This document shows, one piece after another, positions 1 to 64,000 of a stretch of 64,000 nt of DNA. The translations under genes and the position numbers were made by a program. Under the pieces are notes generated by a model. The model made no database searches. It saw only the letters and a program-made list of their open reading frames with translations, and was not told the origin of the DNA. Within the stretch, counting starts at the first letter, position 1. The number at the start of each line of letters is the position of its first letter. The stretch spans positions 1,025,165 through 1,089,164 of the forward strand of contig JACOUP010000008.1 in assembly GCA_016177765.1 (NCBI GenBank), given 5' to 3'. The DNA is from Deltaproteobacteria bacterium. Its GTDB lineage: Bacteria > UBA10199 > JACPAL01 > JACOUP01.

Positions 1-77
1 TCAGTCAGGCGGTTCGTCCCGCCCTCCTTTTGGAACGGCCGATTTTCGATGTTGAACTGTCGCGTGGCGCAGAACGC

Positions 78-122
78 CGCCCAGAAGTTTTACGCCCAGA
101 AGTTTTACGCCCAGAAGTTTTC
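78..122. repeat. Three tandem 15-bp direct repeats CGCCCAGAAGTTTTA immediately upstream of a -35 box
   Basis: Read directly: copies at 78-92, 93-107 and 108-122 (last base differs in the third copy). Possible iteron-like regulator site. Confidence 0.6.
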
Positions 123-123
123 G

Positions 124-153
124 TTGACATCCTCCGTTAACAAACTCTAGAGT
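124..153 (+). promoter_or_regulatory. Sigma70-like promoter: -35 TTGACA (124-129), 18-nt spacer, -10 TAGAGT (148-153)
   Basis: Consensus -35 hexamer, plausible -10, about 27 nt before the citrate synthase start. Confidence 0.4.
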
Positions 154-179
154 CCCGCCTGTTTCTTGAAAAAACGGTT

Positions 180-1319
180 ATGCTTAAAACTCCGGAATCT
201 CCTGACATCAAACTGGGTCTTGAAGGGATCATCGCCGCCCCCAGCCAGATCTGCGACATCGACGGCGAAAAAGGGGAGCTGATCTACGCCGGTTACAACA
301 TCCATGAGCTGGCGGAAAAATCGACCTTTGAAGAAGTCGCCTTTCTCCTCTGGCACCTCCGTCTCCCGACACGGCAAGAGTTGCAGAGATTGATGCTGGA
401 TCTGGAGGAAAATTCCGAGATCCCGCACGAGATTATTGGTTTTCTAGAAAAAATCGCGCCACGTCTCTCCGCGATGGGGATGCTCCGGACCTTTGTTTCG
501 ATGCTGGCCCACTTTGACCCGGAGGCGGGGGAACGATCCCCGGCGGCCAACGAAAATAAAGCGCTCAGGATTGTCGCCAAGATCCCGACACTGATCGCCG
601 CCTTTGACCGGTTCCGCAAGGGGGAGCATTTTGTTCCTCCGAAGAAGGGGCAGAATCTGGCGACCCGGTTTCTCTACCAGCTTTTCGGCAAGGAGCCTCT
701 GCCGGAGGCGGCCAAGGCGATGGATGTGGCGTTGGTCCTCCATGCGGAACACAGTTTTAACGCCTCCACCTTTGCCGCCCGTGTCGCGGCCGGCACGCTG
801 ACCGATATCTATTCAGCAACCACCGCGGCGATTGCCACCTTAAAGGGACCATTGCATGGCGGGGCGAATGAAGAGGTGATCAAGATGCTTCGTCAGATCG
901 GGTCTGTTTCTAACGCCAAAGGTTTTATTGAGGAGGAGTTGGCGGAAAAACGGCGGATTTTTGGTTTTGGCCACCGGGTCTACAAGACGATCGATCCCCG
1001 GGCGGTCCATCTGATGAAGATGTCCGAGGCGCTGGGCAAGGCCTCCGGTCATACCAAGTGGTATGAGATCAGCGTGGAGATCCAGAAGATCATGGGTGAA
1101 CTGAAGGGGCTTAATGCCAACGTCGATTTTTACTCCGCCTCGCTCTATCAAACCATGGGGATCCCGGTCGATCTCTTCACCGCGATCTTCGGGATGTCCC
1201 GCGCCTCCGGCTGGACCGCCCATATTCTGGAACAATACCGGAACAACCGGCTGATCCGTCCGCTTGCCAAGTACACCGGTCCCCGGAATTTGAAGTACGT
1301 TCCGATTGACAATAGATAG
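180..1319 (+). CDS. gltA: Citrate synthase (short ~380-aa type)
   Basis: 379-aa ORF with citrate synthase motifs LHAEHSFNAST, GPLHGGANE and GFGHRVYK. Confidence 0.85.
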   Translation: MLKTPESPDIKLGLEGIIAAPSQICDIDGEKGELIYAGYNIHELAEKSTFEEVAFLLWHLRLPTRQELQRLMLDLEENSEIPHEIIGFLEKIAPRLSAMGMLRTFVSMLAHFDPEAGERSPAANENKALRIVAKIPTLIAAFDRFRKGEHFVPPKKGQNLATRFLYQLFGKEPLPEAAKAMDVALVLHAEHSFNASTFAARVAAGTLTDIYSATTAAIATLKGPLHGGANEEVIKMLRQIGSVSNAKGFIEEELAEKRRIFGFGHRVYKTIDPRAVHLMKMSEALGKASGHTKWYEISVEIQKIMGELKGLNANVDFYSASLYQTMGIPVDLFTAIFGMSRASGWTAHILEQYRNNRLIRPLAKYTGPRNLKYVPIDNR

Positions 1320-1347
1320 TTCCTGGCCTGATCTTAAACAGTTGAAG

Positions 1348-1406
1348 CACCCATTGGGTGAATCACCCTTGGGTGAACCACCCCTTGACACGAGGTGTCA
1401 CCCCCC
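1348..1406. repeat. Intergenic cluster of three overlapping copies of the GGGTGAAyCACCC palindrome family
   Basis: gggtgaatcaccc at 1356-1368, gggtgaaccaccc at 1371-1383, ggtgtcacccc at 1394-1404. Confidence 0.7.
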
Positions 1407-1424
1407 GTAAAAGGGCTCGACCTC

Positions 1425-3673
<2,249 letters not shown>

Positions 3674-3708
3674 GGATGGTTCGACTAAGCTCACCATGTC
3701 CGTGAATC

Positions 3709-4347
3709 ATGGACATCCTGAGCCAAGTCGAAGGGTCAACTTTTATGTCTGATTTTGTCGTCAAAAGGATTCACTCGCTCCTCGGGATTTTTCCGATCGG
3801 CGCTTTTTTGCTCCAACATTTCTTTTCCAATTCTTACGTCTTTATTTCCGCGCAGGCGTACAATGAACATTCGGAATTTCTGACCAGTCTGCCGATGGTG
3901 GAGCTGATTGAACTTTCCACGATTTACCTCCCGATTTTTTTGCACATTGTCCTGGGGCTGGCGATTGTTTACCGAGGGCGAAACAATGTCACTTCCTACA
4001 ACTATTTCCGTAACTGGATGTTCTTTCTGCAGCGGGCAACCGGGGTGATCGCCGTTGTTTTCATTGCGACCCACAGTTACACCACCCGGATTGCCACCTG
4101 GCTCGCCCACGAGGAGATGACCTTTCAGAAGATGAGCGACACGCTTCACCAGCCGTTCTGGTTCTGGTTTTATGCGATCGGGATCACGTCGGTCACCTTT
4201 CATTTTTGCAACGGGGTCTGGAGTTTCCTCGTGACCTGGGGGATTACCGTCGGCCCGAAGGCTCAGAAGGTTTCTTCCGCTGTCTCGATGTTTGGTTTTG
4301 TCCTGATGACGGCGTTAGGATTCGCAATTTTATTGAGGTTCGTTTAA
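3709..4347 (+). CDS. sdhC: Succinate dehydrogenase / fumarate reductase cytochrome b subunit
   Basis: Polytopic membrane protein directly upstream of sdhA with conserved His residues. Alternative start at 3745. Confidence 0.65.
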   Translation: MDILSQVEGSTFMSDFVVKRIHSLLGIFPIGAFLLQHFFSNSYVFISAQAYNEHSEFLTSLPMVELIELSTIYLPIFLHIVLGLAIVYRGRNNVTSYNYFRNWMFFLQRATGVIAVVFIATHSYTTRIATWLAHEEMTFQKMSDTLHQPFWFWFYAIGITSVTFHFCNGVWSFLVTWGITVGPKAQKVSSAVSMFGFVLMTALGFAILLRFV

Positions 4348-6096
4348 ATGGCACCAAAAATAATTATTGTCGGCGGCGGTTTGGCCGGTCTCTCGGCAAC
4401 GATCAAGGCCTGTGAGGCCGGGGCGACGGTCGATCTCTTTTCCATTGTCCCGGTTCGTCGTTCCCATTCGGTTTGCGCCCAAGGGGGGATCAATGCCGCC
4501 GTGAATACGAAGGGGGAAGGGGATTCCCCGGCGCAGCATTTTGATGACACGATCTATGGCGGCGACTTTCTGGCCAACCAGACTCCTGTCAAAAACATGT
4601 GTGAAGCGGGTCCCGGGATTGTTTTTATGTTGGACCGGATGGGGGTTATGTTCAACCGGACGCCGGAGGGGCTGATCGACTTCCGCCGGTTTGGCGGGAC
4701 TCTCTACAACCGGACCGCCTTTGCCGGGGCGACGACAGGCCAACAGATGATGTATGCCCTGGATGAACAGGTCCGCCGTTTTGAATCGGAGGGAAAGGTC
4801 CGAAAGTACGAAGGGTGGGAGATGCTTTCCCTCGTTTTGGATAACGAGCCGGCCTGTCGCGGGATCACGGCGATCAACATCGCCACGATGGCAACAGAGA
4901 GTTTCAGGGCGGATGCGGTTATTCTGGCGACCGGCGGGGTCGGTCTCATCTACGGGAAGAGCACCAATTCGATGGTTTGCACCGGGACGGCAACCTCGAT
5001 GGCGTACCAGCAGGGGGCCTTTTACGGCAATGGGGAGTTTATCCAGGTTCACCCGACCGCCGTTCCGGGCGAAGACAAACTTCGTTTGATTTCTGAATCG
5101 GTCCGCGGTGAGGGGGGACGGGTCTGGGTTTACAAGGAAGGAAAGGGTGGTTCACCCGAACCATGGTACTTTTTGGAAGAATGGTATCCGAAGTATGGCA
5201 ACCTTGTCCCGCGCGATGTGGCGACCCGGGCGATCTTTAAGGTGGTCTACGAACTCAAGCTCGGGATCGATGGCCAGCCGAAGGTTTACCTGGATGTCTC
5301 CCACCTCGACCCAAAAATTTTGAGGGCCAAGCTGGGCGGCGTTCTGGAAATTTATGAAAAATTTGTCGGTGAAGACCCGACGAAGGTCCCGATGATGATC
5401 TTCCCCGCGGTTCACTACACGATGGGGGGGCTTTGGGTCGACTTTAACCAGATGACCAATATCCCGGGACTCTTTGCTGCGGGGGAATGTGAATACCAAT
5501 ATCATGGGGCGAACCGGCTCGGGGCTAATTCCCTCTTGTCCTGTATCTACGCCGGTATTGTCACGGGCGGTTCTGTCGTCCGGTATGCCCAGGGGATGAA
5601 GAAGGGGTCGGATGCTGCCCCGGGGCGCTTCTTTGAAGAGGAATTGAAAAAACAAAAAGAGGCTAGTAACCGGCTGATGACGGCCGACGGTTCTGAAAAC
5701 CCGCACCTTCTGCATAAAACTTTGGGGGAATGGATGACGGAGAATGTGACTGTCATCCGTTATAACGAAAAACTGGCCAAGGCTGATGACAAAATTCAGG
5801 AACTGATGGAACGGTACAAAAACATCGGACTCCCGGACAAAACCGGTTGGGCGAATAATGAATTGATTTTTGCGCGTGAACTCTACAACATGCTGGTCTT
5901 GGCGCGCGTCATCACGCAAGGGGCCTTCCGCCGGAATGAGTCCCGCGGCGCCCACTACAAGCCGGAGTTTCCGGACAGGGATGATGCCCATTGGCTGAAG
6001 ACCACCAAGGCCCGCCATACGCCGAACGGTCCGGAGTTTACGTATGAGGAAGTGGACACTCAGTATATTAAACCAAGGCCGAGGAAGTACGACTAA
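4348..6096 (+). CDS. sdhA: Succinate dehydrogenase flavoprotein subunit
   Basis: N-terminal FAD fold IIIVGGGLAGL, HYTMGGL and RLGANSL motifs; 582 aa. Confidence 0.92.
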   Translation: MAPKIIIVGGGLAGLSATIKACEAGATVDLFSIVPVRRSHSVCAQGGINAAVNTKGEGDSPAQHFDDTIYGGDFLANQTPVKNMCEAGPGIVFMLDRMGVMFNRTPEGLIDFRRFGGTLYNRTAFAGATTGQQMMYALDEQVRRFESEGKVRKYEGWEMLSLVLDNEPACRGITAINIATMATESFRADAVILATGGVGLIYGKSTNSMVCTGTATSMAYQQGAFYGNGEFIQVHPTAVPGEDKLRLISESVRGEGGRVWVYKEGKGGSPEPWYFLEEWYPKYGNLVPRDVATRAIFKVVYELKLGIDGQPKVYLDVSHLDPKILRAKLGGVLEIYEKFVGEDPTKVPMMIFPAVHYTMGGLWVDFNQMTNIPGLFAAGECEYQYHGANRLGANSLLSCIYAGIVTGGSVVRYAQGMKKGSDAAPGRFFEEELKKQKEASNRLMTADGSENPHLLHKTLGEWMTENVTVIRYNEKLAKADDKIQELMERYKNIGLPDKTGWANNELIFARELYNMLVLARVITQGAFRRNESRGAHYKPEFPDRDDAHWLKTTKARHTPNGPEFTYEEVDTQYIKPRPRKYD

Positions 6097-6839
6097 TGAA
6101 AATGGTCTATTTCAAAATTAAAAGGCGTGAAGAGCCGAAGGCGGAGGCCCACTGGGAGGAGTTTCAGGTGGAGTACAAGCCGGGGATGAATGTGATCTCC
6201 GCCTTGATGGAGATTCAGAGGAATCCGGTCAACGCCAAGGGGCAAAAGACCGCGCCGGTCGTTTGGGACTCCAACTGTCTGGAGGAGGTCTGCGGCGCCT
6301 GTTCGATGTTGATCAACGGAAAAGTCCGTCAGGCCTGTTCCACACTGGTTGCCAAACTTTCCCAACCGATCACGCTCGAACCGATGAGCAAGTTTCCCTG
6401 CGTTCGGGATCTTCGTGTCGATCGCTCCGTGATGTTCGAGAGTTTGAAGAGGGTCAAGGCCTGGGTGCCGATCGATGGGACTTACAACCTTGGCCCCGGT
6501 CCGAGGATGAGTCCAAAAGACCAGGAAGTGGCCTATGAACTCTCCCGTTGTATGACCTGTGGCTGTTGCCTCGAGGCCTGCCCTCAGGTCAACGACAAGT
6601 CCGATTTCATCGGGGCGGCGCCGATTTCGCAAGTTCGGCTCTTCAATATGCACCCGACCGGGAGGATGTACAAGGATGACCGGCTCGATGCCCTGATGGG
6701 CAAAGGGGGGATCGGCGATTGCGGCAACGCGCAAAACTGTGTGCGGGCCTGTCCAAAGGAGATCCCGCTCACCGTTTCCATCGCCGATGTGGAACGGCAG
6801 ATGACCGGACGGATCTTCAAAAAGATTTTAGGGGATTAA
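6096..6839 (+). CDS. sdhB: Succinate dehydrogenase iron-sulfur subunit
   Basis: Cys clusters CGACSM, CMTCGCCLEACP and CVRACP; translationally coupled to sdhA. Confidence 0.9.
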   Translation: MKMVYFKIKRREEPKAEAHWEEFQVEYKPGMNVISALMEIQRNPVNAKGQKTAPVVWDSNCLEEVCGACSMLINGKVRQACSTLVAKLSQPITLEPMSKFPCVRDLRVDRSVMFESLKRVKAWVPIDGTYNLGPGPRMSPKDQEVAYELSRCMTCGCCLEACPQVNDKSDFIGAAPISQVRLFNMHPTGRMYKDDRLDALMGKGGIGDCGNAQNCVRACPKEIPLTVSIADVERQMTGRIFKKILGD

Positions 6840-6858
6840 AGAAAAGAAAAATAAGGAA

Positions 6859-6893
6859 GGGGCGGAAGGGGGATCCCGCCCCTTAACTTTTGG
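6859..6893 (+). terminator. Rho-independent terminator after sdhB
   Basis: Stem GGGGCGG / CCGCCCC with a 10-nt loop, followed by TTAACTTTTGG. Confidence 0.55.
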
Positions 6894-6905
6894 TAACTTG
6901 CTCTT

Positions 6906-8063
6906 ATGAAGATTCACGAATACCAGGGTAAAGAGATTTTGAAAAAGTACGGCGTCCCGGTGTCACCGGGCGGCGTCGCCTTTTCCTTGGGTGAGGCGGT
7001 CAAGATTGCCGAAGGTTTGGGGATGCCGGTGGTGGTCAAGGCCCAGATTCATGCTGGTGGCCGAGGCAAAGGGGGCGGGGTCAAGCTGGCCAAGACCCTG
7101 GAGGAGGCGAAGGGATACGCCAAGGCGATTTTAGGGATGAAACTGGTGACTCCCCAGACCGGGCCTGAAGGGAAGATTGTCAAAAAACTCCTGATTGAAA
7201 AGGGGTGCGCGATTGCGCGTGAACTCTACCTCGGTCTGGTGCTGGACAGGACCAACTCCCGCGTTACGATCATGGCCTCCGCCGAAGGGGGGATGGAGAT
7301 TGAAGAGGTTGCCTCCAAACATCCAGAAAAAATTTTTAGGATGCCTGTCGATCCTGTTGTTGGAGTCAATCCCGGCGAGGCGGAAGAGGTCGCTCGCAAA
7401 CTGGGTCTGGATCGAAAACTAACCCCCAAATTTGTCTCTTTCGTGGGGTCTCTCTATGAGTCTTATCTGAAGGCCGATTGTTCGCTCGCTGAGATTAATC
7501 CGTTGGCTGTCACCCAAGAGGGGGATCTGCTGGCGCTCGATGCCAAGATTAATTTCGATGACAACGCCCTCTTCCGTCACCCGGACTATGAGTCCTTGCG
7601 GGACCTGGATGAAGAGGACCCGGCCGAGATAGAGGCCAAAAAACAGGATCTCTCTTACATCAGTCTTTCCGGAAAAATCGGTTGCCTGGTGAATGGGGCG
7701 GGGCTTGCGATGGCAACGATGGATATCATCAAACTCCATGGTGGCGAACCGGCCAACTTTTTGGACGTTGGCGGCGGGGCGACGGAGGAAAAAGTGGCGG
7801 CCGCCTTCAAGATTATTCTGGCCGACCCGAAGGTGAAAGGGGTTTTGGTCAATATCTTTGGCGGGATCATGAAGTGCGATACCATTGCCGGTGGGGTTGT
7901 CGCCGCGGCAAAAGGGGTCACCCTCAGGGTGCCGGTCGTTGTCCGCCTGCAAGGGACCAACGTGGACCAAGGTAAAAAGATTTTGAATGAGTCAGGCCTA
8001 AATCTGATTTCAATTGATAATCTGGATCAGGCGGCGGAGAAAATTGTGAGGTTGGCACAATAG
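6906..8063 (+). CDS. sucC: Succinyl-CoA ligase (ADP-forming) beta subunit
   Basis: [13 protein letters not shown]-terminus, ATP-grasp domain; 385 aa. Confidence 0.92.
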
Positions 8064-8966
8064 ATGTCGATACTCGTCAACAAAAACACGAAGGTCATGA
8101 CCCAGGGGATCACCGGTTCGACCGGACAGTTTCATACGCGGCAGTGCGTTGCCTATGGGACAAAGATGGTGGCCGGGGTGACGCCGGGCAAGGGGGGACA
8201 GGAGTTTGAAGGAATCCCGATCTTTAATTCCGTCAAGGAGGCCTCGATGCAAACCGGGGCGACGGTCTCTGTCGTTTATGTCCCTCCAAAGTTTGCGGCG
8301 GGGGCGATCAAGGAGGCGGTCGATGCCTCCTTGGATCTTGTTGTTTGCATCACCGAGGGGATCCCGATTCTGGACATGGTCTCTGTGAAGAGGCACATGG
8401 AAGGAAAAAAAACGCGTCTCATCGGACCAAACTGTCCCGGGATCATTACACCGGGGGAGTGCAAGATCGGGATCATGCCGGGGTCTATTCACCGGCCGGG
8501 ACGGATCGGGATCGTTTCCCGCTCCGGGACGCTCACCTATGAGGCGGTCGATCAGGTGACCAGGATCGGTTTGGGTCAGTCGACCTGTATCGGGATCGGC
8601 GGCGATCCGGTGAACGGCACCAATTTTGTTGATTGTCTCAAGCTCCTCAATGAAGACCCGGGGACCGACGCGATCGTGATGATCGGTGAGATCGGCGGGA
8701 CCGCGGAAGAAGAGGCGGCCGCCTTTATCAAAAAGAATCTGAAAAAACCGGTTGTCAGTTTCATCGCCGGGATTTCAGCCCCTCCCGGCAAGCGGATGGG
8801 ACATGCCGGGGCGATTATTACCGGCGGGGCCGGTCCCACCGGTAGGACCGGTCCCACCGGTGGCAAGGGAACGGCCAGGGAAAAGATTGCGGCGTTGGAA
8901 TCGGCTGGAGTCAAGGTGGCGCGGGCGGTGACAGAGATTGGGAAAGAATTGAAAGCCATTTTATAG
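8064..8966 (+). CDS. sucD: Succinyl-CoA ligase alpha subunit
   Basis: CoA-binding and phosphohistidine motifs (GHAGAI); contains an in-frame 18-bp tandem duplication at 8830-8861. Confidence 0.92.
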
Positions 8967-8974
8967 GAGGACAA

Positions 8975-9379
8975 ATGTCACTTGAACGTACACTCGCCAT
9001 CATCAAACCGGATGGCGTCCGGAAAAATTTGATCGGCCAGGTCCTGGCCCGCATCGAAAAATCGGGCCTGAAGGTTACGGCCCTCCAGATGCTCAAACTG
9101 GATCAGAAAAAGGCGGAAGGGTTTTATGCGGTTCACAGTAAGAGGCCTTTTTTTCAAAGTCTCATCCGGTTTATGACGTCGGGTCCTGTGGTGGTGGCCT
9201 GTCTGGAAGGAGAAGGAGCGATTAACCATTGGCGCGGCTTGATGGGGGCGACCGATCCCAAGAAGGCGGAGAAGGGGACGATCCGCGCCGATTTTGCCGA
9301 CAACATCGAACAAAATATCGTTCATGGTTCGGATGCGCCGGAAACGGCCAAGGTTGAAGTCGCTTACTTTTTCAAGTGA
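8975..9379 (+). CDS. ndk: Nucleoside diphosphate kinase
   Basis: [10 protein letters not shown] and NIVHGSD active-site motif; 134 aa. Confidence 0.92.
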
Positions 9380-11076
9380 ACCTTCAAAAAAAGAAACAGC
9401 CTCTCTTTCTCCCCAAACTGGTTTCGGCCTTGGGGAATTATTCCGTTTCCCTGTTTTGGGGGGATCTCTCCGCCGGCTTGATCGTCGGGATTGTGGCCCT
9501 TCCCCTGGCGATCGCCTTTGCCATCGCCTCCGGCGTTTCTCCTGACCGCGGTCTCACCACGGCGATTATTGCCGGCTTTTTGATCTCCGTTTTTGGGGGA
9601 TCCCGTGTCCAGATCGGTGGGCCGACCGGGGCCTTTGTGGTGATCGTTTACCAGATTGTCCAGTTCTACGGCGTTGACGGTTTGATGATCGCCACCGTAA
9701 TGGCCGGCGTCATCCTGATCTTAATGGGGTGTCTCCGGATGGGGGCGATTATACGGTTTATCCCGTACCCACTGACGGTCGGTTTTACCTCCGGGATTGC
9801 CGTCGTTATCTTTTCCTCGCAAATCGGCGACTTCTTCGGATTTAAGACCGGAACCCTTCCCGCTGATTTTATGGAAAAATGGCAGGTCTATCTTGAAACA
9901 TTTCGCTCTTTGAATCTGGTAACCCTGTCCCTCTCCCTTTTTTCAATAGCCCTCCTGGTTTTCTGGCCTCGCTTGAACCGGAAGATCCCAATCCCGGGGT
10001 CAATCATCGTCATTCTGGTCGTTACCGCCCTTGTGCAAGTTTTTCACCTTCCGGTGGAGACGATCGGTTCCCGTTTTTCGTCCCTCCCCGCGGCCTTGCC
10101 GTCGCCCCAGTGGCCGGCGTTTTCTTTTGTGCAGATGAAAAACCTGATCGGTCCCGCCTTTACTATCGCCTTGCTGGGGGCGGTCGAATCACTCCTTTCC
10201 GCGACGGTTTCCGATGGGATGATTGAGGGGAGACACCGTTCCAACACCGAGCTGATTGCTCAGGGGGTCGCCAATGTCGTAGTCCCGTTTTTTGGAGGGA
10301 TCCCGGCGACCGGTGCGATTGCGAGGACCGCGACCAACGTCAAAAACGGGGGGCGGACGCCGGTGGCAGGGATGATCCATGCGGCTACCTTGCTTGTGAT
10401 TGTCCTTTTGTTCGGCCACTGGGCCCGTCTGATCCCGCTCTGTGTGTTGGCCGCCATCCTTGTGATTGTTTCTTACCATATGAGTGAGTGGAGGGCGTTC
10501 AAGGCGCTCCTTCGCGGGCCGCGAATGGATCTCGCGGTTTTGCTCACCACATTTCTGCTGACCGTTTTTGTGGACTTAACCGTGGCGGTTGAGGTTGGGA
10601 TGCTCTTGTCCCTGATCCTCTTCATGAAGAGGATGACCGACGTGACCAGTGTTCGGGAAGTCAAAGAGGCGTTGGATGATGACCTTGATGAGACCGATCT
10701 TCGTGAGGCGGAAGATGCCACAAGCCAGCGGACCATCCCTGAAGGGGTCGATGTCTATGAGGCGGAGGGGGCCTTCTTTTTTGGGGTTTCCGAACTCTTT
10801 CGGGACATGATGGAGATTGGCAAGAACCCCTCGCCGGTGATGATCCTGCGGATGCGGCATGTTCTGCTGCTGGATGCGACCGGATTGCGTGCCTTGAAGG
10901 ATTTAAGGAAACAATGCCTCCGTTACAAAGTTCATCTGATCCTCTGCGGGATCCATGCCCAACCGCTGATGGCGATGGAACAGTCCGGGCTTCTGGCCGA
11001 GTTTGGAGAAAAAAATGTGTTGGGAAGCCTCGACGAGGCGCTTGAAGAAGCCTCGAAGGTTTCTTTGATTAAATGA
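9376..11076 (+). CDS. SulP-family anion (sulfate/bicarbonate) permease with C-terminal STAS domain
   Basis: 566 aa, polytopic. The STAS-like C-terminus overlaps the ndk stop by 4 nt. Confidence 0.85.
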
Positions 11077-11104
11077 AAGGCGTAGAAATTTCTTGTTGTC
11101 GACA

Positions 11105-11117
11105 CCCCCCCCTTTTT
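11105..11117. repeat. C8-T5 homopolymer tract in the promoter region
   Basis: cccccccc ttttt, 33 nt upstream of the ATG at 11150. Confidence 0.5.
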
Positions 11118-11149
11118 GTTAAAATGATCCTACCATCAAAGGAGGTTCT

Positions 11150-11641
11150 ATGGGAGCTCCACCAGCAGGGCCAAAAAAAGGGGAAGGCCTTTCTATAGAT
11201 CTGTCAGCCCTCACCCCACCGGATTTTCTTGATGGTGATCTGGCAACACGGGTGGGAAGGGAACTGGGAGTCAGCATCCCCCCGTTTTCCACAGTTGAGG
11301 CCACCCCCGATGGTGGGATCGAGGTCCACGCTGATTCATTAAGGAGGAAAGATACAGATCCTCCAGGGGTCCGGGTTGATGTTTATGTGAGACCGGATGG
11401 GAGTGTCACGAGCAAGACGACAACCGATTGTGCTGATCCAAGCAGTTTCCTGCAGGCAGACTTGAAGCCTGACTTCGGAATAAAAAGTATCCATGGATGC
11501 CCTGATAGGGAAACGAAAAGGGAAGGCCCCATCGATCCGGCAAAAGTTGTCCGGGCGCGGGAGGTGATTCTTGGGAAGGCCCAAGCGGAAACCACTCCAC
11601 CCCCGCCTCCAACACCACCAACCGGTCCTGCAAGAAAATAA
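11150..11641 (+). CDS. Hypothetical Pro-rich protein
   Basis: AAAGGAGG ribosome-binding site 6 nt upstream; no recognisable domain. Confidence 0.45.
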   Translation: MGAPPAGPKKGEGLSIDLSALTPPDFLDGDLATRVGRELGVSIPPFSTVEATPDGGIEVHADSLRRKDTDPPGVRVDVYVRPDGSVTSKTTTDCADPSSFLQADLKPDFGIKSIHGCPDRETKREGPIDPAKVVRAREVILGKAQAETTPPPPPTPPTGPARK

Positions 11642-11760
11642 TTGCCTCCAGTGGGGTTTTCGATTACAACGAGCTCCCGGTTGCGGGAGTCCTACAAAGC
11701 GAAAAGCAGGACCCCCGCCTGTAATCACAGAGTCTGCATGAAGTAGCCTTTGTTCAACAT

Positions 11761-11832
11761 GCGGGAGTAGCTCAGGGGTAGAGCATTAGCTTCCCAAGCT
11801 AAGGGTCGCGGGTTCAAATCCCGTCTCCCGCT
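11761..11832 (+). tRNA. tRNA-Gly (anticodon CCC)
   Basis: Cloverleaf read by eye: acceptor GCGGGAG/CTCCCGC, anticodon loop TTCCCAA, T-loop GGTTCAAAT; no encoded CCA. Confidence 0.85.
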
Positions 11833-11840
11833 TATTTTTT

Positions 11841-12485
11841 CTAGTCAAAAATCCGGCTTGCGATAATCATCGCTAGAACGAACAGCCCGGAGTAAAAAAG
11901 CTCCCTTTTGCCGATCTTCCTCAAATCCACCGGTTTTTCCCTCCGCTCGGCCACTTTCTTCCGGATCGCACCGATCCGCCAGCTGTAGTAGCCGATAAAG
12001 AGCACCCAGAGAATAATCGGTTGAAGACTCCAACGGAGAATGGAGGCATAGGCGGCCGCCGGGACCAGTGTGGAAAGGCCGACCATCGCCGACCACTCGA
12101 CAAAAAAGGTCCGTTCCTTTCTTTGAACGATCGCGACGAGGTGCCCCACGAAGGAGAGAAACGAAACCATCACCAGCGGGAGGAGCCAGAACCACCCGAG
12201 CGGGTAGAACAGGGGGATGGTAACAAGAAAGGTGAAAAGGGAGTAGAGGCAGAACCAGTTTTTCTCACGGGAAAGCGGGATCTGAAGGGACCGGGCGACC
12301 CTCTTTTTTTTGAAATAGATCCCCAAGGGGTAGCGGGCCAGAAAACCGCCGAGTGCGGCGGGAACGAGGAACCAGGGACGAAGTGAAAAATCGGGGGTGG
12401 CGAGCCAACCGATCAGAAAAGCAACGGTCAACATCCCCCAGGCGCCATGTTCATTGGGGAAAAGGATCTTCTTCATCTTCATCAT
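11841..12485 (-). CDS. Hypothetical polytopic membrane protein
   Basis: 214-aa hydrophobic ORF, divergent from aconitase. Confidence 0.5.
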
Positions 12486-12539
12486 CCAACCATTGAAACA
12501 GCCTTGAAATCAAGAATCATTCTGATAGGGTCGGCCGCG

Positions 12540-14831
12540 ATGCCGCCGATTGAAACCACCCAAGAGCTAGTGGCCCAGGCCTATGAGAGGATGGAGAAGA
12601 ACCTTGCAATAGTTCGCAAGCGGCTGGGGCGTCCTTTGAGCCTTGCCGAAAAAATTCTCTACGGTCATCTCGACAATCCGGAAAAAGAGGATTTGATTCC
12701 AGGGAAAAGTTTTCTCTCCCTCCGGCCGGATCGTGTGGCGATGCAGGATGCGACCGCCCAGATGGCGCTTTTGCAATTTATGTCGGCAGGGAGGCTCGAA
12801 ACCGCTGTCCCGACAACGGTCCACTGCGACCACCTGATTCGTGCGCATGCCGGGGCGGCGAGTGATCTCAAAACCGCCCTCACCGAAAACGAAGAAGTCT
12901 ATCATTTTCTCGAAAGTGCGTCTCAAAAACATGGGATCGGTTTTTGGAGGCCGGGATCCGGCATCATCCATCAGGTGGTTTTGGAAAACTACGCCTTTCC
13001 GGGGGGCCTCATGATCGGGACCGATTCCCACACGCCGAATGCGGGTGGGCTCGGAATGATCGCCTGCGGTGTCGGCGGGGCGGATGCGGTCGATGTGATG
13101 GCCGGCTTCCCCTGGGAGGTGCTTGCTCCGAAGAGAGTAGCGGTTCTCCTGACCGGCGAACTGAACGGCTGGACCTCCCCCAAGGATGTCATCCTCAAGG
13201 TCTGCGAAAAATTGACTGTCAAAGGGGGGACGAATAAAATTATTGAGTATATCGGGCTCGGTTGCGAATCGATCAGCTGTACGGGGAAGGGGACGATCAC
13301 CAACATGGGGGCGGAACTGGGGGCGACCACCTCCCTTTTTCCTTTTGACAAACGGATGGCCGACTATTTGAGGGCGACTGAGAGAAAAGAGATTGCGGGA
13401 CTGGCCGAAAAGCGAAAAACTCTCCTCCGGGCCGACCCGGAGGTGGAAAAGGACCCCGGAAAATATTTTGATGAACTGATCGAGATTGATCTGAATCGTC
13501 TGGAACCGCACGTTGTGGGACCCCATACGCCGGATCTGGCAAGACCGATCTCCGCACTGAGAGAGGAGGCCAAGGTCCAGGGGTATCCGTTGGCCCTCCG
13601 CTATTGTCTGATCGGGAGTTGCACCAATTCTTCCTATGAAGATATTGAGCGGTCGGCCGATATCGCCCGTCAGGCCGCGGCTCACGGGGCCAAGGTCAAA
13701 ACCCCCTTGCTGGTTACCCCCGGTTCGGAACAGGTCTTTGAAACGATCAAGCGGGACGGGCAGTTGGCGGCCCTCGAGGCGATTGGTGCGAAGGTCTTGG
13801 CCAATGCCTGCGGTCCCTGCATCGGTCAATGGAAGCGGGAGGATACCCAGGCCGGGGAGAAAAATTCCATTTTAACCTCTTATAATCGTAATTTTCCGAG
13901 ACGGAATGATGGGAATCCCGAAACTAACGCCTTTATCGGTTCCCCGGAACTGGTTGTCGCGATGGCACTCCAGGGGAGCCTTGATTTTAATCCCCTCACG
14001 GACGAATTGACGGCAGGGGCAAAAAAATGGCGGCTGATAGCCCCCGCCAAGGCAGACGATATCCCCAAAAAGGGGTTTGTTCGGGCCAGGTCCGGTTACC
14101 TCGCGCCGGCGAAGAATCCTTCATCAATTGAGGTCAAAATCAGGCCGGGGAGCGAGCGTTTGCAAAAGTTGGAGCCGTTTCCCGCCTGGGATGGGAAGGA
14201 TTTTGAAAAACTGCCGCTTCTTTTCAAGGCGAAGGGGAAATGCACGACGGATCATATCTCTCCGGCGGGGCCCTGGCTCAAATTCCGAGGGCATCTGGAT
14301 AACATCAGCAATAATATGTTTACCGGGGCGATCAGTGCCTTTACCGGCGAGGCGGGGAAGGGAAAAAATCTCCTGACGGGCGAAGGGGGAAAATCGTTTC
14401 CCGAGATTGCGCGCGACTACAAAAAGCGGGGAATCCGCTGGGTGGTGGTGGGGGACGAAAATTACGGGGAGGGGAGTTCCCGCGAACATGCCGCGATGAG
14501 CCCGCGGTTTCTGGGGTGTGCCACTGTCATCACCCGCAGTTTTGCCCGGATTCACGAAACAAACCTCAAAAAACAGGGGGTCCTGCCGCTCACTTTTGCG
14601 AATCCCGGTGATTACGACAAGGTCCAGGAAGAGGATCGGGTGAGTGTTATAGGGCTCTCTCAGTTAAAACCGGCCTGTCTGGTGACTGTTCTGTTGCATC
14701 ACAGGGATGGGAAAGAAGAAAAAATCGCCGCCCATCATTCCCTTTCTTTGGAACAGATCGCCTGGTTCAAGGCCGGTTCCGCTCTCAATCTCATTCGGAG
14801 TCGGCAGGGAGGGTGGTATGGCCGAGAATAA
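12540..14831 (+). CDS. acn: Aconitate hydratase (~760-aa mitochondrial-like type)
   Basis: N-terminus [29 protein letters not shown], Fe-S ligand cysteines, SRN swivel-domain motifs. ATG at 12540 avoids the overlap with the divergent gene. Confidence 0.85.
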
Positions 14832-16170
14832 GGCAAAACTGGAGCGGGTTTTAGGACCCGTCATGCTCTGGGGATTAGGCGTTGGTTACGTCATCTCCGG
14901 CATGTATTTCGGGTGGAACCTCGGGCTCCCCCAAGGGGGGACTTTAGGCCTCGCCATTGCGACGCTTTTTATCACCCTGATGTATGTTACCTTTACCTTC
15001 GGCTATGCGGAACTAGCCTGCGCCATCCCGCGGGCGGGTGGGGCGTTCGATTATGCCAAGAGGGCCTTGGGACCAACTTGGGGTTTCGTCGGCGGTCTGG
15101 CGCAGATCATTGAATTCGTCTTTGCCCCACCGGCGATCGCCGCGGCAATAGGCGCCTATTTTCACCTCTTCTTCCCGCAGATTCCGGTTATCGGGATCGC
15201 CCTTTTTGTCTATCTTGTTTTTACGGCCCTGAACATCTATGGTGTTAAGGCGGCCGCTTCATTTGAATTGTGGATTACGATTTTTGCCGTGATCGAACTT
15301 TTGATTTTCGCCTGTATTACATTACCCCATCTGGAATGGAGTCATCTGACCCAAAACTCCCTGCCATTCGGTTATAAAGGGGTTTTTGCCGCGATCCCGT
15401 TTGCAATCTGGTTTTTTCTGGCGATTGAAGGGGTGGCCAACGTGGCGGAGGAGACGGTGAACCCCCAGAGAAATATTGTGTTAGGGTTCAGTTCGGCGAT
15501 GGGAACGCTTGTTGTCCTTTGTATCCTGACCTTTCTGGGCTCTGTCGGTGTGGGGGGCTGGGAGAGGATCGTTTATGCCGTGCCCGGGGCGATCCCATCG
15601 GCGGGGCCGATCCCATCGGATTCCCCCTTGCCCTTGGCCTTGGCGCAGGTTGTTGGACAAAATCATTTCTTCTATCACTTGCTGATCACGATCGGTCTTT
15701 TCGGTCTGATCGCCTCTTTTCATGGGATCATCCTGGCGGCTGGCCGGGCGACGTTCGAGTTCGGTCGTGTCGGTTATACCTTCCGTTCGCTGGGGGAAAC
15801 CCACCCCCGTTTCAGGACGCCGGCCAAGGCGCTTTTGGCGAATATGGGGGTCGGTATCTTGGCCCTTTTGACGGGAAAAACCGGGGAAATCATCACCCTC
15901 TCCTGTTTCGGGGCGTTGACCCTTTATATTATTTCCATGGTTTCCCTCTTTCAGTTGAGAAAGAGGGAACCCCAGCTCGCGCGTCCCTTCCGGACACCGG
16001 GGTATCCGCTCTTCCCGTTCATTGCTTTTTTGATTGCCTCTGTTTCTCTTTTGGCGATGATCTTCTATAACGTCAAACTGGCGCTGATCTATTTTTCGAT
16101 CATGGGAATTTTGGTCGCCGGTTTTCAGCTTTTTCGAAAAAGCGGCATCCTTGTTGAGGAGAACGGATGA
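14818..16170 (+). CDS. APC-superfamily amino acid / amine permease
   Basis: About 12 predicted TM helices; start MAENKAK overlaps the aconitase stop (translational coupling). Confidence 0.8.
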
Positions 16171-17510
16171 AAACCAAAGAAGAGATTATTCGTGAACTTC
16201 GCGAGTATTCTTCCGGAAAGGTCAAACTGGCCATTGTTGATATCGACGGTGTCTTGAGGGGAAAGGTGATCCATCGGGACAAGGCCCTTTCAATCCTGGA
16301 AAAGAGTTTCGGTTTCTGCGATGTCGTCTTTGGGTGGGACATGCTGGATACCCTCTACGATAACGCCGATTTTACGGGGTGGCATACCGGTTACCCGGAT
16401 GCGAAGGCGAGGATCGATCTTTCGACCTATCGACGGGTCCCGTGGGATCATGAGATCCCATTTTTTCTGGCTGATTTCAGGAATGAGAAAGAGGAAGGGC
16501 TTGAAATCTGTCCCCGCAATCTTTTGAAAAAAATAATCCGGCAGGCGAGTGAGATCGGGTTTTCCCCAGTCTTCTCCCAGGAGTTTGAGTGGTTTAATTT
16601 CAAGTCGGGAGGGGCTGTCGGGGACCCGATCCCGATGACCGGTGGCATGTTTGGGTATTCGGTCCTCCGCGCTTCACAGAGGAGTCCTTTTTATAACGAC
16701 CTCTTTGATTTCATGGGGCGGTTTGGAATCCCGATTGAGGGGCTTCATACCGAGACCGGGCCCGGTGTCTATGAGGCGGCGATCCTTTACAGCGACGCCC
16801 TGGAGGCGGCCGATCGGGCGACCCTCTTCAAGACGGCTGTGAAAGAGATCGGGGCCCGTCACGGGATCACCCCCAGCTTTATGGCCAAGTGGAATGAAAC
16901 CCTCCCCGGTTGCGGCGGCCATCTTCACCAAAGCCTATGGGATGCCAAAAAGACGCAGAATGTTTTTTACGATGCCAGGGATCCGGACAGTATGAGTCCC
17001 TTGATGAAAAATTATCTCGCCGGGCAACTCCATTGCCTTCCTTACCTCATGCCAATGTTTGCCCCGGTCGTGAACAGTTACAAACGGCTTGTCGAAGGGG
17101 CCTGGGCCCCGACGACTGCGACCTGGGGGGTTGATAACCGGACGACCGCCGTTCGTGTCTTGAAAGGTTCCCCCGAGGCAACCCGGATTGAGTTTCGTGT
17201 CGTCGGTTCGGATGTGAACCCCTACCTCGCGATTGCGGCCTGTCTCGCCTCCGGTCTTTATGGGATCAGAAAGAAAATGGCTTTGACCATCCCGAAGACT
17301 GTTGGTAGTGGCTACTCCAACAAAGAGGCGGCGCCTTTGCCGAGGAATCTTCAAGAGGCGACCGTGGCGATGAAGAACTCGGAGATGGCCACCCAACTTT
17401 TTGGGGAAGTCTTTGTGAAACATTTCTGCCAGACCCGCGAGTGGGAGTGGCGGCAGTATTCCAAGGCGGTGACCGATTGGGAACTGAAGAGATACTTCGA
17501 GGTGATCTGA
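16167..17510 (+). CDS. Glutamine synthetase family protein (gamma-glutamyl-amine ligase, PuuA-like)
   Basis: 447 aa with a GS catalytic domain; 4-nt overlap with the permease stop. Confidence 0.8.
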   Translation: MKTKEEIIRELREYSSGKVKLAIVDIDGVLRGKVIHRDKALSILEKSFGFCDVVFGWDMLDTLYDNADFTGWHTGYPDAKARIDLSTYRRVPWDHEIPFFLADFRNEKEEGLEICPRNLLKKIIRQASEIGFSPVFSQEFEWFNFKSGGAVGDPIPMTGGMFGYSVLRASQRSPFYNDLFDFMGRFGIPIEGLHTETGPGVYEAAILYSDALEAADRATLFKTAVKEIGARHGITPSFMAKWNETLPGCGGHLHQSLWDAKKTQNVFYDARDPDSMSPLMKNYLAGQLHCLPYLMPMFAPVVNSYKRLVEGAWAPTTATWGVDNRTTAVRVLKGSPEATRIEFRVVGSDVNPYLAIAACLASGLYGIRKKMALTIPKTVGSGYSNKEAAPLPRNLQEATVAMKNSEMATQLFGEVFVKHFCQTREWEWRQYSKAVTDWELKRYFEVI

Positions 17511-18658
17511 TGGACTGGAACCAACGATACACGTTTAATTTTCCGACCCTCATCCGTTTTGGCAAAGGGGTGATTGAGGAGTTGGGACCGCACTTGAAAG
17601 AAAAGGGGGTTCGTCGTCCCCTCGTCGTGACTGATCCTGGTCTCGCCCTGCTTCCGCTGTTTCAAACAGTTATCGCCTCACTCAAAAAATCCGGTGTTGG
17701 GGTCGAAGTCTATTCCGGCATCCACAAGAACCCGGTCAAGAGCGATGTCCTGGGAGGGGTGGGTCAGTATAAAAAATCGGCTTGTGATGCCATCGTCGGG
17801 ATCGGCGGGGGGGCCTCGCTGGATGTGGCGCGGGCCATCGCCCTCAAGGTCAACCATGCGAGGGACCTTTTTGATTATGAAGACTCGCAAGGGGGAGAGC
17901 GGTTGGTCACCGGAGAGATCCCGTATTTTGTCGCCGTTCCGACGACCAGCGGCACCGGGAGCGAGGTCGGTCGGTCGACCGTCATTTCCGATGATGCCAC
18001 CCACGAGAAAAAGATCCTCTTTTCACCGAAACTGATGGCCAGAATAGTTTTTGCCGATCCGGGGCTCACGATGGAACTTCCCCCCGTCATCACGGCGGCG
18101 ACCGGAATGGATGCCCTGACCCATAACATGGAGTCTTACCTGGCCAGGGGGTTTCATCCAATCTGCGACGGAATCGCCCTGGAGGGGATCCGCCTGATTG
18201 GCGAGAGTTTTGTGAGGACGGTCAACAAGCCGGATCTGGAGTCCCGTAGCAAGATGATGGTGGCGGCTATGATGGGGGCTGTTGCCTTTCAGAAAGGGTT
18301 GGGGGTGGTGCATTCAACGGCCCACCCGCTCTCGACCCTTTTTGACCTCCATCATGGCCTGGCTAATGCCATCATGTTGCGCCATGGTGTTGCCTTCAAT
18401 GCCGATGTTTGTGAGGAGCGTCTGGCCAACATTGCCAAGGTCCTCAATCTTGCCGACCCGGGGAGCCAAACGCTCATCCGATACTTAGGAGAGTTGAACG
18501 AAAAGATTCATCTCCCGCTCCGCCTCTCTTCCCAGAAGGTGGGGGAGAAGGATGTCGGTCCTCTTTCACGGCTCGCTTTTCAGGATGTTTGCCATCAGTG
18601 CAATCCGAAACCGGTGACGGAGTCCGATTTTCAGAAAATCTACCGGGTGGCCCTATGA
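17510..18658 (+). CDS. Iron-containing (group III) alcohol dehydrogenase
   Basis: GGGSxxD and metal-binding His motifs; TGATG overlap with the upstream gene. Confidence 0.8.
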   Translation: MDWNQRYTFNFPTLIRFGKGVIEELGPHLKEKGVRRPLVVTDPGLALLPLFQTVIASLKKSGVGVEVYSGIHKNPVKSDVLGGVGQYKKSACDAIVGIGGGASLDVARAIALKVNHARDLFDYEDSQGGERLVTGEIPYFVAVPTTSGTGSEVGRSTVISDDATHEKKILFSPKLMARIVFADPGLTMELPPVITAATGMDALTHNMESYLARGFHPICDGIALEGIRLIGESFVRTVNKPDLESRSKMMVAAMMGAVAFQKGLGVVHSTAHPLSTLFDLHHGLANAIMLRHGVAFNADVCEERLANIAKVLNLADPGSQTLIRYLGELNEKIHLPLRLSSQKVGEKDVGPLSRLAFQDVCHQCNPKPVTESDFQKIYRVAL

Positions 18659-19425
18659 TTAAAATTGGTGTCTCCGCCTGTTTTCTCTACCCGGATCCCG
18701 GCCGGACGGTCTTCGGCCTGAAGACGCTGACCTATCTTGAAAGCGACATGGCCCGGTATCTCTCCAGACGCGGCATCTTGCCGATCCTGATCCCCAATCT
18801 GGCAGAGGAGAACCTGAAGGAATTTCTGGAGGCGATGGATGGTTTTGTCTTTCAGGGGGGGAGCGATATCGCCCCCCAGTCGTATGGTGAAGAGCCGATC
18901 AGGCAGGGAGGGGCCTCCAAGGGGCGGTGGCCCGGCGACCCGGAGAGAGATGCCTATGAACTGAAAATTTTAGACTATGCCGTCCGCCAGGACAAGCCGG
19001 TTCTGGGGATCTGCCGCGGTTGCCAGTTGATCAACGTCTATTTTGGCGGGACGCTTTATCAGGATATCGCTTCCCAAAAGGAAGGGGCCCTCGTTCATCG
19101 GGATGCGATGCGGTATGACCATGTCCACCACCGGATTGAGTGGAAGCCGGGAGGCCTTTTGGGCAAGGTTTACAAGGAGGACAAGGCGACGGAGGTCAAT
19201 TCGGTCCATCATCAGGGGATCAAGGATCTGGGCAAGGATCTTCTGGTGGAGGCGATCTCCCCGCAGGACCAGCTGGTGGAGGCGGTTTCCTACAAGAAGC
19301 CGGATGAAAAATTGGTGCTTGGCGTCCAGTGGCACCCGGAATTTTCGCATACCCTGAAGGATCAGGTGATCCGGCCGGAGCCTCTCTACGATTATTTTTT
19401 GAAAAAGGTGAAGGGTTCCGCTTAG
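18655..19425 (+). CDS. Class I glutamine amidotransferase-like gamma-glutamyl hydrolase (PuuD family)
   Basis: GICRGCQ nucleophile elbow and a His/Glu pair; ATGA overlap with the ADH stop. Confidence 0.8.
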   Translation: MIKIGVSACFLYPDPGRTVFGLKTLTYLESDMARYLSRRGILPILIPNLAEENLKEFLEAMDGFVFQGGSDIAPQSYGEEPIRQGGASKGRWPGDPERDAYELKILDYAVRQDKPVLGICRGCQLINVYFGGTLYQDIASQKEGALVHRDAMRYDHVHHRIEWKPGGLLGKVYKEDKATEVNSVHHQGIKDLGKDLLVEAISPQDQLVEAVSYKKPDEKLVLGVQWHPEFSHTLKDQVIRPEPLYDYFLKKVKGSA

Positions 19426-19430
19426 CGATC

Positions 19431-20813
19431 ATGAAGGTCTTTAATCCAGCCACAGAAGAGTTGATCCGGGAACTTTCCGAAGATTCCGCTGAAAGTTTGC
19501 GAAAAAAGGAATCAGTTTTACGGAGGGGGTGCTCCACCCAAGGTTTGGAGTCATGGCGGCAGGTTCCTTTGGAGGAGCGTATTCAGCGCCTGGCCCGATT
19601 TTCAGAAAAATTGGAAAAAAATAAAAAGGAACTGGCCCGCATTTTGACTAATGAGATGGGAAAGCCGATCCGGGAGTCTTTGAATGAGATTGCAGGGGCC
19701 AGGAGCCGCATCCAGTTTTTTCTGGACCACTCTGCAGAAATTCTAAAATCCAGGGTGGTGCATGAAGAGCCGGGGATGACCGAATCCCTTGAATTTGAAC
19801 CGTTGGGTGTTATCGCCAACATTTCCGCCTGGAACTATCCGTATCTTGTCGGTGTCAATGTTTTTGTCCCGGCGTTGATCGCCGGGAACGCTGTTCTCTA
19901 CAAGCCCTCTGAGTATGCCACATTAACCGGACTGGAAATCGCCCGGCTTTTGTGGGAATCGGGTGTGCCGGAATCGGCCTTTCAAATTGTGGTTGGAGGG
20001 GCTCCAGTCGGCCAGGCCCTTTTGGATCTCCCTCTGGATGGTTATTTCTTTACCGGTTCTTACCGGACCGGGCGGTTTATTGCCGGTGAAGTGGCGTCAA
20101 AGATGGTCCCCTTCGGGCTGGAGCTTGGCGGGAAGGACCCCCTCTATGTCGCCGAGGATGTCACGGATCTCGCCAAGGTTACCGCCGCGGCGGTCGAAGG
20201 GGTTTTTTACAACAACGGCCAGAGTTGTTGCGCCGTTGAAAGGATCTATGTCCACCAAAAAATTTATGATCGGTTTCTTGAAAATTTTTTAAAAGGGGTT
20301 GGCCGTCTCAAGGTTGGCAATCCGCTCGAGCCGGAGACGACCCAAGGGCCTCTGGCCCGCCCGGCCCATCTCCAGTTTCTCGAAAAACAGGTCCGGGAGG
20401 CGGTCGGCCAGGGGGCGAAGGTTTTGACCGGTGGCCGACGGTGGGGGAAGAAGGGGGGTTTTTTTGAACCGACTGTCTTGACTGAGGTGAATCACAAGAT
20501 GAGCCTCATGAAGGAAGAGACCTTTGGCCCTGTCATCGGGATCCAAAGAGTTTCGGGGGATGAAGAAGCGGTCCAACTCATGAATGATACCGAATATGGC
20601 CTCACCGCCTCCGTTTATTCCGGTAGTGAGGAGAGGGCCAAGAAGATTTTGAGACAGATCAATGCCGGGACCGGTTATTGGAATTGTTGCGATCGGGTTA
20701 GCCCCTACCTCCCGTGGTCCGGGCGGAAAAATTCAGGGATCGGTTCCACACTTTCATTCTTGGGGATACAGGCCTTTGTGAAACCCAAGGCGTACCACCT
20801 ACGTCTGCTCTAA
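19431..20813 (+). CDS. NAD(P)-dependent aldehyde dehydrogenase
   Basis: ALDH motifs ELGGKDP and catalytic Cys in NGQSCCAVE; 460 aa. Confidence 0.85.
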   Translation: MKVFNPATEELIRELSEDSAESLRKKESVLRRGCSTQGLESWRQVPLEERIQRLARFSEKLEKNKKELARILTNEMGKPIRESLNEIAGARSRIQFFLDHSAEILKSRVVHEEPGMTESLEFEPLGVIANISAWNYPYLVGVNVFVPALIAGNAVLYKPSEYATLTGLEIARLLWESGVPESAFQIVVGGAPVGQALLDLPLDGYFFTGSYRTGRFIAGEVASKMVPFGLELGGKDPLYVAEDVTDLAKVTAAAVEGVFYNNGQSCCAVERIYVHQKIYDRFLENFLKGVGRLKVGNPLEPETTQGPLARPAHLQFLEKQVREAVGQGAKVLTGGRRWGKKGGFFEPTVLTEVNHKMSLMKEETFGPVIGIQRVSGDEEAVQLMNDTEYGLTASVYSGSEERAKKILRQINAGTGYWNCCDRVSPYLPWSGRKNSGIGSTLSFLGIQAFVKPKAYHLRLL

Positions 20814-21803
20814 AAAATCCTTTTTATAAATTTTCACACAGGCGAGGAAAATGGCGACGATGATCGGGCCAACGAGCAGTCCCACCGGCCCCAAGGCCTG
20901 CAGGCCGCCGAAGATGGCGAGGAAGATCAAAAACGGGTGGATCCGCGTTTTCCCCTGGATGATGAGCGGCTTGATCAGGTTATCAATTCCCGAGATCAGC
21001 AGAGCCCCGTAGAGTCCGAGGAAAATCCCCATTCCCCACTGCTGGGTGAGAAGGAGATAGACCGTCACCGGGATCCAGATCCCGGCCGCCCCGATGATCG
21101 GGATGAAACTGGTGACGATCGTAGCCACCCCCAGGAGCGCGGCGATCGGGATCTTGGCGATTGTAAAGCCGATGCCGGCCAATATCCCCTGGGAGATGGC
21201 GGTCAGGATGTAGCCGTAAAGGCAGGCGTTCAGGGTGTTGCGGATCTCCCGGGAAAGGTGAGTCTCGTAGGATTCCTTGAGGGGGGAGAGGTGTAGCAAA
21301 TTTTCATAGAGTGCAGGTCCTTCAATAAACAGGAAAAAGACGAGGAGCAGTGTCAGGGCAAAATTGAGCAGGAACTGGGTGGTTTGCATCAGGAGTTTTG
21401 GCGAAAACTGGGAGACAAACTGGGCCCCCTGTTGCACCAGTTGGGGGAGGATCGCCTCCCACGAGATCGGAAGGTTGAACCGGTGGCTGTACTCCTTGAC
21501 GAGGGGGAGCCAGGCCTGCATCGTTTCCGGGAGGAAATGGGCGAGGGCGACCGCCTGTTCAATGACCAGGCTGATCACAAAGGCGACTGGAAAAATCAGG
21601 ACCAGCGCCAGAAACAGGGTGACGACGAATGAAGCGATCCAGCGGTGTCCCCGGAACAGCCGGTTGAGCGAGGCATAGAGCGGCCAGAGGCTGATGACGA
21701 ATGTTGCCGCCAGCAGGATGACGGAGAGAAAAGGGCGAAAGAGCCAGAGGACCGCCAGACAAAGGAAGGCGAGAAGGGTCAGAAACGAGATCCGTTCAGA
21801 CAT
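20799..21803 (-). CDS. AI-2E family (UPF0118) transporter / permease
   Basis: 334-aa polytopic protein with the characteristic TM pattern. Confidence 0.65.
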   Translation of the reverse strand: MSERISFLTLLAFLCLAVLWLFRPFLSVILLAATFVISLWPLYASLNRLFRGHRWIASFVVTLFLALVLIFPVAFVISLVIEQAVALAHFLPETMQAWLPLVKEYSHRFNLPISWEAILPQLVQQGAQFVSQFSPKLLMQTTQFLLNFALTLLLVFFLFIEGPALYENLLHLSPLKESYETHLSREIRNTLNACLYGYILTAISQGILAGIGFTIAKIPIAALLGVATIVTSFIPIIGAAGIWIPVTVYLLLTQQWGMGIFLGLYGALLISGIDNLIKPLIIQGKTRIHPFLIFLAIFGGLQALGPVGLLVGPIIVAIFLACVKIYKKDFLEQT

Positions 21804-21862
21804 TTAAGTTGCCATAACAATCAATATTCAGTATTGCAAGAAACAAGTGGCCTGATTCCCTT

Positions 21863-23860
21863 ATGCCCCAAGAACGGACCTTCTGGCAGAGTTGCAAGCG
21901 GCTCATCCTGGGGAGTGCCAGAAATCCCTACGACCATTCCGTCTTTCACAAGATGTCGCTCATCGCCTTTTTTGCCTGGGTTGGCCTCGGGGCGGACGGC
22001 CTCTCCTCTTCGGCGTACGGTCCCGAAGAGGCCTTCTTGGCCCTGCAAGGGCATCCCCATCTGGGGATTTTCGTCGCCCTTGCCTCGGCTATCACCATCT
22101 TTGTCATCAGCGCCAGTTATTCGCAGATCATCGAACTCTTCCCTTCCGGAGGCGGGGGCTATCTGGTTGCGAGCAAACTGCTCAATCCGACCTTGGGGAT
22201 GGTCTCCGGTTGCGCCCTGCTGATTGACTATGTCCTGACGATCTCGATTTCCGTGGCGAGCGGCGCGGACGCCCTGTTTAGCTTTCTGCCAGCGGCCTGG
22301 TATCCTTTCAAGCTGGAATTCGCCTTGGTTGCCCTTCTTGGAATGACCCTGCTCAATATGCGCGGTATTCGTGAATCGGTGGTGGTTTGGACCCCGATCT
22401 TTCTGATATTTGTCATCACTCATTTTTTTGCCATCGCCTACGCCATTGTGACGCATCTCTTTGATTTTCCCGGTGTCGTGCAGGCGACGGTGGAAACAAT
22501 CCAGAGGGGACAGGCCGAGATCGGCTTTTTGGGAATCCTGTTTCTGGTGATGAGGGCCTATAGCATGGGGGCCGGGACCTTCACCGGTATTGAGGCGGTC
22601 AGTAATGGTCTTCCGATCCTCCGCGAACCGAGGGTCCAGACTGGCAAGAAGACGATGAACTACATGGCGGTTTCACTCGCCCTGACCGTTGTCGGATTGA
22701 TGATTGCTTATCTCCTCTACAGTGTGGCTCCAGAACAGGGCAAGACCTTGAACGCCGTCCTTTTCAACAGGATCTCGGAGGCCTGGGGGGAAGGGATCGG
22801 CCGCACTTTTATTCTGACCGCTCTTGTTTCAGAGGCGTCGATCCTTTTTGTGGCGGCCCAGTCCGGTTTTCTGGATGGCCCGCGGGTTTTGTCCAACATG
22901 GCACTCGATCGCTGGTTTCCAACACGCTTTACGATGCTCTCCGACCGGTTGGTGACGCAAAACGGGATCCTTCTCATGGGGACTTCGGCCCTCGTGACGA
23001 TGGTCTTTACAGGGGGTTCAGTCAGGCTCCTGGTTGTCTTGTACAGTATTAACGTCTTTATTACCTTCGTCCTATCCCAATTGGGGATGGTTCGGCACTG
23101 GTGGCTCTTCCGTTCCAGGGAAAGGGTTTGGAAGAAGAAGATTCTGATTAGTGGTGTTGGGCTCGGGTTGACGGCGTTCATCCTCGTTTCGGTCACCCTG
23201 ATCAAGTTTTATGAAGGGGGCTGGATAACCCTGCTGGTGACGGGGGGATTGGTGACCTTGGTGGTTACTATCCGGCGCCATTATGATCAGGCGGGGAGGA
23301 TGCTCAAGAGGTTGGACAGTCTTGTTGAGGCGGCGGAGGCGACTACCACCAAGACAGACCCGACCCTAGCCCGAAAGAGGTCATCCGGGGAGACCCTCGA
23401 CCCGCAGGCCAAGACCGCCGTATTTCTGGTAAACGGCTTTAACGGACTGGGTCTTCATACCCTCTTTAGCGTGATCCGTCTCTTTGGAGAGGTTTTCAAG
23501 AATTATCTCTTTATCCAGGTGGGTGTCATCGATGCCGGTGTCTTCAAGGGGGAGGCGGAGATTGCCCAATTGGAGGCCAAGGTCAAGAGGGAGACGGAAC
23601 GGTATGTCGCCTTCATGAAGCGGCACGGATACAACGCGGAGGCGGTTTCGTCTCTGGGGACCGATGTGGTGGAACAGGTTGCCGGTCTGATGCCAAAGGT
23701 CATGGAGCGTTTTCCGGAGGCGGTCATCTTTGGGGGGCAGTTGGTCTTCCCGCACGATTCCTTCTTTTCCCGCTGGCTCCACAACTACACGATCTTTGCG
23801 GTCCAGCGACGGTTCTATAATCAGGGGATTCCGGTCGTGATCCTGCCGATTAGATTATAA
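21863..23860 (+). CDS. APC-family transporter with ~200-aa C-terminal cytoplasmic domain
   Basis: 12 TM N-terminal part plus a soluble tail. True start may be the later Met at 21953. Confidence 0.6.
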   Translation: MPQERTFWQSCKRLILGSARNPYDHSVFHKMSLIAFFAWVGLGADGLSSSAYGPEEAFLALQGHPHLGIFVALASAITIFVISASYSQIIELFPSGGGGYLVASKLLNPTLGMVSGCALLIDYVLTISISVASGADALFSFLPAAWYPFKLEFALVALLGMTLLNMRGIRESVVVWTPIFLIFVITHFFAIAYAIVTHLFDFPGVVQATVETIQRGQAEIGFLGILFLVMRAYSMGAGTFTGIEAVSNGLPILREPRVQTGKKTMNYMAVSLALTVVGLMIAYLLYSVAPEQGKTLNAVLFNRISEAWGEGIGRTFILTALVSEASILFVAAQSGFLDGPRVLSNMALDRWFPTRFTMLSDRLVTQNGILLMGTSALVTMVFTGGSVRLLVVLYSINVFITFVLSQLGMVRHWWLFRSRERVWKKKILISGVGLGLTAFILVSVTLIKFYEGGWITLLVTGGLVTLVVTIRRHYDQAGRMLKRLDSLVEAAEATTTKTDPTLARKRSSGETLDPQAKTAVFLVNGFNGLGLHTLFSVIRLFGEVFKNYLFIQVGVIDAGVFKGEAEIAQLEAKVKRETERYVAFMKRHGYNAEAVSSLGTDVVEQVAGLMPKVMERFPEAVIFGGQLVFPHDSFFSRWLHNYTIFAVQRRFYNQGIPVVILPIRL

Positions 23861-23949
23861 TGTTATTTATTCATGAGTTCGCCTGGTGCCTGGCACCAGA
23901 CCCCCCCTTTGGTGCCAGGCACGCGTGCAACTTGTTGATTTAGAAAATA

Positions 23950-23986
23950 AAAAACCCCCTCGGTCATCCCGAGGGGGTTTTAATTT
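23950..23986. terminator. Bidirectional rho-independent terminator between convergent genes
   Basis: CCCCCTCGG-tcatc-CCGAGGGGG stem-loop flanked by A-run and T-run. Confidence 0.7.
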
Positions 23987-24016
23987 GTAGGGGCGCCGCT
24001 TGAGGCGCCTCGGACA

Positions 24017-26101
24017 TTATCGTTTTCTCATCCTGCGGACTAGGGCAAGGCCCATACCGATCAGGATCATCCCGAAGCCCTGCATTCCAGGAGCGGCACT
24101 CCCGCCGATCGTGCAACCACAACCGCTATCCGCGGTCAGGGCTGGCAGACCGTCGCAGACGTCGCCGATCCCGTTCCCGTTGGCATCCGCCTGATCCGGA
24201 TTGGCGATGTTGCAGTTATCCGGTCCCTCCGTGCAGAGTCCTTCAATCGGGTCAACGCCGTCGCAGATGCCGTCGCCGTCGATATCCCCTTCACAGGCAT
24301 CGCCCAACCCTTCAATCCCGCCGGTATCCTCCTGCCCCTCGTTCTTGACGATGCGGCAGTTGTCCGGTCCCGTTTTACAGACGTTCGGGATCTCGGCCCC
24401 GCCGTCGCAGACCGCATCCAGATCGCAGTCGGAATTCAGGGCGCAGAGTCTTGGGTACAACGGAGAGGTGCACTCTTCATAATCATCCAGTCCGTCGCCG
24501 TCGGTATCGACCTTGTTCTTGTCGGTCCCGCAGAGGTCTTCATCAAAGTCGGTCAGGCCGTCGTTATCCAGGTCGGAAAGAGAAGTCGCCTGCACGCAGG
24601 CATCGCCGACGCCGTTTCCGTCCGTATCGGTCTGGTCCGGGTTCGGGACGTTGATACAGTTGTCCTGCCCGTTGTTCAAGCCGTCACCATCCGAGTCACA
24701 GGTCTCATCGTTCGGGAGACAGGCTGGGGCCCCGTTGCCCCCTCCACCACCGCCCCCCCCGGTGACAGCGATCGCCACAGGGAATGACTGGATATGGGAG
24801 ACGCCGTTGTCATCCTTCGTTTCGCACTCAATCGCCTGGTCTCCACCCGGTGTTGGGGCAAAACTGGTTTCAAAGATAATCGAACAGGTATCATCAGCCT
24901 GATTGGGGCAGACCGCCTCAACCGCTGTTGCCGAGCCGCCGCTTACCTTGATGCTGGAGGCAAACTGGGCGGTATAGGTGGCGCTGACAGCAATCCCTGT
25001 CTCTGTCGTGGTCACCGTCGGGGCACTGGAGACACAGTTCGGCACGTTGCTGCCACCCGGGTTAGTCCCTGTCGGGCAACCAGGTCGTGCTGGATCCGGT
25101 GTTGCTCCGGCCGCTTCGGCGGGGCATTGGTCTTCACAGTTCTTGACGCCGTCCCCATCGGTATCCCCCTGGTCGGCATCATCGGCCGCACAGCCGGTCC
25201 CGGGGGCCGCTATCGGGCAACCGGTCGCCGGATCAATCCGTTCCGTCGGGTTGGAACCGGGGCACTGGTCTACAGAATCCTCAACCCCATCTCCATCCGC
25301 ATCCGCAACACCTTCTTGCATAATAACAACGGAGGGGTCTAAAAACATCTTGGCACTCGTATATGGATTTCTTAAGCTGTCTACCGCCTGGGGTGCACCA
25401 TCCACGCAAACGATATGGTCTTTGACCCCATCTCCCTCTGGGACAAGAATCGTGAGGTAGGCCAAAGTATGGTAGTTTGAAGCCTCCCCCCGGATGTCAA
25501 AGACGCAACCCTCTGGGTTGGCGGTCAGGTACTCCATGGCATCAATCGTTGTCTTGGAGAGGAAACCGGAGATTGTCAACCCCGCTTTGGCGGTCCGACG
25601 ACAGTCCGCTGAAACACAGATATCATCCCCGACATTCTCCCCACTAATCACAAACGGTTCCGTAACAGTGACGGTGATCTCCTCATCCGTACAGTTGGGT
25701 GGAGTCCCGCCGGCCAATTCATCACGGGTAACAGTGTTTGGCTTTGTATCAAAAAAGACAACCGGCTTGACCGTGGTCAAGTCGGTATCTCCCTCAAAAC
25801 AATAGGTCTGGTTGTTGAAGTAGCCGATCGCTGTGGCCAGGTGATCCCCGTCAATGGCGCAGACATCCCTGGGGCCGCCGTCTTCACCGTCTCTGAAGAT
25901 GTTGGTTGCCCCATCGGCGCATTCGCCCTCTTCCAAGAAGGAGCTTACCTTTCCGACCGAGCTGAACTTCCCAATAAAGGAGTAGAGGCGGTTGAGAGGG
26001 GCCTTGATGAGATTAAACTCGAAGGCGTTCGCCTCTGGTTGCCCGATTAGTCCCAGCAGGATTGCCGAGATCATAATGACGCTAGATCGTTTAAGCTTCA
26101 T
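24017..26101 (-). CDS. Secreted calcium-binding thrombospondin type 3 repeat protein with C-terminal GCGC/TM/basic sorting tail
   Basis: Signal peptide MKLKRSSVIMISAILLGLIGQPEANA; multiple DxDxDGxxDxxD motifs; Gly8 run; C-terminus ...SGCGCTIGG...LIGMGLALVRRMRKR. Confidence 0.75.
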   Translation of the reverse strand: MKLKRSSVIMISAILLGLIGQPEANAFEFNLIKAPLNRLYSFIGKFSSVGKVSSFLEEGECADGATNIFRDGEDGGPRDVCAIDGDHLATAIGYFNNQTYCFEGDTDLTTVKPVVFFDTKPNTVTRDELAGGTPPNCTDEEITVTVTEPFVISGENVGDDICVSADCRRTAKAGLTISGFLSKTTIDAMEYLTANPEGCVFDIRGEASNYHTLAYLTILVPEGDGVKDHIVCVDGAPQAVDSLRNPYTSAKMFLDPSVVIMQEGVADADGDGVEDSVDQCPGSNPTERIDPATGCPIAAPGTGCAADDADQGDTDGDGVKNCEDQCPAEAAGATPDPARPGCPTGTNPGGSNVPNCVSSAPTVTTTETGIAVSATYTAQFASSIKVSGGSATAVEAVCPNQADDTCSIIFETSFAPTPGGDQAIECETKDDNGVSHIQSFPVAIAVTGGGGGGGGNGAPACLPNDETCDSDGDGLNNGQDNCINVPNPDQTDTDGNGVGDACVQATSLSDLDNDGLTDFDEDLCGTDKNKVDTDGDGLDDYEECTSPLYPRLCALNSDCDLDAVCDGGAEIPNVCKTGPDNCRIVKNEGQEDTGGIEGLGDACEGDIDGDGICDGVDPIEGLCTEGPDNCNIANPDQADANGNGIGDVCDGLPALTADSGCGCTIGGSAAPGMQGFGMILIGMGLALVRRMRKR

Positions 26102-26350
26102 GGTAGACTCCTTTGACAATGAATAGTTCATTGCTCTAACAGGATTATCGGAAAGGGCAGGGGAAGGTTGCTAAAAAAATTAAAGGACGAAGGCCGGATC
26201 GGCAGGGTCCTCTCCAGGACCTATTTAAGATGTATATAAAGGAGGGGGGGACATTTCTCCTAAAAACTAAAATTATTAGCAACTATGGTCCGGGGGGAAC
26301 GATAATAGGCATGAAACGGTTAAGCGGTCTTACTCTATAAGGAGGCAGTT

Positions 26351-27124
26351 ATGGCTGGTCCACAAGAATTGACGGTATCAACCTCGATGGTTCATGGAAC
26401 CGGTATGACCGGCTTTAACGATAGCCATGTGATGGGGACAACCGACCTGCCTCTTCAGACCTTGGCCATCGATCTGAATGTTGGCGAAGGTCCCTTAGGA
26501 GAAAATACTTTTGCAGGTCTGGAGTTTGGTAGATTCGGTTTGGTTGGTGATGGAGGGTTTGGCCTTTTTGAGGCCCGTTTTGGTGGTCAGCAGGCCAGAC
26601 CCAAAGGATGGGGTGCCCGGTTTTTAGGGTTTTTTGAAACCGGTTTCCGATACTACCCTGATGATTTAATCAAAACGACAACGGTTCCAGGGAAGACAAC
26701 TGTGGCACCGGCGGCTGAGGGGACTGTTACTGATCCCCAGGATGCCTCTTATGACATGGGTGCCAGGACTCAATCGGGTGGACGGGTACCGGCGCCCGGG
26801 GGACGCCAGCCGGCAGGAGCCGGTGCGGGGACAGCCCCAGAAACCCGGACCTATTCTCAGGCAACGACGGCTAAGGACAGATCAACGACAACGACTGATA
26901 CCGCAAAACCATGGAATTTGGGGGTGGTCGGTGCGGTCGATCTAGGGTTTTTTGGTGATGTTGTGTCAATTACCGTGAGGCCTGAGGTGGGTGGTGGTAT
27001 CGCCGCTGGCGGGAGCACCGGGTTCGAATTGCAAGGACAGTACGGAGCGATGTTAGTCCTTGGGTTTAACCTTGATGGCGGCTCTTCAGGGGGGGCGACA
27101 GGAGGGGGCACGCCCGACCTCTAG
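26351..27124 (+). CDS. Hypothetical Gly/Thr-rich protein
   Basis: AGGAGG ribosome-binding site; no recognisable domain. Confidence 0.4.
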   Translation: MAGPQELTVSTSMVHGTGMTGFNDSHVMGTTDLPLQTLAIDLNVGEGPLGENTFAGLEFGRFGLVGDGGFGLFEARFGGQQARPKGWGARFLGFFETGFRYYPDDLIKTTTVPGKTTVAPAAEGTVTDPQDASYDMGARTQSGGRVPAPGGRQPAGAGAGTAPETRTYSQATTAKDRSTTTTDTAKPWNLGVVGAVDLGFFGDVVSITVRPEVGGGIAAGGSTGFELQGQYGAMLVLGFNLDGGSSGGATGGGTPDL

Positions 27125-27181
27125 TCCTGCTGGACCTCCTGCAGGTACATTTGAATAAGCTCGTTAAAGTAGTTTGATCAA

Positions 27182-27221
27182 GGGCGGTCCTCCTTCAGGT
27201 GGACCGCCCTTTTTGGTTTTT
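27182..27221 (+). terminator. Rho-independent terminator
   Basis: GGGCGGTCC-loop-GGACCGCCC followed by TTTTTGGTTTTT. Confidence 0.7.
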
Positions 27222-27315
27222 AATTCATCAGAATTACAGAAGGAAATCTCGTCTGCGTCAAGTAGAAGAGTTCAATCACCTTGCCTAGAAATCTCTAGTA
27301 AGCATACCTCATGAT

Positions 27316-27337
27316 TTTATGAGATAGATCTCATAAA
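27316..27337. promoter_or_regulatory. Perfect 10-bp-arm AT-rich palindrome TTTATGAGAT-ag-ATCTCATAAA (candidate operator)
   Basis: Read directly; sits in an AT-rich promoter region about 115 nt upstream of the first paralog gene. Confidence 0.45.
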
Positions 27338-27450
27338 TCAATTGAGGAAATGGATGAAAGTAGCCCCTTTTTGAAAATGCCGCAACTTCCCCCCAGTTTT
27401 ACCGATAATCCCAACAGGGGGTAACCCCCCTGAAACGAAAGGGCTTTTGT

Positions 27451-28515
27451 ATGGCGACAGCGGCAGAAATTACAGGGCGTTTAAGGGGGACGATGGCCGA
27501 TGGTTACTTGAGCCAACCCGAGTGGAGTAGCTTCAAGGAAGGGATCAAGACCTCTTGGTCGGATGGGGGTCGGGAAGGGCTCAATGATTTTATTGGGGAG
27601 GTTGCGGGACAACCACACTGGGTGGTGGATCCTGCCATTTTGGAAAAATGGAACAAGGGGACAGGTCAGGGGATTGATAGTGATCCTGTTCGGGTTATTC
27701 AGGGACGGCAAGAACAGGCCTTGAGGATTAAGGGATTGTTGGAAGAAAAAGTGGGCGACAAGGTTTTGAGTGAGGCCGATTGGGATGGTTTAAAGAGTCA
27801 GATCGGTTCTGTTTGGGACAAGGGGGGGTTGGCGGGGATTATTTTATTCTTGGCAGATAACGGGGATCGATGGACGATTGAAGGAAGCTTAAAGACAAGG
27901 ATTGAAGAGAAGCTGGTCAGTAAGGGGTTTGTTCAGGCCTCTTTGTTGGGTGGGATCAAGGTGCATGAGGAGGCGGCACCGCCAGCCGCTCCGGCGCCTC
28001 CTCCCGCTCCTGCTGATGGGGGATATGATTTTGAGGTGCTTGATCTGAGTGATGATAGGGCCCCGGCAGAACCGGCACCTCCGGCAACGTCGAGAATGCG
28101 AGGAGGGGATCCTGAACCTCCTCCAGCGCCTCCATCACCCGCCGCCGGACGACCCGTGAGAGGGACAACCGCTTGTAGTGAGGCCGTCAAAGGGCGGGTG
28201 AATGATGCCCTGTCCCCCTTGTTGGGGCCCCATGGGTCGCTGAAGGATATCAAAGCCAAGTCTCAATTCCAACTCCTCCATGGAAAGATAGATATCGAGT
28301 TTCATATCCCGGAGGCGGAATCCGATGGGACAATGTCTATTGAGGTCGATGTGTCTCAGTTAAAAGGACCACAGGATCACACTTCCTTTGGGGAAGCGGT
28401 TCTGGGAAAGCTACGGGCCACTGCCAAGTTGACCTCTGTGGGGACTCCAGCGGGGGAAGGAACCTGTTTCTACAAAGTTCCGGTACCGGTTGAAGGGAGT
28501 ACTTCAGGGTATTAA
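27451..28515 (+). CDS. Paralog A of a tandem 4-gene family: novel ~170-aa N-terminal domain, Pro/Ala linker, unique C-terminal domain
   Basis: AAAGGG ribosome-binding site. Conserved MADGYLSQ...WSDGG...WDKGGLAGIILFL N-domain shared with the three downstream genes. Confidence 0.7.
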   Translation: MATAAEITGRLRGTMADGYLSQPEWSSFKEGIKTSWSDGGREGLNDFIGEVAGQPHWVVDPAILEKWNKGTGQGIDSDPVRVIQGRQEQALRIKGLLEEKVGDKVLSEADWDGLKSQIGSVWDKGGLAGIILFLADNGDRWTIEGSLKTRIEEKLVSKGFVQASLLGGIKVHEEAAPPAAPAPPPAPADGGYDFEVLDLSDDRAPAEPAPPATSRMRGGDPEPPPAPPSPAAGRPVRGTTACSEAVKGRVNDALSPLLGPHGSLKDIKAKSQFQLLHGKIDIEFHIPEAESDGTMSIEVDVSQLKGPQDHTSFGEAVLGKLRATAKLTSVGTPAGEGTCFYKVPVPVEGSTSGY

Positions 28516-30687
28516 ATGATGACCTCCATTAATGAAAAACTGACACAGGCAATGGCGGATGGTTATCTGAGCCAATCCGAGTGGGATAGCTTCAAAGAAG
28601 AGATCAAGTCCTCTTGGTCGGATGGGGGTCAGGAAGGGCTCAATAGTTTTATCAGTGATGTTGCCGATCGTCCGAATTGGGTAGTCGATCCTGCCATTTT
28701 GGAGAAGTGGGGCAAGGGGACAGGTCAAGGGATTGAGGGGGGACCTGTTTCGGAGATCCAGAAACGGCAGGACCAGGCCGCCCGTGTCAAGGCCTTGCTG
28801 GAAGAGAAGGTCGGGGACAAGGTTCTGAGTGAGACCGATTGGGACAGTTTAAAGGGAGAGATCGGTTCTGTTTGGGACAAAGGGGGGTTGGCCGGGATTA
28901 TTTTATTCTTGGCAGGTGATCATGATAATCACTGGGAGATTGAGGGGAATTTAAAGACAAGGATTCAAGAGAAGTTAGTCAAGCCTGGGTTTGTGAGTAT
29001 CGCACTTTTGAGTGGGATCAGGGTGCATGAGGAACCGGCCGCTCCACCACCACCGCCTGAACCTGCGGCGGAACCGGCACCAGAACCGATTCTTCCGCCT
29101 GCCGCAGGAACAGCGAGGCCAGACAGTCTTACTATTGATGAAGAAACCGGTCCGGGGGCGGGATCGCCTCCACCACCGGCCGCGCCACCTGCTCCTCCCG
29201 AGGCGGCCGCTCCACCACCTACTCCTCCTCCCCCTGCAACGGCTGAACGGCCCCTCAAAGCGGGCGAGGCGAGGGTCAAATGGCAGATTACCGACGGGGA
29301 TGGACACCCCCTGGCAGGGGTGACAATCACGTTGGGGGGGGAGGCCTCCGATGTTGAAGGAATGCCCCCTTATTCTGACCTTGTCGATGGAAATCCTCTC
29401 ACAACGGATAAAGACGGTTTCGCCTCCATCGACCTCCCCACAGGGCTCTTAAAATACACGACAGGGAAAAAGGGTTATCAGACCTATACCGTTGACGATG
29501 GGGCAGATGTAGATTTGGCGCCGGGCAAGATCTATACCCGTAATGTCCGGATGCCGCCGGTTGCCCATGTCCCGATTGATTGGAGGGTGACCGACCTCTT
29601 GAGGGAGACCTACCTGGAGGGGGCGACGGTTACCGTGGAAGGGACCTCCAGCGGCGACGGGGAAAGTTATGGTCCTGTTGTCTATCATACGGGTAAAGAG
29701 GGTCGGCTTCAGCGTGAGGAGGGTGGCAGAACAATCGCTCCGGCAACTATCCCTACCGGGGATTGTCGGGTCAAGGTCCACAAAGAGGGGTATCGGTCCT
29801 TTCCCGACGCGAGGATCACTATTGAAGGGGACAAGGTTGTCCGGCAATTTGCCCTGGTGGAGGAGGGACTCCCGTTACCGTCTGAGCTTGACGGGCAGAA
29901 CGTCTTTCGGTTGATTCGGGATACGGAGCTCCTTGTCCCGACAAATCGTGGATTCATCGGGAAAAAAAAGGACGATGACAAACGGAAGGCAATTAAGGAT
30001 CTGGAGAAGACAAGTAGCCTCCTGGGGATCGCCTTTGAAAAAACAGAGGCCCTAAGGCATGGAACGGTTGCCGCCGATCTTCTCCGGCTTGCCGAAGAGG
30101 TGGATTCCCTCCTTGTGGATCTCTACGATTCGATCCTGGATGCCGACGCGATTGTCCAGTGTCACCGGAGGCGCCTGAATCGGGAGGAGACGTCGTCGGA
30201 GCTGCAATACCTCCTCGCCTCGGCGCTGGATGTCTTGGGGGGACAACAGATATCAAGGGCCTCTATATTCCAGAAGTATGCCGAGGCGGTCCTTTATTAC
30301 AAAAAGTTGGGAGAAAAGGACCCTCATTACGACGAGGCCCAAAAGGCGTTAGGAAAGTTGGGGTATGTTGCCTTTCTGCCGAAGGTGACCTCCCTCTTTA
30401 ATCAGATCAATGCTGGAACATGGTCATCCATAAGGGAGACACTGCAGAGACAAGGCGGCCCTCAACAGGTAGAGGTGGGCCTTCGTGTGGATGATGATGG
30501 TTTTGTGGACGAGGTTGAGACCGATCCGAGGGCCTACCCTTTGGAAGCATTCTTCAGGGGGCGGAATATCGGGGTCTTCAGAAACCCTGAGAATGGAGGA
30601 AGGAAGGAAGAATCCTACCCCCTCGCCTTTGATATTGATTTTTCTGGGGATACCCCGAGGCTGATCTTGCCGGATATAGGGCCTTAG
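28516..30687 (+). CDS. Paralog B: same N-domain, Pro/Ala linker, carboxypeptidase-regulatory-like beta domains and a TPR-like helical tail
   Basis: About 85% DNA identity to paralog A across the N-domain. G8 tract at 29334-29341. Confidence 0.7.
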   Translation: MMTSINEKLTQAMADGYLSQSEWDSFKEEIKSSWSDGGQEGLNSFISDVADRPNWVVDPAILEKWGKGTGQGIEGGPVSEIQKRQDQAARVKALLEEKVGDKVLSETDWDSLKGEIGSVWDKGGLAGIILFLAGDHDNHWEIEGNLKTRIQEKLVKPGFVSIALLSGIRVHEEPAAPPPPPEPAAEPAPEPILPPAAGTARPDSLTIDEETGPGAGSPPPPAAPPAPPEAAAPPPTPPPPATAERPLKAGEARVKWQITDGDGHPLAGVTITLGGEASDVEGMPPYSDLVDGNPLTTDKDGFASIDLPTGLLKYTTGKKGYQTYTVDDGADVDLAPGKIYTRNVRMPPVAHVPIDWRVTDLLRETYLEGATVTVEGTSSGDGESYGPVVYHTGKEGRLQREEGGRTIAPATIPTGDCRVKVHKEGYRSFPDARITIEGDKVVRQFALVEEGLPLPSELDGQNVFRLIRDTELLVPTNRGFIGKKKDDDKRKAIKDLEKTSSLLGIAFEKTEALRHGTVAADLLRLAEEVDSLLVDLYDSILDADAIVQCHRRRLNREETSSELQYLLASALDVLGGQQISRASIFQKYAEAVLYYKKLGEKDPHYDEAQKALGKLGYVAFLPKVTSLFNQINAGTWSSIRETLQRQGGPQQVEVGLRVDDDGFVDEVETDPRAYPLEAFFRGRNIGVFRNPENGGRKEESYPLAFDIDFSGDTPRLILPDIGP

Positions 30688-30740
30688 TCCCCCTCACCCC
30701 AACCCTCTCCCGCAAGGGGAGAGGGGGAATTTGTCAATTT
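30688..30740 (+). terminator. GC-rich hairpin terminator after paralog B
   Basis: CCCTCTCCC-gcaa-GGGGAGAGGG with outer arms TCCCCCTC / GAGGGGGA and a T-rich tail. Confidence 0.55.
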
Positions 30741-30783
30741 TCTTGATCTCAGCGGTCTGATCTTATAGGGATCATCGTTAGCG

Positions 30784-32253
30784 ATGGCCCCCTCCGGTGT
30801 TTCTGCCACTGTTTATGACAGTCTATTCGAGAAGATGTCAGACAATCATTTTACCTCGTCTGAGTGGGATGGTTTGAAGAATTCAATCAAGGATCACTGG
30901 TCGGATGGGGGTCAAGAAGGTCTGGATCATTTCATCAGGGAGGCGGCTTCTCGGGCCGGTTGGGTGGTTGACCTTCCGGTGGTGGAGAAATGGAGGGGGG
31001 CAATCGGTTACGGTCTCGACGAGAAGTCTGTTCATACGGTCTGGGTGAGGAGTCTGCTGGAAGAGAAGGTCGGGGACAAGGGTGATTCACCTAAGGTTTT
31101 GAGTGAGGTGGACTGGGATGACCTGAAAGATGAGATCAGTTCGGTCTGGGACAAGGGGGGGTTGGCGGGGATCCGGTTATTTCTCTCCGGGTGTGGGGGA
31201 CGATGGACGATCGAGGGGAGTCTCAAGACAAGGATCCAGACCAAACTGGTTGATACAAATTTTATTGAAGCCGCTTTATTGAGTGGGATTGCGGTCTATA
31301 CACCACCCCCTCCACCGGTTCCTGAACCTGGGCCGCCAGAACCCCCGGCGGTAAGGCCTCCGGCACCACCCCTGCCCCCTGCTGGTCGCTTGGCCCCAGT
31401 CCTGCCCGGTGGGCCGTTGCCACGCAAACCGGTAGTCCGGTTATCCCTCCATCTGGTGGATAAATCCAACAAACCGATTTCAGGGGCGGAGGTCACCTTT
31501 GGCGGGACGGCGACGGATGGGACGGCGTATTCCCTCCTGGGGAAGGTCACGACGGACAGAAACGGACGCTTGAAGCGGGCCGAATTTCATCCCGGGAAGG
31601 TCACTCTGCATATTTCCAAAGAGGGGTACCAGCCGGTCGATCAGGAATTGGAGATTAGGCCGAAGATGACTCCGGAGATGACGATTGATCTCCAGAGACT
31701 GATCGACCTGGAGGGAGAGGCCCTTTTTGCCGAGGTGAAAGAGATCCTGGCCCAAGGGAAGAGGTCAGAGAGGGGTCCGCCGGCCGTTGTTGAGGAGGCG
31801 ATGGTGGCGTTGCGGGAAGGGGAGGAGAGGCTCAAGGCCTTTCTGGCAAAGGTGGCTCACCCAAAGACCGATTCGAGGCAGGATCGATCCCTCCGTGAAG
31901 AAGGGGAAGAACTCTTGAAACGTCTCCTTTTTGGTCTCGCCCAGCTCTATGAAAAGCAGGAAAAATACGACGAGGCGATCGCTATCTACCGGCAACGGTC
32001 AAAAGAGGGTTTCTTCCGTTATCTGATCGCGGGGGACCTTGAGGCCAAGGGGGATTTGGTTAAGGGGGACAAGCCGGCCGCTGTTGCCTCCCGTCGAAAG
32101 GCCTACACAGAGGCAATTGCCGAGTACCGGGCCTACGTCGACTGGCATGACCGGCAGGGGGCGAGACTGGAAGGGATCTCCGTGAGGGAGGAGGCGGAAG
32201 AGGCGATAGCCCGGCTCCAGAAGGCCCTTGCGGCAAAGAGGCCCAACGAATAA
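30784..32253 (+). CDS. Paralog C: same N-domain (with a 15-nt palindromic-element insertion), Pro-rich linker, carboxypeptidase-regulatory-like domain and TPR-like tail
   Basis: MSDNHFTSSEW... N-domain; GDSPK insertion at 31078-31092 relative to A, B and D. Confidence 0.7.
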   Translation: MAPSGVSATVYDSLFEKMSDNHFTSSEWDGLKNSIKDHWSDGGQEGLDHFIREAASRAGWVVDLPVVEKWRGAIGYGLDEKSVHTVWVRSLLEEKVGDKGDSPKVLSEVDWDDLKDEISSVWDKGGLAGIRLFLSGCGGRWTIEGSLKTRIQTKLVDTNFIEAALLSGIAVYTPPPPPVPEPGPPEPPAVRPPAPPLPPAGRLAPVLPGGPLPRKPVVRLSLHLVDKSNKPISGAEVTFGGTATDGTAYSLLGKVTTDRNGRLKRAEFHPGKVTLHISKEGYQPVDQELEIRPKMTPEMTIDLQRLIDLEGEALFAEVKEILAQGKRSERGPPAVVEEAMVALREGEERLKAFLAKVAHPKTDSRQDRSLREEGEELLKRLLFGLAQLYEKQEKYDEAIAIYRQRSKEGFFRYLIAGDLEAKGDLVKGDKPAAVASRRKAYTEAIAEYRAYVDWHDRQGARLEGISVREEAEEAIARLQKALAAKRPNE

Positions 32254-32453
32254 ATTCGTGGGCTAATTTAAAACAATTCCTCTGGAATTCCGGAAGGAAT
32301 TGTCATTGGATTAGCCGCCGAATTTATTCGGTCGGCCAATGGGAGTGGACACCCTGAGCTTGTCGAAGGGTCATTTTGAGTTTGTCAACAGACTGCTAGT
32401 CATTTCAGGCACAACTCCCCAGTTTTTCAGTCGATAATACTGATGAGGTTCTT

Positions 32454-33647
32454 ATGTCACTTCGAGACGTTGTCTCCTCTATCCCCCTTTCTGCGGTTGC
32501 CGGTCCACCGGCCCCAGGGACCGGCAGGGTTATCGGCCGTGTCCTGGATGCTGAGACCCGCAGGCCTGTCGGGGGGGCGGTTCTACAATTTAGGCGGGTG
32601 GGGCCTCCCCCCACTGAAGTAGCCGCTGCCGATTCCCCACCTCCTCAGACCTTTCACGATGCCTTAGTCGATAAGATGTCGTTCGATAATTATCTGAGCC
32701 AGATGGAGTGGGATGATCTGAGGGATAGAATCAGGGCCGATTGGGATAGTGGGGGTCGGGAGGGGCTGGATCTCTTTATCCGCGAGGCGGCTTCTCGGCC
32801 GAAATGGGTGGTTTCACTCCCGGTAGTGGAGAAATGGAAGAGGGCTGTGGGGTATGGTTTAGATGAAAAAGCGGTGAATACAGTCTGGGTGAGGAGTCTG
32901 CTGGAGTGGGAGGTTGCGGACGCTTTCCTGGGTGAGGCGGACTGGGATAACCTGAAAGATGAGATCGGTTCGGTCTGGGACAAAGGGGGGTTGGCGGGGA
33001 TCCGGATATTTTTAGCGGGGTGCGATGATCGGTGGGACATTCAGGAGAGTTTAAAGGCGAGGATTCAAGCAAGACTGGTGGCAACGGGGTTTATTGAGGC
33101 GGATTTATTGAAGGGGATCCGTACGTCGAAATCGGAACCACCGAGATCAATGCCGGCCGGTGGTGCCGCTGAGGCCGAAGAGGCGGCGGATGAGTTTTCT
33201 CGTGCCGGGAGTGACTTTGAGGATGGGCTGGCCGAGGCGGCAGAGGCGAGGAGGAGTGGAGCTCTCGAAGGACCGAGGGTCCTTGACTGTGACGCGCTGG
33301 CGGCGGAGGTGGGACGGATTATGGGGACTCTGGAAGGAGATTTTGGTGAGGCGATACGGGAGTTAAGGATGTCAGAGGCCACCATTGATGGGGAGATCAC
33401 GGTCCATATCCCCTTTTCGCCGATCTCGCCGCCCGTTCCGCCCCGCATGATCATCCGGCAGGCCCGTCTTTTTTCCCCAAAAAGGGTTGATGAGGCGGCG
33501 GTTCAAACATTTAAGGAGAGGGTGCGGGGGATTCTCAACAATGCCTTTGAATCCGAGGGGCTTCAGGCGAAAGACGAAAGAGGATGCCTTGTCGCTTGGA
33601 CGATCAAGCTTCCCGAACGGACGCGTGTTGATGGTGATTCGGAATAA
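32454..33647 (+). CDS. Paralog D: N-terminal leader carrying linker and carboxypeptidase-regulatory-like remnants, same conserved domain, acidic unique C-terminus
   Basis: The conserved domain starts at MSFDNYLSQMEW (Met at 32676). The upstream 74 codons resemble a shuffled cassette fragment. Confidence 0.6.
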   Translation: MSLRDVVSSIPLSAVAGPPAPGTGRVIGRVLDAETRRPVGGAVLQFRRVGPPPTEVAAADSPPPQTFHDALVDKMSFDNYLSQMEWDDLRDRIRADWDSGGREGLDLFIREAASRPKWVVSLPVVEKWKRAVGYGLDEKAVNTVWVRSLLEWEVADAFLGEADWDNLKDEIGSVWDKGGLAGIRIFLAGCDDRWDIQESLKARIQARLVATGFIEADLLKGIRTSKSEPPRSMPAGGAAEAEEAADEFSRAGSDFEDGLAEAAEARRSGALEGPRVLDCDALAAEVGRIMGTLEGDFGEAIRELRMSEATIDGEITVHIPFSPISPPVPPRMIIRQARLFSPKRVDEAAVQTFKERVRGILNNAFESEGLQAKDERGCLVAWTIKLPERTRVDGDSE

Positions 33648-34569
33648 ATCTTTTATAAAACAGTCCAAACCTTAAGCCCCGATCCGAAACCAAGACTTTC
33701 TCAATCCGGTATTGTTCCATCACCTTCTGAAGGATCATGGCACCAGCCAGTAGGGTATCGGCCCGTTCGGGGACCATCCCTGTGATTTTTTTGCGATCGA
33801 CGATTGTCTTTTGAGCCAATTCTTTTGTCATCCGGTCCAGTTCGGTTTTGGTGATGATTGACCCCTGAATTTTAGCAGGATCCCAGAGGGGAAGTTTCTG
33901 GTTGATCGCCGAGAGGGTTGTTGCGGTGCCGGCGAGGGCAACGAGGGTCAACTGAGAGCTGCCATCCGATCTTCCTCCCTTGCCGGCAAGACCATTTTCT
34001 ATAATGTCGTAAGCATATTTTATCTCTGTCGGCCGGACTGGATCCGACGTCAAGAACCGCTCCGTCAGCTCCACACAACCGAGTGGCAGGCTGACCGCCC
34101 CGTCGACCGAAATAATCTCCGTGCTCCCGCCGCCGATATCAAGGGCCATCAGGTTTTTGTGTCGATCCCCAAAATCTTTCAGGACTGAAGCGTACGAAAG
34201 ACAGGCCTCCTCCTCCCCGGAAATAATTTCAATCCGGATCCCGGTTTTTTCTAAAACCTCTTGGGTGAACTCTTCCGCATTCCGGGCCCGGCGAAAGGCG
34301 GCGGTACCGACGGCGGCGATCTCTTTCACTTGATGGTGATCGCAGAGGGTCTTGTATTCCTTTAAGGCGGCGAGCGTCCGTTTCATGGCGGCGGGCGGAA
34401 AGAGTTGCAAGGCATGGAGTTGTTGGCCAAGGCGGGTGATTCGCGCTTCATCCCGGATGATCCGTAAATCCCCATTTCTCCCCCTTTGCAAAAGGGGGGT
34501 TGGGGGGATTTTATAATCGGCAATCAGGAGGAGAACGGTATTCGTGCCGATATCAATCGCGGCGTTCAT
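33604..34569 (-). CDS. ppx: Exopolyphosphatase / guanosine pentaphosphate phosphohydrolase (Ppx/GppA family)
   Basis: MNAAIDIGTNTVLL N-terminus of the ASKHA fold; ATGA coupling with tolB. Confidence 0.8.
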   Translation of the reverse strand: MNAAIDIGTNTVLLLIADYKIPPTPLLQRGRNGDLRIIRDEARITRLGQQLHALQLFPPAAMKRTLAALKEYKTLCDHHQVKEIAAVGTAAFRRARNAEEFTQEVLEKTGIRIEIISGEEEACLSYASVLKDFGDRHKNLMALDIGGGSTEIISVDGAVSLPLGCVELTERFLTSDPVRPTEIKYAYDIIENGLAGKGGRSDGSSQLTLVALAGTATTLSAINQKLPLWDPAKIQGSIITKTELDRMTKELAQKTIVDRKKITGMVPERADTLLAGAMILQKVMEQYRIEKVLVSDRGLRFGLFYKRFIPNHHQHASVREA

Positions 34570-35858
34570 TTTGCGATCCAATTGGACCAGTCCGGATGGA
34601 TCCCGTTTCCTTTCGGCAGAATGGAGACCTGATTTCCTCCATCCGCCATCATCACCATGATCTGCGAACGGCCGGTCCGGGTCGAACTGAAGGCGATGTA
34701 GTGTCCATTCGGGGCCCAAGAGGGGCTTTCGTTGTTGCCGGAATCGGAGGTCAGCCGTTGGATCATCGAGCCATCGGTGTTCATGATGAAGAGATCAAAG
34801 ACCCCTTCATCCCGCCCCTGAAACACGATCTTGTCTCCCTTGGGGGACCAGTCCGGGTTGTCGTTGTGATGACCGACAAAGGTCAGGCGGTGGATATCCC
34901 CGCCATCGGCATCCGCCGTAAAAATATGGAGACGCCCCTCCCGCTCCGAGGCAAAGACCAGTTGACGGCCATCGGGCGACCAGGAGGGGTTGATGTCAAT
35001 CCCGAAGGCGCTGGTGAGTAAACGGATCTTCCCCCCCTGAAGGTTGTAGAGATGGAGGTCAATCTCGTCCCCCATCGCCGTGGCGGCGGCAATCCCCCTG
35101 CCGTTTGGCGCCCAGGCCGGGGTGAGGGTGACACTTTTGTTGTTGGTGATCTTCTGCGGTCTCCCGCCGCTGGCAGGAATGACGTGGAGTTCCGGAAAAC
35201 CGTTGACGTAGCCCGAATAAACCAGCCGTGTCCCGGAAGGGTCCCACGAGGGGGAGATGCTGATCGTCTTGGAGGCGGTGATTTGACGGAGATTGCCGCC
35301 ATCCACATCGGTGACAAAGATCTCCTTGTTCTTGCCGACGACGCTCGCAAAGGCGATCCGGCTGGAAAACGGCCCCCGAACGCCCGTCAAGACCTCCATC
35401 ACCTCATCCACAAAGTGGTGGGCGACAACACCCGCCTCATTCAGCTTGGCGGTGTACCGATGGCCGACCAGTTGTTTCCCGAGGGCCGGGTCGAAGAGGC
35501 GCATCTCCACCGAGATGACATCTTTTTTGTAGGAAAAGGCCCCCTTGATGAGCGCCTGCGTGCCGATCAGGTTCCAGGCGGCAAACCGGACTGTCTCCGC
35601 GGTAAAATTCTTTTCATCCTGACGGGGAAAGGAATCGGGATTCATCACCTCGAAGAGACCGGCGATTTGCAGGTCTTTCCGAATAATCTCCGGCAAGGTC
35701 TCGGCCCATTCCTCGGGATCACGGGAACCGGTGTTGATCAGGTCCGGGACCGCAATCGGGAACTTTTTTTCCAGAGGCTGATCGACCATGATGTAAATGC
35801 GGGCCTCCGCCACCGCTCCGAAGAGCAGGAAAAAAACGAGCCAGAATCGTTGCCTCAC
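34566..35858 (-). CDS. tolB: Tol-Pal system beta-propeller protein TolB
   Basis: Signal peptide plus repeated WSPDG beta-propeller blades; 430 aa. Confidence 0.88.
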   Translation of the reverse strand: MRQRFWLVFFLLFGAVAEARIYIMVDQPLEKKFPIAVPDLINTGSRDPEEWAETLPEIIRKDLQIAGLFEVMNPDSFPRQDEKNFTAETVRFAAWNLIGTQALIKGAFSYKKDVISVEMRLFDPALGKQLVGHRYTAKLNEAGVVAHHFVDEVMEVLTGVRGPFSSRIAFASVVGKNKEIFVTDVDGGNLRQITASKTISISPSWDPSGTRLVYSGYVNGFPELHVIPASGGRPQKITNNKSVTLTPAWAPNGRGIAAATAMGDEIDLHLYNLQGGKIRLLTSAFGIDINPSWSPDGRQLVFASEREGRLHIFTADADGGDIHRLTFVGHHNDNPDWSPKGDKIVFQGRDEGVFDLFIMNTDGSMIQRLTSDSGNNESPSWAPNGHYIAFSSTRTGRSQIMVMMADGGNQVSILPKGNGIHPDWSNWIAK

Positions 35859-36592
35859 ATTGATCCTTTCTGTCGTGTGTTAAATTCTACCAGAAACCCC
35901 TCGTTGATCGCCTCCGGTTTCAGACGATCCGGCGGGATATCGAGCGGGGAGGCCCGTTCGACCGCCCTCAAGACGGAGAGATCCAGCGCCTCGCTCCCTG
36001 ATTTTCTCTCCCATTCGGTTTGCAGGACCTCTCCCTTTTCGTTGATATGGACGACCAGCTGGCAGGAGAGGTCGAGCCCCTGAAGGGTAAGGGGAACAAG
36101 CCACTGGCTCATGATCTTCTCCCGGATCTTGGCCTGATAAAGGAGGTATTCTGGATCATTTCGGGAGACATAAACGGCTCCCGGCGAGCCAAACGGGACC
36201 CCGCCGGCCTTTCCGGCCGGGATCTGCCCCACCTCCGGCTGGATCACCTTGTTCTTTTTAACCTCCTCGCCGATTCGGGCCAACGCCTTTTTCATCAACT
36301 CATCCTGCTCTTTTTGTTTCTGGGCGGCGGGAGAGAGCGGGACTTCCTTTTTGACAGCAGGTTTTTTGTCCTTCTCCGGCAGTGTCTTGAAGGTCTTTTC
36401 CGGCAGGGTGACGGTTGGCGGGACGGAGAGAATCTTTTTTTGTTCCTGGATGGTGCTCTTCGGGAGGTCCCTCGCTTTGACGAAACCGGGTTCCAGTTTA
36501 TCGGTGGGTCCTAGAGGGAGATTGATCCAGGTCACCTTGTCCTGAAAGAGCGGCCGGCGAAACGACTGAAAAAATGGGGTCGTGCTCAACAC
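35855..36592 (-). CDS. tolA: TonB C-terminal-domain protein (TolA-like)
   Basis: Lys/Glu/Pro-rich linker and a TonB-C fold at the C-terminus; located between tolR and tolB. Confidence 0.6.
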   Translation of the reverse strand: MLSTTPFFQSFRRPLFQDKVTWINLPLGPTDKLEPGFVKARDLPKSTIQEQKKILSVPPTVTLPEKTFKTLPEKDKKPAVKKEVPLSPAAQKQKEQDELMKKALARIGEEVKKNKVIQPEVGQIPAGKAGGVPFGSPGAVYVSRNDPEYLLYQAKIREKIMSQWLVPLTLQGLDLSCQLVVHINEKGEVLQTEWERKSGSEALDLSVLRAVERASPLDIPPDRLKPEAINEGFLVEFNTRQKGSM

Positions 36593-36663
36593 CAGAACGA
36601 AGGCGGCATGGAACGCAACCGAGAAGTAGAGATATTTGCGTAGCGAGAATGGTTCAAGCAGAT

Positions 36664-37092
36664 TTAGGTTTCCTTCCCCGTTTTTTCCTGGGTAATCATC
36701 CCGACACGACCGATCCCGACCTTTTTCAGGAGACTGATCGTCGAAACGACGTACCCATAGGAGACCTCTTTATCCGCCCTCAGGTAGATCTCCTTTTTCT
36801 CGCGCTGGGCGTAGACGGACACCAATTTGCCTTCGAGGTCGGAAAGGGTGTACGGCTTTTTGTCATCCTGGAGAAAGATCTGTCCCTGTTTGTTGATGGT
36901 CAGGATAATATCGGCCTCGCTCCTTTCCAGGGCCGGGGCACCCGCCTGTGGGAGATCGACATCCAGACCCTGTTGCAGGAGTGGGGCGGTGACCATGAAG
37001 ATGATCAGGAGGACCAGAAAGACATCCACGAGAGGGGTGACGTTGATTTCGGAAAGATAGTGGCCGTCTTCCTTGTGATGCCCCGGGGTCAT
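36664..37092 (-). CDS. tolR: Biopolymer transport protein TolR/ExbD
   Basis: INVTPLVDVFLVLLIIFMV single-TM ExbD signature. Confidence 0.85.
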   Translation of the reverse strand: MTPGHHKEDGHYLSEINVTPLVDVFLVLLIIFMVTAPLLQQGLDVDLPQAGAPALERSEADIILTINKQGQIFLQDDKKPYTLSDLEGKLVSVYAQREKKEIYLRADKEVSYGYVVSTISLLKKVGIGRVGMITQEKTGKET

Positions 37093-37790
37093 CGAAAATA
37101 TTCCTTTTCGACACGGTAGAGGAGATCTTCCGAGAAGTTTTCCACCTGACGGATGTAGGTTCGTGTCTTGCGGACGAAGTAGTTGTAAAAAATGGCGGCC
37201 GGGATGGCGGCGGCCAACCCCATCGCTGTGGCGATCAGCGCCTCTGCGAGATAGGGTCCAACGACGGCGAGCGACGAAGAGCCGGCCCGGCCGATCTTCC
37301 AGAAGGCGGTCAAAATCCCCCAGACGGTGCCGAAGAGACCGATAAAAGGGGTAAAACTGCCGGTGGTGGCCAGAAACGGGAGGTAGCGTTCGATCCGTTC
37401 CACTTCATCTTCGGTGGCCCGTTCCACCTTCCGCCGGATTATTTCTGCCGTGGCCGTTCCGGATTCCTTGGATGAATCACCCTTGCGGCGAAAGAGATCG
37501 GAGACACCCCTCCGGAAGATATTGGAAAGCGGGTTGTCATCCCCTCCGCGCTTGATCAACTCCTCCAGGTTGGTGGTTCGCCAGAAGAGTTCGGCAAAAC
37601 GGAGGGAACCCAACTGCCACCGTTTCATCTCCTTGGATTTGTAGAAAATAATAGCCCAACAACCGATCGAAAAACCGACCAGGATCATGAATGTCAGTTT
37701 CACGACAGGGTCGGCACCCCAGAGGATCTGGAGGAGATGCCCGTTTTCACCGAGAGAACTGCTTGTTGCCGCAAACGCCTGAGAAGTCAT
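37089..37790 (-). CDS. tolQ: MotA/TolQ/ExbB proton channel
   Basis: Three TM helices and the conserved C-terminal TAMGLAAAIPA motif; overlaps tolR. Confidence 0.85.
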   Translation of the reverse strand: MTSQAFAATSSSLGENGHLLQILWGADPVVKLTFMILVGFSIGCWAIIFYKSKEMKRWQLGSLRFAELFWRTTNLEELIKRGGDDNPLSNIFRRGVSDLFRRKGDSSKESGTATAEIIRRKVERATEDEVERIERYLPFLATTGSFTPFIGLFGTVWGILTAFWKIGRAGSSSLAVVGPYLAEALIATAMGLAAAIPAAIFYNYFVRKTRTYIRQVENFSEDLLYRVEKEYFR

Positions 37791-37880
37791 AGGAATTTCC
37801 CCTCCTGAAGCAAAACAACTTTATTCATTTGGTCTCAAAAGTCAATTGCTAAGGGTGAATTACCCAAGGTTTATTTTTGA

Positions 37881-37910
37881 TTGACACCCCTCTTTGGGCT
37901 GAAGGATAAT
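37881..37910 (+). promoter_or_regulatory. Sigma70 promoter: -35 TTGACA, 18-nt spacer, -10 GATAAT
   Basis: Consensus hexamers 23 nt upstream of the CAGGAGG-ATG at 37933. Confidence 0.6.
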
Positions 37911-37932
37911 GCCCCCCGCACAGGAGGTCTTC

Positions 37933-38265
37933 ATGCTCAAAGAGGTTTTGGAGGATGCCCTGGAAAGGGGTGAGAAGTTAAAAAGGGATATCGTTGGTGA
38001 GGTTCTCAAGTCAGCGGTCTTTTCTGATCTGGTGAGCAGCCGTCGATTCATTGATGCGGTGACCAAGATCATCCATACCAAGGATGAGGTCGGTCGTTTC
38101 ATCCGTCACAATGTCCAGGATGTCTTGAAGGTGATGAGCATCCCTTCCAAACAGGATCTCGATTCCTGTGAAAAGCGGATCCATAAATTGGAAAGGGAGC
38201 TGGATCATGTGGGACGCCGGATGATGAAGCGCGGAAAAGGTTCAAGGAAAGGTCGTTCGCGATAG
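37933..38265 (+). CDS. Small coiled-coil, basic-tailed protein (phasin / PHA-granule-associated-like)
   Basis: 110 aa; AGGAGG ribosome-binding site; helical heptads; C-terminus KRGKGSRKGRSR. Confidence 0.35.
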   Translation: MLKEVLEDALERGEKLKRDIVGEVLKSAVFSDLVSSRRFIDAVTKIIHTKDEVGRFIRHNVQDVLKVMSIPSKQDLDSCEKRIHKLERELDHVGRRMMKRGKGSRKGRSR

Positions 38266-39068
38266 AAACCCCCATCGGCATTTTTGATTCCGGGATCGGA
38301 GGATTGACCGTCAGCCGCGAGGTGGCCCGTCTCCTTCCGAGGGAGGATCTCCTCTACTTGGGCGACACCGCCCGTGTTCCGTACGGCGCCAAATCCCCAG
38401 AGACCGTTACTCGTTACAGCCTGGAGAATGTCCGGTTCTTGGCCGGCAAAGGGGCCAAGGTGATTGTGGTCGCCTGCAATACCGCCTCGGCTTTTGCCCT
38501 TCCGACCTTGCGCGAAAAATTTTCCGTCCCTTTGCTTGGTGTGATCGAACCGGGCGTTCGCGGCGCGCTGGCGCGGACACGCAACGGAAAGGTAGGGGTG
38601 ATCGGGACCGAAGGGACGATCCGGAGCCAGGCGTATGCCACCCTTCTCAAAAAATTCAATCTCAAGGTGGAGGTCTATAGTGTCGCCTGCCCCCTCTTTG
38701 TCCCCTTGGTCGAGGAGGGGTGGCTTTCCGGGGAGGAGAGTGGCAAGGTCGCCGCACGATACCTCAATCCCCTGAAGGCGACCGGCATCGATACCCTCAT
38801 CCTGGGGTGCACCCATTACCCGCTCTTGAAGGGGGTGATTCGTGAACTGTTGGGACCATCGGTGGCGCTCATCGATTCTGCGGAAGAAACGGCCAAGGAG
38901 CTGGCCCGCCTTCTGAAAACCAAAAATCTTCTCAGTCAGGAAGATCGCACAGGGAAACAGTCTTTTTTTGTCACCGATTCGCCGGAGCGGTTCGCCCGGG
39001 TCGGGTCGCTCTTTCTGGACCAAAATCTGGAAGGGGTGGAACGGGTCAGCGTCGAATCACATCAGTAG
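38262..39068 (+). CDS. murI: Glutamate racemase
   Basis: The conserved PIGIFDSGIGGLTV N-motif lies upstream of the first canonical start (TTG at 38304). ATA at 38262 is preceded by a GGAAAGG ribosome-binding site. VVACNTAS active-site motif. Confidence 0.8.
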   Translation: METPIGIFDSGIGGLTVSREVARLLPREDLLYLGDTARVPYGAKSPETVTRYSLENVRFLAGKGAKVIVVACNTASAFALPTLREKFSVPLLGVIEPGVRGALARTRNGKVGVIGTEGTIRSQAYATLLKKFNLKVEVYSVACPLFVPLVEEGWLSGEESGKVAARYLNPLKATGIDTLILGCTHYPLLKGVIRELLGPSVALIDSAEETAKELARLLKTKNLLSQEDRTGKQSFFVTDSPERFARVGSLFLDQNLEGVERVSVESHQ

Positions 39069-40919
39069 TTTTTTGACCGCCTTGACGATATGCGGCGCCG
39101 AAATCCCGGCGGCGTCGACCAGCTCTTCAGGCTTTCCAGAAATTGGCATCTTGGTGACCGCCAGTTTCAGGATCGGGACGTTCCTTTCTCCGGCAAAGAC
39201 GTTTAAAACGGCATCTCCCAGCCCCCCCTCAAACCAGTGGTCTTCCACAACAACAATCCCCTTTGTCTCACGGCCGGCCTTCAGGAGCGTGGCGGCATCA
39301 ATCGGTTTGACGGAGTAACAGTCAATCACCCGGACCGGGATCCCTGCCTGGGCCAGTGTCTGTTCGGCGGTGAGGGCCTGATTCAGGGTGACCCCGGCGG
39401 CGACCACGGTGACGCGGTCATTCTTTGAAGAACGGATTGTCTTGGAACCACCGATCGGGAACTTTTCACCCGCCGGGTAGAGAACCAGCGTCGCCGGACG
39501 GTTGGTCCGGAGGTAGACAATCCCCTCCTTTTTGATCGCCTCTTCTACGAGTGCGAGCGTGGCGACTGCATCGGAGGGGTAGAGGATGGTGCTACCATGG
39601 ATCGCCCGGAACAAAGCGATATCCTCCAGTCCCATCTGTGAGGCGCCATCCTCACCAATGGAGACCCCGACGTGGGAACCGACAAATTTGACATTGGCCC
39701 TCGAGACGGCGGCCATCCGGATCTGGTCAAAACCGCGTGTCAAAAAGGCGGCAAAGGTGGAGGCAAACGGGATCTTTCCCCGTCCCGCCAGACCGACCGC
39801 GACACCGACCATATTTTGTTCGGCGATAAACATTTCCCAGTAACGGTCCGGCCACTTTTTGGCGAAGATTTCGGCAAAGGTCGAATTTTTGGTATCCCCG
39901 TCGAGACAGACCACCTCCGGGTACTGGACGGCCAGGGCGGTGATCGCCTCCCCATAAGCCTTGCGGGTGGCGATCTCTTGGCCCAGACTGTAAGAAGGGA
40001 GAGGGATCGGGTGGGTCCCCCTTTCCTGCTTCTCTCTTCTTTTTGGTTTAATTTTTTCAGGTTTTTCAACAATCCCGACAGAATTGGTATCAACCGGCCC
40101 CAAGGACTGGAGCGCCTTTTCAAGATCGGCCTTGGAGAGTGCCTTGCCGTGCCACCCCTCCTTGTCCTCCAGAAAGGAGACCCCCTTCCCCTTGAGGGTC
40201 CTGGCGACGATCATCTTGGGTGAACCACCCTTTGGGTTGCCCCGGATTGCCAGGGCCTCTTTGAAGGCGGCATCAATTTCAGGGAGGGAGTGGCCGTCCA
40301 CCGTGATAACATGCCACCCAAAGGAGGCGACCCTTTCGGCATAGGTCTTGACGTCATGGCCACACATCGTCTCACCGCTCTGCCCCATCCGGTTGACGTC
40401 AATAATCCCGACCAAGTTATCAAGATGATAGTGGGAGGCCAGCTGGATCGCCTCCCAGACCGATCCCTCCGCCATTTCCCCATCCCCCAAAAGGACGAAG
40501 GTACGGTAGGGGAGCTGATCGAGACGGGCATTGAGCGCCATCCCGACGCCGATGGATAACCCCTGTCCGAGACTGCCGGTGGCCGCTTCGGCATAGGGGA
40601 ATTGCGGGGTCGGGTGCCCCTCAAGAGGGCTTCCCAAACGGCGGAGCCGAAGGAGTTCTTCCTGTTTGATGACACCGGCGGCGCCATAAAGGGCATAGAA
40701 GAGCGGGGCGGCATGCCCCTTGGAAAAGATCAGACGGTCGTTGTTGGGATCTTTGTGATGGTCCAGATCCGCCTGGAGATATTTGAAGAAGAGCACTGTC
40801 ATCAGGTCGGTGGCTGAGAGCGAAGAGGAGGGATGGCCGGAACCGGCTTCTGAGGTGGAGATCAGGGTATAATAGCGAACCAACCGGGCGAGTGAGGAGA
40901 GATCATTGACGACAGACAT
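39057..40919 (-). CDS. tkt: Transketolase
   Basis: GSGHPSSSLS TPP motif; 620 aa from the Met at 40919; contains the palindromic element at 40218-40230. Confidence 0.88.
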   Translation of the reverse strand: MSVVNDLSSLARLVRYYTLISTSEAGSGHPSSSLSATDLMTVLFFKYLQADLDHHKDPNNDRLIFSKGHAAPLFYALYGAAGVIKQEELLRLRRLGSPLEGHPTPQFPYAEAATGSLGQGLSIGVGMALNARLDQLPYRTFVLLGDGEMAEGSVWEAIQLASHYHLDNLVGIIDVNRMGQSGETMCGHDVKTYAERVASFGWHVITVDGHSLPEIDAAFKEALAIRGNPKGGSPKMIVARTLKGKGVSFLEDKEGWHGKALSKADLEKALQSLGPVDTNSVGIVEKPEKIKPKRREKQERGTHPIPLPSYSLGQEIATRKAYGEAITALAVQYPEVVCLDGDTKNSTFAEIFAKKWPDRYWEMFIAEQNMVGVAVGLAGRGKIPFASTFAAFLTRGFDQIRMAAVSRANVKFVGSHVGVSIGEDGASQMGLEDIALFRAIHGSTILYPSDAVATLALVEEAIKKEGIVYLRTNRPATLVLYPAGEKFPIGGSKTIRSSKNDRVTVVAAGVTLNQALTAEQTLAQAGIPVRVIDCYSVKPIDAATLLKAGRETKGIVVVEDHWFEGGLGDAVLNVFAGERNVPILKLAVTKMPISGKPEELVDAAGISAPHIVKAVKKLLM

Positions 40920-40992
40920 CGGTTTTCTCCTAGCGGTGCTGGCAGAAAAAAGCAACTATACTTTTTTGCTTTTTCATGAAAGGGTGTCCCTC

Positions 40993-42369
40993 ATGAAACA
41001 GATTGCTGTCGCCCTTTTGCTGGGGATTTCTTTTTTCGCCATGCCGTCTCTGTCACCAGCGGCCGATAAGAAGGAAAAGACAATCACCAGGGAGCTGTAC
41101 CAGGACCTGGAGCTCTTTGCCAAGATTCTCCATCACGTCAAGAGTGATTACGTCGAGGATGTCAAGGACAAGGAACTGATTGAGGGGTCTATCCGTGGGA
41201 TGCTCACAGCGTTGGACCCCCACAGCCTCTTTATGCCGGCGGAGGTTTACAGGGAACTTCGTGTTGATACGGAGGGAAAGTTTGGCGGGATCGGGATCGA
41301 GGTGACCTCCAAAGACAATTTTCTGACGGTGGTGGCCCCCCTGGAAGGGACACCGGCGGACCGCGCCAGGATACGGGCGGGAGACAGGATCCTCAGGATC
41401 AACAAAACCCCCGCCAAGGGGATGTCACTCACCGATGCCGTCAAGATGATGCGGGGGGAGAGGGGGAGCCGGATAACCCTTGTCCTGCAAAGAGAGGGGA
41501 GCAAACCGTTTCAGGTCACCCTGGTGAGGGATCTGATCCGGATCCAGAGTGTCCGGAAGGAATTGGTGGATAAAAGATACGGCTATGTCCGGGTGACTTC
41601 CTTCCAGGAGGGGACGGCCAAAGAGCTGGATCGTGCCCTGCGGGAACTCGAAAAAAAGGTGCCCGGGGGACTGGCCGGTCTTGTCCTGGATCTTCGCAAT
41701 AACCCCGGTGGTCTCCTGGATGAGGCCGTTGAGGTGGCAGATCAGTTTCTGGAGAGCGGGACGATTGTCGTGACCAAGAGTCGCCATAACAAGGAGGTCG
41801 ACAAGAAAGAGGCCCGAAGGGAAAAGACGCATCCCGCTTATCCCCTCATTGTGATGGTGAACGGGGGGAGCGCCTCGGCGGCAGAGATTGTTGCCGGGGC
41901 CCTGCAGGATCATCGTCGAGGCATCCTTTTGGGAACGTCGACCTTTGGTAAAGGTTCCGTGCAAACGGTCTATGAGTTGGGGGATGGTTCGGCCCTCAAG
42001 CTGACAATTGCCAAATATTACACCCCCTCCGGCCGGTCGATCCAGGCCCAGGGGATCAAACCGGATATTGAGGTGGGTGAGGTGAAGCCGGAAATGATTG
42101 CCTCTACGGCGACTACTCCGCGGGAGCGGGTGGTTCGCGAGAAGGACCTCAAGGGGCACCTGGAGGGCGGTTCGCCCAAAGGGGAAGAAGAGGATTCCGA
42201 AAAAGAGGCAGAAACCTCACCCAAGGGTGGCTCACCCAAGGGTGGTTCACCCAAAGGCAAAAAGGGAAAAGCAACCCCGGAGCAAAAACCGGAAGACTAC
42301 CAGAAGGAAACCGCCCTCAATTACATCAAAAGCTGGGATACCTTTCAATCAAAAGGCCGGTTGCGTTAG
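40993..42369 (+). CDS. ctpA: Carboxyl-terminal processing protease (S41, PDZ domain)
   Basis: Signal peptide, PDZ domain, S41 motifs (GGSASAAEI); C-terminal GGSPKG repeats. Confidence 0.85.
   Translation: MKQIAVALLLGISFFAMPSLSPAADKKEKTITRELYQDLELFAKILHHVKSDYVEDVKDKELIEGSIRGMLTALDPHSLFMPAEVYRELRVDTEGKFGGIGIEVTSKDNFLTVVAPLEGTPADRARIRAGDRILRINKTPAKGMSLTDAVKMMRGERGSRITLVLQREGSKPFQVTLVRDLIRIQSVRKELVDKRYGYVRVTSFQEGTAKELDRALRELEKKVPGGLAGLVLDLRNNPGGLLDEAVEVADQFLESGTIVVTKSRHNKEVDKKEARREKTHPAYPLIVMVNGGSASAAEIVAGALQDHRRGILLGTSTFGKGSVQTVYELGDGSALKLTIAKYYTPSGRSIQAQGIKPDIEVGEVKPEMIASTATTPRERVVREKDLKGHLEGGSPKGEEEDSEKEAETSPKGGSPKGGSPKGKKGKATPEQKPEDYQKETALNYIKSWDTFQSKGRLR
42165..42252. repeat. Three copies of the palindromic element (one variant plus two in tandem) inside the ctpA 3' region
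   Basis: gggcggttcgccc at 42165-42177, gggtggctcaccc at 42225-42237, gggtggttcaccc at 42240-42252. Confidence 0.8.
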
Positions 42370-43149
42370 GGCAGAACTTTCTTCAGGTGAATTACTGATC
42401 TTTCCCTTGCCGGTTTTGTAGAGGTATTTCCGGATCGCCTTGATCACCCGCGGCATCACCTGTTGTGCCCCCCAAATCAGCAGGAATTTAGGAACGCGGT
42501 TGCCCGTAATGACGGTCGCCTTGTAATCCATCTTCGTCCGTGTGGGATCCCCCTCGAACGGCTCAAAGGTCACCGATCCGGCAAAATGTTTCACATTGCC
42601 GCCGACCAGTTCCCATTCCGAGGAAAAGACCCCTTCCTTTTCACGGGTCTCGTTGTTTTTGTTTTTGAGGATGAACCATTTATCGTTGGCCGGCCAGGGG
42701 ATGTCAAAACTCTGGAACGAATAGGAATCCCAACGCGCGCCGGCTTTCCGCCCCTGCTCCTGATCGAATTGTCGACCGTTCATCAATTGGTAAAATTCCT
42801 TGATCTCCTTTGTTTTCTTGACCAGGTATTCCTTGATGAAACCTTCGCTGAGGGCGCGGCAGTCATTCAAGGTGGGGACTTCATAGGCTGGCCAGTCGTT
42901 TGATCGCCGGTACATGTTCCAGACCTCGGCCGGTGGGGACTCAATGACGCCGACCATCTGGCCGACAATCCCGACCCCCTTGTCATAGTCGGCATGGGAA
43001 TAGATCCAGCCCCGGTCCAGACTCCTGACAAACGCCTCCTCCGGGGAGAGCTTTTTGACCGTATAGACAGCCTGGGCGGCAGTGGGGATGACCATCTGGA
43101 TGAAAACCAGAAGGGCCAGAAAAAGAGAGGCGAATCGCTTGAGGGCCAT
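42349..43149 (-). CDS. Hypothetical secreted protein
   Basis: Signal peptide MALKRFASLFLALLVFIQMVIPTAAQA; 266 aa. Confidence 0.5.
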   Translation of the reverse strand: MALKRFASLFLALLVFIQMVIPTAAQAVYTVKKLSPEEAFVRSLDRGWIYSHADYDKGVGIVGQMVGVIESPPAEVWNMYRRSNDWPAYEVPTLNDCRALSEGFIKEYLVKKTKEIKEFYQLMNGRQFDQEQGRKAGARWDSYSFQSFDIPWPANDKWFILKNKNNETREKEGVFSSEWELVGGNVKHFAGSVTFEPFEGDPTRTKMDYKATVITGNRVPKFLLIWGAQQVMPRVIKAIRKYLYKTGKGKISNSPEESSALTQPAF

Positions 43150-43175
43150 GGAACCTTACAAGTATAACTGAAAAA

Positions 43176-45575
43176 TCAGTTGGCCTCAAGGAGTACGTCG
43201 AAGGAACCGGAGATAGTTCCAGTGAGGGTCTGATCGCTTTCGACGCCGTTGGTGACGACACGTTTTTTACCGCTCATATTGGCCGTAAAGGTGCCGGTCA
43301 TCCGGCTCCCCCCCGTTTCGCCATAACTGGTCAGGGTAATCGTTCCCCCCGTTGAGCCGAAGACCACCTGTTCCCCGTTATCATCATGGGTGATCTTGGG
43401 AGAGTTGAAGATGATACTGGCAGAGCCGGTATTTTGCTCGAAGACGGTATCGGTTTCGTTCAGGTTGTAGGTATTGCCGGCATTGATATCGTCAGGGTCG
43501 GTAATGATATTGACCATTGTTTGAGTGAGATCTGTGGCTGAGGCCCCTTCGGAGGCGAAGGCGGTGGGGAGGTTAATCCGTTTGACATCCCCCGTAAAGG
43601 TGCCGAAGCCGCCAACGATCGTCTTGGGGTCGAACGAGATATTGGCGCCGTTGATCTTGATCGTGGCCGAAAAACTGTTTGCCGTCGTTGTCGTTTCCTC
43701 AGCAACCTTGGCCAGCTCAAAGTCGACATCAATCCGTCCGATGGTGGCGGCATTGGAAATGACCACGGTTAACACGTCGCCGGTTGAAACACCAAACCCC
43801 TTGATCCCGACCGAATTCCCGGACATTTCCGTCCCGACGGCGGCCCCGGCCCGGTAAACCGCGGCACGAACGGCATTACCGACGGCCCCGGCACTGGGGG
43901 AAAGGGTGAGGGTGACATCAACGCCGTTTTCGACCGCCTTGGTCGGGGTGATCTTCAAGACCTTGGTGGCAAATTCGTTGATCTTCTTCACGGCACCGGT
44001 CAGGCTGGAGTCTTTGAGTTCTTCCGGGTCGACTGTTTTGGCGACGATCGATTTGGCGGAAAAGAGGTTGGTGTTCAAGACACCGGCGGCTGTTTCTCCG
44101 GAGCGAAGGACGCTGTCGCTGGAATGTTCAATCGCCCGGTCTCTCGCGTATTTGGCATAGACGGTGGCGAGGTCCTTTTTAAATTTGCCCTGGAGGGTTG
44201 CGTCGAGGGCGTCGGTGACGGTGTCCCAGGGAGGGCCGAGTGGCGCCGACTTGGTCCCGTCCGCCACGAGCGCATCGATCCCTGCCTTGAGTTTGGCATA
44301 ATAGGTCTGGAGGTAGCTGAGACTTTTGTTGTTGTAGACACGGCCGACGTAGGCGAAGAAATCCTGATTGGAATAAGCCTCCGAACCGCCGGCGTTTGGA
44401 ACCAAAAGATAATTGGAGAGGATATGCGTTTCGGTTGCGGTAGCGGAGCGGACCTGCGGGGTGGTTGCCGCCGTGTCGATTGTTACTCCGTAGGTGGCAG
44501 CACTCCCCTCGGCGGAACCCTGAAGGGTATCCCCAAAACCGGTGTCGTAGCCATTTTGGACCGAATGGAACATCTCATGGGCCACCGAGGCGAAGACAGT
44601 CCCCAGGGCGTTGGTGGCGGTGGTGTCGGCGATTCGGGAAAAACCGACGTAGAGGATCCCGAAGCTGAAACCAAAATGATTGGCGCTTTCGTCAAGCCCT
44701 CCCGGTTCAAACTTACTTCCGCCATTGAAGAGAGAGATCGGCATATAATTCTTGCCGCCGACGGCAATAACCTGAAGGTTCGGTTGTCGGAAACCGGCGG
44801 CCTGGTAAATGGCGCCGGCGGCCACCCCGTTATTGCTGACCCTCTGGACAATCACCGTTTGGATCTGGGCATCGGTCAGGCTGGCGGCAGGGATGTTCAA
44901 GATACCGGAGATGACAGTCCTTAGATTGGGGTCCCTCGGGTTGTAATAGCTGATCCACAAATTGGTGCTCCACGGGGCCTCCGCCGTTGCCTCTTTGGAG
45001 GGGTCCAGGGTCATCGACGAGCCCTCGGACGATGTGGCGGTCTGCAGGTTGGGGTTGTAGACGACAGTGTAGATGGCGTCTTTGGGAAGTCCCTTTAGCT
45101 TGAGGGTGAGTTGGGAACCGCTCAAACTTCCAGGAACCCAGAGGGTCGTTTTGTTGTCCGGATCAAAGACCTTGATGTAAACCTTGATGGCGTTCTGGTC
45201 TGCCGCCGGGATGGAGGAGTTATCCAGCTGAACCGTCATCGTAACATCCTGGGTGGTGATAAAGTGCATGATGGAATCAAGATTTAAATCGTAGGAACTG
45301 GAAACGGTTTTTTCTCCCTCTTCCAGGAGATCGGAGGGGGTGTCGACGATTTCGATTTCCGGTTGGGCCCGGAGGGCGGCTGGCATGCTGTCATCGGCGA
45401 TAATGACCTGAAACTTACCATCCTCTGAGGTGAAGGTTCCGCCGGTGACACCATCTTCGGTATACTCCGGATCTTCCTTGTCCGGGGTGTCGTCATCGTC
45501 GTCATCCCCGCCACAGTAAGAAAGCGAGAAGACAAGGGAACAAATCAGCAGACCCAACAGGAAAAGCCGCCGCAT
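43176..45575 (-). CDS. Large lipoprotein with HExxH zincin-like motif and poly-Asp tract
   Basis: Lipobox LSYC followed by GGDDDDDD; VAHEMFHSVQ zinc-binding motif; 799 aa. Confidence 0.6.
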   Translation of the reverse strand: MRRLFLLGLLICSLVFSLSYCGGDDDDDDTPDKEDPEYTEDGVTGGTFTSEDGKFQVIIADDSMPAALRAQPEIEIVDTPSDLLEEGEKTVSSSYDLNLDSIMHFITTQDVTMTVQLDNSSIPAADQNAIKVYIKVFDPDNKTTLWVPGSLSGSQLTLKLKGLPKDAIYTVVYNPNLQTATSSEGSSMTLDPSKEATAEAPWSTNLWISYYNPRDPNLRTVISGILNIPAASLTDAQIQTVIVQRVSNNGVAAGAIYQAAGFRQPNLQVIAVGGKNYMPISLFNGGSKFEPGGLDESANHFGFSFGILYVGFSRIADTTATNALGTVFASVAHEMFHSVQNGYDTGFGDTLQGSAEGSAATYGVTIDTAATTPQVRSATATETHILSNYLLVPNAGGSEAYSNQDFFAYVGRVYNNKSLSYLQTYYAKLKAGIDALVADGTKSAPLGPPWDTVTDALDATLQGKFKKDLATVYAKYARDRAIEHSSDSVLRSGETAAGVLNTNLFSAKSIVAKTVDPEELKDSSLTGAVKKINEFATKVLKITPTKAVENGVDVTLTLSPSAGAVGNAVRAAVYRAGAAVGTEMSGNSVGIKGFGVSTGDVLTVVISNAATIGRIDVDFELAKVAEETTTTANSFSATIKINGANISFDPKTIVGGFGTFTGDVKRINLPTAFASEGASATDLTQTMVNIITDPDDINAGNTYNLNETDTVFEQNTGSASIIFNSPKITHDDNGEQVVFGSTGGTITLTSYGETGGSRMTGTFTANMSGKKRVVTNGVESDQTLTGTISGSFDVLLEAN

Positions 45576-45618
45576 TTTTAGGATTCTAATTCAAAAGAGG
45601 GCTGAAAGACAACGAAAA

Positions 45619-45636
45619 ATACTCGGGGACTAGGAT
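45619..45636. repeat. 18-bp direct repeat (17/18) of the tRNA-Gln 3' end: candidate distal att site
   Basis: atactcggggactaggat here versus atgctcggggactaggat at 46784-46801. Confidence 0.7.
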
Positions 45637-45701
45637 CAATGAATACAATATGTTATGGCCACGAAATAGGGCCTTGACAATACCTACCCCCTAAGCATAG
45701 A

Positions 45702-46100
45702 ATGTTCCGCATGAAGCCGGTTTCAACCAGGACTTTGCAGGTCTTTAAACAGTGGGGCAAGGAAGGGGGGAAGAGGCGGGCCAAAAACCTTTCCCCTTCG
45801 GCCCGTCAGGCTATTTCGAGGCATGCCGCTCAAACGCGTTGGGGTCTTCAAAAAACTCATGAGTCATCCATGTCCAGTGTGCGTCTTAGAGGAGCGCTTT
45901 GGGGAAATCCGGTCTATTTGGAAGAGGTTCTCTCGCATGGAAGCTTGAGAGACTGGAAAGAACTGCGCCGCAGAATTGCCGATCACCCCTTTGGCGCTGA
46001 AGCCGGTGCGCTCGAGAAAGTTCTTAATGCGATCAGTATCTACGGAACCATTTCTTTATGGAAAGGGATCCTTGGCAATTTACGGGGGAATTTTTTGTGA
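45702..46100 (+). CDS. Hypothetical small protein, candidate partner of the AbiEii toxin
   Basis: Overlaps the downstream AbiEii gene by 43 nt. Confidence 0.35.
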   Translation: MFRMKPVSTRTLQVFKQWGKEGGKRRAKNLSPSARQAISRHAAQTRWGLQKTHESSMSSVRLRGALWGNPVYLEEVLSHGSLRDWKELRRRIADHPFGAEAGALEKVLNAISIYGTISLWKGILGNLRGNFL

Positions 46101-46771
46101 AAAAAGAAGCCGATACATTTCCTGCATGGGAAAAATTACTTTCCGCACAAGCTCTCTTCCAATCCCATTTTCCGGAGTCTGTTCTTGTTGGCGGAACAGC
46201 CGCGGCACTTCATGCCGGTCATCGTGTCTCTATGGATGCCGATCACGTTTTGCCTGATCTTAAAAAACGATTCGCCGAAATTTTGGCTCAAGTGGAGAAA
46301 GAAGCCGGCTGGAAAACAAGCCGGATGGAACCTCCGGTTCTCATTTTGGGAAACTTTCAAGGGGTCCGGACCGGTATTCGCCAGTTGATCCGGAAAAAAC
46401 CACTGGAGACAACGATGGTGAAAGGACTTCGCGTCCCGACGGTTGCCGAAATTTTAAGAATCAAAGGCTACTTAATTACCAAGAGAAACACGACGCGGGA
46501 CTTTATTGATTTTGTCGCCCTTTTCGACCATTTCGGGGCTGAAAAATCTTTGAAGGCGCTGGCTTCATTGGATGATCTCTATCCGCAAGAGGGGGAGGAG
46601 TCTGTATTAAAACAACTCGCCACACAGCTGGCTGAACCCAAGCCCTGGGATCTGACAGAGACTGATTTAAGTCACTACAAATCACTCAAAGAACCTTACA
46701 CCGACTGGAATGAAATCAAACGGCGAGCAGGGGCGGCGGGTCTTCGAATTTTGGAATCACTTTTGGTTTAG
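46058..46771 (+). CDS. Nucleotidyltransferase AbiEii/AbiGii toxin family (DUF1814)
   Basis: Signature LVGGTAAALHAGHRVSMDADHV (GGTAL...HR.S.D.D); 237 aa. Confidence 0.7.
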   Translation: MERDPWQFTGEFFVKKEADTFPAWEKLLSAQALFQSHFPESVLVGGTAAALHAGHRVSMDADHVLPDLKKRFAEILAQVEKEAGWKTSRMEPPVLILGNFQGVRTGIRQLIRKKPLETTMVKGLRVPTVAEILRIKGYLITKRNTTRDFIDFVALFDHFGAEKSLKALASLDDLYPQEGEESVLKQLATQLAEPKPWDLTETDLSHYKSLKEPYTDWNEIKRRAGAAGLRILESLLV

Positions 46772-46786
46772 GGTATTTGTTTTATG

Positions 46787-46857
46787 CTCGGGGACTAGGA
46801 TTCGAACCTAGATTTACGGAGTCAGAGTCCGCAGTCCTGCCGTTAGACGATCCCCGA
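46787..46857 (-). tRNA. tRNA-Gln (anticodon CTG)
   Basis: Reverse complement folds as acceptor TCGGGGA/TCCCCGA, anticodon loop CTCTGAC, T-loop GGTTCGAATCC, discriminator G. Resembles E. coli tRNA-Gln. Confidence 0.75.
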
Positions 46858-46901
46858 ATAAGCGGCTTTTTAGTAGATGAGCGGTTGCTCAAAGTCAACT
46901 C

Positions 46902-47942
46902 TCAACCGAAGAAAACCTCTGCCAGCTTATAGAAAGCGGGATCCACCGTCTTGATCTTCTTGACCACCTGTTGGAGCGGGAGGGAAATTATTTTGTTCCC
47001 CTGGATCCCGACCATCCGGCCGAATTTTCCGCTATGGGCGAGATTAACCGCCTCCACGCCGAGGCGGGTGGCGAGGATCCGGTCATAGGCGGTTGGCGTT
47101 CCTCCCCTCTGAACATGCCCCAGTTCCGTCACCCGGATCTCAAACGAGGTCCTTTTCTGCAACTCCCTCGCGAGAAGCATCCCGATACCCCCCAGTTTGA
47201 TGTCGCCGTACTCGTCTTTTTTGGTGGGGGTCTTGAGGATCTTTTTCTTCCTCCCAACCCCTTCGTAGAGCCGGGCGTCTTCGGAAACGACGATGATGCT
47301 AAAATTCTTGCCGCGGCTGGCTCGTTGCTTCAGAAGCCTTATCAAGTGATTGAGTGAAAAAGGGACTTCCGGAATCAAGATGGCATCCCCCCCGCCGGCA
47401 ATGCCGGCACAGGCGGCGATCCAGCCGGTGTGACGTCCCATCACCTCCACGATCATCACGCGGTGGTGGGATTCTGCGGTGGTGTGGAGACGATCGATGG
47501 CGTCCGTCGCAATTTGCACCGCGGTATCAAAACCGATCGTGACATCGGTCCCCCAAAGATCGTTGTCGATCGTTTTGGGGATGCCGATCGTCGGGATGCC
47601 GGCCTTGTGGAAGGCATAGGAGACCCGCATCGTTCCCTCGCCGCCGATCGCCAATACGCCGTCCAGGGGGGAACGCCGGAAGTTTTCAATGACCTTTCTC
47701 TTCATCTCCGGTGTCTTCAAAGGGTTGATACGGGTCGTCCCGAGGATCGTTCCCCCCATCGGGAGGATGCCGGAGACCGAGGCGATATCGAGCGGACGGA
47801 AATGAGAAGTCAGAAGCCCTTTCCATCCTTCCAGGATGCCATCGATGCCAATGTTGAGGGAAACGGCCCGCCGGACAACCGCACGAATGGCGGCATTCAG
47901 ACCGGGGCAGTCACCCCCCCCTGTGAGCACTCCGAGTTTCAT
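46902..47942 (-). CDS. pfk: 6-phosphofructokinase
   Basis: MKLGVLTGGGDCPGLNAAIR N-terminus and the GGEGT / MGR motifs. Confidence 0.88.
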   Translation of the reverse strand: MKLGVLTGGGDCPGLNAAIRAVVRRAVSLNIGIDGILEGWKGLLTSHFRPLDIASVSGILPMGGTILGTTRINPLKTPEMKRKVIENFRRSPLDGVLAIGGEGTMRVSYAFHKAGIPTIGIPKTIDNDLWGTDVTIGFDTAVQIATDAIDRLHTTAESHHRVMIVEVMGRHTGWIAACAGIAGGGDAILIPEVPFSLNHLIRLLKQRASRGKNFSIIVVSEDARLYEGVGRKKKILKTPTKKDEYGDIKLGGIGMLLARELQKRTSFEIRVTELGHVQRGGTPTAYDRILATRLGVEAVNLAHSGKFGRMVGIQGNKIISLPLQQVVKKIKTVDPAFYKLAEVFFG

Positions 47943-48044
47943 CGGGAGGGATCTTATGGATTTTTCCCGCGCTTGCCAAGGGAAAATCAAAGGTCTAAAG
48001 TTGATAGAGTGAACACCATTGACTATGCCGGTCTGCTAGGTGCG

Positions 48045-49061
48045 ATGACCCAGGAAGGGACCCTCTATGAAAAACTGGAGGGGGAGAAGGTCCGCTGTTT
48101 TTCCTGCGGCCACCGGTGCGTGATTCCCGAAGGACGGATCGGGATTTGCAAGGTCCGCTTTAATAAAGGAGGGAAACTCCAGGTCCCCTTTGGTTATGTG
48201 GGGGCGCTCCAGTGCGACCCGATCGAAAAAAAACCGTTCTTTCATGCGATGCCAGGAACCGAGGCCTTCTCCTTCGGGATGCTGGGGTGTGATTATCACT
48301 GTCCGAATTGCCAAAATTGGCTGACCAGTCAGGCCCTGCGCGACCCAAAGGCGATAGCCCCTCCGCAGAAGGTGACGCCCAAAGAATTGGTGGCGATGGC
48401 CAGAGAAAGGGGGGCCTCGACACTCGCCTCCACTTACAATGAACCACTGATCACCAGCGAATGGGCCGTGGCTGTCTTTCAAGAGGCGAAGAGGGCGGGA
48501 TTCAAGACCGCCTATATCTCCAACGGCAACGGGACCCCACAAGTGATCAATTATCTAAGGCCTTGGGTTGATCTTTATAAAGTAGACCTCAAGGGTTTTA
48601 ACGACAAACATTATCGGGAACTGGGGGGGCTGTTGGATCCTGTCCTTGAAACGATCCAGGCTATTCACGAAAAACAGTTCTGGCTGGAGGTTGTTACCCT
48701 CATCATCCCCGGCTTTAATGATTCGGATGAAGAGTTGAGGCAGATCGCCCGGTTTCTCGCCAAGATTTCAAAAGAGATCCCATGGCATCTGACCGCCTTT
48801 CACAAGGATTACAAAATGAGGGGTCCGGCCAACACACCGGTGGAGACTCTTGTTCGCGCCGCGCGGATCGGTCAGGAGGCAGGGCTCCACTTTATCTACG
48901 CCGGTAATCTGCCGGGAAAGGTAGGGGATCTGGAAAACAGCTATTGTCCCTCTTGCAAGACCCTCCTGGTTGAAAGGGTTGGGTACACAATCTTGAAGAA
49001 CAACCTCCAGTCTGGCTGTTGTCCCCAATGCCTGCAAAAAATCCCGGGGGTTTGGGGCTAA
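48045..49061 (+). CDS. Radical SAM enzyme (AmmeMemoRadiSam-system-like) with N-terminal Cys-rich ribbon
   Basis: CFSCGHRC...C ribbon then CDYHCPNC (Cx3Cx2C) motif. The track ORF's 5' part is a shadow of pfk; start ATG 48045 (or GTG 48009). Confidence 0.75.
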   Translation: MTQEGTLYEKLEGEKVRCFSCGHRCVIPEGRIGICKVRFNKGGKLQVPFGYVGALQCDPIEKKPFFHAMPGTEAFSFGMLGCDYHCPNCQNWLTSQALRDPKAIAPPQKVTPKELVAMARERGASTLASTYNEPLITSEWAVAVFQEAKRAGFKTAYISNGNGTPQVINYLRPWVDLYKVDLKGFNDKHYRELGGLLDPVLETIQAIHEKQFWLEVVTLIIPGFNDSDEELRQIARFLAKISKEIPWHLTAFHKDYKMRGPANTPVETLVRAARIGQEAGLHFIYAGNLPGKVGDLENSYCPSCKTLLVERVGYTILKNNLQSGCCPQCLQKIPGVWG

Positions 49062-51274
49062 AGGGAGGAAACTACCTCAATCGTACTGCGGTTTGAAATA
49101 GAGGAATTTTCAGGGTCATCCAGGAGGTGGATGATCCGTTCAGAACGGGGCGGCATCGGGCAATCCAGCCTCGGACGCACCGCGATCTTCATCTCCGGGG
49201 GGAGCTGGTGTTCTTCCGTGTAGAGCGAAACGGTATCACCCCCGCAGACGAGGGTATGGGGGGGTGGTGTCAGAGAGATAATTCTACGGATATTGTCGGT
49301 GATACTCCAACCTTCGAGGGGGGAGAAGACCTCAATTTCTGGAAAATCCCGGACCTTGTTCACCAAGATAGACTGACGGGCGGCATGGGAGAGAATCGGT
49401 CCCTTGTGGGTTCGTGACCGGTTGACGGTGAAGACAACCAATCTTTTCAGGCCCAGCTGACGGACTGCCTGAAGCCAGAGAGAGAGATGCCCCTGGTGGG
49501 TCGGGCTCAAGGTCCCGCAGGCGATTCCTGTCCCGCCAAAGGGGAGATTGCCGGCCAGGAAATTGGCCCGCGCATTTTCGATTTCCTTCTGGAGCAACGG
49601 ATTGAGGACCTCCCGGATATTGACGAAGAAACGTTTCCGGGTGGCGATCCCCGGGTTTTGGACGCCGATACGACTCCGGTTCAGGAAAGGGGGAGGAAAA
49701 TGGGGGATCTTTTCAATCCCGCCGAATGGTTTGACGACCAGTTTCTCCATCTCTTCATCGGTCATCTCAATCATGAAGGTAGGGAAATAAAGGGGTCTTC
49801 TTTCTTTCTGAGAACGCCGCCAAACCTCCCCCATCCGGTGTTGCCCCTGGACATGAACCATCCCGTACGAAGGACTTTTGAAGGTGATTGGCGGTTGGGT
49901 CAGGGCCGTTTCTTCGATCTTGCCCGTCGGTTCATAAAGGAAATAGAACTTTACCAGATTCGGATTGTCGTTGTAGCCGGTGTATCGGTTGATCGTGGGC
50001 CAGGGGGCGCAGTCGGTATTCTTTAAACAGAGCCAAGTCAGCTCTGAATTGTTGAGTGTCTTGAAGTCGAGGCTCCCCCGGTTGATCCGGGCCCCGGCGG
50101 AAGTATTGGCCAAAAAAGAATTAGTCGCCCGCAAATTACCCGACTCGGCCTCTTCATTGACATTGATCCACTCCAGAGAGGTGCTGCGGAGAGAGGCGAC
50201 ATCTTCTTCCCCGTCCTCAAAAGAGGGGATTTTTCGGTCCGGAATCACCTGACCGTGAAGGGTAATCTCCACGTTGAGCGGTTTTCCATCCCAGTCCAGC
50301 CCCCGTTCAATAGGGTCTGTACCCTGTTTGGCGACCGGCCTGATTTTGGGGAGGGTAATGATGGAGAGGAGGCCGCCCAAGATGGAGCACAATCTTTGCG
50401 TACCATGGGCGAGACCCCACAACGGCGGCCCGGGGATCCCCTTCTCAAAGGCCATCAGACCGGCGAGCGAATAGTAGGTCAGGAACTTGTTAATCGGCCG
50501 GACGGCCCACCTTTTTAACCGTTCAGTTTTTTTAGGGTCTTCCATGAAGAGGTCGATCGGAAGGGTGAAGGCGATGGAGGCCAGTGCCTGGTCGCTTGAC
50601 TTGATGATGAGGGAGCTCCAGGAAAGACCGATCCCGGCGCAGGTATTGTAAAAAGAATTAGCCAACCAGTTTTCGAACGCCTGTTCGATCGGGGCATAAA
50701 TTTTTCCGAGGGAAGCGGCCCCCAGGCTGAAATGGTGTCCCCGGATCTGGAAGAATTCGATATGGTAGGGAAACCGTTTCTTGGCCCATTGGCCGACATC
50801 CGCCATGATCCCCTGCCTCACAATGGTTCGAAAACGGGCGATAAAACTGAGGACAAAGGAGCCTGCAAACTGCGACCAGTGCGGTCTTAAAGCAATGGCA
50901 CCGACAAAAAAACTGGCGGTGGCGGCAAGAATCGTAACAACGCCTCCGGCCATACCGATTTCAAAATCCCTGAGGAGGAGACGCCAGTCCTTGACAATCT
51001 GGTGAAAGCGACGGAAAGAGACCCGCGCAAAGTGACGACTGCCGACGGCCCACGACTCTGAGGCCTCCAGAAAACCTTGTTTGTAGAGATGGTAAAGCGC
51101 CGCGTTAGTCCGGTGACGAAGGAGGGGATGACCAGAAGAGAAAGAGATTGCTTCGCTGGATTCCTGAATAGTTTCCTTCAATGGCCGAAAAAATACTTTA
51201 GTGCTTCTCTCCGGAAAGGCTAGCGCCGTTTTGAGGGGACTGTCAAGGACGTTTGGTTGTTGCACTTTTATCAA
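49058..51274 (-). CDS. Large protein: unknown ~500-aa N-terminal region fused to a C-terminal cytidylyltransferase / NadD-like domain
   Basis: C-terminal FGGTGIACGTLSPTHQGH (HxGH motif); TTG start; 738 aa. Confidence 0.5.
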   Translation of the reverse strand: MIKVQQPNVLDSPLKTALAFPERSTKVFFRPLKETIQESSEAISFSSGHPLLRHRTNAALYHLYKQGFLEASESWAVGSRHFARVSFRRFHQIVKDWRLLLRDFEIGMAGGVVTILAATASFFVGAIALRPHWSQFAGSFVLSFIARFRTIVRQGIMADVGQWAKKRFPYHIEFFQIRGHHFSLGAASLGKIYAPIEQAFENWLANSFYNTCAGIGLSWSSLIIKSSDQALASIAFTLPIDLFMEDPKKTERLKRWAVRPINKFLTYYSLAGLMAFEKGIPGPPLWGLAHGTQRLCSILGGLLSIITLPKIRPVAKQGTDPIERGLDWDGKPLNVEITLHGQVIPDRKIPSFEDGEEDVASLRSTSLEWINVNEEAESGNLRATNSFLANTSAGARINRGSLDFKTLNNSELTWLCLKNTDCAPWPTINRYTGYNDNPNLVKFYFLYEPTGKIEETALTQPPITFKSPSYGMVHVQGQHRMGEVWRRSQKERRPLYFPTFMIEMTDEEMEKLVVKPFGGIEKIPHFPPPFLNRSRIGVQNPGIATRKRFFVNIREVLNPLLQKEIENARANFLAGNLPFGGTGIACGTLSPTHQGHLSLWLQAVRQLGLKRLVVFTVNRSRTHKGPILSHAARQSILVNKVRDFPEIEVFSPLEGWSITDNIRRIISLTPPPHTLVCGGDTVSLYTEEHQLPPEMKIAVRPRLDCPMPPRSERIIHLLDDPENSSISNRSTIEVVSSL

Positions 51275-51317
51275 TTATTTCCTAGGAATTTCTTGAGCCT
51301 TTGAGGAGGAAGTCCCC

Positions 51318-52472
51318 ATGCCTGATTTTGATCTGACGGCCGAGCAAGAGATGCTCCGGAAAACGATCCGTGACTTTGCCGAAAAAGAGATCCGGCCGGT
51401 CGCCCAAAAACTGGATGAAAAAGAGGAGTTTTCCTGCGCCCTGACCGCCCGAATGGCCGGCTTGGGACTCTTTGGAATGACGATTTCTCCTGATTATGGT
51501 GGACAAGGGGCAGACACCCTCTCCTATATCCTTTGCGTCGAGGAACTGGCCCGTGTCGATGGCTGTCAAGCGGCGACCGTGGCGGCGGCCAACTCTTTGG
51601 GGATCGGGCCGATTGTGGCCTTCGGGACTGAAAAACAGAAACGGAAATACCTTCCCGATCTTTGCACTGGCAAAAAACTATGGGCCTTTGGCCTGACCGA
51701 GCCGGAGGCGGGGAGCGATGCCGGCAGTTCCAAGACCCACGCCGAACTCAAAAATGGCAAATGGCTCATCAACGGCTCCAAGATTTTTATCACCAACGGT
51801 TCGACCGAGATCACGGCCGGTGTAACGGTGCAATGTGTGACCGGCGTTGAAAAACAGACCGGTAAGAAGGAAATCTCTTGCATCATTGTAGAAAAAGGGG
51901 CCGCCGGTTTTGTGGCGAAGACGATGCACCACAAGATGACCTGGCGTTCCTCCAACACGGCGGAGCTCTATTTTCAGGATGTGACGGTGCCGGAGGAAAA
52001 TCTTTTAGGCAAAAGGGGGGATGGTTTTCGTCAGATGTTGAAGACGCTCGACTCCGGCCGTCTGGGGATCGCCGCGATGGGGTTGGGTGGGGCCGAAGGG
52101 GCGTTTGAGGCGGCCTTGAAATATTCCCAGGAGAGAAAAACCTTTGGCGTGCCAATCGCCAAGCATCAGGCGATCGCCTTCAAGTTGGCCGATATGGCAA
52201 CCGAGATCGAGGCGGCCCGCGGCCTCCTTTACAGGGCCTGCTGGCTGAAAGACCAGGGGCGGCCGTTTGCCAAGGAGGCCTCGATGGCAAAACTTTATTG
52301 TTCCGAGGTGATGGGGAGGGTGGTCGATCATGCGGTGCAAATTTTTGGCGGGTACGGCCTGATGGAGGAATACCCGGTCGCCAAATTTTACCGGGACCAG
52401 CGTCTTTTGGAGATTGGGGAAGGAACGAGCGAGGTCCAACGGATCGTGATCTCACGACATTTGGGGTGCTAA
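51318..52472 (+). CDS. Acyl-CoA dehydrogenase (short/branched-chain type)
   Basis: GAGGAGG ribosome-binding site; ACAD motifs; C-terminus RIVISRHL; 384 aa. Confidence 0.88.
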   Translation: MPDFDLTAEQEMLRKTIRDFAEKEIRPVAQKLDEKEEFSCALTARMAGLGLFGMTISPDYGGQGADTLSYILCVEELARVDGCQAATVAAANSLGIGPIVAFGTEKQKRKYLPDLCTGKKLWAFGLTEPEAGSDAGSSKTHAELKNGKWLINGSKIFITNGSTEITAGVTVQCVTGVEKQTGKKEISCIIVEKGAAGFVAKTMHHKMTWRSSNTAELYFQDVTVPEENLLGKRGDGFRQMLKTLDSGRLGIAAMGLGGAEGAFEAALKYSQERKTFGVPIAKHQAIAFKLADMATEIEAARGLLYRACWLKDQGRPFAKEASMAKLYCSEVMGRVVDHAVQIFGGYGLMEEYPVAKFYRDQRLLEIGEGTSEVQRIVISRHLGC

Positions 52473-53039
52473 ATGCCTGTCAAACCTGACCACTGGATCT
52501 GCGAGATGGCTGAACAAAAAAAGATGATTGAGCCATTCGCCAAAGATCAGGTTCGAAAAGGGGTGATCTCCTACGGGGTTTCTTCGTACGGCTACGACAT
52601 GCGCCTCTCAGATCAGTTCAAGGTTTTGCGACCCGCTTCAGACAAACCGGAGGCAGAGATCCTCGACCCCAAGAATGTCGATCCCTCGCACTTCGAGGAA
52701 AAACGGGAGTCGGTCCGCATCATCCCTCCGCACAGTTTTGTCTTGGGCCAGAGTATCGAATATTTCCGGATCCCGCGGGATATTCTGGCGATCGCCTTCG
52801 GCAAGTCGACCTATGCCCGGTCCGGGGTTTTTGTAAACCTCACCCCCTTTGAACCGGAGTGGGAAGGGTTTGTCACCATTCAGATTGCCAACCTTTCCCC
52901 CTATTCTGCAAAAGTCTACGCCGGGGAGGGGATCGCCCAGGTCCTTTTTCTGGAGGCGACCGATCTCTGCCAAACCTCCTACAAGGATAAAAAGGGAAAA
53001 TATCAGGCCCAAAAAGAGATCACGACCTCGAAGATCTAG
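52473..53039 (+). CDS. dcd: dCTP deaminase
   Basis: 188 aa with a dUTPase-like fold and conserved dcd motifs. Confidence 0.85.
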   Translation: MPVKPDHWICEMAEQKKMIEPFAKDQVRKGVISYGVSSYGYDMRLSDQFKVLRPASDKPEAEILDPKNVDPSHFEEKRESVRIIPPHSFVLGQSIEYFRIPRDILAIAFGKSTYARSGVFVNLTPFEPEWEGFVTIQIANLSPYSAKVYAGEGIAQVLFLEATDLCQTSYKDKKGKYQAQKEITTSKI

Positions 53040-53780
53040 ATGTCACCCTCTATTATCTCAGCCCGGCAGATTGTTAAAAATTTTGGGGGCCTGGCTGCCG
53101 TCGACCGGGTTGACTTCGAGATCCGCAGTGGAGTCTGTTTTGGTTTTCTGGGCCCGAACGGGGCCGGCAAGACCACCTTGATGCGAATGATTGATGCCGC
53201 CTCGCCACGGAGTGGCGGGGATCTCCTGGTTTTTGGCGAAGACCCGGAGAAAAAGGCAAGAGAGATCAAAAAACGGATCGGTGTGGTCCCTCAAGAGGAC
53301 AGCCTTGATCCGGACCTGACCGTCATTCAAAATCTTCTCATGTACGGGCGCTACTTTGACCTCTCCTCCCGTTTGTCTCAGAAACGGGCCGGGGAGCTTC
53401 TCCAATTTTTTCAGTTGGAGGAAAAGCGAAAGGCCCCAATTGACAAACTCTCCGGCGGGATGAAGCGGCGCCTTTTGATCGCCCGGGCGTTGATCAACGA
53501 ACCGGAACTCCTTATCTTGGACGAACCGACGACCGGCCTCGACCCGCAGGCGCGTCACGCCATCTGGGACAAACTCAGAGAACTCAAGGGCCAGGGGGTG
53601 ACGCTGATCCTCACCACCCACTATATGGAAGAGGCGTCAGAGCTCTGCGACCGTTTGGTGATTATGGATCATGGCAAGATTATTCAGGAAGGGTCTCCCT
53701 CGGCCCTCATCCAAAACCAGGGGGTTGAAAATTTAGAACAGGTTTTCTTGAAACTGACCGGGAGGGACTTAAGGGAATGA
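53040..53780 (+). CDS. ABC transporter ATP-binding protein
   Basis: Walker A GPNGAGKTT, signature LSGGMKRR, Walker B LILDEPT. Confidence 0.9.
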   Translation: MSPSIISARQIVKNFGGLAAVDRVDFEIRSGVCFGFLGPNGAGKTTLMRMIDAASPRSGGDLLVFGEDPEKKAREIKKRIGVVPQEDSLDPDLTVIQNLLMYGRYFDLSSRLSQKRAGELLQFFQLEEKRKAPIDKLSGGMKRRLLIARALINEPELLILDEPTTGLDPQARHAIWDKLRELKGQGVTLILTTHYMEEASELCDRLVIMDHGKIIQEGSPSALIQNQGVENLEQVFLKLTGRDLRE

Positions 53781-54538
53781 ATCTGGGGAGACGTCTCTTC
53801 AAGGTTTGGCTCCGCGACTTAATCGTCTGGTCCAAATACTGGCACACCAGTCTCGTTGGGGCGTTGGGGGAACCGGTTCTCTACTTTGTCGGGATCGGTT
53901 ATGGTCTCGGTTCCTTTATCCCGCCGATTGAGGGGATCCCGTATGTTCAATACCTCGCCCCGGCGCTGATCGCCTCGTCGGTGATGAATAGCGCCTCCTT
54001 TGAAACCACTTTCAGTTCCTTTACCCGGATGGAGAAACAAAAGACCTATGCCTCCATTGCGGCGACACCGATCAGCATGGAAGAGGTGGTGGCGGGGGAG
54101 ATCCTCTGGGGGGCGACCAAGGCCTGTCTGGCCGGGCTCGTGATGTTGATCGCGATGGTGGTCGCCGGCCTCATCACTCCCTTGGGGGCGTTGTGGATTG
54201 CCCCGGTGATGGGGATTACGGCGGTTCTTTTTTCCGGGCTCGGGATGCTCGCGACTTCCTATGCCCCGGATTATGATTTCTTTACCTATTATTTTACCCT
54301 TTTTTTAGAACCGATGTTTCTTTTCTCCGGCACTTTTTTTCCACTCTCCGGGATGCCGGTCTTTTTACAGAAGATTGTCTGGATCCTCCCGCTCACCCCC
54401 GCCGTACACCTCTGCCGGACGCTTGCCCAAAAGGGATTCGATTGGAATCTTCTCCTCCCCTTTAGCTGGATTCTCCTGCTGGCCCTGTTTTTTTGCTGGT
54501 TCGCGATCCGGCGGATGGTCAAGAGGCTGGTGGTTTAA
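53777..54538 (+). CDS. ABC-2 type transporter permease
   Basis: 6 TM helices; overlaps the ATPase stop. Confidence 0.75.
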   Translation: MNLGRRLFKVWLRDLIVWSKYWHTSLVGALGEPVLYFVGIGYGLGSFIPPIEGIPYVQYLAPALIASSVMNSASFETTFSSFTRMEKQKTYASIAATPISMEEVVAGEILWGATKACLAGLVMLIAMVVAGLITPLGALWIAPVMGITAVLFSGLGMLATSYAPDYDFFTYYFTLFLEPMFLFSGTFFPLSGMPVFLQKIVWILPLTPAVHLCRTLAQKGFDWNLLLPFSWILLLALFFCWFAIRRMVKRLVV

Positions 54539-54595
54539 GGTTTTATTGACTATTTCTGTCTTGAATCCTGATGGAGAGGGTGCAATACTGTCCCT

Positions 54596-54823
54596 GTGAG
54601 GCACGATAACATTATCCAGCGTTCAAAAGAACTTTTGGGGGGGACACCCGTTTTTGCTGGCACAAGGGTTCCCATCCAGAATCTCTTAGACTATCTGGAA
54701 GAGGGTAAGTCCACCACTGATTTCTTGGAAGATTTTCCGACTGTCAGTCACGAACAGGTTCTCAATATCTTGGAAGTAGCCAAAGAAACTCTTGTGAGTG
54801 GGCCTCATGCGCGTATTGCTTGA
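54596..54823 (+). CDS. DUF433-family antitoxin-like protein
   Basis: 75 aa; overlaps the downstream gene by 26 nt. Confidence 0.55.
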   Translation: MRHDNIIQRSKELLGGTPVFAGTRVPIQNLLDYLEEGKSTTDFLEDFPTVSHEQVLNILEVAKETLVSGPHARIA

Positions 54824-55127
54824 CGAATGTCTCCCCAAAAAATTGAAAGGCGACCTCCTAGAGTATCACGAGGTTTTCACTGTTCCTGAAATGAGTTGGG
54901 CAGGAAAGAAAAACGGCGAATTGTTGAAATTGGCCGCCTCCAAATTCGACCTGTTTCTCACGGCGGACCAAAATCTTACTTATCAGCAAAATCTGGAATC
55001 GGCACAAATTGGCGTTATCATTTTGGTCACAAAAAATAATCGTTTGGAATCCTTCCAACGTCTAATGCCCAAAGTGAGGCAACTGTTACAACAGGGTCCC
55101 GTCAAGGGTATTGTTAAGGTGCTTTGA
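54798..55127 (+). CDS. DUF5615 (PIN-like) putative toxin
   Basis: 109 aa with a Mut7-C/PIN-like pattern. Confidence 0.55.
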   Translation: MGLMRVLLDECLPKKLKGDLLEYHEVFTVPEMSWAGKKNGELLKLAASKFDLFLTADQNLTYQQNLESAQIGVIILVTKNNRLESFQRLMPKVRQLLQQGPVKGIVKVL

Positions 55128-55147
55128 AAAAAACTTGGGTTGGTGGT

Positions 55148-56047
55148 TTAGCGGTAAAACCCCTTTGTTTTTTCAGTCAGTTCTCGCAATTTCCGGTTAT
55201 CGATCACCTTGCCGCGGCGGAGGACGAGGCGGTTGTTGCAGAACAGTTTGACTGCGCGGGCGAGGGTCTTTGCCTCCAGTTTTTTTCCGCGTTCGATAAT
55301 TTCTTCAAGTGGTGTCTTGGTCTTGTCAAACCGGAACGCCTCCTGGCAGATGATCGGTCCTTCGTCGAGATCGGTGGTGACAAAGTGGGCGGTGACGCCG
55401 GTCACCTCCACCCCCTTGTGGTACGCCTGTGAATAGGCCCGTGCGCCCGGAAAAGAGGGGAGGAGCGACGGGTGGACGTTGATGATTTTCCCTTCGTAAC
55501 GAAAACAGAACTCCGGGGAGAGGATCTGCATGTAACGGGCGAGGATGATCCCATCGACGTCAAAACCGGCCAGTTTTTTCAAAATTTTTTCCTCATGTTC
55601 CTTTTTACGGAGAGACGGGTTGTAGTAAAAGGGGACGTGATATCTGGCGGCGATCGGTCGAAGGTCGGTCCGGTTGGAAAGAACCATCACCGGTTTTCCC
55701 TTGATCTCTCCCCTCTTCATCTGTCTTAAGAGTTCTTCCAGACAGTGAGGCTCTTTGGTGGCGAGGATGGCGATCTCTTTTAATTTTTTTTCTTTTTCCG
55801 GATGAAAACTGATCTCCATCCGGATCTTTCGGGCCACCTCCCGGAGTCCTTTCAGGAAATGGGGGAGGGGGGTTCGCATCTCCTTAAAATCAACCACCAT
55901 GTTCATGACGAGAACCCCTTCTAAAATCCTCTGGTCGATATCCTCGATGTTGATATTATTTTGGGAGAGGTAGCCGGTGACCGCCGCAATAATCCCTTTG
56001 TGGTCCGGCCCGGCAACACGAATGCGAGCGATCTTTGGGTGAGACAT
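55148..56047 (-). CDS. purU: Formyltetrahydrofolate deformylase
   Basis: N-terminal ACT domain plus a formyltransferase domain. Confidence 0.85.
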   Translation of the reverse strand: MSHPKIARIRVAGPDHKGIIAAVTGYLSQNNINIEDIDQRILEGVLVMNMVVDFKEMRTPLPHFLKGLREVARKIRMEISFHPEKEKKLKEIAILATKEPHCLEELLRQMKRGEIKGKPVMVLSNRTDLRPIAARYHVPFYYNPSLRKKEHEEKILKKLAGFDVDGIILARYMQILSPEFCFRYEGKIINVHPSLLPSFPGARAYSQAYHKGVEVTGVTAHFVTTDLDEGPIICQEAFRFDKTKTPLEEIIERGKKLEAKTLARAVKLFCNNRLVLRRGKVIDNRKLRELTEKTKGFYR

Positions 56048-56154
56048 TAAGGGCTAATTTAGCATATTGGGCAGAAGAATCAAAGGCCTACATTGTCCCT
56101 TGACTTTGAAGGGCCAATTCCCTAGGCTCCCCCCGCTTTCATTAAGGAGAAAAA

Positions 56155-56394
56155 GTGGCGACACATATCCGGCTTTCGCGTGTTGGGGCAACAAAGAAAC
56201 CGTTTTACAGGATCGTTGTGGCGGACAAGTCTTTTCCCCGGGACGGGCGTTGTTTGGAAATCCTTGGGACCTACGACCCGGCCAAGGGGATTGAAAAATC
56301 AACGGTCAATAAGGAACGGACCCAATGGTGGCTCTCCAAAGGGGCCAAACCTTCGGAGACGGTCAATCATATCCTTAGATCCGTTCGTTCCTAA
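56155..56394 (+). CDS. rpsP: 30S ribosomal protein S16
   Basis: MATHIRLSRVGATKKPFYRIVVAD. Confidence 0.93.
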   Translation: MATHIRLSRVGATKKPFYRIVVADKSFPRDGRCLEILGTYDPAKGIEKSTVNKERTQWWLSKGAKPSETVNHILRSVRS

Positions 56395-56425
56395 AATCTC
56401 GAGTTATCCTTTGGCTGAAGCGCCC

Positions 56426-57115
56426 GTGCACTCTTTCGACATACTGACCCTCTTCCCCTCGTTTTTTGAAGGACCTCTCAAGGTCGCCCTGCTCCAGAAG
56501 GCGATTGTCTCCAAAAAGATTGGCGTTTCTCTTCACGATTTGAGGTCGTTTGCGACCGATCGTCACCGTACCATGGATGATACTCCCTACGGCGGCGGTC
56601 CGGGGATGTTGATGAAGGTGGAACCGGTCGTTGCGGCGATCGAAAAAATAACCCTGTGTCAAAAAGGGAAAAAGAGTCGAAGACTCCTTCTATCCCCTCA
56701 AGGGAATCTGTTGACGCAGTCCAAGGCGAAAGAATTGGCCGCCTATGACCAGCTTGTCCTGGTTTGCGGCCGCTATGAAGGGGTCGATGCCCGGGTTGTT
56801 GAAGGAGGCTGGATTGATGAAGAGATTTCGATTGGTGATTATGTGGTGATGGGGGGAGAGGCGGCGGCGCTCGTCTTGATCGAGGCGGTGGTGCGATGGA
56901 TCCCCGGGGTGGTGGGGGATCAGGGGTCGGTTGCGAAAGACACCCTCTCCGATGGCCAGTTAAAACACCCCCAGTACACACGGCCGGAAGATTTTCGGGG
57001 GCTCAAGGTTCCGGAGATTCTCCTCTCCGGGAATCACAAGGAGATTGAAAACTGGCGGCAAAGGATGGCAAAAGAAAAGACAGGTAAAAAGAGGCCGGAT
57101 CTGTTAAAAAAGTAG
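56426..57115 (+). CDS. trmD: tRNA (guanine37-N1)-methyltransferase
   Basis: GTG start giving MHSFDILTLFPSFFEG; SPOUT knot motifs. Confidence 0.85.
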   Translation: MHSFDILTLFPSFFEGPLKVALLQKAIVSKKIGVSLHDLRSFATDRHRTMDDTPYGGGPGMLMKVEPVVAAIEKITLCQKGKKSRRLLLSPQGNLLTQSKAKELAAYDQLVLVCGRYEGVDARVVEGGWIDEEISIGDYVVMGGEAAALVLIEAVVRWIPGVVGDQGSVAKDTLSDGQLKHPQYTRPEDFRGLKVPEILLSGNHKEIENWRQRMAKEKTGKKRPDLLKK

Positions 57116-57128
57116 GGTCTAGGGTGAG

Positions 57129-57701
57129 ATGAAAATAAAACTATTTTTTCTTCTGATATCTGTTTCTTTTTTCGCAATAGCGGGTGAGAAGCCGGTCCGG
57201 TTTCAGGTCGTTCCCGAGGAGAGTTCCGTTCAGTTCAGTTCAAAGGCCCCGTTGGAAGATTTTGTCGGGAAGACGAAAGAGATCTCCGGTTGGGTGGAAG
57301 GGAACGCCGGGCAGTTGACCAAGGTGCAGGGCACTTTTTCCGTCAATCCAGTCAGTCTGAAGACAGGCAACCGTCTGCGTGACAAAGATATGCGTGAATT
57401 TTTGGAGACCGACCAATTCCCTGAAATCCGTTTTACCTTGAAACAGATTGGCGGGATGAAGTTGCTAACGCCGGGGCAAAAAGGGGGCGTGACTGCCGAA
57501 GGGAGCTTTGACCTGCACGGCATCAAGAGGACTGAGACTATCCCGTTGGAAGTTTTGTACGACCCGACAAAACAGGAACTGCAGATCTCTTCAACATTCC
57601 CGATCCTTTTGGCCGACTACCAGATCGAGCGTCCGCAGGTGTTATGGGTGAAGCTAGCGGAGAAGGTGACGGTGACGCTTCAGCTGGTCTTGAGACCTTA
57701 A
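57129..57701 (+). CDS. YceI-like periplasmic protein
   Basis: Signal peptide plus YceI-like fold pattern. Confidence 0.7.
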   Translation: MKIKLFFLLISVSFFAIAGEKPVRFQVVPEESSVQFSSKAPLEDFVGKTKEISGWVEGNAGQLTKVQGTFSVNPVSLKTGNRLRDKDMREFLETDQFPEIRFTLKQIGGMKLLTPGQKGGVTAEGSFDLHGIKRTETIPLEVLYDPTKQELQISSTFPILLADYQIERPQVLWVKLAEKVTVTLQLVLRP

Positions 57702-58141
57702 TTATTTTTTGCGCCACTGTTGATCCAATCCTTGGTCGCCTGGATCTCGGCCTCGGTCAGGGCAGACCCTCCCAGCGGCATCCGTGAGCCGCTCCCGCCG
57801 GCACTACTTTGGGTCCCTTCCAGTTTGTGGATCAGGTAGCTTTTGGTAGTGTCGTTGGCAGTGACACGGTTCATACTGGGGAGTTCATTCGCGGCGGTCC
57901 CGACGAGAGAGCCGAATGATTCCCCCGCCGCGAGGGAAAGGGAACCAGACTGGGAACTGCTGGAATGACAGCCGGAGAGGGCGCAAGTCGGGGTAAAGAG
58001 ATTGGTTTGGAGACTGGTGAGTGTTCCGGTGATTGTGTCATCGGTGGCATCGGTCTCGGAGGAGCCCCCACAGGCGGAAAAAAGGGTCAAGAGAACAGCA
58101 AAAAAAAGAAAGGTTTGTTTCATGTAAAATATATCCATCAA
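57698..58141 (-). CDS. Lipoprotein monoheme c-type cytochrome with atypical CX4CH site
   Basis: Lipobox LFSAC; CALSGCH; distal RMPLGG (Met ligand) and EIQATKDWINSGA, resembling class I c551-like cytochromes. Confidence 0.55.
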   Translation of the reverse strand: MMDIFYMKQTFLFFAVLLTLFSACGGSSETDATDDTITGTLTSLQTNLFTPTCALSGCHSSSSQSGSLSLAAGESFGSLVGTAANELPSMNRVTANDTTKSYLIHKLEGTQSSAGGSGSRMPLGGSALTEAEIQATKDWINSGAKNN

Positions 58142-59223
58142 AAGAAAAAGTGCATCTTGAGCAGAATCTGGTCATCCCCCAAGGGACCGGTTCCCAGATT
58201 CGCCCGATAGAGTACCGAAATCTGCGAATAGGACAAGGGGTATAAATCGATACCGAACCCGATCCGGTGTTGAAGGTCGCCTCCGACCAGATAATTCGGG
58301 TCCAAATAATCGTAAACCGTTTTGAGAGAAAGACCGTCGATGACCTTCCAGTCCAGCTCGCTATAACCGGCAATGACCCAGGCGTTACTAGTCGTGGTAC
58401 TGTTGGGATGGTTCTGCTGGAGGTCCACTTCTCCCAGTCCGATCAGGGGCCCCAGGGTGAACCCGCCATGCAGGCCGGTGGAGATCAGCCGGGTCGTTGA
58501 TCGCTTATTGAATTGAAAGGAACTACCGACCCGTCCCCGTTTTCCAACCCACTGAACGGTTGTTGTGATCGCCTTGGCGGCATTTTCGTCGTTGGTGCCT
58601 CCGGGGACGCCGTTGGAGACGGCGGTAATGATCTCCAGGGGGCCCGGGGCGATGCCGATCTCACCACCGATATCCTGATTGGCAAAGGTGGCATTGAAAC
58701 TGGTCCGGATCGGGCTTGAGTCATCATCCACCCGAAGGCCGTAGGGAAGGTTGATCCGCCCCACCTTAAAGTAGAGGCCGGCGGGGAGCTGATGGACCAT
58801 CCCGAACAGTTCGCGGCTCGCGGTATTGGCGAGGTCATAATCGGCGTAGGCAGTCAGGTGCTGGCCGGCGTTCAGCTCCAAATAGAGGCTTCCTTGAGGG
58901 ATCTGGATATTGTTGGTGTTGACGGTTCCGAGGGTGGTGGTGTCATGGACCCGAAAATCGGCCCCGATCGCGGCAAATTTATTCAAGCGGCCGTTGGGTA
59001 AGTCCAGAGGGACAAGGTCTCCTGGGTGAATCACCCTTGTACTTTTCAACGAGAGTTTTCTGGCAAAGAGGAAACCCCCGGTATCGTTCCGTTTGCCGGC
59101 CCCGGTTGGATTGACGTGGCAGGAGACGCAACCGACCCCCTCCTGCACGGCATAACGGGGGAGGGCCCAGAGAGGGGGGGTGATTAGAAGGGTTGCCAAA
59201 AAGGCCGCTGGGAAAAGGCGCAT
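58138..59223 (-). CDS. Fused monoheme cytochrome c / outer-membrane beta-barrel (Cyc2-like)
   Basis: Signal peptide, CVSCH directly after it, alternating amphipathic strands, C-terminal ...KMHFFF; ATGA coupling with the downstream cytochrome. Confidence 0.55.
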   Translation of the reverse strand: MRLFPAAFLATLLITPPLWALPRYAVQEGVGCVSCHVNPTGAGKRNDTGGFLFARKLSLKSTRVIHPGDLVPLDLPNGRLNKFAAIGADFRVHDTTTLGTVNTNNIQIPQGSLYLELNAGQHLTAYADYDLANTASRELFGMVHQLPAGLYFKVGRINLPYGLRVDDDSSPIRTSFNATFANQDIGGEIGIAPGPLEIITAVSNGVPGGTNDENAAKAITTTVQWVGKRGRVGSSFQFNKRSTTRLISTGLHGGFTLGPLIGLGEVDLQQNHPNSTTTSNAWVIAGYSELDWKVIDGLSLKTVYDYLDPNYLVGGDLQHRIGFGIDLYPLSYSQISVLYRANLGTGPLGDDQILLKMHFFF

Positions 59224-59314
59224 TCTCACAGAGGACCTATCATTTTCCTCCCCTTTTTCCACTTAAAAAACCCTATTGCCTTAGAAAAATGGATTTGTTA
59301 GGTCTCCCCCCCTC

Positions 59315-59719
59315 ATGAATACCGTCCAGAAGATAGAAAGAGAGGGGCTCCGCAAGGATCTGCCCCAGTTCCAGCCGGGGGATACCGTCAAGGTTTCCAC
59401 CCGGGTTCGGGAAGGGGAAAAGGAGAGGATCCAGGTCTTTGAGGGGGTTGTGATCCGGATCGCCGGTAGCGGGATTCGCAAGAGTTTCACGGTTCGCAAG
59501 ATCTCTTATGGTGTTGGTGTTGAGAGGATTTTCCCGCTTTATTCCCCGACCGTGGCCAAGCTGGAGGTCGTTTCGCGCGGCAAGGTTCGTCGGTCCAAGC
59601 TTTACTACTTGAGAGACCTTTCCGGCAAGAAGGCGAGACTCGAAGGGGAAGAGGAATTTGCTGAAGCTAACCAAGCTCCGCCGGCGGCTACCAGCCAGCC
59701 AGAAGTCCGGTCAGCCTAG
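59315..59719 (+). CDS. rplS: 50S ribosomal protein L19 (with short C-terminal extension)
   Basis: Conserved L19 core. Confidence 0.9.
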
Positions 59720-60356
59720 AGATCTGTTCTTCTTTGAGGGGCAGTGTTACCGCCAGGGTTTTCGGTTTGTCGCGGGGTTAGATGAGGCAGGTCGTGGTTG
59801 TCTTGCCGGTCCTGTCGTTGCCGCCGCCGTTGTTTTTCCACCCTATTTAACGATTGCTGGCGTGGATGACTCCAAAAAATTAAGTCCGCAGAAGAGGGAA
59901 GAACTCTACCCCCAAATTCTGGAAAAGGCGATCGCCTGGGGGGTTGGGGTTGTGGGGCCGGATGAGATTGACCGGATGAATATCCTTGAGGCCTCCAAAA
60001 AGGCGATGGAGCTGGCACTCGGTTATTTAAAGGTTCCGCCGGATCACCTCCTGATCGACGGTAATTTCAGGATCACCTCGGCCTACCCGCAAACACAGAT
60101 TATCCGGGGGGATTCCCTTTCTTTTTCAATCGCCGCCGCGTCGATCATTGCCAAGGTCACCCGGGACAGGACAATGGTTGAGTGGCAGGAGAGATACCCG
60201 CAGTTCCAGTTTTCACGCCATAAAGGGTATGGGACAAAGATTCATTTGAAGGAGATTCGGACCTACGGCTTAACCGAACTTCACCGGAAGAGCTTCGCCC
60301 CCTGCCGTCAAATCTCCATGGGTGAATCACCCTTGCTGTCTATTTCAACTTTTTAA
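59658..60356 (+). CDS. rnhB: Ribonuclease HII
   Basis: [16 protein letters not shown] active-site motif. True start is probably near 59720 (non-ATG). Palindromic element at 60320-60332 encodes the C-terminal GESPL. Confidence 0.8.
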
Positions 60357-60690
60357 CTTCGGTAAAGAACGATTGGATTGTTTTGAGATACTGGTTCTGT
60401 TCGATGCCCAGGTAGTCATGAACGCCGAGGTTGCGATCCTCCAGAAAGGCGAGCCATTTTTCGACATTGTCAATAAGCCCCATGCGGCCGGCCAGCTTGA
60501 TCGCCTCTTTGGGGCTGTAGGCCTCAAACCCCTCATCATTGGCCTTTTGTTTAAAATGCTTCCAGGCGTATTCAAAACAGATCTCAAATTTTTTGGCGAT
60601 ACCCGAATAATAAAAATCGTCTTTTTCGGCCTTGTTCAGAAAGGAGAGGGCATGCTCCAGATCGTCAATGGCCTCTTTTAGCTTCTTCAT
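60340..60690 (-). CDS. HEPN-domain protein (nucleotidyltransferase substrate-binding, HI0074 family)
   Basis: 116 aa; overlaps the upstream MNT gene. Confidence 0.65.
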   Translation of the reverse strand: MKKLKEAIDDLEHALSFLNKAEKDDFYYSGIAKKFEICFEYAWKHFKQKANDEGFEAYSPKEAIKLAGRMGLIDNVEKWLAFLEDRNLGVHDYLGIEQNQYLKTIQSFFTEVKKLK

Positions 60691-61237
60691 GGCGACTCCT
60701 TTTGTTCAAGGCAATCCAGCTGGTGAGCGACCCTCCCAGAAAAACCGATCCCTTGGAGGCCTGTCGCAAAAAATCGTTGTCGGCCCGGTTGAGATTGACG
60801 AGGTCGATTTTATAGGGAGAAGATTCTTCAAAGTCCCCCTTCTTTTGAATCATACTCCGGTAAATTTCGTGGAAGAGCCCCTTTTCGGCATAGATACCGA
60901 TATCCCAATCCGCATATTTTTGCGCCTTCTGCCTGGCTCGTGAACCGAACAGAACAAAAGCTACGGAAGGAAACTCCTCTTGGAGTTGACTGATCAGGGG
61001 GGCGATCGGTTCGAGTGGGGATAAAGAGGACTCTTCACTCTGGATCAAAATTTCTGCCGGTTTCAGCCGGAGTCTTGAAAGGAGCTTTTCAAAGGCGGCC
61101 GGAAAAACGCCATGACCCGAAAGATAGTAGTGAATGGTGTTCCGATGGAGACCGAGATCCTTCGCCAAGGCGCCAATGGAGGGATAACCCTGCTCCTTCA
61201 AGGCCTCCTCAAATCGCCGGGCATCAATGATATGCAC
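60665..61237 (-). CDS. Minimal nucleotidyltransferase (MNT) with N-terminal HTH
   Basis: LFGSRARQ...DWDIGIY (GSx...DxD) motif; HTH LAKDLGLHRNTIHYYL. Confidence 0.65.
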   Translation of the reverse strand: MHIIDARRFEEALKEQGYPSIGALAKDLGLHRNTIHYYLSGHGVFPAAFEKLLSRLRLKPAEILIQSEESSLSPLEPIAPLISQLQEEFPSVAFVLFGSRARQKAQKYADWDIGIYAEKGLFHEIYRSMIQKKGDFEESSPYKIDLVNLNRADNDFLRQASKGSVFLGGSLTSWIALNKRSRHEEAKRGH

Positions 61238-61273
61238 AGTATTATTATACAGTATACAATAATATTGTCAATT

Positions 61274-62755
61274 CTAACCTTCCCTGAGTTTCAGTTCCCG
61301 TCCCCAGATCAGGTCGACCGCCTTGAGGGCGGAGAGGACCTTTCCTTCCGTGCCGAGCCAGGGGAGGAGGTTTGGCCCGACGGTCAGCATGTTATCGTAG
61401 GGAGAGGTGAGGGTCGGGAAGAAAAAAGAGGGGGTGTAGGCAACGCAGGCGCCGGCGCCCTTCCGGAAGGCGTTGTATTCCTCGGAGCTTTCCGGGAAGA
61501 GTCCATCCTCTTCCGGCAAAATCTTGGGGGAAACCCTTTTGAGCGAACTACCGGCAAACGGAATCAGTCTGTGGAGAAGACCGGTGATCTCTTCGTGGAG
61601 TTTTTCAAACTCTGGCACAGTCATTGACAGTTTTTCCGGCGGCAGAAAATAACTCACAGAAAGCAACGTGTCTCCTTCTTGCTTCATGTTTTTGGGAATC
61701 GGTTGCCGGTTCAGCTGCAGGTAGTTGCTACCGGATAAAGGGAGCGACGGGTCCTGGATCAAAAGAAGATTTTCCTTCATCGGGGTTGGCAGGACCTGAC
61801 TGTCAACAACATACAAAAGATTCATCCGGTGAGTGACCGGCGCCAGTCGGGACGCCTTCTTTTTAAATTGCATTGTGCGGAATCCTTGGGTGAGCCACCC
61901 TTTGGGGGTCATCTGGTAGATCTTCCGGTTCGGAATCATCTGGTAAATCTTTTGGATATTGGTATTCCCCAGCAGGTATCGGCACCGAGTCACAAAACCA
62001 CACTGGGGGAGTTTGACCCCTTTGACCTCTTTTTTCTGAATGACCAGATCGAAACCATCCGTTGCCCTCTGAACCGCTCCTCCAAAGTATTCAATCTTTT
62101 CGTAGAAGATTTTTTTCAGTTCCGTTAGCCCTCCCTTGACCGAGTAGGTGGCGAAGATTTCCGGAGAGAGAAGAAAACAGAGTTGAAAGAAAAGCGGATC
62201 CATGAGGACCCCCTGAGACAGAAACAGGAGTTGGGACCGGATGAAACTGGCTACCTCCACAGGCGTCTTCTCCACAAGGGAAGAGAGCCTTTGATAGGGA
62301 AGGGCCCGGGCCAGTTTGACAAACCTCTTTTTTTCCTTTTTGTCCGCGATGGGAAGTGAAGGGGCCAGCAGCTCCAGCGCCGTTTTGCGAAACCCTTCAG
62401 CCTCGTTGTAGAGGTTTTCAAAGAAACCGACAAGCTCCGGGAATTCGCGTTGAATCTCCTTGAAGAGGATGGAGGGATTGGGCGAAACATCCAGCCGATT
62501 CCGCGGAAAGACGACCTGGTAACTGACCCGATTTTTCTCAATGATCTGCAACCGCCCGTCCGGGATCATCAATTTGCCAAGGATACTTTTGAAAAGCCGG
62601 GATTCAAGGCCGGTCAAGACGTTCGGTTCAAAACCGCCATCGTCTTCCAACACAAGAACACTCATCCCCCGTTTGGCGAGCAGAGTCGCCGCCAGGATGC
62701 CGGAAAGGTCACTCCCGACAACGAGGAGGTCGCAAAAATTGGGGGTCATTGTCAT
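61274..62755 (-). CDS. FAD/NAD(P)-binding oxidoreductase (phytoene-desaturase-like)
   Basis: N-terminal DLLVVGSDLSGILAATLLAKRG dinucleotide fold; palindromic element at 61888-61900. Confidence 0.6.
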   Translation of the reverse strand: MTMTPNFCDLLVVGSDLSGILAATLLAKRGMSVLVLEDDGGFEPNVLTGLESRLFKSILGKLMIPDGRLQIIEKNRVSYQVVFPRNRLDVSPNPSILFKEIQREFPELVGFFENLYNEAEGFRKTALELLAPSLPIADKKEKKRFVKLARALPYQRLSSLVEKTPVEVASFIRSQLLFLSQGVLMDPLFFQLCFLLSPEIFATYSVKGGLTELKKIFYEKIEYFGGAVQRATDGFDLVIQKKEVKGVKLPQCGFVTRCRYLLGNTNIQKIYQMIPNRKIYQMTPKGWLTQGFRTMQFKKKASRLAPVTHRMNLLYVVDSQVLPTPMKENLLLIQDPSLPLSGSNYLQLNRQPIPKNMKQEGDTLLSVSYFLPPEKLSMTVPEFEKLHEEITGLLHRLIPFAGSSLKRVSPKILPEEDGLFPESSEEYNAFRKGAGACVAYTPSFFFPTLTSPYDNMLTVGPNLLPWLGTEGKVLSALKAVDLIWGRELKLREG

Positions 62756-63429
62756 AACTCGAAGGTTTCCCCAAACCCCATGATCTTTACTTTAGCCAGA
62801 TCCCCTACTTTGTCCATAAATTCTTCGGGGTCCTGTTCAATATCCGGAAAGGTCCGGTAATGCATCGGGATCGCCATTTTGGGTTTCAGAAACTCCACCG
62901 CCTTGGCCGCATCGGCGGGTCCCATCGTGTAATTGTCGCCAATCGGCAGGATGGCAACATCGATATTATGGAGTTCCCCCATCAGTGTCATTTCCAGAGA
63001 GAGCCCGGTATCCCCGGCATGGTAAATCGTTTTGTTGTCACAATGGATGATAAAACCGCAGGGGGAACCGGCGTAGGAACCATCAGCGGTTCCCGAACTG
63101 TGAAAGGCCGGTGCGACGTAAACTTCACCGAAATCAAAACGGCGACTACCGCCCAAGTTCATCCCATGCCCCTTCTCGGCCCCCTTGGCCAGACAGTACT
63201 GGACCAGTTCATAGACCCCGATGACCGGGGCGTGATTTCTCCTGGAGATCTCGACGGCGTCTCCGAGATGATCTTGATGGCCATGGGTGACCAGGATCGC
63301 ATCCACCGAGATCTCGTTCGGGTTGACCTTCACATGAGGGTTCCCTTTCAGGAATGGGTCGATGATAAACTTCCCCTTGCTTCCTTCGATGACGAAGCAG
63401 GAATGGCCGAAATAGGTTAATTTAACCAT
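62752..63429 (-). CDS. MBL-fold metal-dependent hydrolase (UPF0173 family)
   Basis: HGHQDH motif; 225 aa. Confidence 0.8.
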   Translation of the reverse strand: MVKLTYFGHSCFVIEGSKGKFIIDPFLKGNPHVKVNPNEISVDAILVTHGHQDHLGDAVEISRRNHAPVIGVYELVQYCLAKGAEKGHGMNLGGSRRFDFGEVYVAPAFHSSGTADGSYAGSPCGFIIHCDNKTIYHAGDTGLSLEMTLMGELHNIDVAILPIGDNYTMGPADAAKAVEFLKPKMAIPMHYRTFPDIEQDPEEFMDKVGDLAKVKIMGFGETFEL

Positions 63430-63446
63430 TGTTTCTATTCCTCCCG

Positions 63447-64000
63447 TTAAAAATGGAACGCCACATTCCCCTGCAACGAGTAAGGGAAGATCGCCGTGCT
63501 GGCGCTGGGGGTTCCGAAATTGGTAATCACCCCAACCGACCGGAAGGCCCCCTGAAACCCGAGCGAGATGAGGCTATTCAAATAATAGTCAAAACCGAGT
63601 GACACCTGGGCCCCGATTCCGGCCCCCCCCGTGGAATTGCTCACATTCCCTTCGGTCAGGATGTAGACACCGATCCCGGTGGAGGCGTACGGGTCCCATC
63701 TCGGCTCTCCGTCGCGGAAATAGAGCTTGATGTCAAAGGCCGGGATCCCCAGAAGAAGGATGTTCCCGTCCGCCTTGGAGACATTGTCGGCATCCTGGCT
63801 GGAGACAAAAAAGGAGGTCTCAAAGGCGACCTGCGGGTGGAACCGGTAGTCAAAATAGACATAACCGCCGATACCGGGATCCATGATCGGCAGGGTATCA
63901 ATGACGTAAATATTGCCGATCGGTCCGAAACCGACGGTAAAACCGCGCCGCCCGCCGTCGTAACCTTCCCCTTCATCAGCCTGGAGGCAGGGAGTGGCCA
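63447..64000 (-). CDS. Outer-membrane beta-barrel protein (N-terminus beyond window edge)
   Basis: C-terminal ...NVAFHF; the reading frame stays open to the window end. Confidence 0.5.
   Translation of the reverse strand, partial: ATPCLQADEGEGYDGGRRGFTVGFGPIGNIYVIDTLPIMDPGIGGYVYFDYRFHPQVAFETSFFVSSQDADNVSKADGNILLLGIPAFDIKLYFRDGEPRWDPYASTGIGVYILTEGNVSNSTGGAGIGAQVSLGFDYYLNSLISLGFQGAFRSVGVITNFGTPSASTAIFPYSLQGNVAFHF

Follow-up and report, generated by a model that had tools for sequence, protein, structure and literature searches.

The window, a stretch of 64,000 nucleotides, carries a five-gene operon on its plus strand at 14818–20813. Open reading frames and Pfam families confirm the order given in an earlier note: a permease, a glutamine synthetase (GS)-like ligase, an iron-containing alcohol dehydrogenase (Fe-ADH), a hydrolase and an aldehyde dehydrogenase (ALDH). 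The genes are given below with the upstream aconitase gene, which is context and lies outside the conserved cassette.

12540..14831, + strand: aconitate hydratase, mitochondrial type (TIGR01340, 1085 bits against a cut-off of 825)
14818..16170, + strand: Eat-family (APC superfamily) permease, 450 aa, predicted to carry ethanolamine (Pfam AA_permease, AA_permease_2; TIGR00908)
16167..17510, + strand: GS-like ATP-dependent gamma-glutamyl-amine ligase, 447 aa, predicted gamma-glutamylethanolamide synthetase (Pfam Gln-synt_C)
17510..18658, + strand: iron-containing NAD(P)-dependent alcohol dehydrogenase, 382 aa, predicted gamma-glutamylethanolamide dehydrogenase (Pfam Fe-ADH, ADH_Fe_C)
18655..19425, + strand: Peptidase C26/class-I amidotransferase-type hydrolase, 256 aa, predicted gamma-glutamylglycine hydrolase (Pfam Peptidase_C26)
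19431..20813, + strand: aldehyde dehydrogenase, 460 aa, predicted gamma-glutamyl-aminoacetaldehyde dehydrogenase yielding gamma-Glu-Gly (Pfam Aldedh)

The lengths of the five operon proteins are the same in independent gene calls on identical contigs, and these calls also match the ALDH start at ATG 19431. A GGAGGG motif lies 5 nt upstream of the permease ATG. Read from the sequence, the permease and ligase genes overlap by 4 nt (ATGA), the ligase and Fe-ADH genes by 1 nt (TGATG), and the Fe-ADH and hydrolase genes by 4 nt (ATGA); the hydrolase stop codon (TAG, 19423–19425) is followed by a 5-nt spacer and the ALDH ATG (19431). Overlaps of 1–4 nt, previously claimed throughout the operon, are thus present at three of the four internal junctions and absent between hydrolase and ALDH. 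The start/stop overlaps imply translational coupling.

The likely start of the aconitase is ATG 12540, which gives a protein of 763 aa and matches independent gene calls. The listed open reading frame, starting at 12447, would run into the divergent YwiC gene. The aconitase stop codon (TAA, 14829–14831) and the permease ATG (14818) overlap by 14 nt; the earlier note had observed the overlap itself. Its further suggestion, that this ties the operon to the TCA locus, does not extend beyond physical adjacency. The aconitase gene adjoins the cassette here and in one sister MAG (locus L001) but in none of the remaining related loci, and the TCA link is therefore one of local synteny. The permease operon may be co-transcribed with the aconitase gene.

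The encoded proteins

The ligase scores below the equivalog cut-offs for GS type I (TIGR00653, 210 against 429) and type III (TIGR03105, 229 against 470), and below that for the gamma-glutamylputrescine synthetase PuuA (199 against 650). In alignment it retains all metal, ATP and glutamate ligands of GlnA, and the ammonium-site positions E327, N264 and Y179 (GlnA numbering) are occupied by W, P and F, invariantly in 27 family members. These scores and the replacement of the flap residue Glu327 by Trp rule out a true glutamine synthetase. Flap position 327 is Trp in the window family, Tyr in PuuA and Phe in Csal_0679 of Chromohalobacter salexigens; the pocket at 327/264/179 reads W/P/F in the window ligase compared with F/A/E in Csal_0679. 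Because these predicted amine-pocket positions differ, specificity cannot be transferred from Csal_0679 by residue identity.

The nearest solved structures are 11zs, a Brucella paralogue, and 5dm3, Csal_0679 itself; true GS, GmaS and arylamine GS rank lower. The ligase is 34–37% identical to members of the Csal clade and 31% identical to PuuA. Within the comparison set, which left out S. coelicolor GlnA4, PauA and IpuC, the window ligase family and the Csal clade are each other's closest match (243–278 bits), compared with 174–197 bits to PuuA and 87–100 bits to GlnA. The window family forms a clade separate from that of Csal_0679.

The whole permease scores 443.2 bits against the NCBIfam 'ethanolamine permease' equivalog TIGR00908, above its cut-off of 381.75, and seven other cassette permeases also pass. 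Cassette permeases span 422–446 bits on this model, whereas a eutBC-linked Eat reaches 609, which marks the former as a divergent subgroup. Homologues annotated as eat, 43–46% identical to the window permease, adjoin eutBC in Klebsiella, Methylobacterium and Thioclava, on three unrelated plasmid or chromosome records; in the short eut locus of Klebsiella, Eat has been described as the ethanolamine importer (PMC11101070). Identity to PuuP, the permease of the Puu putrescine pathway, is only 24%.

None of the remaining three proteins reaches an equivalog cut-off. The best NCBIfam match of the Fe-ADH is 4-hydroxybutyrate dehydrogenase (323 bits against 500). A full-length alignment with the Fe-ADH from the Nioella reference ethanolamine cluster gives 37% identity and shows the iron-ligand spacing D201/H205/H268/H282 and a GGGxxxD motif. 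For the hydrolase, the best match is the gamma-Glu-GABA hydrolase PuuD (96.5 against an equivalog cut-off of 266); it shares 37% identity with E. coli PuuD, and its triad Cys120/His227/Glu229 aligns with PuuD Cys114/His222/Glu224. The ALDH matches succinate-semialdehyde dehydrogenase best, well under the cut-off, and scores 248 against 850 on the PuuC equivalog. Identity is 37% to the reference-cluster ALDH and 33% to PuuC, and the catalytic residues Glu231 and Cys266 line up in the PuuC alignment. The best sub-threshold matches of the two dehydrogenases are also compatible with a C4 amino alcohol.

Conservation of the cassette across genomes

A genome scan returned at least 595 relatives of the ligase clade, with Bacteroidota accounting for nearly all of the best 80. 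Among related loci with enough flanking sequence to be evaluated (n = 60), 44 contain all five genes with order and strand unchanged, and the carriers are nearly all Bacteroidota. The five-gene arrangement is far beyond chance, and the combination is common in Bacteroidota. Roughly 50 complete copies of the cassette contain no PuuB-type oxidase, and the Fe-ADH is kept between ligase and hydrolase. No other gene recurs as a neighbour of the cassette in the evaluable loci: TRAP genes do not recur in related loci, nor in those that lack the permease, and no P450 or other oxygenase was found among cassette genes or recurrent neighbours. The cassette genes likewise include no oxidase or aminotransferase.

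A proposed ethanolamine route and its known counterparts

We propose that the operon is probably self-contained and serves ethanolamine catabolism and nitrogen assimilation by gamma-glutamylation, converting ethanolamine to glycine. Ethanolamine would enter through the Eat-type permease, and the ligase would use ATP to attach it to the gamma-carboxyl of glutamate, giving gamma-glutamylethanolamide. The free hydroxyl would then be oxidized to an aldehyde by the Fe-ADH and the aldehyde to gamma-glutamylglycine by the ALDH, after which the C26 hydrolase would split off glycine and regenerate glutamate. The net reaction would be ethanolamine + ATP + 2 NAD(P)+ → glycine + ADP + Pi + 2 NAD(P)H, with no B12, microcompartment or free aldehyde. 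The substrates assigned to the five proteins are predictions from family membership, alignment and gene context.

This scheme develops the earlier note's view of a gamma-glutamylation operon in which an alcohol dehydrogenase takes the place of the Puu amine oxidase, a view supported by the lack of an oxidase in the cassette and by a ligase that is not a true GS. The replacement implies an amino alcohol as substrate, and the Chromohalobacter cluster, which likewise combines a GS-like ligase with an ALDH and an Fe-ADH, supports this (PMC10132767; PMC6529630). Of the amino alcohols that had been put forward, ethanolamine is favoured by the TIGR00908 score and by the eat homologues beside eutBC. 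The analogy drawn with the Ipu isopropylamine/alaninol route is only loose, since the cassette encodes no monooxygenase.

The pathway itself is already known and has been described from 2015 onwards. Descriptions of its steps exist for C. salexigens and A. tumefaciens (Vetting 2015, Biochemistry 54:909, as cited in PMC10132767), S. coelicolor GlnA4 (PMC6529630, PMC9397018) and Phaeobacter (PMC10132767). The Csal_0678/0679 cluster of Chromohalobacter salexigens, with homologues in Agrobacterium and Phaeobacter MED193, follows the same chemical logic and is likewise proposed to end in glycine and glutamate. Such clusters share the GS-like ligase, Fe-ADH and ALDH families with the window, and in both the Fe-ADH and ALDH are encoded beside the ligase (reference loci L086 and L087). 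Protein identities are only 34–37%, however, and gene order differs, running FGase, TRAP, GS-like, ALDH, Fe-ADH in Chromohalobacter and Nioella. Transport is by a TRAP system (DctPQM, with EtoX/Csal_0678 as the ethanolamine-binding DctP protein) instead of an Eat APC permease, and the hydrolase belongs to the FGase family (PF05013, found only in the reference loci) instead of Peptidase_C26. Those clusters also have an RpiR regulator, to which Nioella adds a small SnoaL-like gene; the window cassette has neither. What sets the window apart from the Chromohalobacter cluster is thus the Eat permease in place of TRAP, the C26 hydrolase in place of the FGase-family enzyme, and a ligase of a separate clade.

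The Streptomyces coelicolor cluster SCO1610–1615 also encodes a GS-like gamma-glutamylethanolamide synthetase, GlnA4 (SCO1613), for which the activity is biochemically shown, together with a dehydrogenase, an ALDH and a hydrolase of 'glutamine amidotransferase' type (PMC6529630). Its dehydrogenase is short-chain and it has a repressor, EpuRI, whereas the window has an Fe-ADH and no regulator; clusters in other Streptomyces species include a permease too, reported to be unlike Eat, in contrast to the Eat-family permease here (PMC6529630). In E. coli Puu (PuuP, PuuA, PuuB, PuuC, PuuD) the amine is masked by gamma-glutamylation as proposed here, and both systems draw on the same families of ligase, ALDH and C26 hydrolase. 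There the aldehyde arises from the second amine through the FAD oxidase PuuB, whereas the window has a predicted NAD-dependent Fe-ADH acting on a hydroxyl and no oxidase, and no window gene reaches a Puu equivalog cut-off. The short eut locus eat-eutBC of Klebsiella, Pseudomonas and others shares the Eat-family importer and the presumed substrate, but proceeds through B12-dependent ethanolamine ammonia-lyase to acetaldehyde and ammonia; the window cassette lacks eutBC.

Alternative functions and possible wider role

The same logic could act on another primary amino alcohol (3-aminopropanol giving beta-alanine, 4-aminobutanol giving GABA, N-methylethanolamine giving sarcosine, or L-alaninol), or the ligase could be broadly specific. 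The distinct ligase clade and altered pocket residues would accommodate this, as would the sub-threshold matches to 4-hydroxybutyrate dehydrogenase, succinate-semialdehyde dehydrogenase and PuuD, but those matches all fall far under their cut-offs. The window permease and every cassette permease tested pass the ethanolamine permease equivalog. The cassette encodes no aminotransferase or other enzyme that would take beta-alanine or GABA further, whereas glycine feeds directly into housekeeping metabolism, and ethanolamine far exceeds every other natural amino alcohol in abundance. We consider a different or broader substrate range unlikely.

Much less probable is a Puu-like pathway for putrescine or cadaverine, with the Fe-ADH as an unrelated passenger and the oxidase encoded elsewhere. 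Although the ligase, C26 hydrolase and ALDH belong to Puu enzyme families at the identities given above, their equivalog scores are far short of the Puu cut-offs, the Fe-ADH is conserved inside cassettes that carry no PuuB-type oxidase, and the permease is of the Eat family. That the genes are functionally unrelated neighbours, comprising a GS paralogue for ammonia assimilation and an ADH and ALDH for alcohol oxidation, we regard as the most improbable reading. In its favour, no dedicated regulator or riboswitch was found with the cassette. Against it, gene order and orientation are kept in Bacteroidota and in other lineages, start and stop codons overlap, Glu327 of the ammonia flap is missing from the ligase, and the same enzyme families occur together in an experimentally supported pathway (PMC10132767).

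The ethanolamine-to-glycine reading would give the cassette a broad setting. Ethanolamine is freed wherever phosphatidylethanolamine membranes turn over, and the textbook eutBC route depends on B12 and, in many cases, on a microcompartment. Passage through gamma-glutamyl intermediates is a cheap, cofactor-light alternative with glycine as its product. Most relatives with sufficient flanks, among the best 80 of at least 595 and almost all from Bacteroidota, carry this portable cassette, so Bacteroidota may run much of environmental ethanolamine turnover through it. More speculatively, with a small chance of being right, the pathway may have been assembled separately in this cassette, which would be the principal B12-independent ethanolamine-to-glycine route of Bacteroidota, or the distinct ligase pocket may confer another amino-alcohol specificity; expression may also be coupled to aconitase in this MAG lineage, by way of the overlap with that upstream gene. 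The value of the assignment lies in improved functional annotation and a clear testable prediction, with no new principle involved: present annotation pipelines label these genes merely 'glutamine synthetase family protein', 'iron-containing alcohol dehydrogenase' and similar.

Organization of the operon and its flanking genes

Six ORFs, all running in one direction, occupy 12.4–20.8 kb of the window, and their Pfam matches are, in order, Aconitase, AA_permease, Gln-synt_C, Fe-ADH/ADH_Fe_C, Peptidase_C26/GATase and Aldedh. The last five make up the operon at 14818–20813 (+ strand), which encodes a permease, a GS-like ligase, an Fe-ADH, a C26 hydrolase and an ALDH. Product lengths of 763, 450, 447, 382, 256 and 460 aa agree with independent gene calls on identical contigs in other assemblies. 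Read from the sequence, the permease begins (ATG at 14818) before the aconitase gene stops at 14829–14831, an overlap of 14 nt; the permease/ligase and ADH/hydrolase junctions have ATGA in common, and ligase and ADH overlap by one base (TGATG). The coordinates, gene order and tight coupling described in an earlier note were thus confirmed by Pfam, sequence reading and independent gene calls. Its claim that overlaps occur throughout stands for all junctions except hydrolase/ALDH, where a 5-nt gap precedes the ALDH ATG at 19431. A convergent AI-2E-family gene overlaps the 3′ end of the ALDH gene by 15 nt, which sets the operon end at 20813. The flanking and other features of the window are as follows.

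180–8966, co-directional: TCA-cycle genes (citrate synthase, isocitrate dehydrogenase, malate dehydrogenase, SdhC-like, SdhA, SdhB, SucC, SucD)
9376–11076: SulP/STAS transporter, after the TCA run
11761–11832: tRNA-Gly(CCC), Rfam, just upstream of the YwiC/aconitase/cassette block
11841–12485, − strand: YwiC-like gene, divergent from aconitase
20799–21803, − strand: AI-2E-family transporter gene
21863–23860, + strand: 665-aa APC-superfamily protein beside the AI-2E-family gene; its one match, to AA_permease_2, is weak, and no NCBIfam family was hit
24017–26131, − strand: 704-aa protein whose sole match is a thrombospondin type-3 repeat
46786–46857: tRNA-Gln(CTG), Rfam

The two tRNAs were all that an Rfam search of the window for riboswitches and other RNA elements returned. 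The 704-aa protein lies in the only raised-GC stretch of the window (0.587), with negative GC skew, and the AI-2E-family gene also adjoins the operon in the sister MAG, L001.

With 1085 bits to TIGR01340, the gene upstream of the permease encodes a true aconitase of the mitochondrial type. Its longest ORF, from 12447, would run into the YwiC-like gene; given this overlap and the 763-aa product in independent gene calls, the real start is probably the ATG at 12540 and not the ORF-list start. The only promoter match in our scan, a weak sigma-70-like TTGAAA-16-AATCAT at 12493–12520, falls in the 55-nt gap upstream of aconitase, and the scan was uninformative on an internal promoter. It detected no terminator after ALDH and none between aconitase and permease, which makes read-through from aconitase into the permease plausible. 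The operon had earlier been tied to the TCA locus on the strength of this junction. The overlap is real and TCA genes do fill the first 9 kb, but aconitase adjoins the cassette only in this MAG and in L001, whose proteins are 75–84% identical to those of the window, and in none of the other loci that we fetched. The link is thus synteny specific to this lineage, and functional coupling of aconitase and the cassette is not supported.

Conservation of the five-gene cassette

Hundreds of ligase relatives at 60–75% identity, mostly from Bacteroidota, were found in a search of 5.8 billion proteins, which also traced the window to a MAG labelled ‘Deltaproteobacteria bacterium’. A genome scan using one genome per species and two clade-specific motifs, EGAWAPTT and [LI]HTETGPGV, gave at least 595 confirmed relatives, and the best 80 loci were fetched for neighbourhood analysis by tblastn with the window proteins and by independent all-against-all ORF clustering. 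Among these best 80 of at least 595, the order permease–ligase–Fe-ADH–C26–ALDH on one strand was found in 44 of the 60 loci with enough flanking DNA, and 50 copies in all are complete, their median span being 6.0 kb. ORF clustering in 85 loci recovered the five genes and antisense shadow ORFs as the only recurrent members; no regulator, oxidase, aminotransferase, glycine-metabolism or glycine-cleavage gene recurs beside them. Based on the conserved order and the absence of any other recurrent neighbour in these loci, the unit is a portable five-gene cassette. Cultured carriers include Pedobacter, Chitinophaga, Cyclobacterium, Maribacter, Sphingobacterium and Olivibacter. An upstream operator search in 68 cassette loci gave no convincing motif, the top 8-mers being AT-rich and each present in at most 13 loci.

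The C26 hydrolase occurs in two divergent forms, as a comparison of L009, L013–L015, L018, L057, L059 and others with L002, L012, L024, L027, L060 and L070 shows: one has 49–69% identity to the window protein, and the other, chiefly in Chitinophagaceae and Pedobacter, has only 30–40%. Identity for the remaining four genes stays within 52–81%. In the Chitinophagales loci L003 and L004 (8653–14039), a Na+/H+-antiporter-family gene (PF03553) lies between ligase and Fe-ADH, with neither C26 nor ALDH nearby. The permease-less loci L006 and L064 were searched for a TRAP transporter as a substitute, which would have tied the clade to EtoX (the ethanolamine-binding DctP protein of the Chromohalobacter/Phaeobacter-type pathway), and none was found.

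Properties of the ligase and its partner enzymes

Alignment with E. coli GlnA showed that the ligase keeps all metal, ATP and glutamate ligands (E129, E131, E212, E220, H269, H271, R321, R339, R344, E357 and R359, GlnA numbering). GlnA Asp50 and Ser53 were left uninterpreted because of unreliable alignment in the N-terminal domain. Trp replaces E327, the flap glutamate that closes the ammonium site, Pro replaces N264 and Phe replaces Y179, and none of the three substitutions varies across 27 family members. At the E327 position, PuuA has Tyr, and Csal_0679, the GS-like ligase of Chromohalobacter, has Phe. NCBIfam scores were 210 for type I GS (cut-off 429), 229 for type III GS (470) and 199 for gamma-glutamylputrescine synthetase (650). 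On its ligand and pocket residues and these scores, all far below cut-off, the protein is thus a gamma-glutamyl ligase of active appearance, distinct from both true glutamine synthetase and PuuA.

The closest solved structures by sequence are 11zs (263 bits) and 5dm3 (239 bits). Genuine GS reaches at most 178 bits, an arylamine GS 157 and GmaS 150. A fold search with the ligase model (pLDDT 74.6) bore out both the GS fold and the identification of 11zs and 5dm3, and did not discriminate specificity. According to its PDB title, 5dm3 is Csal_0679. Among our assembled references, the window clade and the Csal/Brucella clade are mutually nearest (243–278 bits), with PuuA at 174–197 bits and GlnA at 87–100 bits. 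The 11zs entry, a 2026 cryo-EM structure, is titled ‘glutamine synthetase from Brucella melitensis’. Its 55% identity to Csal_0679, and its place as the solved structure closest to the window ligase, raise the possibility that this protein is a gamma-glutamyl ligase of the ethanolamine type instead of a true GS.

The remaining enzymes also align with intact catalytic residues. Cys120, His227 and Glu229 of the C26 hydrolase match the PuuD triad, Glu231 and Cys266 of the ALDH match the catalytic residues of PuuC, and the Fe-ADH has four metal ligands (D201, H205, H268, H282) at canonical spacing. None of the three reaches an NCBIfam equivalog cut-off.

Predicted substrate and known gamma-glutamyl ethanolamine systems

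The transporter is the strongest pointer to the substrate. With 443 bits, the window permease clears the cut-off of 381.75 for the TIGR00908 ‘ethanolamine permease’ equivalog, as do seven other cassette permeases (422–446 bits). Homologues at 43–46% identity are annotated eat and directly adjoin eutB and eutC in Klebsiella, Methylobacterium and Thioclava; the short Klebsiella locus is ethanolamine-responsive, and Eat is described as its importer (PMC11101070). With an ALDH in the cassette, the alcohol must be a primary one, and glycine fits better as the product than beta-alanine or GABA because the cassette has no follow-on enzyme and glycine is handled by housekeeping metabolism. In the route that we favour on these grounds, and consider probable, the ligase would convert ethanolamine to gamma-Glu-ethanolamide, which would pass through gamma-Glu-aminoacetaldehyde to gamma-Glu-Gly and be released as Gly and Glu. 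We infer this mechanism from homology and context. Some doubt arises from the distinct ligase clade, from pocket residues unlike those of Csal_0679 and from the best, sub-threshold ADH and ALDH matches, which are C4 enzymes. The earlier proposal of an amino-alcohol substrate is supported, and permease family and gene content narrow it to ethanolamine. As that proposal deduced, an ADH takes the place of the oxidase of the Puu pathway; the ADH is NAD-dependent, and the Puu oxidase is an FAD enzyme.

Ethanolamine gamma-glutamylation has precedents. The route was put forward, with supporting evidence, for Chromohalobacter salexigens and Agrobacterium (Vetting et al. 2015, cited as demonstrated in PMC10132767), and in Phaeobacter MED193 the operon is induced by phosphatidylethanolamine (PMC10132767). 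In S. coelicolor, biochemical and genetic work on GlnA4 established the first step; the later steps, by a dehydrogenase, an aldehyde dehydrogenase and a gamma-glutamylglycine amidohydrolase yielding Gly and Glu, were inferred (PMC6529630, PMC9397018). The Chromohalobacter locus, recovered by homology search with the 5dm3 sequence, reads RpiR / FGase–DctQ–DctM–DctP–GS-like–ALDH–Fe-ADH, and Nioella has the identical layout. The reference system thus uses the three core families of the window cassette (GS-like, ALDH and Fe-ADH), at identities of 34% for the ligase and 37% each for Fe-ADH and ALDH. Transport and hydrolysis are non-orthologous: Chromohalobacter and Phaeobacter use a TRAP transporter and an FGase (PF05013) hydrolase, whereas the window has Eat and Peptidase_C26. 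The Streptomyces cluster differs in having an SDR alcohol dehydrogenase in place of Fe-ADH, another permease type and a regulator, which the window cassette lacks. A search of one literature library returned no paper on the Eat/C26 cassette or its wide Bacteroidota distribution. Since every component has precedent, what is new is the architecture of a known pathway and not the kind of system. Both reference clusters also have a small ORF between ligase and ALDH that is without a counterpart in the window cassette; it has no Pfam match in Chromohalobacter (L086, 10405–10611) and is SnoaL-like in Nioella (L087, 10367–10771).

Follow-up and report, generated by a model that had tools for sequence, protein, structure and literature searches.

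What would a bacterium do with four neighbouring genes that begin alike and end differently? The question is raised by the array A–D of an uncultivated groundwater bacterium, which lies in a stretch of 64,000 nucleotides (the window). An earlier, sequence-only reading had described a common N-terminal domain without signal peptide and unlike any known family, followed by a spacer and by variable, shuffled C-terminal modules. It had taken the genes for polymorphic effector or surface-protein cassettes that arose by recent duplication or undergo ongoing gene conversion, and had proposed searches with the N-domain in profile and structure libraries, and for homologous arrays in other genomes.

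The Array and Its N-Terminal Domain

The four open reading frames were all recovered on the + strand where they had been placed (Table 1), and the domain with which they open is indeed common to them, with 63 invariant columns, pairwise amino acid identities of 47–71% and profile E-values of 1e-78 to 1e-80 per paralog. The N-domain, about 165 aa long, is all-helical in a confident predicted structure and is an internal tandem duplication of a unit of ~80 aa (hhalign of half 1 versus half 2: 96.4% probability, E 1.2e-9). Its conserved positions are Trp, Leu, Phe and Gly, i.e., residues of the core type without a catalytic signature, which suggests that it probably acts as a docking module. The proposed profile and structure searches were run with the N-domain of A–D and came back empty, both in Pfam and NCBIfam (no match at E <= 1) and in the PDB, where neither sequences nor folds matched; judged by these libraries, it is confirmed that the domain is part of no described family.

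Table 1. Features of the array and of its surroundings (positions in the window; TSP_3, surface-protein repeat; CarboxypepD_reg, Pfam PF13620).
Feature	Position	Strand	Description
TSP_3-repeat surface-protein gene	24017..26131	-	Pfam TSP_3 29.6 bits; not a family member
Sigma-28-type promoter, TSP_3 gene	26144..26170	-	CAACCTTCCCCTGCCCTTTCCGATAAT; exact CAAC-N16-CGATAAT match
Sigma-28-type promoter, 257-aa gene	26280..26306	+	CAACTATGGTCCGGGGGGAACGATAAT; 45 nt ahead of ATG
257-aa Gly-rich protein gene	26351..27124	+	no signal peptide, no family match; ribosome-binding site AAGGAGG
Strong intrinsic terminator, boundary of 257-aa gene and array	27181..27217	+	GGGCGGUCC...GGACCGCCC, then U-run
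Sigma-28-type promoter, gene A	27383..27409	+	CAACTTCCCCCCAGTTTTACCGATAAT; 41-42 nt ahead of ATG
Gene A	27451-28515	+	354 aa (NCBI MBI1910012.1, "hypothetical protein"); N-domain aa 7-174 (nt 27469-27972), Pro/Ala-rich spacer, unique ~115-aa tail
Gene B	28516-30687	+	723 aa (gene callers place the start at 28519); N-domain nt 28528-29034, long Pro-rich spacer, CarboxypepD_reg aa 257-346 (nt 29284-29553), second weak beta-sandwich, orphan helical tail
GC-rich hairpin, B-C spacer	30688..30728	+	z = -2.15
Gene C	30784-32253	+	489 aa; N-domain nt 30811-31299, Pro-rich spacer, CarboxypepD_reg aa 223-304 (nt 31450-31695), TPR-like helical tail
Long imperfect palindrome/hairpin 3' of gene C	32240..32337	+	inverted repeat I1; fold z = -3.1
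Sigma-28-type promoter, gene D	32412..32438	+	CAACTCCCCAGTTTTTCAGTCGATAAT; 15-16 nt ahead of ATG
Gene D	32454-33647	+	397 aa; 60-aa N-terminal extension, N-domain aa 67-226 (nt 32652-33131), acidic spacer, tail

A hydropathy scan of A–D found no 19-residue hydrophobic segment, and accordingly neither a signal peptide, as the sequence-only reading had held, nor a TM helix. The hydropathy of the N-terminal 10 residues reaches at most 1.0 in A–C and 1.9 in D, compared with 2.8–3.4 in true signal peptides of the same genome. The extension of gene D has a mildly hydrophobic start, followed by a stretch resembling, by eye, the first strands of CarboxypepD_reg and then by PPP.

Behind the spacers the four proteins diverge. 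CarboxypepD_reg scores 36.9 bits in B and 37.7 bits in C (Pfam cut-off 32.3), and the NCBI product names of both genes reflect this match. For gene C the content described earlier stood, i.e., one such domain and TPR matches that remain sub-threshold; in place of the "several" beta domains seen in B there is a single significant one, with a weaker second match (PEGA-like, E 0.098), and the tail of B found no relatives in the homology search. The tails of A and D are flanked by cysteines (Cys242 and Cys339 in A, Cys279 and Cys378 in D), and that of A was modelled by AF2 with a pLDDT below 50. NF033768 and TonB_C were not detected in A–D.

The stop codon of gene A directly abuts the start of B (TAAATG), and the 3' end of gene D is convergent with ppx. 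The terminator ahead of the array folds with z = -5.1, and 0 of 200 shuffled sequences fold as well; the hairpin between B and C might weakly terminate or attenuate transcription. Two metagenome contigs terminate inside the palindrome behind gene C, at 32265. The intergenic hairpins were also considered as dispersed repeats, and each proved to be unique in the window.

A Narrow Family in Uncultivated Bacteria

The family census was an exhaustive search with the N-domain among 1.84 billion representative proteins. It gave 20 matches, consisting of A–D (4), two phage-tail-like proteins that share a short motif only, and 14 true relatives, all of them from uncultivated MAGs labelled "Deltaproteobacteria" or from metagenomes; N-domain motifs run against GTDB genomes, JGI metagenomes and IMG/VR yielded no relatives. 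An attempt to place the bacterium taxonomically by its TolB sequence met no close relative in GTDB. The phage tail-fibre repeat "DGYLSQTDWDTFNNK" of P0013 and P0019 was rejected as kin, the likeness spanning only ~20 residues and probably being a convergent helix-capping motif.

The arrangement of conserved N-domain, spacer and variable C-terminus that had been proposed for A–D holds in every relative found: the domain is always N-terminal and the tail varies, being a β-sandwich, TPR, an AgmX/PglI TonB-C-like domain, thioredoxin, an HExxH protein or a 4-TM segment. In A, B, C and most relatives the N-domain leads into a Pro/Ala-rich stretch, and weak matches to GltJ, BimA and MXAN_5187 are confined to these stretches. 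The AgmX/PglI domain NF033768 was found in P0008 (48.7 bits) and in the second gene of locus L011 (44.6 bits; curated cut-off 40). P0014 carries one N-unit ahead of a multi-TM domain, in which three hydrophobic segments were computed and a fourth was seen by eye (3–4 TM predicted); no other member has a hydrophobic 19-mer above 1.6. Mildly hydrophobic, uncharged N-terminal extensions are present in D, the second L011 gene, P0017 and P0020. The start codons of P0008 and P0014 were corrected.

The MAG of the window holds six members: besides A–D (MBI1910012.1-MBI1910015.1, locus tags HYS22_07580-07595), P0007, which is fused to thioredoxin, and P0011, which has HExxH, lie at other sites, while five members occur in one other MAG and two in a third. 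The search for homologous arrays met tandem family pairs in L011 and L010. Two further candidates were discarded: a c-di-GMP motif of the MshEN type in P0009 (E 0.13, 12 bits versus a cut-off of 38), and P0011 and P0020 as positional orthologues beside a pseudouridine synthase, the two synthases being only 23.5% identical.

Old Duplicates with Exchanged Tails

The identity of the A and B N-domains at the DNA level, put at ~85% by the sequence-only reading, was measured as 75% overall, with 79% over 300 nt and 88% over 121 nt. The synonymous divergence (dS) is 0.74 for A–B, 1.0 for C–D and above 1.8 for the remaining pairs, and dN/dS among the paralogs is 0.17–0.29, indicating purifying selection. 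On these estimates A–D are old duplicates, and the earlier notion of recent duplication or ongoing gene conversion was abandoned. The nucleotide conservation of the stretch SVWDKGGLAGI, considered as a recombination signal, was rejected because 50% of the Gly codons of this genome are GGG. The shuffling of C-terminal modules, on the other hand, was upheld, since the N-domains group as (A,B)(C,D), whereas by its tail B goes with C, and the tail of A has a weak affinity to that of D. The resemblance between the A and D tails (z 2.0–2.3) is weak, being matched by ~3% of shuffles. A tail profile built from P0005, P0018 and L010a was tried as evidence of a shared tail domain and rejected: hhalign showed no relation to the AgmX-type tails, and the profile reaches only E 0.013 with gene A and nothing with gene D.

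The same data bear on whether the genes function at all. All members of the family are annotated only as hypothetical, the tails are orphans and the model of the gene A tail is of low confidence, as would be expected of decaying duplicates or of gene-prediction artefacts in MAGs. Against this stand the low dN/dS over saturated synonymous divergence, the confident N-domain model, a sequence that is identical in independent assemblies, and a conserved promoter that is correctly spaced from the gene in at least seven lineages (see below); selection and promoter data together effectively refute a non-functional array, which we regard as scarcely tenable.

The polymorphic effector or toxin cassettes of the sequence-only reading, in which the N-domain would be the trafficking domain of a T6SS-, T7SS- or CDI-like system and the C-termini the payloads, have in their favour the conserved N-domain followed by differing C-termini, the presence of several copies in a genome, the lack of a signal peptide, the departure of the tails from the N-domain phylogeny and the HExxH motif of P0011. 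Yet no recognisable toxin domain is present in A–D, the tails of which are CarboxypepD_reg, TPR-like or orphan and make the payloads appear as binding or scaffold modules, and Pfam and NCBIfam searches of them turned up none of the marker domains (LXG, MIX, PAAR, Rhs and others). There is no room for immunity ORFs either, because A runs directly into B, and the spacers between B and C (96 nt) and between C and D (200 nt) hold only hairpins and a promoter. Secretion-system genes are absent within +/-30 kb, i.e., from the 64-kb window, and from nine other family contexts (including those of P0007, P0011, P0015, P0018 and P0020). Purifying selection acts on duplicates that arose long ago, and between samples there is no variation, the locus being 100% identical across three metagenome samples. 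On these grounds the cassette interpretation is not supported and was judged very improbable.

A Promoter of the Sigma-28 Type

A motif of the form GCAAC-N16/17-CGATAA was found ahead of 12 of the 14 transcription units of the family, in at least seven lineages, and ahead of 6 of about 118 other genes; in 145 kb there are 16 such sites, compared with an expectation of 0.4. The window contains exactly four copies of CAAC-N16-CGATAAT, one each ahead of the TSP_3 gene, the 257-aa gene, gene A and gene D, and the inverted repeat I2 is made up of the promoters of the TSP_3 gene and gene A. No such motif precedes gene C, and the gene A promoter probably also serves B and perhaps C in a unit A–B(–C). 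Since the gene D promoter lies so close to its ATG, a 5' leader of 8–9 nt is predicted. Transcription is predicted to begin 8 nt behind CGATAA, which would give leaderless or near-leaderless transcripts, with P0006, P0014 and P0016 as the predicted leaderless cases.

In these promoters GCAAC lies at -34 to -30 and (G/A)CCGATAA at -15 to -8, a geometry identical to that of the fliC promoter of P. aeruginosa, with (-36)TCTAAAG(-30) and (-15)GCCGATAA(-8) (PMC12784957). Sequences from two further lineages (P0008 and P0010), fetched after the motif had been defined, carried GCAAC-N16-GCCGATAA 9–11 nt before the start codon, so that both predictions held. All listed sites share CGATAA, which is itself part of the search pattern; independent of that pattern are the base just in front of it, a C in 9 of the 14 sites, and the full -10 element of P0008 and P0010, which also stands upstream of the second L011 gene. 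The -35 element GCAAC (AAAC in P0011) agrees with sigma-28 in position and spacing and matches 2 of the 5 bases of TAAAG; as a promoter of the "AAC ... CG" type it could also be compatible with an ECF sigma factor. Taken together, the sites show a conserved alternative-sigma promoter from which the family units are predicted to be read.

The motif is likewise found on adjacent surface-protein genes, namely the TSP_3 gene in the window and an OmpA-like gene in a second lineage. The TSP_3 protein has a signal peptide when read from Met11 (start 26101; hydropathy 2.78, n-region charge +3), an MtsC-like NCBIfam match and a weak C-terminal anchor (MYXO-CTERM, 16.3 bits, below the cut-off). Judged by the common promoter motif, it and the 257-aa gene are co-regulated neighbours of the array. 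The motif-bearing genes include uvrA as well, and the regulon would therefore not be purely envelope-related. The tolQRAB genes lie nearby, but on the opposite strand and without the motif, and give no sign of a link. The common promoter, regarded here as the most informative feature of the locus, had been overlooked by the earlier reading.

Because of this common promoter, A–D look like co-regulated modular proteins of the envelope or the motility phase, and not like toxin cassettes. A flagellin-like array (tandem, sigma-28-dependent and signal-less) was also considered and rejected, as Flagellin domains are lacking and the C-termini are not conserved.

Docking, Export or Scaffolding

The explanation that we prefer, tentatively and with a confidence somewhat short of even, is that A–D are old paralogs of an undescribed, narrow family which would act as modular adaptors in an alternative-sigma regulon. 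Each protein would consist of the two-unit helical N-domain, a Pro-rich or acidic spacer and an interchangeable, mostly non-catalytic C-terminal module, and the proteins would be co-produced under a FliA-like programme of a motile, dispersal or attack phase. The N-domain would then be the common docking module by which different binding modules (among them the beta-sandwich, TPR, the TonB-C-like AgmX/PglI tail, thioredoxin and HExxH) are joined to one shared partner or structure, with the cell envelope or the polar or flagellar apparatus as the target and the polyproline spacer as a rigid arm. Several findings run against this proposal. The -35 element reads GCAAC where the consensus for sigma-28 is TAAAG, and docking purely in the cytoplasm sits poorly with AgmX/PglI, CarboxypepD_reg and Cys-bracketed tails, which are normally extracytoplasmic, yet most members carry no export signal. 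That modules usually working outside the cytoplasm should sit on such proteins is the puzzle of this family.

One way out of the puzzle would be export through the flagellum. A putative trafficking role of the N-domain is possible, and the proteins might leave through the flagellar type III export apparatus without being flagellar components themselves, with the N-domain as an export or chaperone-binding domain for modules of the envelope or surface type. In Campylobacter jejuni, the fed and cia genes are sigma-28-dependent. The non-flagellar Fed and Cia proteins of C. jejuni leave the cell via the flagellar T3SS and provide a precedent (PMC12445086). The sigma-28-type promoter, the lack of signal peptides and the extracytoplasmic type of the modules (the AgmX/PglI tail, CarboxypepD_reg and the Cys pairs around the A and D tails) would fit such a route, as would the position of P0017, which in another MAG lies two genes downstream of flhB on the same strand (flhB-orf299-P0017). 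Known export signals are, however, short and disordered, unlike a folded, Trp-rich domain of 165 aa; Pfam found no flagellin or rod domain (Flagellin_N, Flagellin_C, Flg_bb_rod) in A–D and there is no hook domain; the fusion of a unit to four TM segments in P0014 better suits a cytoplasmic N-domain; and a flagellar gene occurs in only one of ~14 contexts. We consider flagellar export unlikely. Also doubtful is the more general proposal that the N-domain is a new export or targeting module for signal-less modules of the envelope type, which would use the flagellar type III gate or another route in a FliA-controlled dispersal or attack-phase programme of an uncultivated, possibly predatory deltaproteobacterial clade.

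The opposite solution would keep the proteins inside the cell, as cytoplasmic scaffolds or regulators of a sigma-28-like programme, e.g., a polar hub, an adaptor of the motor or of chemotaxis, or a binder of a sigma or anti-sigma factor. The N-domain would then serve in oligomerisation or partner binding, and the Pro-rich stretch as a ligand of GYF- or SH3-like domains, in the way that a Pro-rich sequence serves as a cytoplasmic ligand in the GltJ–AglZ pair of Myxococcus (PMC11135422). Most members are without export signal, TPR, thioredoxin and HExxH modules can be cytoplasmic, and the N-unit ahead of the multi-TM domain of P0014 suggests an N-in topology. The AgmX/PglI tails of characterised proteins, however, are periplasmic (PMC11135422), CarboxypepD_reg and Cys-bracketed tails are rare in the cytoplasm, and the co-regulated neighbours are secreted surface proteins, which leaves a cytoplasmic scaffold improbable in our estimation.

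Comparison with Known Systems

The array adds a protein domain without sequence or structural relative in current libraries, together with its regulatory context. Through a promoter common to at least seven uncultivated lineages and through the surface-protein neighbours, a set of anonymous "hypothetical proteins" becomes a testable regulon. Should FliA-like control be confirmed, the clade would join Bdellovibrio as a second one whose flagellar sigma factor governs a wide envelope programme beyond the flagellum.

MIX proteins of the T6SS, LXG proteins of the T7SS and the mycobacterial PE/PPE proteins have a helical, non-catalytic N-domain of ~100–200 aa, variable C-termini, paralogs and no Sec signal. 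The present family resembles them in its conserved helical N-domain, variable C-termini, several and partly tandem paralogs and lack of a Sec signal peptide; it differs in having no similarity of sequence or fold to them, no linked secretion system, no toxin domain and no immunity gene, and its C-terminal modules, unlike theirs, are binding-type domains.

In the expanded attack-phase FliA regulon of Bdellovibrio bacteriovorus, which is read from TTAAG-N16-CCGATA and takes in proteases and surface anchors along with numerous uncharacterised proteins (PMC3627812), the likeness concerns the promoter. The -10 core CCGATA[A] and the spacing agree with this sequence and with TCTAAAG-N14-GCCGATAA (PMC3627812, PMC12784957), whereas the -35 element there is of the TAAAG type instead of GCAAC, and the census detected no homologue of the family in Bdellovibrio.

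The closest likeness in build is to GltJ (AgmX), the architecture of which has been described (PMC11135422), and to GltG (PglI), TonB and TolA, in all of which an N-terminal part for anchoring or interaction is followed by a flexible Pro-rich spacer and a small globular C-terminal domain; P0008 and the second L011 gene even end in the same AgmX/PglI domain as GltJ and GltG. The family lacks the ZnR, GYF and FHA domains of the GltJ/GltG type, to which the N-domain is unrelated, and a TM helix is present only in P0014, so that in place of the membrane anchor of these proteins stands a domain that is soluble and predicted to dock.

The N-terminal domain and its tails

The four genes A to D, which lie exactly where the sequence-only reading had placed them, encode proteins that can be aligned over ~165 N-terminal residues with 63 invariant columns, followed by a spacer (Pro/Ala-rich in A, B and C, acidic in D) and then by unrelated tails. 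The N-domain had no match in Pfam (A and D had none anywhere), and searches of A–D in NCBIfam, PADLOC and PHROGs gave no additional information, in agreement with the claim that it belongs to no described family. Its two halves are homologous to each other (hhalign 96.4%, E 1.2e-9), so that the evolutionary unit is a helical module of ~80 residues with the approximate signature L..x..D..LS..EW..hK..I...W..GG.EGL..Fh.Ea...P.Wh.D..hLEKh....G.GhD...V..I..RQ. Among the matches from the exhaustive search described below (P handles), P0007, P0012, P0014, P0016, P0017 and P0020 carry a single unit, and P0018 an additional partial copy at its C-terminus. Trp, Leu, Phe and Gly occupy the conserved positions, a pattern which suggests a structural or binding module rather than an enzyme.

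No hydrophobic segment of transmembrane length was found in A–D. The reported lack of signal peptides holds for A–C, whose N-terminal hydropathy is far below that of real signal peptides from the same genome, D being borderline (1.9 versus 2.8–3.4). In D, the second family gene of contig L011, P0017 and P0020, which together represent three lineages, the N-terminus is uncharged and mildly hydrophobic (10-residue hydropathy 1.9–2.5) and is followed by Pro/Thr/Ala; a classical signal peptide was rejected for these four, the hydrophobicity being too weak and the charge lacking. The promoter position of D implies that the 60-codon extension ahead of its N-domain is translated. Residues 23–50 (GRVIGRVLDAETRRPVGGAVLQFRRVG), followed by PPP, resemble by eye the first two CarboxypepD_reg strands, with no detection by Pfam; the extension may have been left behind by recombination.

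B and C contain one CarboxypepD_reg domain apiece that exceeds the Pfam threshold. Of the "several" such domains previously seen in B, one thus stands, and a second beta-sandwich is weak and PEGA-like; the TPR matches of C are below threshold. The proposed variability of the C-terminal parts extends to the relatives: besides CarboxypepD_reg with a helical or TPR part (B, C), the N-domain precedes TPR (P0005, P0015, P0018), thioredoxin (P0007), an HExxH tail (P0011), 3–4 transmembrane helices (P0014) or an AgmX/PglI TonB-C-like tail (NF033768, above the curated cut-off with 48.7 bits in P0008 and 44.6 bits in the second L011 gene). No relatives of the B tail were found in a 5.8-billion-protein index. 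The A and D tails are ~100 residues long, bracketed by Cys (242/339 and 279/378, respectively), and both contain a G.I.[IV].[FV]HIP strand; their likeness is marginal (z about 2), and the AF2 model of the A tail is unreliable.

Distribution and evolution

When 1.84 billion representative proteins were searched exhaustively with HMMER (E <= 1e-3), only 20 matches were obtained: A–D, the phage-tail-like metagenome proteins P0013 and P0019, and 14 further relatives, in all of which the domain is N-terminal. P0013 and P0019 align only over a ~20-residue repeat, 'DGYLS(Q/S)TDW(D/S)TFN(N/S)K' or 'DGYLSxxDWxxFNxK', present in 6–7 copies and resembling the first ~20 residues of the unit (ADGYLSQSEWDSFKEEIK); it was rejected as evidence of homology, being probably a convergent helix capping-box plus hydrophobic-staple motif. 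The window belongs to a 1.36-Mb contig of a MAG named 'Deltaproteobacteria bacterium', in which the array corresponds to locus tags HYS22_07580-07595 (A and D annotated as hypothetical proteins), and two further members, P0007 and P0011, lie elsewhere among housekeeping genes. A second MAG, Q7S00 (GCA_030649755.1), holds five members and a third, Q7S98 (GCA_030649435.1), two; the others are on metagenome contigs. L011 has a tandem pair as well (P0015 and the gene after it, E 1e-37), and L010 a weak one. No close relatives were found in GTDB species representatives, JGI metagenomes or IMG/VR. In L012, P0006 and the DUF4116-repeat gene downstream of it are probably co-transcribed.

The duplication had been taken as recent, or gene conversion as ongoing, from an A–B N-domain DNA identity of about 85%. 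The measured identity is 75%, with 79–88% only in sub-stretches, and dS is 0.74 for A–B, 1.0 for C–D and above 1.8 for the remaining pairs, with dN/dS of 0.17–0.29; by these rates A–D are to be regarded as old duplicates under purifying selection. The N-domains group as (A,B)(C,D), based on identities and a common 8-residue deletion, and the tails pair otherwise (B with C, A weakly with D), a conflict which implies that modules were exchanged or that the N-domains of neighbours were homogenised. The locus is not hypervariable, since over up to 8.4 kb three metagenome assemblies match the window with 100% identity.

A shared promoter

The inverted repeat I2 consists of two promoter-like motif copies facing the TSP_3 gene and A. 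In the 64-kb window CAAC-N16-CGATAAT occurs four times, always exactly, where 0.7 would be expected with one mismatch allowed, and no further site was found at that tolerance. The four are clustered within 6.3 kb (26144 to 32438), each just upstream of a start codon (TSP_3 protein, 257-aa protein, A, D), two being divergent around the 257-aa gene. Across 145 kb of non-redundant DNA, the pattern at N16 or N17 spacing occurred 16 times versus 0.4 expected, including upstream of P0006, P0014, P0015, P0016, P0020, the second L011 gene and the upstream L010 gene; P0011 has a version with one -35 mismatch, and P0017, the second gene downstream of flhB and in the same orientation, has none. Conservation continues outside the search pattern (G before CAAC in 8/9, C before CGATAA in 9/14). 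The motif precedes 12 of 14 family transcription units versus 6 of ~118 other genes, and the Fisher p of about 4e-11 is partly circular as the motif was found on some of the same genes. Independent of this are the predictions made for two additional lineages, in which P0008 and P0010 each have GCAAC-N16-GCCGATAA 9–11 nt upstream of the start codon.

Outside the family, the motif precedes uvrA and the genes for TSP_3 proteins (two lineages), the 257-aa protein, an OmpA-like protein and a Pro-rich protein whose C-terminus carries a membrane anchor. In L011 a TSP_3 gene with this promoter adjoins family genes. The window's TSP_3 protein has a signal peptide from Met11 and a C-terminal Gly/Cys-rich segment, transmembrane helix and RRMRKR tail (weak MYXO-CTERM score, 16.3 bits, cut-off 20). 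Two co-regulated proteins begin with 'MAG', one of them ending in an OmpA-like domain; a promoter distance of 42–45 nt and ribosome-binding sites support both starts.

Both the sequence of the -10 element, GCCGATAA, and its location are hallmarks of a sigma-28/FliA promoter. The corresponding elements of P. aeruginosa fliC are (-36)TCTAAAG(-30) and (-15)GCCGATAA(-8) (PMC12784957), and the family GCAAC, at N16 spacing, falls at -34 to -30, exactly in place of TAAAG; of the attack-phase promoters of Bdellovibrio, 66% are marked by TTAAG-N16-CCGATA. Because GCAAC diverges from TAAAG, an ECF-type sigma factor may serve the promoter instead. If transcription starts 8 nt downstream of the -10 element, leaderless or nearly leaderless mRNAs are predicted for several family genes, consistent with their lack of Shine-Dalgarno sequences. 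The promoter position revises the annotated starts of P0008 and P0014, the latter being too far upstream since an internal start, MSLSVYNLL, lies 7 nt downstream of the promoter.

Coordinates of the features (window unless a contig is named; L handles are metagenome or MAG contigs)
Feature	Position	Strand	Remark
A	27451-28515	+	stop meets B start (TAAATG)
B	28516-30687	+
C	30784-32253	+
D	32454-33647	+	mildly hydrophobic start
D extension	32454-32633	+
TSP_3 gene	24017-26131	-
257-aa gene	26351-27124	+	'MAG' start, beta-strand-rich, outer-membrane-like, no signal peptide
I2	26142-26171 / 27382-27411
Sigma-28-like site	26280-26306		257-aa gene
Sigma-28-like site	32412-32438		D
Palindrome	32240-32337		long, imperfect, directly 3' of C, single occurrence in window
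D/ppx overlap	33604-33647		44 nt, convergent ppx/gppA ORF (mechanical ORF list)
puu-like cluster	16167-20813		polyamine or gamma-glutamyl catabolism, between amino-acid permeases
AbiEii-type toxin gene with tRNA gene	46058-46857		nucleotidyltransferase, adjoins tRNA gene
tRNA gene	46787-46857	-
798-aa ORF	43176-45575	-	no Pfam match
373-aa ORF	58138-59262	-	no Pfam match
'MAG' protein gene	L011 8088-9938		as 257-aa protein
Second L011 family gene	L011 11294-		mildly hydrophobic start
P0017	L016 3071-		mildly hydrophobic start
P0020	L015 4589-		mildly hydrophobic start
flhB region	L016 962-4210	same strand	flhB (Bac_export_2), 299-aa gene of no assigned function, P0017, then rpsB, tsf, pyrH
P0016, P0014	L014 (GCA_030649755.1, JAUSFP010000178.1) 1-3166		flank opposite-strand Fic/MerR-domain gene
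P0006 and 759-aa DUF4116-repeat protein	L012 1673-4811		4-nt overlap

Genomic surroundings

The window is core chromosome, with TCA-cycle genes, the puu-like cluster (glutamine-synthetase-like, Fe-alcohol dehydrogenase, peptidase C26 and aldehyde dehydrogenase genes), transporters, ppx, tolQRAB, transketolase and ctpA, and a strong terminator lies 5' of the array (z = -5.1). The independent metagenome contigs L001 and L002 both end at 32265, within the palindrome, so that the assembly probably broke at the hairpin. The ppx ORF also overlaps the TolB ORF in the mechanical list, and the true ppx start is probably an internal Met further downstream. The AbiEii/tRNA region could be a small islet, mobile or defence-related.

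Interpretation

The A–D locus and its family are real and undescribed, i.e., a novel, constrained and modular domain family with multiple copies per genome, and a conserved alternative-sigma promoter is common to the family and to surface-protein genes. The proposal of polymorphic effector or toxin cassettes fell on each defining test run. The array genes have no small ORFs between them, and within the 64-kb window no secretion system was found. The N-domain would instead be a common docking module, the Pro-rich stretch a spacer and the tails binding modules, the set being deployed jointly in a FliA-like programme. A reading that we consider improbable is that the proteins are exported by way of the flagellar type III gate; its precedent is the Campylobacter flagellum, through which Fed and Cia, both non-flagellar proteins, are secreted (PMC12445086). 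In L016, flhB is the sole flagellar gene seen beside a family member.

The proposed layout of docking module, spacer and binding tail is like that of TonB, TolA, GltG and GltJ (PMC11135422), from which the family differs in lacking a membrane anchor. Its organisational theme is a known one, and the array is best classed as a multi-copy set whose N-terminal domain is conserved and whose C-termini vary, here placed in a sigma-28-type regulon.

Follow-up and report, generated by a model that had tools for sequence, protein, structure and literature searches.

One of four paralogous genes (A to D) in the DNA analysed here, a stretch of 64,000 nucleotides that we call the window, almost certainly carries a derived, in-frame insertion of a 15-nt palindromic repeat unit, which adds the residues GDSPK to the protein encoded by paralog C. 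The family to which this unit belongs seems not to have been described before and to represent insertional DNA of unusually small size, and none of the unit's 13-mers occurred in the literature searched.

Paralog C (30784..32253, + strand), the filled allele, encodes an N-domain that is common to A, B and D, followed by a Pro-rich linker, a CarboxypepD_reg domain and TPR repeats. In the frame of this ORF, the segment 31072-31099 reads GGGGAC AAG GGT GAT TCA CCT AAG GTT, and its translation is K99 G D S P K104 V. We place the unit at 31080..31094 on the - strand, where its oriented form is TTAGGTGAATCACCC; the + strand reads GGGTGATTCACCTAA and encodes (K)GDSP(K). Because AAGG is present on both flanks, the register is ambiguous (starts 31078 to 31082), and the five placements from 31078-31092 through 31082-31096 are equivalent. 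The coordinates in the preliminary description, 31078-31092, correspond to AAGGGTGATTCACCT, whereas the codons that it quoted, ggtgattcacctaag, are found at 31081-31095; this is a slip of 3 nt in register that concerns one and the same insertion.

The proposal that the extra codons are a unit of the palindromic element is borne out by a 19-nt weight matrix made from the copies within the window. On this matrix the C insert scores 28.0 bits, the same as canonical copies, against a best score of 19.0 in five shuffled windows that served as the control. It matches the dispersed family at 18/19 positions, and its single departure from the consensus, CCT for CCC, is synonymous for proline. A second copy within paralog C (31850..31864, - strand; matrix score 23.1) is read in another phase, AAG GTG GCT CAC CCA AAG, as K V A H P K.

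DNA and protein alignments of the four N-domains contain a single gap of 15 nt, or 5 aa, in A, B and D opposite the C insert, in agreement with the original claim that C carries 15 nt that the other paralogs do not. In these alignments, the empty sites are GGCGAC/AAGGTT at 27754-27765 in A (gene 27451..28515, + strand), GGGGAC/AAGGTT at 28813-28824 in B (28516..30687, + strand) and GCGGAC/GCTTTC at 32916-32927 in D (32454..33647, + strand), with gap junctions at about 27759/27760, at 28818/28819 and at 32921/32922, respectively. The reading EEKVGDKVLSE(A/T/V)DW that had been attributed to all three empty paralogs is wrong for D, which instead has EWEVADAFLGEADW; D is nevertheless without the five codons. 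When A to D are aligned with six distant outgroup homologues (n = 10), the five insert columns are filled in C alone, and the protein alignment also reveals an 8-aa deletion relative to A and B that is common to C and D. Given that C and D are sister genes, and that A, B, D and all six outgroups are without the insert, we interpret the segment as a gain in C rather than as an ancestral segment lost three times.

An ancestral origin of the five residues, followed by their loss elsewhere, had been named at the outset as the outcome that would count against an insertion. The alignments do not support it, as at least two exact and independent losses would be needed. The comparison with orthologous arrays that the preliminary description had also proposed could be made in part: the N-domain family is tiny (about 20 matches in an exhaustive profile search), and no close orthologous array of the paralogs exists among those matches, but the six distant outgroups uniformly represent the empty state.

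AlphaFold models the N-domain of C with a pLDDT of 91 and places residues 97-107 in a non-helical connection between helices 80-96 and 108-119; as modelled, this connection would be the easiest place to accommodate five extra residues. A Foldseek comparison of the model with the PDB returned no significant match. Together with the exact insertions in two core enzymes described next, paralog C and its predicted structure support the earlier contention that the element enters coding DNA and is tolerated there.

The malate dehydrogenase (MDH) gene carries the copy TCGGGTGAACCACCC at 3071..3085 (+ strand), which encodes an exact 5-aa insertion, SGEPP, after PNA; the structures 4plh, 4plt and 4ros have a gap at this point (PNA-----FVIVV). 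The copy in SdhA (5145..5159, - strand), GGGTGGTTCACCCGA, is the reverse complement of TCGGGTGAACCACCC, such that the two genes have received the identical 15-mer. In SdhA it encodes the exact 5-aa insertion GGSPE in the context GK-GGSPE-PW, which is absent from L007 and from 44/44 of the closest homologues (73-79% identity) and is the sole 5-column insertion private to one sequence in the homologue alignment.

Other copies in the window are distributed among a variety of genes and intergenic regions. A tandem dimer, TTGGGTGAATCACCC TTGGGTGAACCACCC, is located at 1354..1383 (+ strand), in the intergenic DNA that separates the genes for citrate synthase and isocitrate dehydrogenase; beside it, at about 1338-1353, is a third, degenerate unit, and a Logan contig ends inside the dimer. 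The copy in the transketolase gene (40216..40230, + strand; gene on the - strand) encodes PKGGSPK within an 8-column gap relative to human transketolase. A second tandem dimer (42225..42254, - strand) encodes KGGSPKGGSPK in the C-terminal tail of an S41 peptidase, and a half unit, TCACCCAA, lies ahead of it at 42217-42224. The C-terminal tail of RNase HII has a copy (60318..60332, + strand; MGESPL) past the last residue matched by family models. The tolQ copy (37468..37482, + strand; gene on the - strand) encodes KGDSSK and has one stem mismatch; no clear gap was seen against distant solved TolQ structures. Upstream of tolQ is a degenerate intergenic copy of ambiguous orientation, GGGTGAATTACCC (37853..37865). 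Two hypothetical genes, each on the - strand, have copies on the + strand: that at 59022..59036 is read in the phase R-V-I-H-P and that at 61886..61900 in the third phase, G-W-L-T-Q. A site at 19527 in an aldehyde dehydrogenase gene (centre CTC, 14 bits) has no clean gap relative to distant solved structures, and it is not counted, being probably a chance match or a decayed copy.

Written on its own strand, the consensus of the 15-nt repeat unit is TYGGGTGARYCACCC, and the opposite strand reads GGGTGRYTCACCCRA. The unit consists of a 5-bp G+C-rich stem, a 3-nt loop and two fixed flanking bases, and the stem-loop has a predicted stability of -4 kcal/mol as DNA. The stem is fixed, the loop is variable (AAT, AAC or AGC), the 5' flank consensus is cCTT, and a TT/AA context recurs around the units. 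The pattern GGGTG-N3-CACCC occurs 11 times in the 64 kb, against expectations of 0.10 (base composition) and 0.16 (actual numbers of GGGTG and CACCC), and no other spacing from 0 to 11 between GGGTG and CACCC occurs more than once in the window. Allowing up to two mismatches, the 13-mer has 28 strand-matches in the window versus 3.3 +/- 2.0 in shuffles. Coding and non-coding DNA both contain units, at a density of about one in 5 kb. At Rfam gathering thresholds, the window yielded two tRNAs only.

Eleven of the 14 strong copies, or about 80%, lie inside ORFs, including those of MDH, SdhA, transketolase and TolQ. With a length of exactly five codons, the unit leaves the reading frame intact wherever it enters a gene. 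Genic copies are found in all three phases, but the phase that would read GGG TGA is represented only by the TGG variant (61888), whereby the TGA stop is avoided. The orientation encoding K-G-x-S-P accounts for 10 or 11 of the 13 genic copies. Codon usage is repeated identically at the copies, and the same DNA recurs between genes, in different phases and at loci that are otherwise unrelated. These properties, together with the presence of this G+C-rich unit within a gene of a 38.6% G+C genome, demonstrate that the signal resides in the DNA rather than in the protein. Copies persist where the added peptide is harmless, mostly in the G-(G/D/E)-S-P phase and in loops and tails. Adjacent copies form direct head-to-tail tandems of period 15, and because these arrays combine different loop variants (AAT with AAC, AAC with AGC), they argue against simple slippage of one copy. 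Eight units are oriented on the + strand and five on the - strand, a small and selection-filtered sample, and GC skew is positive across the entire window.

The unit is also present inside genes of at least four other, uncultivated organisms with GC contents of 38-50% (L087, L088/L100, L089 and L098). The array in the RNase R gene of L088 falls in a 9-column gap relative to seven homologues; a partial unit, GGTGGTT, follows the L088 dimer. The RNase R genes of L088 and L097, which are 88% identical, have the array in common and differ in its point changes, and this comparison shows that copies are inherited and decay by point mutation. An assembly or adapter artefact was considered and rejected, given that the same arrays are present in independent NCBI, JGI, ENA and Logan assemblies, that frames are respected, and that the 88%-identical sisters show point divergence.

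About 80 kb of syntenic DNA of the closest relatives is free of the unit, and 1.33 Mb of other loci contained no match above 20 bits. Scans of viral contigs returned nothing for the dimer and one 19-mer match, which was taken as chance. The window is matched at 100% identity by independent Logan assemblies, which thus offer no strain polymorphism, and none of eight hypothetical empty alleles was present in an exact look-up in a collection of 15 billion proteins. From the identical assemblies and the missing empty alleles, we see no sign of present-day mobility.

Several explanations for the family were weighed against spread by a dedicated copy-and-insert process, which we judge, with no great confidence, to be the probable one. 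It might be proposed that no element exists, and that C has kept ancestral residues which A, B and D have lost, or that the residues arose by local slippage or by protein-level selection for a GDSPK linker. The AAGG..AAGG microhomology might permit slippage or deletion, and Ser-Pro-Lys-rich peptides can be functional linkers. However, the residues are missing from the six outgroups, and losses would have had to occur repeatedly and each time exactly. There is no local template for the inserted bases, which nevertheless match a dispersed family almost perfectly, and identical DNA recurs between genes, at loci unrelated to one another and in other reading phases; we give this proposal practically no credence. 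The equal length of the intergenic copies and the period-15 tandems speak against an excision footprint, by which a larger transposon, with terminal inverted repeats of the form GGGTGA... and a duplicated TT target, left its two tips and the duplication behind, with only in-frame 15-nt scars surviving in genes. A palindromic core between direct TT..TT repeats does have the anatomy of a footprint, and in coding DNA the 15-nt length could reflect a selection filter. Nonetheless, the centre is near-constant and oriented (ARY with TT flanks) rather than ragged, the TC/GA flank accompanies the same core at three sites in two organisms and hence belongs to the unit rather than to the target, and a full-length element was not seen in about 71 kb of this genome bearing 14 copies, all of which makes a footprint very improbable.

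The unit could instead be a favoured word, in the manner of DNA uptake sequences or HIP1, that an uptake, methylation or repair system enriches through biased recombination or repair and without transposition. The density of the unit in coding and non-coding DNA resembles that of such words, the occurrence in organisms of different G+C content is expected with a conserved recognising protein, and the preference for one reading phase is a property also of uptake sequences within genes. Yet such words come by substitution and leave length unchanged, whereas 3/3 testable conserved sites are length additions, exact 15-nt gains relative to orthologues or paralogues; a drive of this kind could spread an insert-bearing allele but cannot create the same 15-mer at many sites, and we consider it quite improbable. 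Templated patch synthesis, in which a reverse transcriptase or primase-polymerase would use a fixed template of RNA or DNA to extend nicked or broken DNA by 15-nt units in a telomerase-like fashion, the scars being five codons long by chance, would fit the strict 15-nt head-to-tail arrays with incomplete end units (TCACCCAA before 42225; GGTGGTT after the L088 dimer), the absence of target duplication and the lack of a nearby transposase. It is difficult to reconcile with neighbouring units that differ in their loops (AAT/AAC, AAC/AGC), unlike the product of one template, with the predominance of single units, and with recurring TT/AA flanks that are unexpected for random breaks; moreover, a reverse transcriptase was not seen in the window. 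We therefore regard patch synthesis as improbable.

A dedicated copy-and-insert process could take the following form. A nuclease or transposase of the HUH / Y1 type, acting in trans and specific for DNA structure, would copy the unit in the form of a single-stranded hairpin, on the model of REP-RAYT, IS200/IS605 or IS91, and would paste it beside a short AA (TT) target that is not duplicated. The proposed junction layout is NN-AA^GGGTGRTTCACCCRA^NN, where ^ denotes candidate cleavage or strand-transfer positions, and existing unit junctions would themselves be good targets, which would give rise to tandems. The registers permitted in C, MDH and SdhA, three sites only, overlap in placing the insertion 5' of TT (3' of AA), without duplication; for SdhA, this shared register presupposes the Lys codon AAA in place of the AAG of five relatives, or else the register is 1 nt off. 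Given that the MDH and SdhA inserts are identical and that their TC/GA variant recurs in L089, the two flanking bases are part of the unit and are not copied from the target. A target-duplication model (13-nt core plus TT duplication) was rejected, as the TC/GA flank variant travels with the core. Pfam and NCBIfam scans found no transposase, RAYT or other HUH protein among the window's ORFs, and the 8:5 orientation of the units, a small sample, does not exhibit a replication-strand bias of the IS200/IS605 kind. To our knowledge, known transposases have been shown to handle only substrates far larger than a 5-bp stem and a 15-nt cargo. We thus advance the HUH-type single-strand route in particular only tentatively.

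The nearest likeness in size is to the small dispersed repeats SDR1-8 of Nostocaceae cyanobacteria, attributed to Elhai et al. 2008 (Genome Res 18:1484), which are reportedly 21-27 nt long, have hairpin potential and were judged mobile by filled-versus-empty comparison, their mechanism of movement being said not to be known. None has been found outside Nostocaceae (PMC5861425), and the work of Elhai is cited in PMC5861425 and PMC3116915. Like SDRs, the unit is a very short dispersed repeat (<30 nt) that is lineage-limited and whose insertion is recognised by comparing filled with empty sites. It differs in being shorter, in a sequence that is probably unrelated, in its hosts, which are uncultivated 'Deltaproteobacteria'-labelled MAGs rather than cyanobacteria, and in its multiple-of-three length, its mostly genic 5-aa additions and its period-15 tandems.

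Rickettsia palindromic elements (RPEs; Ogata et al. 2000), as described in PMC3184786, are about 105-146 bp long (table therein), palindromic, and located in-frame inside protein-coding genes, including conserved ones, where they are tolerated as an added peptide. The 15-nt unit likewise enters conserved genes in-frame, as in MDH, SdhA and paralog C, but RPEs are seven to ten times longer, add 35-50 residues, are confined to Rickettsia and form no unit tandems; neither the length of the unit nor the Rfam result indicates homology. REP and REPIN sequences are imperfect palindromes of 20-40 nt that are extragenic by definition, have a GTAG or CGTC tag and usually occur as inverted pairs (REPINs, BIMEs), and their proposed mover, acting in trans, is a single chromosomal nuclease for single-stranded DNA, the Y1 HUH protein RAYT, whose gene typically has the repeats on its flanks (PMC3116915, PMC3733652). 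They resemble our unit as short, G+C-rich, high-copy hairpins without target duplication, and the trans model outlined above is borrowed from them by analogy. In contrast, the unit is only 15 nt with a 5-bp stem and a 3-nt loop, is found mostly inside ORFs, is preceded by CGTC at its 5' foot in the MDH copy only, and has direct, head-to-tail neighbours; a RAYT gene is likewise missing from the window's ORFs. MITEs have terminal inverted repeats around an internal segment, a TSD and usually a length of >50 bp, whereas the unit has no internal segment and its two flanking bases follow the subfamily (TT or TC) rather than the target.

The cyanobacterial word HIP1 (GCGATCGC) is 8 nt long, arises and is kept by substitution and selection, and is linked to methyltransferases (PMC5861425, PMC4390886). 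It resembles the unit as a palindromic word of debated function that is hyper-abundant in one lineage in both coding and non-coding DNA, but neither HIP1 nor uptake sequences change length, whereas all testable copies of the unit are exact 15-nt or two-unit additions. PARCELs are coding repeats with DNA dyad symmetry and a patchy occurrence over unrelated microbes that suggests horizontal spread, in which they resemble the unit. They are, however, 25-residue (75-nt) units arranged in long tandem tracts in dedicated surface-protein ORFs; single units in housekeeping enzymes are a feature of the 15-nt unit and not of PARCELs.

In its most far-reaching form, which we offer as speculation, the proposal is that this cargo-less 15-nt hairpin might be the smallest mobile DNA yet seen, moved by a putative dedicated single-strand DNA enzyme that would have spread horizontally among uncultivated groundwater 'Deltaproteobacteria' of 38 to 55% G+C, and that the unit might continually seed 5-residue G-x-S-P loops into essential enzymes. 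If an element of this kind is indeed at work, insertional DNA can be just 15 nt, a bare hairpin plus two bases, which is below REPs (about 35 nt) and SDRs (21-27 nt), and the unit would be a natural in-frame loop-insertion mutagen whose enzyme is a potential tool for programmable micro-insertions. At a practical level, the repeat breaks short-read assemblies and inflates apparent indel differences between orthologues. The sharp consensus, the unit subfamilies, the direct tandems and the patchy phyletic pattern, in which carriers and non-carriers with a common gene order stand side by side, make the movement of such tiny repeats testable. Finally, a five-codon unit that can enter any gene without a frameshift provides a natural experiment on which loops accept five extra residues, and this experiment extends to the loops of core enzymes such as MDH, SdhA, transketolase, RNase R and deformylase.

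The four tandem paralogues A (27451..28515), B (28516..30687), C (30784..32253) and D (32454..33647) have a 165-residue N-domain in common, and both protein and DNA alignments bear out the preliminary description in that a single 5-residue (15-nt) segment is private to C. In the frame of the C ORF, positions 31072-31099 read GGGGAC AAG GGT GAT TCA CCT AAG GTT, whereas A and B have EEKVGDK-VLSE at this site. The description had assigned EEKVGDKVLSE to D as well, which is wrong; D reads EWEVADA-FLGE, and still lacks the segment. Because AAGG flanks both sides, five placements of the insertion are equivalent, the first being 31078-31092 and the last 31082-31096, and the coordinates and codons originally quoted are both valid although they belong to two different registers among these.

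C and D are judged to be sisters because they are 64% identical and share a deletion of 8 residues that A and B retain. When 1.84 billion representative proteins were searched exhaustively with a profile, only about 20 members of the N-domain family emerged, and with six of these aligned as outgroups the five insert columns are occupied in C only. Given that the outgroups are empty and that C and D are sisters, the alternative raised at the outset, that the five amino acids are ancestral and were lost from A, B and D, is ruled out within the reach of these data, and the insert in C is derived. In a confident AlphaFold model of the C N-domain (pLDDT 91.1, pTM 0.87), helices 80-96 and 108-119 are joined by a non-helical stretch, residues 97-107, which the model suggests is a spot that accommodates extra residues easily.

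Several other features of the array (27451-33647) were observed. The N-domain is all-helical with an internal (D)xxLSxxEW(D)xLKxxI-type repeat; it matches no Pfam or NCBIfam family, and its model finds nothing significant in the PDB by Foldseek; the confident model (pLDDT 91) was obtained from just four sequences. It is followed in A-D by Pro-rich linkers and then by differing C-terminal modules (CarboxypepD_reg, TPR, or unassigned). Around the insertion site, C DNA is nearly identical to that of B (CTGCTGGAAGAGAAGGTCGGGGACAAGG; 31040-31100 versus 28790-28830), though C is closer to D overall, which suggests that the paralogues exchanged a short tract by gene conversion or that D diverged faster there. 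The 8 residues (e.g. GRQEQALR) present in A and B and missing in C and D (27700-27760 versus 31020-31050) have no similarity to the repeat family; the element is not the cause of every paralogue length difference. Just past the B stop codon, a perfect G+C-rich inverted repeat (30700-30730; CCCTCTCCC-GCAA-GGGGAGAGGG) looks like a terminator; it is unrelated to the 15-nt family.

The extra bases of C belong to a dispersed family with the core GGGTG-N3-CACCC, which occurs 11 times in 64 kb versus 0.10 expected from base composition or 0.16 from the actual counts of both pentamers; no other GGGTG/CACCC spacing is enriched in the window. Allowing up to 2 mismatches, the unit has 28 strand-matches in the window versus 3.3 in shuffles. 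The consensus of oriented copies is cCTT-GGGTGA(A/G)(C/T)CACCC-TT(G/T), and the unit has polarity because its flanks are direct, not inverted, repeats. A weight-matrix scan of the window gave 14 strong copies (>23 bits); it also picked up a second unit within C (31850-31864), in another phase (K-V-A-H-P-K). The C insert scores 28.0 bits, versus 19.0 for the best of five shuffles, and its lone departure from the consensus is CCT for CCC, a synonymous Pro change. Folded as DNA, the unit forms a 5-bp stem with a triloop (-4 kcal/mol). Tandems have a period of exactly 15, and adjacent units differ in the loop (AAT with AAC, AAC with AGC).

Insertions of the unit also lie in conserved enzymes. Malate dehydrogenase (MDH, 2729..3673) carries TCGGGTGAACCACCC at 3071-3085, exactly five codons, where three solved MDHs have the empty state KKYCPNA-----FVIVVTNPLD or equivalent. 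SdhA (4348..6096) reads VYKEGK-GGSPE-PWYF, whereas all 44 of its nearest homologues (73-79% identity) read GK-----PWYF and the closest genome locus, L007, likewise lacks GGSPE; no other 5-column insertion in that alignment is confined to a single sequence, and at 5145-5159 the extra DNA is the MDH 15-mer in reverse complement. When filled and empty sites are compared using A and B for C, locus L026 for MDH and five relatives for SdhA, the allowed registers intersect on the unit TYGGGTGARYCACCC, inserted 5' of TT, within one base. The flanking pair in its TC form accompanies the AAC core repeatedly, in MDH, SdhA and another organism (L089), which argues that the flank bases are part of the unit and that there is no target-site duplication.

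The transketolase copy sits in an 8-column gap versus human TKT, and those in the S41 peptidase and RNase HII genes occupy C-terminal tails past the conserved domains. Neither the TolQ copy nor a site in an aldehyde dehydrogenase gene (GGGTGCTCCACCC, 19527-19539) shows a clear gap versus the homologues compared; the latter has the stems with atypical centre and flanks (14 bits), and represents a decayed copy or a chance match. Between genes, there is a degenerate copy upstream of tolQ and a dimer (1354-1383) between the citrate synthase and isocitrate dehydrogenase genes. Adjoining the dimer on its 3' side (1384-1410) is CTTGACACGAGGTGTCACCCCCC, which holds both a TTGACA -35-like hexamer derived partly from the repeat's 3' end and a second small palindrome, GACAC-GAG-GTGTC; judging by this sequence, the repeat may supply part of the promoter of isocitrate dehydrogenase. 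One independent Logan contig from short reads (L095) breaks off within this tandem at base 1380, and two others end at 32265, 12 nt past the stop codon of C; assemblies are fragmented by the tiny repeat, and perhaps by the paralogue array.

Codons are alike at all genic sites and intergenic copies also occur; the repeat signal resides in DNA and is then filtered by translation. All three phases are occupied, mostly giving G-(G/D/E)-S-P, but also (K/R)-V-x-H-P and G-W-L-T-Q; one phase holds TGA, and the only copy in it (61888) is a GGC/GCT variant reading TGG. The orientation encoding K-G-x-S-P, rather than L-G-E-S-P-L, accounts for 10 or 11 of the 13 genic copies, which is consistent with hydrophilic loops being selected. 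Among copies in genes, mismatches in the stem (C, TolQ, 31850) are uncompensated; nothing seems to maintain the hairpin after insertion.

The source is a 1.355-Mb contig of a MAG labelled 'Deltaproteobacteria bacterium', whose proteins are singletons at 90% identity, and the window is ordinary core chromosome (TCA-cycle genes, tol-pal, tkt, pfk, trmD) that includes tRNA-Gly (11761-11832) and tRNA-Gln (46786-46857). It also holds nucleotidyltransferase-type toxin-antitoxin genes (46058-46771, 60665-61237), one product being AbiEii-like and the other a Pol-beta/NTP_transf_2 protein with an HTH; locus L096 shows a HepT-like neighbour as well. A metagenome scan found the dimer in three other organisms: in L088 ('Deltaproteobacteria bacterium RIFCSP*_40_28', 38.6% G+C) as an array inside RNase R, read as EGEGGSPKGDSPGGG; in L089 (46% G+C) in a deformylase tail, KGDSPKGGSPE; and in L087 (50% G+C) within a giant ORF, where three copies give LGESPLGESYLG. 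This minus-strand ORF spans all 6.3 kb of the locus (1-6297; 2098 codons, both ends open). The RNase R array falls at a 9-column gap in seven more distant homologues and is common to L088 and an 88%-identical sister gene (L097), from which it differs by point mutations, indicating that copies are inherited and then decay; L098 (44% G+C), a syntenic relative of L088, has one copy, PLGESPI. Syntenic DNA of the window's closest relatives (L007, L090-L093), about 80 kb in all, yielded no copy, none exceeded 20 bits in 1.33 Mb of other loci, and viral contig scans returned one 19-mer match, taken to be chance. The patchy pattern suggests either that the unit burst in particular lineages or that whatever produces its copies spread horizontally.

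Mutation cannot produce a defined 15-mer again and again, so the unit is presumably copied from a template; a dedicated copy-and-insert process of some sort probably spreads it. Templated patch synthesis is an unlikely source of the copies. Favoured-word drive is harder still to credit, and HIP1 and uptake words, which originate by substitution, are unlike the 15-nt family in this respect. An excision footprint seems less probable again, and that there is no element at all is scarcely believable.

As to the nature of the process, a single-strand, hairpin-recognising HUH enzyme (REP-RAYT, IS200/IS605 or IS91 type) is a tentative candidate by analogy. Such enzymes would be the best fit because the unit would be inserted without duplicating its target, in a short AA/TT context, through recognition of a conserved stem with the loop free to vary, and because its junctions would resemble the target, draw new insertions and so build up tandems. 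As regards target rules, the comparison with these three systems serves as a lead, not as a test. Against this route, Pfam and NCBIfam searches detected no transposase or HUH protein among window ORFs; the small sample of copies has no replication-strand bias (orientation 8:5, with GC skew positive throughout the window); Logan contigs and look-ups of eight hypothetical empty alleles gave no present-day polymorphism; and we know of no transposase that handles so small a substrate.

Among described systems, REP/RAYT is the closest mechanistic model, yet the family does not qualify as a REP (by size, extragenic location, tag or inverted pairing) or as a MITE. Rickettsia palindromic elements resemble the unit in lying in frame within genes, and the unit is of the wrong size for an RPE. 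Closest in kind are the SDRs, 'very small mobile repeated elements' of Nostocaceae, and to our knowledge the present unit is the smallest of this kind. Its special property is a length of exactly five codons, and its 13-mers and encoded peptides have no match in the literature searched. The original interpretation, that a family unit entered the coding DNA of C and was tolerated, is supported, and the main value of this real finding is as one among several clean filled-versus-empty cases for a 15-nt insertional repeat that is apparently undescribed.

Follow-up and report, generated by a model that had tools for sequence, protein, structure and literature searches.

A CarboxypepD_reg-like hairpin segment in the N-terminal leader of a head–tail paralog: a candidate scar of an old fusion or deletion

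Introduction

What is the N-terminal leader of paralog D, and how did it come to precede a conserved domain? Paralog D belongs to a tandem array of four paralogs, A to D, on the plus strand of an uncultured deltaproteobacterial MAG (locus tags HYS22_07580 to 07595), and opens with an in-frame stretch that is not homologous to A–C. A sequence-only reading of the window (the whole stretch of DNA analysed here, 64,000 nucleotides, to which all coordinates refer) had seen in this leader a shuffled piece of the neighbouring genes B or C, and in the array one that evolves by module shuffling. Gene fusion or deletion can also leave sub-domain remnants in multidomain paralog families. We describe here the extent, the profile fit, the coding status and the population distribution of the leader, and weigh the explanations for its origin.

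Results

Conserved heads and variable tails in the A–D array

The array consists of paralog A (27451–28515, 354 aa), paralog B (28516–30687, 723 aa), paralog C (30784–32253, 489 aa) and paralog D (32454–33647, an ORF of 397 aa), all on the plus strand. A and B abut, and spacers of 96 bp and 200 bp separate B from C and C from D, neither of which contains an ORF of at least 60 aa on the plus strand. An N-terminal head of ~165 residues is common to all four proteins, with identities of 72% between A and B, 64% between C and D and 46–52% for the cross pairs. In D the head domain occupies residues 66–232 (32649–33149, plus strand), as delimited by alignment with A–C and by AlphaFold2. Searches of Pfam and NCBIfam with the head gave no match, and a fold search of the D AlphaFold2 model against the PDB reached a best E value of only 1.4.

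In A–C the head is followed by a Pro-rich linker and then by the tail, while in D an acidic Ala/Glu-rich stretch takes the place of the Pro-rich linker. The tails are mostly unrelated, the only related pair being those of B and C (30% identity, E 2e-5, BLASTP). A tail type common to A and D, which would have meant head/tail discordance, was guessed by eye and discarded, as BLASTP found no similarity between the A and D tails. Across A–D, Pfam returned CarboxypepD_reg and TPR-type matches only, and no toxin domain was recognised. The CarboxypepD_reg domain (PF13620) scores 36.9 bits in B and 37.7 bits in C and, as the sequence-only reading had correctly seen, lies after the Pro-rich linker in both proteins. 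Its first hairpins, located by Pfam and used below as comparison partners, map to 29269–29334 in B and to 31432–31500 in C (both plus strand), near the positions given for them by that reading.

A leader of about 65 codons with little predicted structure

The ORF at 32454–33647 has an in-frame leader that contains exactly the peptides previously quoted from it, including the Pro-rich stretch. The conserved domain had been taken to begin at M75 (32676), leaving a leader of 74 codons, and this boundary needs to be moved. Homology of D to A–C begins ten codons earlier, at T66 (32649), where TFHDALVDKMS in D aligns over TVYDSLFEKMS in C, and M75 is an invariant internal Met present in all four heads. 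The leader proper, not homologous to A–C, comprises codons 1–65 (32454–32648, plus strand).

Within it, residues 1–23 (MSLRDVVSSIPLSAVAGPPAPGT; 32454–32522) hold a weakly hydrophobic stretch and then a short Pro-rich run, residues 24–46 (GRVIGRVLDAETRRPVGGAVLQF; 32523–32591) fit the first beta-hairpin of CarboxypepD_reg in the graft test described below, and residues 47–65 (RRVGPPPTEVAAADSPPPQ; 32592–32648) form a second Pro-rich stretch that joins this stub to the head (all plus strand). The Pro-rich run stands immediately before the hairpin, in the same order as in B and C. Unlike a CarboxypepD_reg domain, the leader holds 23 of ~80 residues and has no AlphaFold2 structure, and the remaining strands are absent after residue 46 in every frame, the other two frames carrying stops and no motif. 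The segment is a fragment, not a domain.

In an AlphaFold2 model built on an 18-sequence family alignment, the leader has pLDDT values of 39–53 and residues 1–62 are without secondary structure, while the head of D is all-helical with pLDDT above 90, its first helix beginning at residue 67. A PDB sequence search with the leader found nothing at E ≤ 10. No Rfam family reached its threshold, and the RNA fold energy of the leader is ordinary (z −0.44), with no RNA-structure signal. As a whole the leader is best read, with moderate confidence and on the strength of the model, as a low-complexity, intrinsically disordered N-terminal extension. Since 23 residues of hairpin cannot make up a folded domain, the leader would act today as a flexible spacer at most.

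Residues 24–46 in the context of a CarboxypepD_reg domain

Neither standalone D nor leader pieces of 74, 38 and 25 aa gave a Pfam match at E ≤ 10, probably because the ~10–11 bits of the segment fall below the HMMER filter: HMMER filters drop matches above roughly E = 0.1–0.25, and a match of 10–12 bits would not show standalone. The equivalent standalone 29-residue pieces of B and C score 14.0 and 13.5 bits against PF13620, and the D leader does not reach the gathering score that PF13620 sets for the whole domain (32.3 bits over ~80 residues). Since the standalone test is blind to matches of 10–12 bits, we measured the contribution of the segment in context by grafting, in which it was put in place of the first hairpin of C within the 104-residue C domain and the product was rescored against CarboxypepD_reg and CarbopepD_reg_2 (PF13620 and PF13715; transthyretin-like beta-sandwich).

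The native C domain scores 42.1 bits with PF13620 and 26.5 bits with PF13715, and 27.6 and 19.6 bits once its first hairpin is deleted. Grafting the B hairpin into C gave 43.6 and 27.3 bits, and grafting GRVIGRVLDAETRRPVGGAVLQF from D gave 39.6 and 27.2 bits. The gain from the D segment (+12.0 bits for PF13620, +7.6 bits for PF13715) nearly matches that from the true hairpins, which is +14.5 bits for C and +16 bits for B with PF13620. The grafted domain aligned over PF13620 profile positions 2–82, with residues 24–46 at positions 2–24, so the graft was used. Six shuffles of the D segment scored 27.1–28.0 bits with PF13620, the graft being ignored, and in 100 more shuffles the threshold of E ≤ 5e-7 (~30.5 bits) was never reached, so that composition contributes nothing. 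Ten other grafts (the A and B linker islands, a piece of the C linker, leader residues 1–23 and 47–69, and five natural segments) stayed flat at 26.7–27.0 bits. A gain of 12 bits has a probability of at most 2^-12 per register and of at most ~0.013 over the ~52 registers of the leader, and it concerns one short motif. From this profile fit we are rather confident that the motif-level resemblance is real, and that what the segment resembles is the CarboxypepD_reg family, not B or C in particular.

The A and B linker islands (FEVLDLSDDRAP and SLTIDEETGPG) had been considered as sister relics of the D segment and were set aside, as grafting them gains nothing.

Comparison of the leader with the B and C junctions

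A strong likeness of the leader to the first strand of the B and C domains had been proposed. It holds at the profile level, where the graft gains 12 bits, but not pairwise. Smith–Waterman alignment of residues 24–47 with C found the right register (ETRRPVGGAVLQF over KSNKPISGAEVTF) at p = 0.12, and alignment with B gave p = 0.78. For a 20-aa island (residues 22–41) the p values against A, B and C were 0.08, 0.40 and 0.89. Smith–Waterman comparisons of the whole leader with shuffled controls were at chance level or explained by Pro content, and so were those of the in-frame region upstream of the ATG with the ends of the head domains. When the window was searched with the leader by tblastn, the B linker came top only without composition correction (E = 3.1 once corrected), and reverse-strand non-coding frames scored as high as the B linker. 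Pro runs apart, the pairwise protein comparisons of the leader with the B and C junctions do not rise above chance.

The nucleotide similarity expected from the earlier proposal was not found either. MAFFT alignment of 32454–32675 with the B and C junctions (29200–29360 and 31390–31550) gave no signal, and blastn of the leader against the whole window with words of 7 and 11 returned best non-self E values of 0.17–0.26, from outside the array. Because nucleotide and pairwise protein similarity are both lacking, B or C as a donor, and any recent event, are unsupported; by the refuting condition that the earlier proposal set for itself, its strict version with B or C as donors fails.

Start codon and coding status

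As homology of the head runs from 32649, D must start upstream of this position and cannot start at 32676. Five nucleotides before ATG 32454 lies a Shine–Dalgarno-like GAGG (32445–32448, plus strand), the best such sequence among the four paralog starts. The sole other in-frame start upstream of the head is a GTG at codon 49 (32598–32600, plus strand), which AGGCGG abuts with no usable spacing. The product in recorded gene calls (NCBI MAG protein, Logan contigs) is 397 aa long.

The coding score of the leader, −0.09, falls below the 5th percentile of in-frame windows (0.28; mean 0.52) and above the 95th percentile of out-of-frame windows (−0.29; mean −0.68); it is comparable with the scores of the Pro linkers of B (−0.32) and C (−0.41), which are certainly coding. 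GC1/GC2/GC3 values are 0.77/0.64/0.55 in the leader and 0.86/0.78/0.39 and 0.88/0.71/0.53 in the B and C linkers, the order GC1 > GC2 > GC3 being common to them. Total GC is 65% in the leader, 68–71% in the B and C linkers and 55% in the whole window; by a base-composition estimate, a 64-codon frame at 65–70% GC would be open without selection with a chance of ~1 in 4. From these sequence features we infer that D is probably, though by no means certainly, translated from ATG 32454.

An ancestral start of D, homologous to that of C and changed from ATG to ATT, was considered and rejected, the alignment of the leader with sequence upstream of the other three paralogs giving p values of 0.26–0.85. 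At the nucleotide level, the 3′ Pro-rich part of the leader (32592–32648) resembled none of these upstream sequences.

Signal-type features of the N-terminus

Sec and Tat signal peptides have a positive n-region, a hydrophobic h-region of 10–15 residues and a cleavage motif, with S/T-R-R-x-F-L-K in the case of Tat. The best 11-aa Kyte–Doolittle mean in the N-terminus of D is 1.86, at residues 6–16 (VVSSIPLSAVA), and the corresponding values are 2.49 and 2.03 in P0015 and P0018, two distant members of the family. Judged by eye, the n-region of D (R4/D5) has no net charge; a T35-R-R-P in the leader has just eight apolar or neutral residues after it, as judged by eye and hydropathy. NCBIfam signal-type models gave no match on D. 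A model for FxSxx-COOH RiPP precursors (TIGR04268) scored 17.9 bits (E 0.0027) over leader residues 8–39, below its 28-bit cut-off. Such a precursor is a small peptide ending in FxSxx; the leader is part of a larger protein and does not end in this way.

Relatives and population data

When 1.84 billion representative proteins were searched exhaustively with a profile, 20 clusters came up at E < 1e-3, none of them close to D. Four of these are A–D themselves, and P0007 and P0011 come from the same MAG, so that this genome has six paralogs of the family; the head–tail family is limited to a few groundwater MAGs. A word-index search of 5.8 billion proteins with the leader as query brought up one candidate and no scored hit, that is, no word-sharing relative. 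The same kind of search returned only D itself and A when D was the query, and 0 matches, with self also missed, when the family alignment was the query. Pattern scans of GTDB species genomes and JGI metagenomes gave no relatives, and neither an ortholog of D nor a donor of the leader was found in the searched collections.

Some distant family members carry N-terminal extensions of 25–30 residues: that of P0007 is Pro-rich, and those of P0015 and P0018 consist of a hydrophobic segment with a Pro/Thr/Ala-rich spacer between it and the head. None of these three leaders is significantly similar to that of D. An N-terminal motif, S-I-x-x-S-x-V, that D appeared to share with P0015 and P0018 was spotted by eye and did not hold up (p 0.09–0.12).

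In eight independent metagenome contigs carrying D, from eight samples, the leader is 100% identical. In the Logan contigs anchored directly on the window, the identity of 100% extends over the leader and the 139 bases upstream (7/7), and the eighth D contig, L006, is identical from 32236 onward. The picture of an array that evolves by module shuffling is not borne out by these data: since the leader is invariant in eight contigs and has no relatives in the searched databases, nothing shows the array evolving at the leader.

A repeat-bounded junction upstream of D

The population data do contain one alternative junction of the kind that the sequence-only reading had suggested looking for, at 32236 in a palindromic repeat, and none in the leader. 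It is the only one in these data and lies 218 bp upstream of the start codon of D, upstream of the promoter region. A 109-nt stretch (32236–32344, unstranded), recognised from the ends of Logan contigs and from L006, recurs at one or more other loci in the same samples; the 3′ end of C, five codons and the stop, falls within it, and so does a 98-nt palindrome revealed by folding (32240–32337, unstranded). Every Logan contig with C stops at 32265, and the D contigs begin at 32315 in seven of eight cases, as expected from a shared stretch of 109 nt at k = 31.

In L006 (SRR12113429), the 3′ end of an M16-peptidase-like gene and GGTTCGACAAGCTCACCATGTCC are joined to 32236–34783 at 100% identity. 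GGTTCGACAAGCTCACCATGTCC pairs with 32346–32372 of the window into a complete nested hairpin (z −8.8). The window segment (32346–32372, unstranded) is thus the orphan right arm of a REP-like outer hairpin, the left arm of which is present in L006 and missing from the window. L006 could represent a strain variant or a k = 31 chimera, or be the sign of a second arrangement beside the MAG join. Scans for the palindrome core in GTDB genomes and JGI metagenomes gave no further copies.

Discussion

The reading of the leader that we favour is that of a disordered extension with a fossil junction between a Pro run and a CarboxypepD_reg first hairpin, left as the scar of an old in-frame fusion or deletion, and we would put it about midway between right and wrong. 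The start of a CarboxypepD_reg-containing segment would have been joined in frame to the head of D by an old deletion or fusion. That segment would have come either from a paralog since lost, at its linker–tail junction, or from an unrelated CarboxypepD_reg gene, at its 5′ end. Loss of the remaining domain would have left the 23-residue hairpin stub. As neither nucleotide nor pairwise comparisons link the leader to B or C, and as no leader relatives and no domain remnant were found, the event would be old or the donor foreign. With the motif fit, the population invariance and the predicted disorder as observations, we infer both the fusion or deletion and the lack of a present function. The recombination signature claimed for the leader survives only in part, in that some past rearrangement best explains a Pro run and a hairpin before a head, but a B or C donor and a recent event do not follow. 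Like fusion and deletion remnants in general, the stub is a non-folding fragment in a disordered extension at a gene boundary; no donor, ortholog or intermediate came to light in the collections searched.

The resemblance to CarboxypepD_reg could also be due to chance. On this account the leader would have arisen de novo after a shift of the start to the upstream ATG, by translation of a GC-rich former 5′ UTR, which we regard as unlikely, and its G-x-V-x-D...P-x-G-A-V pattern would be a coincidence, to which we give no better prospects. One would then expect what was seen pairwise, where all comparisons with B and C are non-significant, as well as the missing standalone Pfam match and the failure to find leader relatives anywhere searched; the composition and coding score of the leader are moreover atypical for genes of this genome, and the same-genome paralog P0007 has a Pro-rich leader with no such motif. 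Chance does less well with a 12-bit gain that is in register and fits two related profiles, when 0 of 106 shuffles gain even 3 bits and 0 of 10 other segments gain, the rest of the leader included. The matching family is one present in two neighbouring paralogs, and no homology to the 5′ flanks of A, B and C marks an ancestral 5′ UTR. A real but untranslated stub, with D starting at GTG 32598 and 32454–32597 a decaying pseudogene fragment in the 5′ UTR, overlaps in origin with the fusion or deletion reading. It too seems improbable, given that AGGCGG abuts this GTG without a spacer while ATG 32454 has GAGG at the canonical 5-nt spacing, that the recorded gene calls are all 397 aa and that the codon-position GC pattern is like that of coding linkers. 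The intermediate coding score and the predicted disorder would nevertheless suit an untranslated stub, an open frame of this length is not improbable in GC-rich DNA, and the GTG start would give a pre-domain tail of 17 residues, comparable to the 9 of C.

Recent or ongoing recombination of B or C tails with the D head, in an actively shuffling array, strikes us as extremely improbable. Its appeal lies in the conserved heads and unrelated tails across A–D, in the order of Pro run and hairpin shared with B and C, and in the repeat-bounded alternative left junction of D in one sample; that junction, however, lies at 32236, outside the leader, which is itself 100% identical in eight samples, and 32454–32675 matches neither the B and C junctions nor any other part of the window in nucleotides, its protein similarity to the B and C hairpins being at chance level. 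The leader might on the other hand be a functional N-terminal targeting or anchor segment, with a weak hydrophobic segment and a Pro-rich spacer that would take D to a compartment different from that of A–C. P0015 and P0018 begin with just such a segment and spacer before the head, and their Kyte–Doolittle means (2.49 and 2.03) can be set beside the 1.86 of residues 6–16 in D. The similarity to their leaders has p values of 0.09–0.12, though, the n-region of D is without net positive charge, the hydrophobic stretch is short and interrupted by Ser and Pro, and a match to an NCBIfam signal-type model is missing, and we hold a targeting role to be highly unlikely. More speculatively, the stub might be the scar of a tail-to-head recombination in an undescribed, very rare polymorphic family of helical heads and exchangeable tails, with the palindromic repeat as part of the moving machinery or its substrate, a proposal that we consider distinctly doubtful.

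Among known systems, the array can be compared with the orphan cdiA-CT/cdiI and Rhs-CT modules of polymorphic toxin loci, gene arrays whose constant part occurs with differing C-terminal modules (PMC3150448, PMC3967940). Orphan CDI and Rhs fragments retain a short piece of the neighbouring module, a proposed recombination site; this stub belongs to the conserved VENN-encoding region and stands before a tail, its nucleotide identity with the main gene is high, it is without translation signals of its own, and an immunity gene comes after it (PMC3150448). A–D are like these systems in having conserved N-terminal heads (46–72%) and variable C-terminal tails. Their polarity is opposite, however, the tail-type stub of D preceding a complete head gene. 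The stub of D, unlike that of CDI/Rhs orphans, has no nucleotide identity to any neighbour and does have a Shine–Dalgarno sequence and an ATG, and A–D are without immunity-like small genes and without a recognised toxin domain. These differences are decisive against membership, and CDI/Rhs remains the closest analogy only.

Taken alone, the leader matters little, being a probable evolutionary scar in a hypothetical protein, with no sign of present function. Its analysis corrects the domain boundary of D and the reasoning about its start site, and suggests that at least one rearrangement with a CarboxypepD_reg module touched a head gene of the family. More interesting than the leader are the rare family of helical heads and variable tails and the repeat-bounded junction beside D; given sister genomes, the locus could show how a head–tail family diversifies.

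Contig breaks and repeats at the paralog junctions

The spacer between paralogs C and D of the four-gene array holds a repeat region (window 32236-32372) with a counterpart at positions 420-610 of L006, a metagenome-derived Logan contig from SRR12113429. Within it lies a near-perfect palindrome of 98 nt (32240-32337), which overlaps the stop and last five codons of C. At this palindrome the Logan contigs end: all those bearing C stop at 32265, while seven of the eight bearing D begin at 32315. L006 runs from an M16-peptidase-like gene through a REP-like left arm into the sequence from 32236 onward, which gives a complete nested hairpin, and the outer REP-like hairpin of the window spacer is represented by an orphan right arm only (32346-32372). 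From the contig breaks, the L006 junction and this orphan arm together, we infer that the adjacency of C and D may be variable or mis-joined. As the contig breaks indicate, these metagenomes hold the 109 nt around the palindrome at another locus as well. In Rfam, the palindrome's left half (32243-32289) gave a sub-threshold match to the Acido-Lenti-1 sRNA (21.4 bits, E 0.015; gathering score 37), which probably just mirrors the hairpin.

Elsewhere in the window, at 3675-3737 and just past an ORF ending at 3673, the outer REP-like hairpin is complete (GGTTCGACTAAGCTCACCATGTCC ... GGACATCCTGAGCCAAGTCGAAGGGTC) and lacks the inner palindrome. This complete copy suggests that the hairpin is one of a family of intergenic repeats dispersed through the genome. 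The B-C spacer carries a GC-rich hairpin of its own directly 3' of B (30697-30735; CCCTCTCCC-GCAA-GGGGAGAGGG); several Logan contigs break off, at differing positions, no more than about 20 bases away.

The D leader and the genes upstream of the array

Residues 8-39 of the in-frame leader of D (32475-32570) matched the NCBIfam model for FxSxx-COOH RiPP precursors (TIGR04268) at 17.9 bits (E 0.0027). This score is below the cut-off of 28 and the leader has no C-terminal FxSxx; the match was taken as chance.

Just upstream of the array, a 704-aa protein on the minus strand (24017-26131) has abundant thrombospondin type-3-like Asp repeats and a basic and hydrophobic C-terminal tail (…GMILIGMGLALVRRMRKR). 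Adjoining it is a plus-strand Gly/Thr-rich ORF of 257 aa (26351-27124) with no family match. Logan contigs L009 and L016 carry both of these genes alongside A-C.

A rare head domain with varied tails

The 165-residue head of A-D (within 27451-33149; relatives P0005-P0020) defines an unannotated and very rare family: 1.84 billion proteins yielded 20 representative clusters, and six members, including HYS22_03785 and HYS22_06070, are in this one MAG. AlphaFold2 confidently predicts an all-helical fold (pLDDT >90), and a search of the PDB returned no significant match (best E 1.4). The head seems to be internally duplicated: [ED]W-D-x-[LF]K-x-x-I-x-x-x-W-[SD]-x-GG-x-x-G[LI] is a motif found twice within it, at 32676-33100 in D (as EWDDLRDRIRADWDSGGREGL and DWDNLKDEIGSVWDKGGLAGI) and in the corresponding regions of A-C. 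The tail of the distant paralog HYS22_06070 (P0011) contains HEVGH, a zinc-metallopeptidase-like HExxH motif, hinting that some tails of the family are enzymes or effectors.
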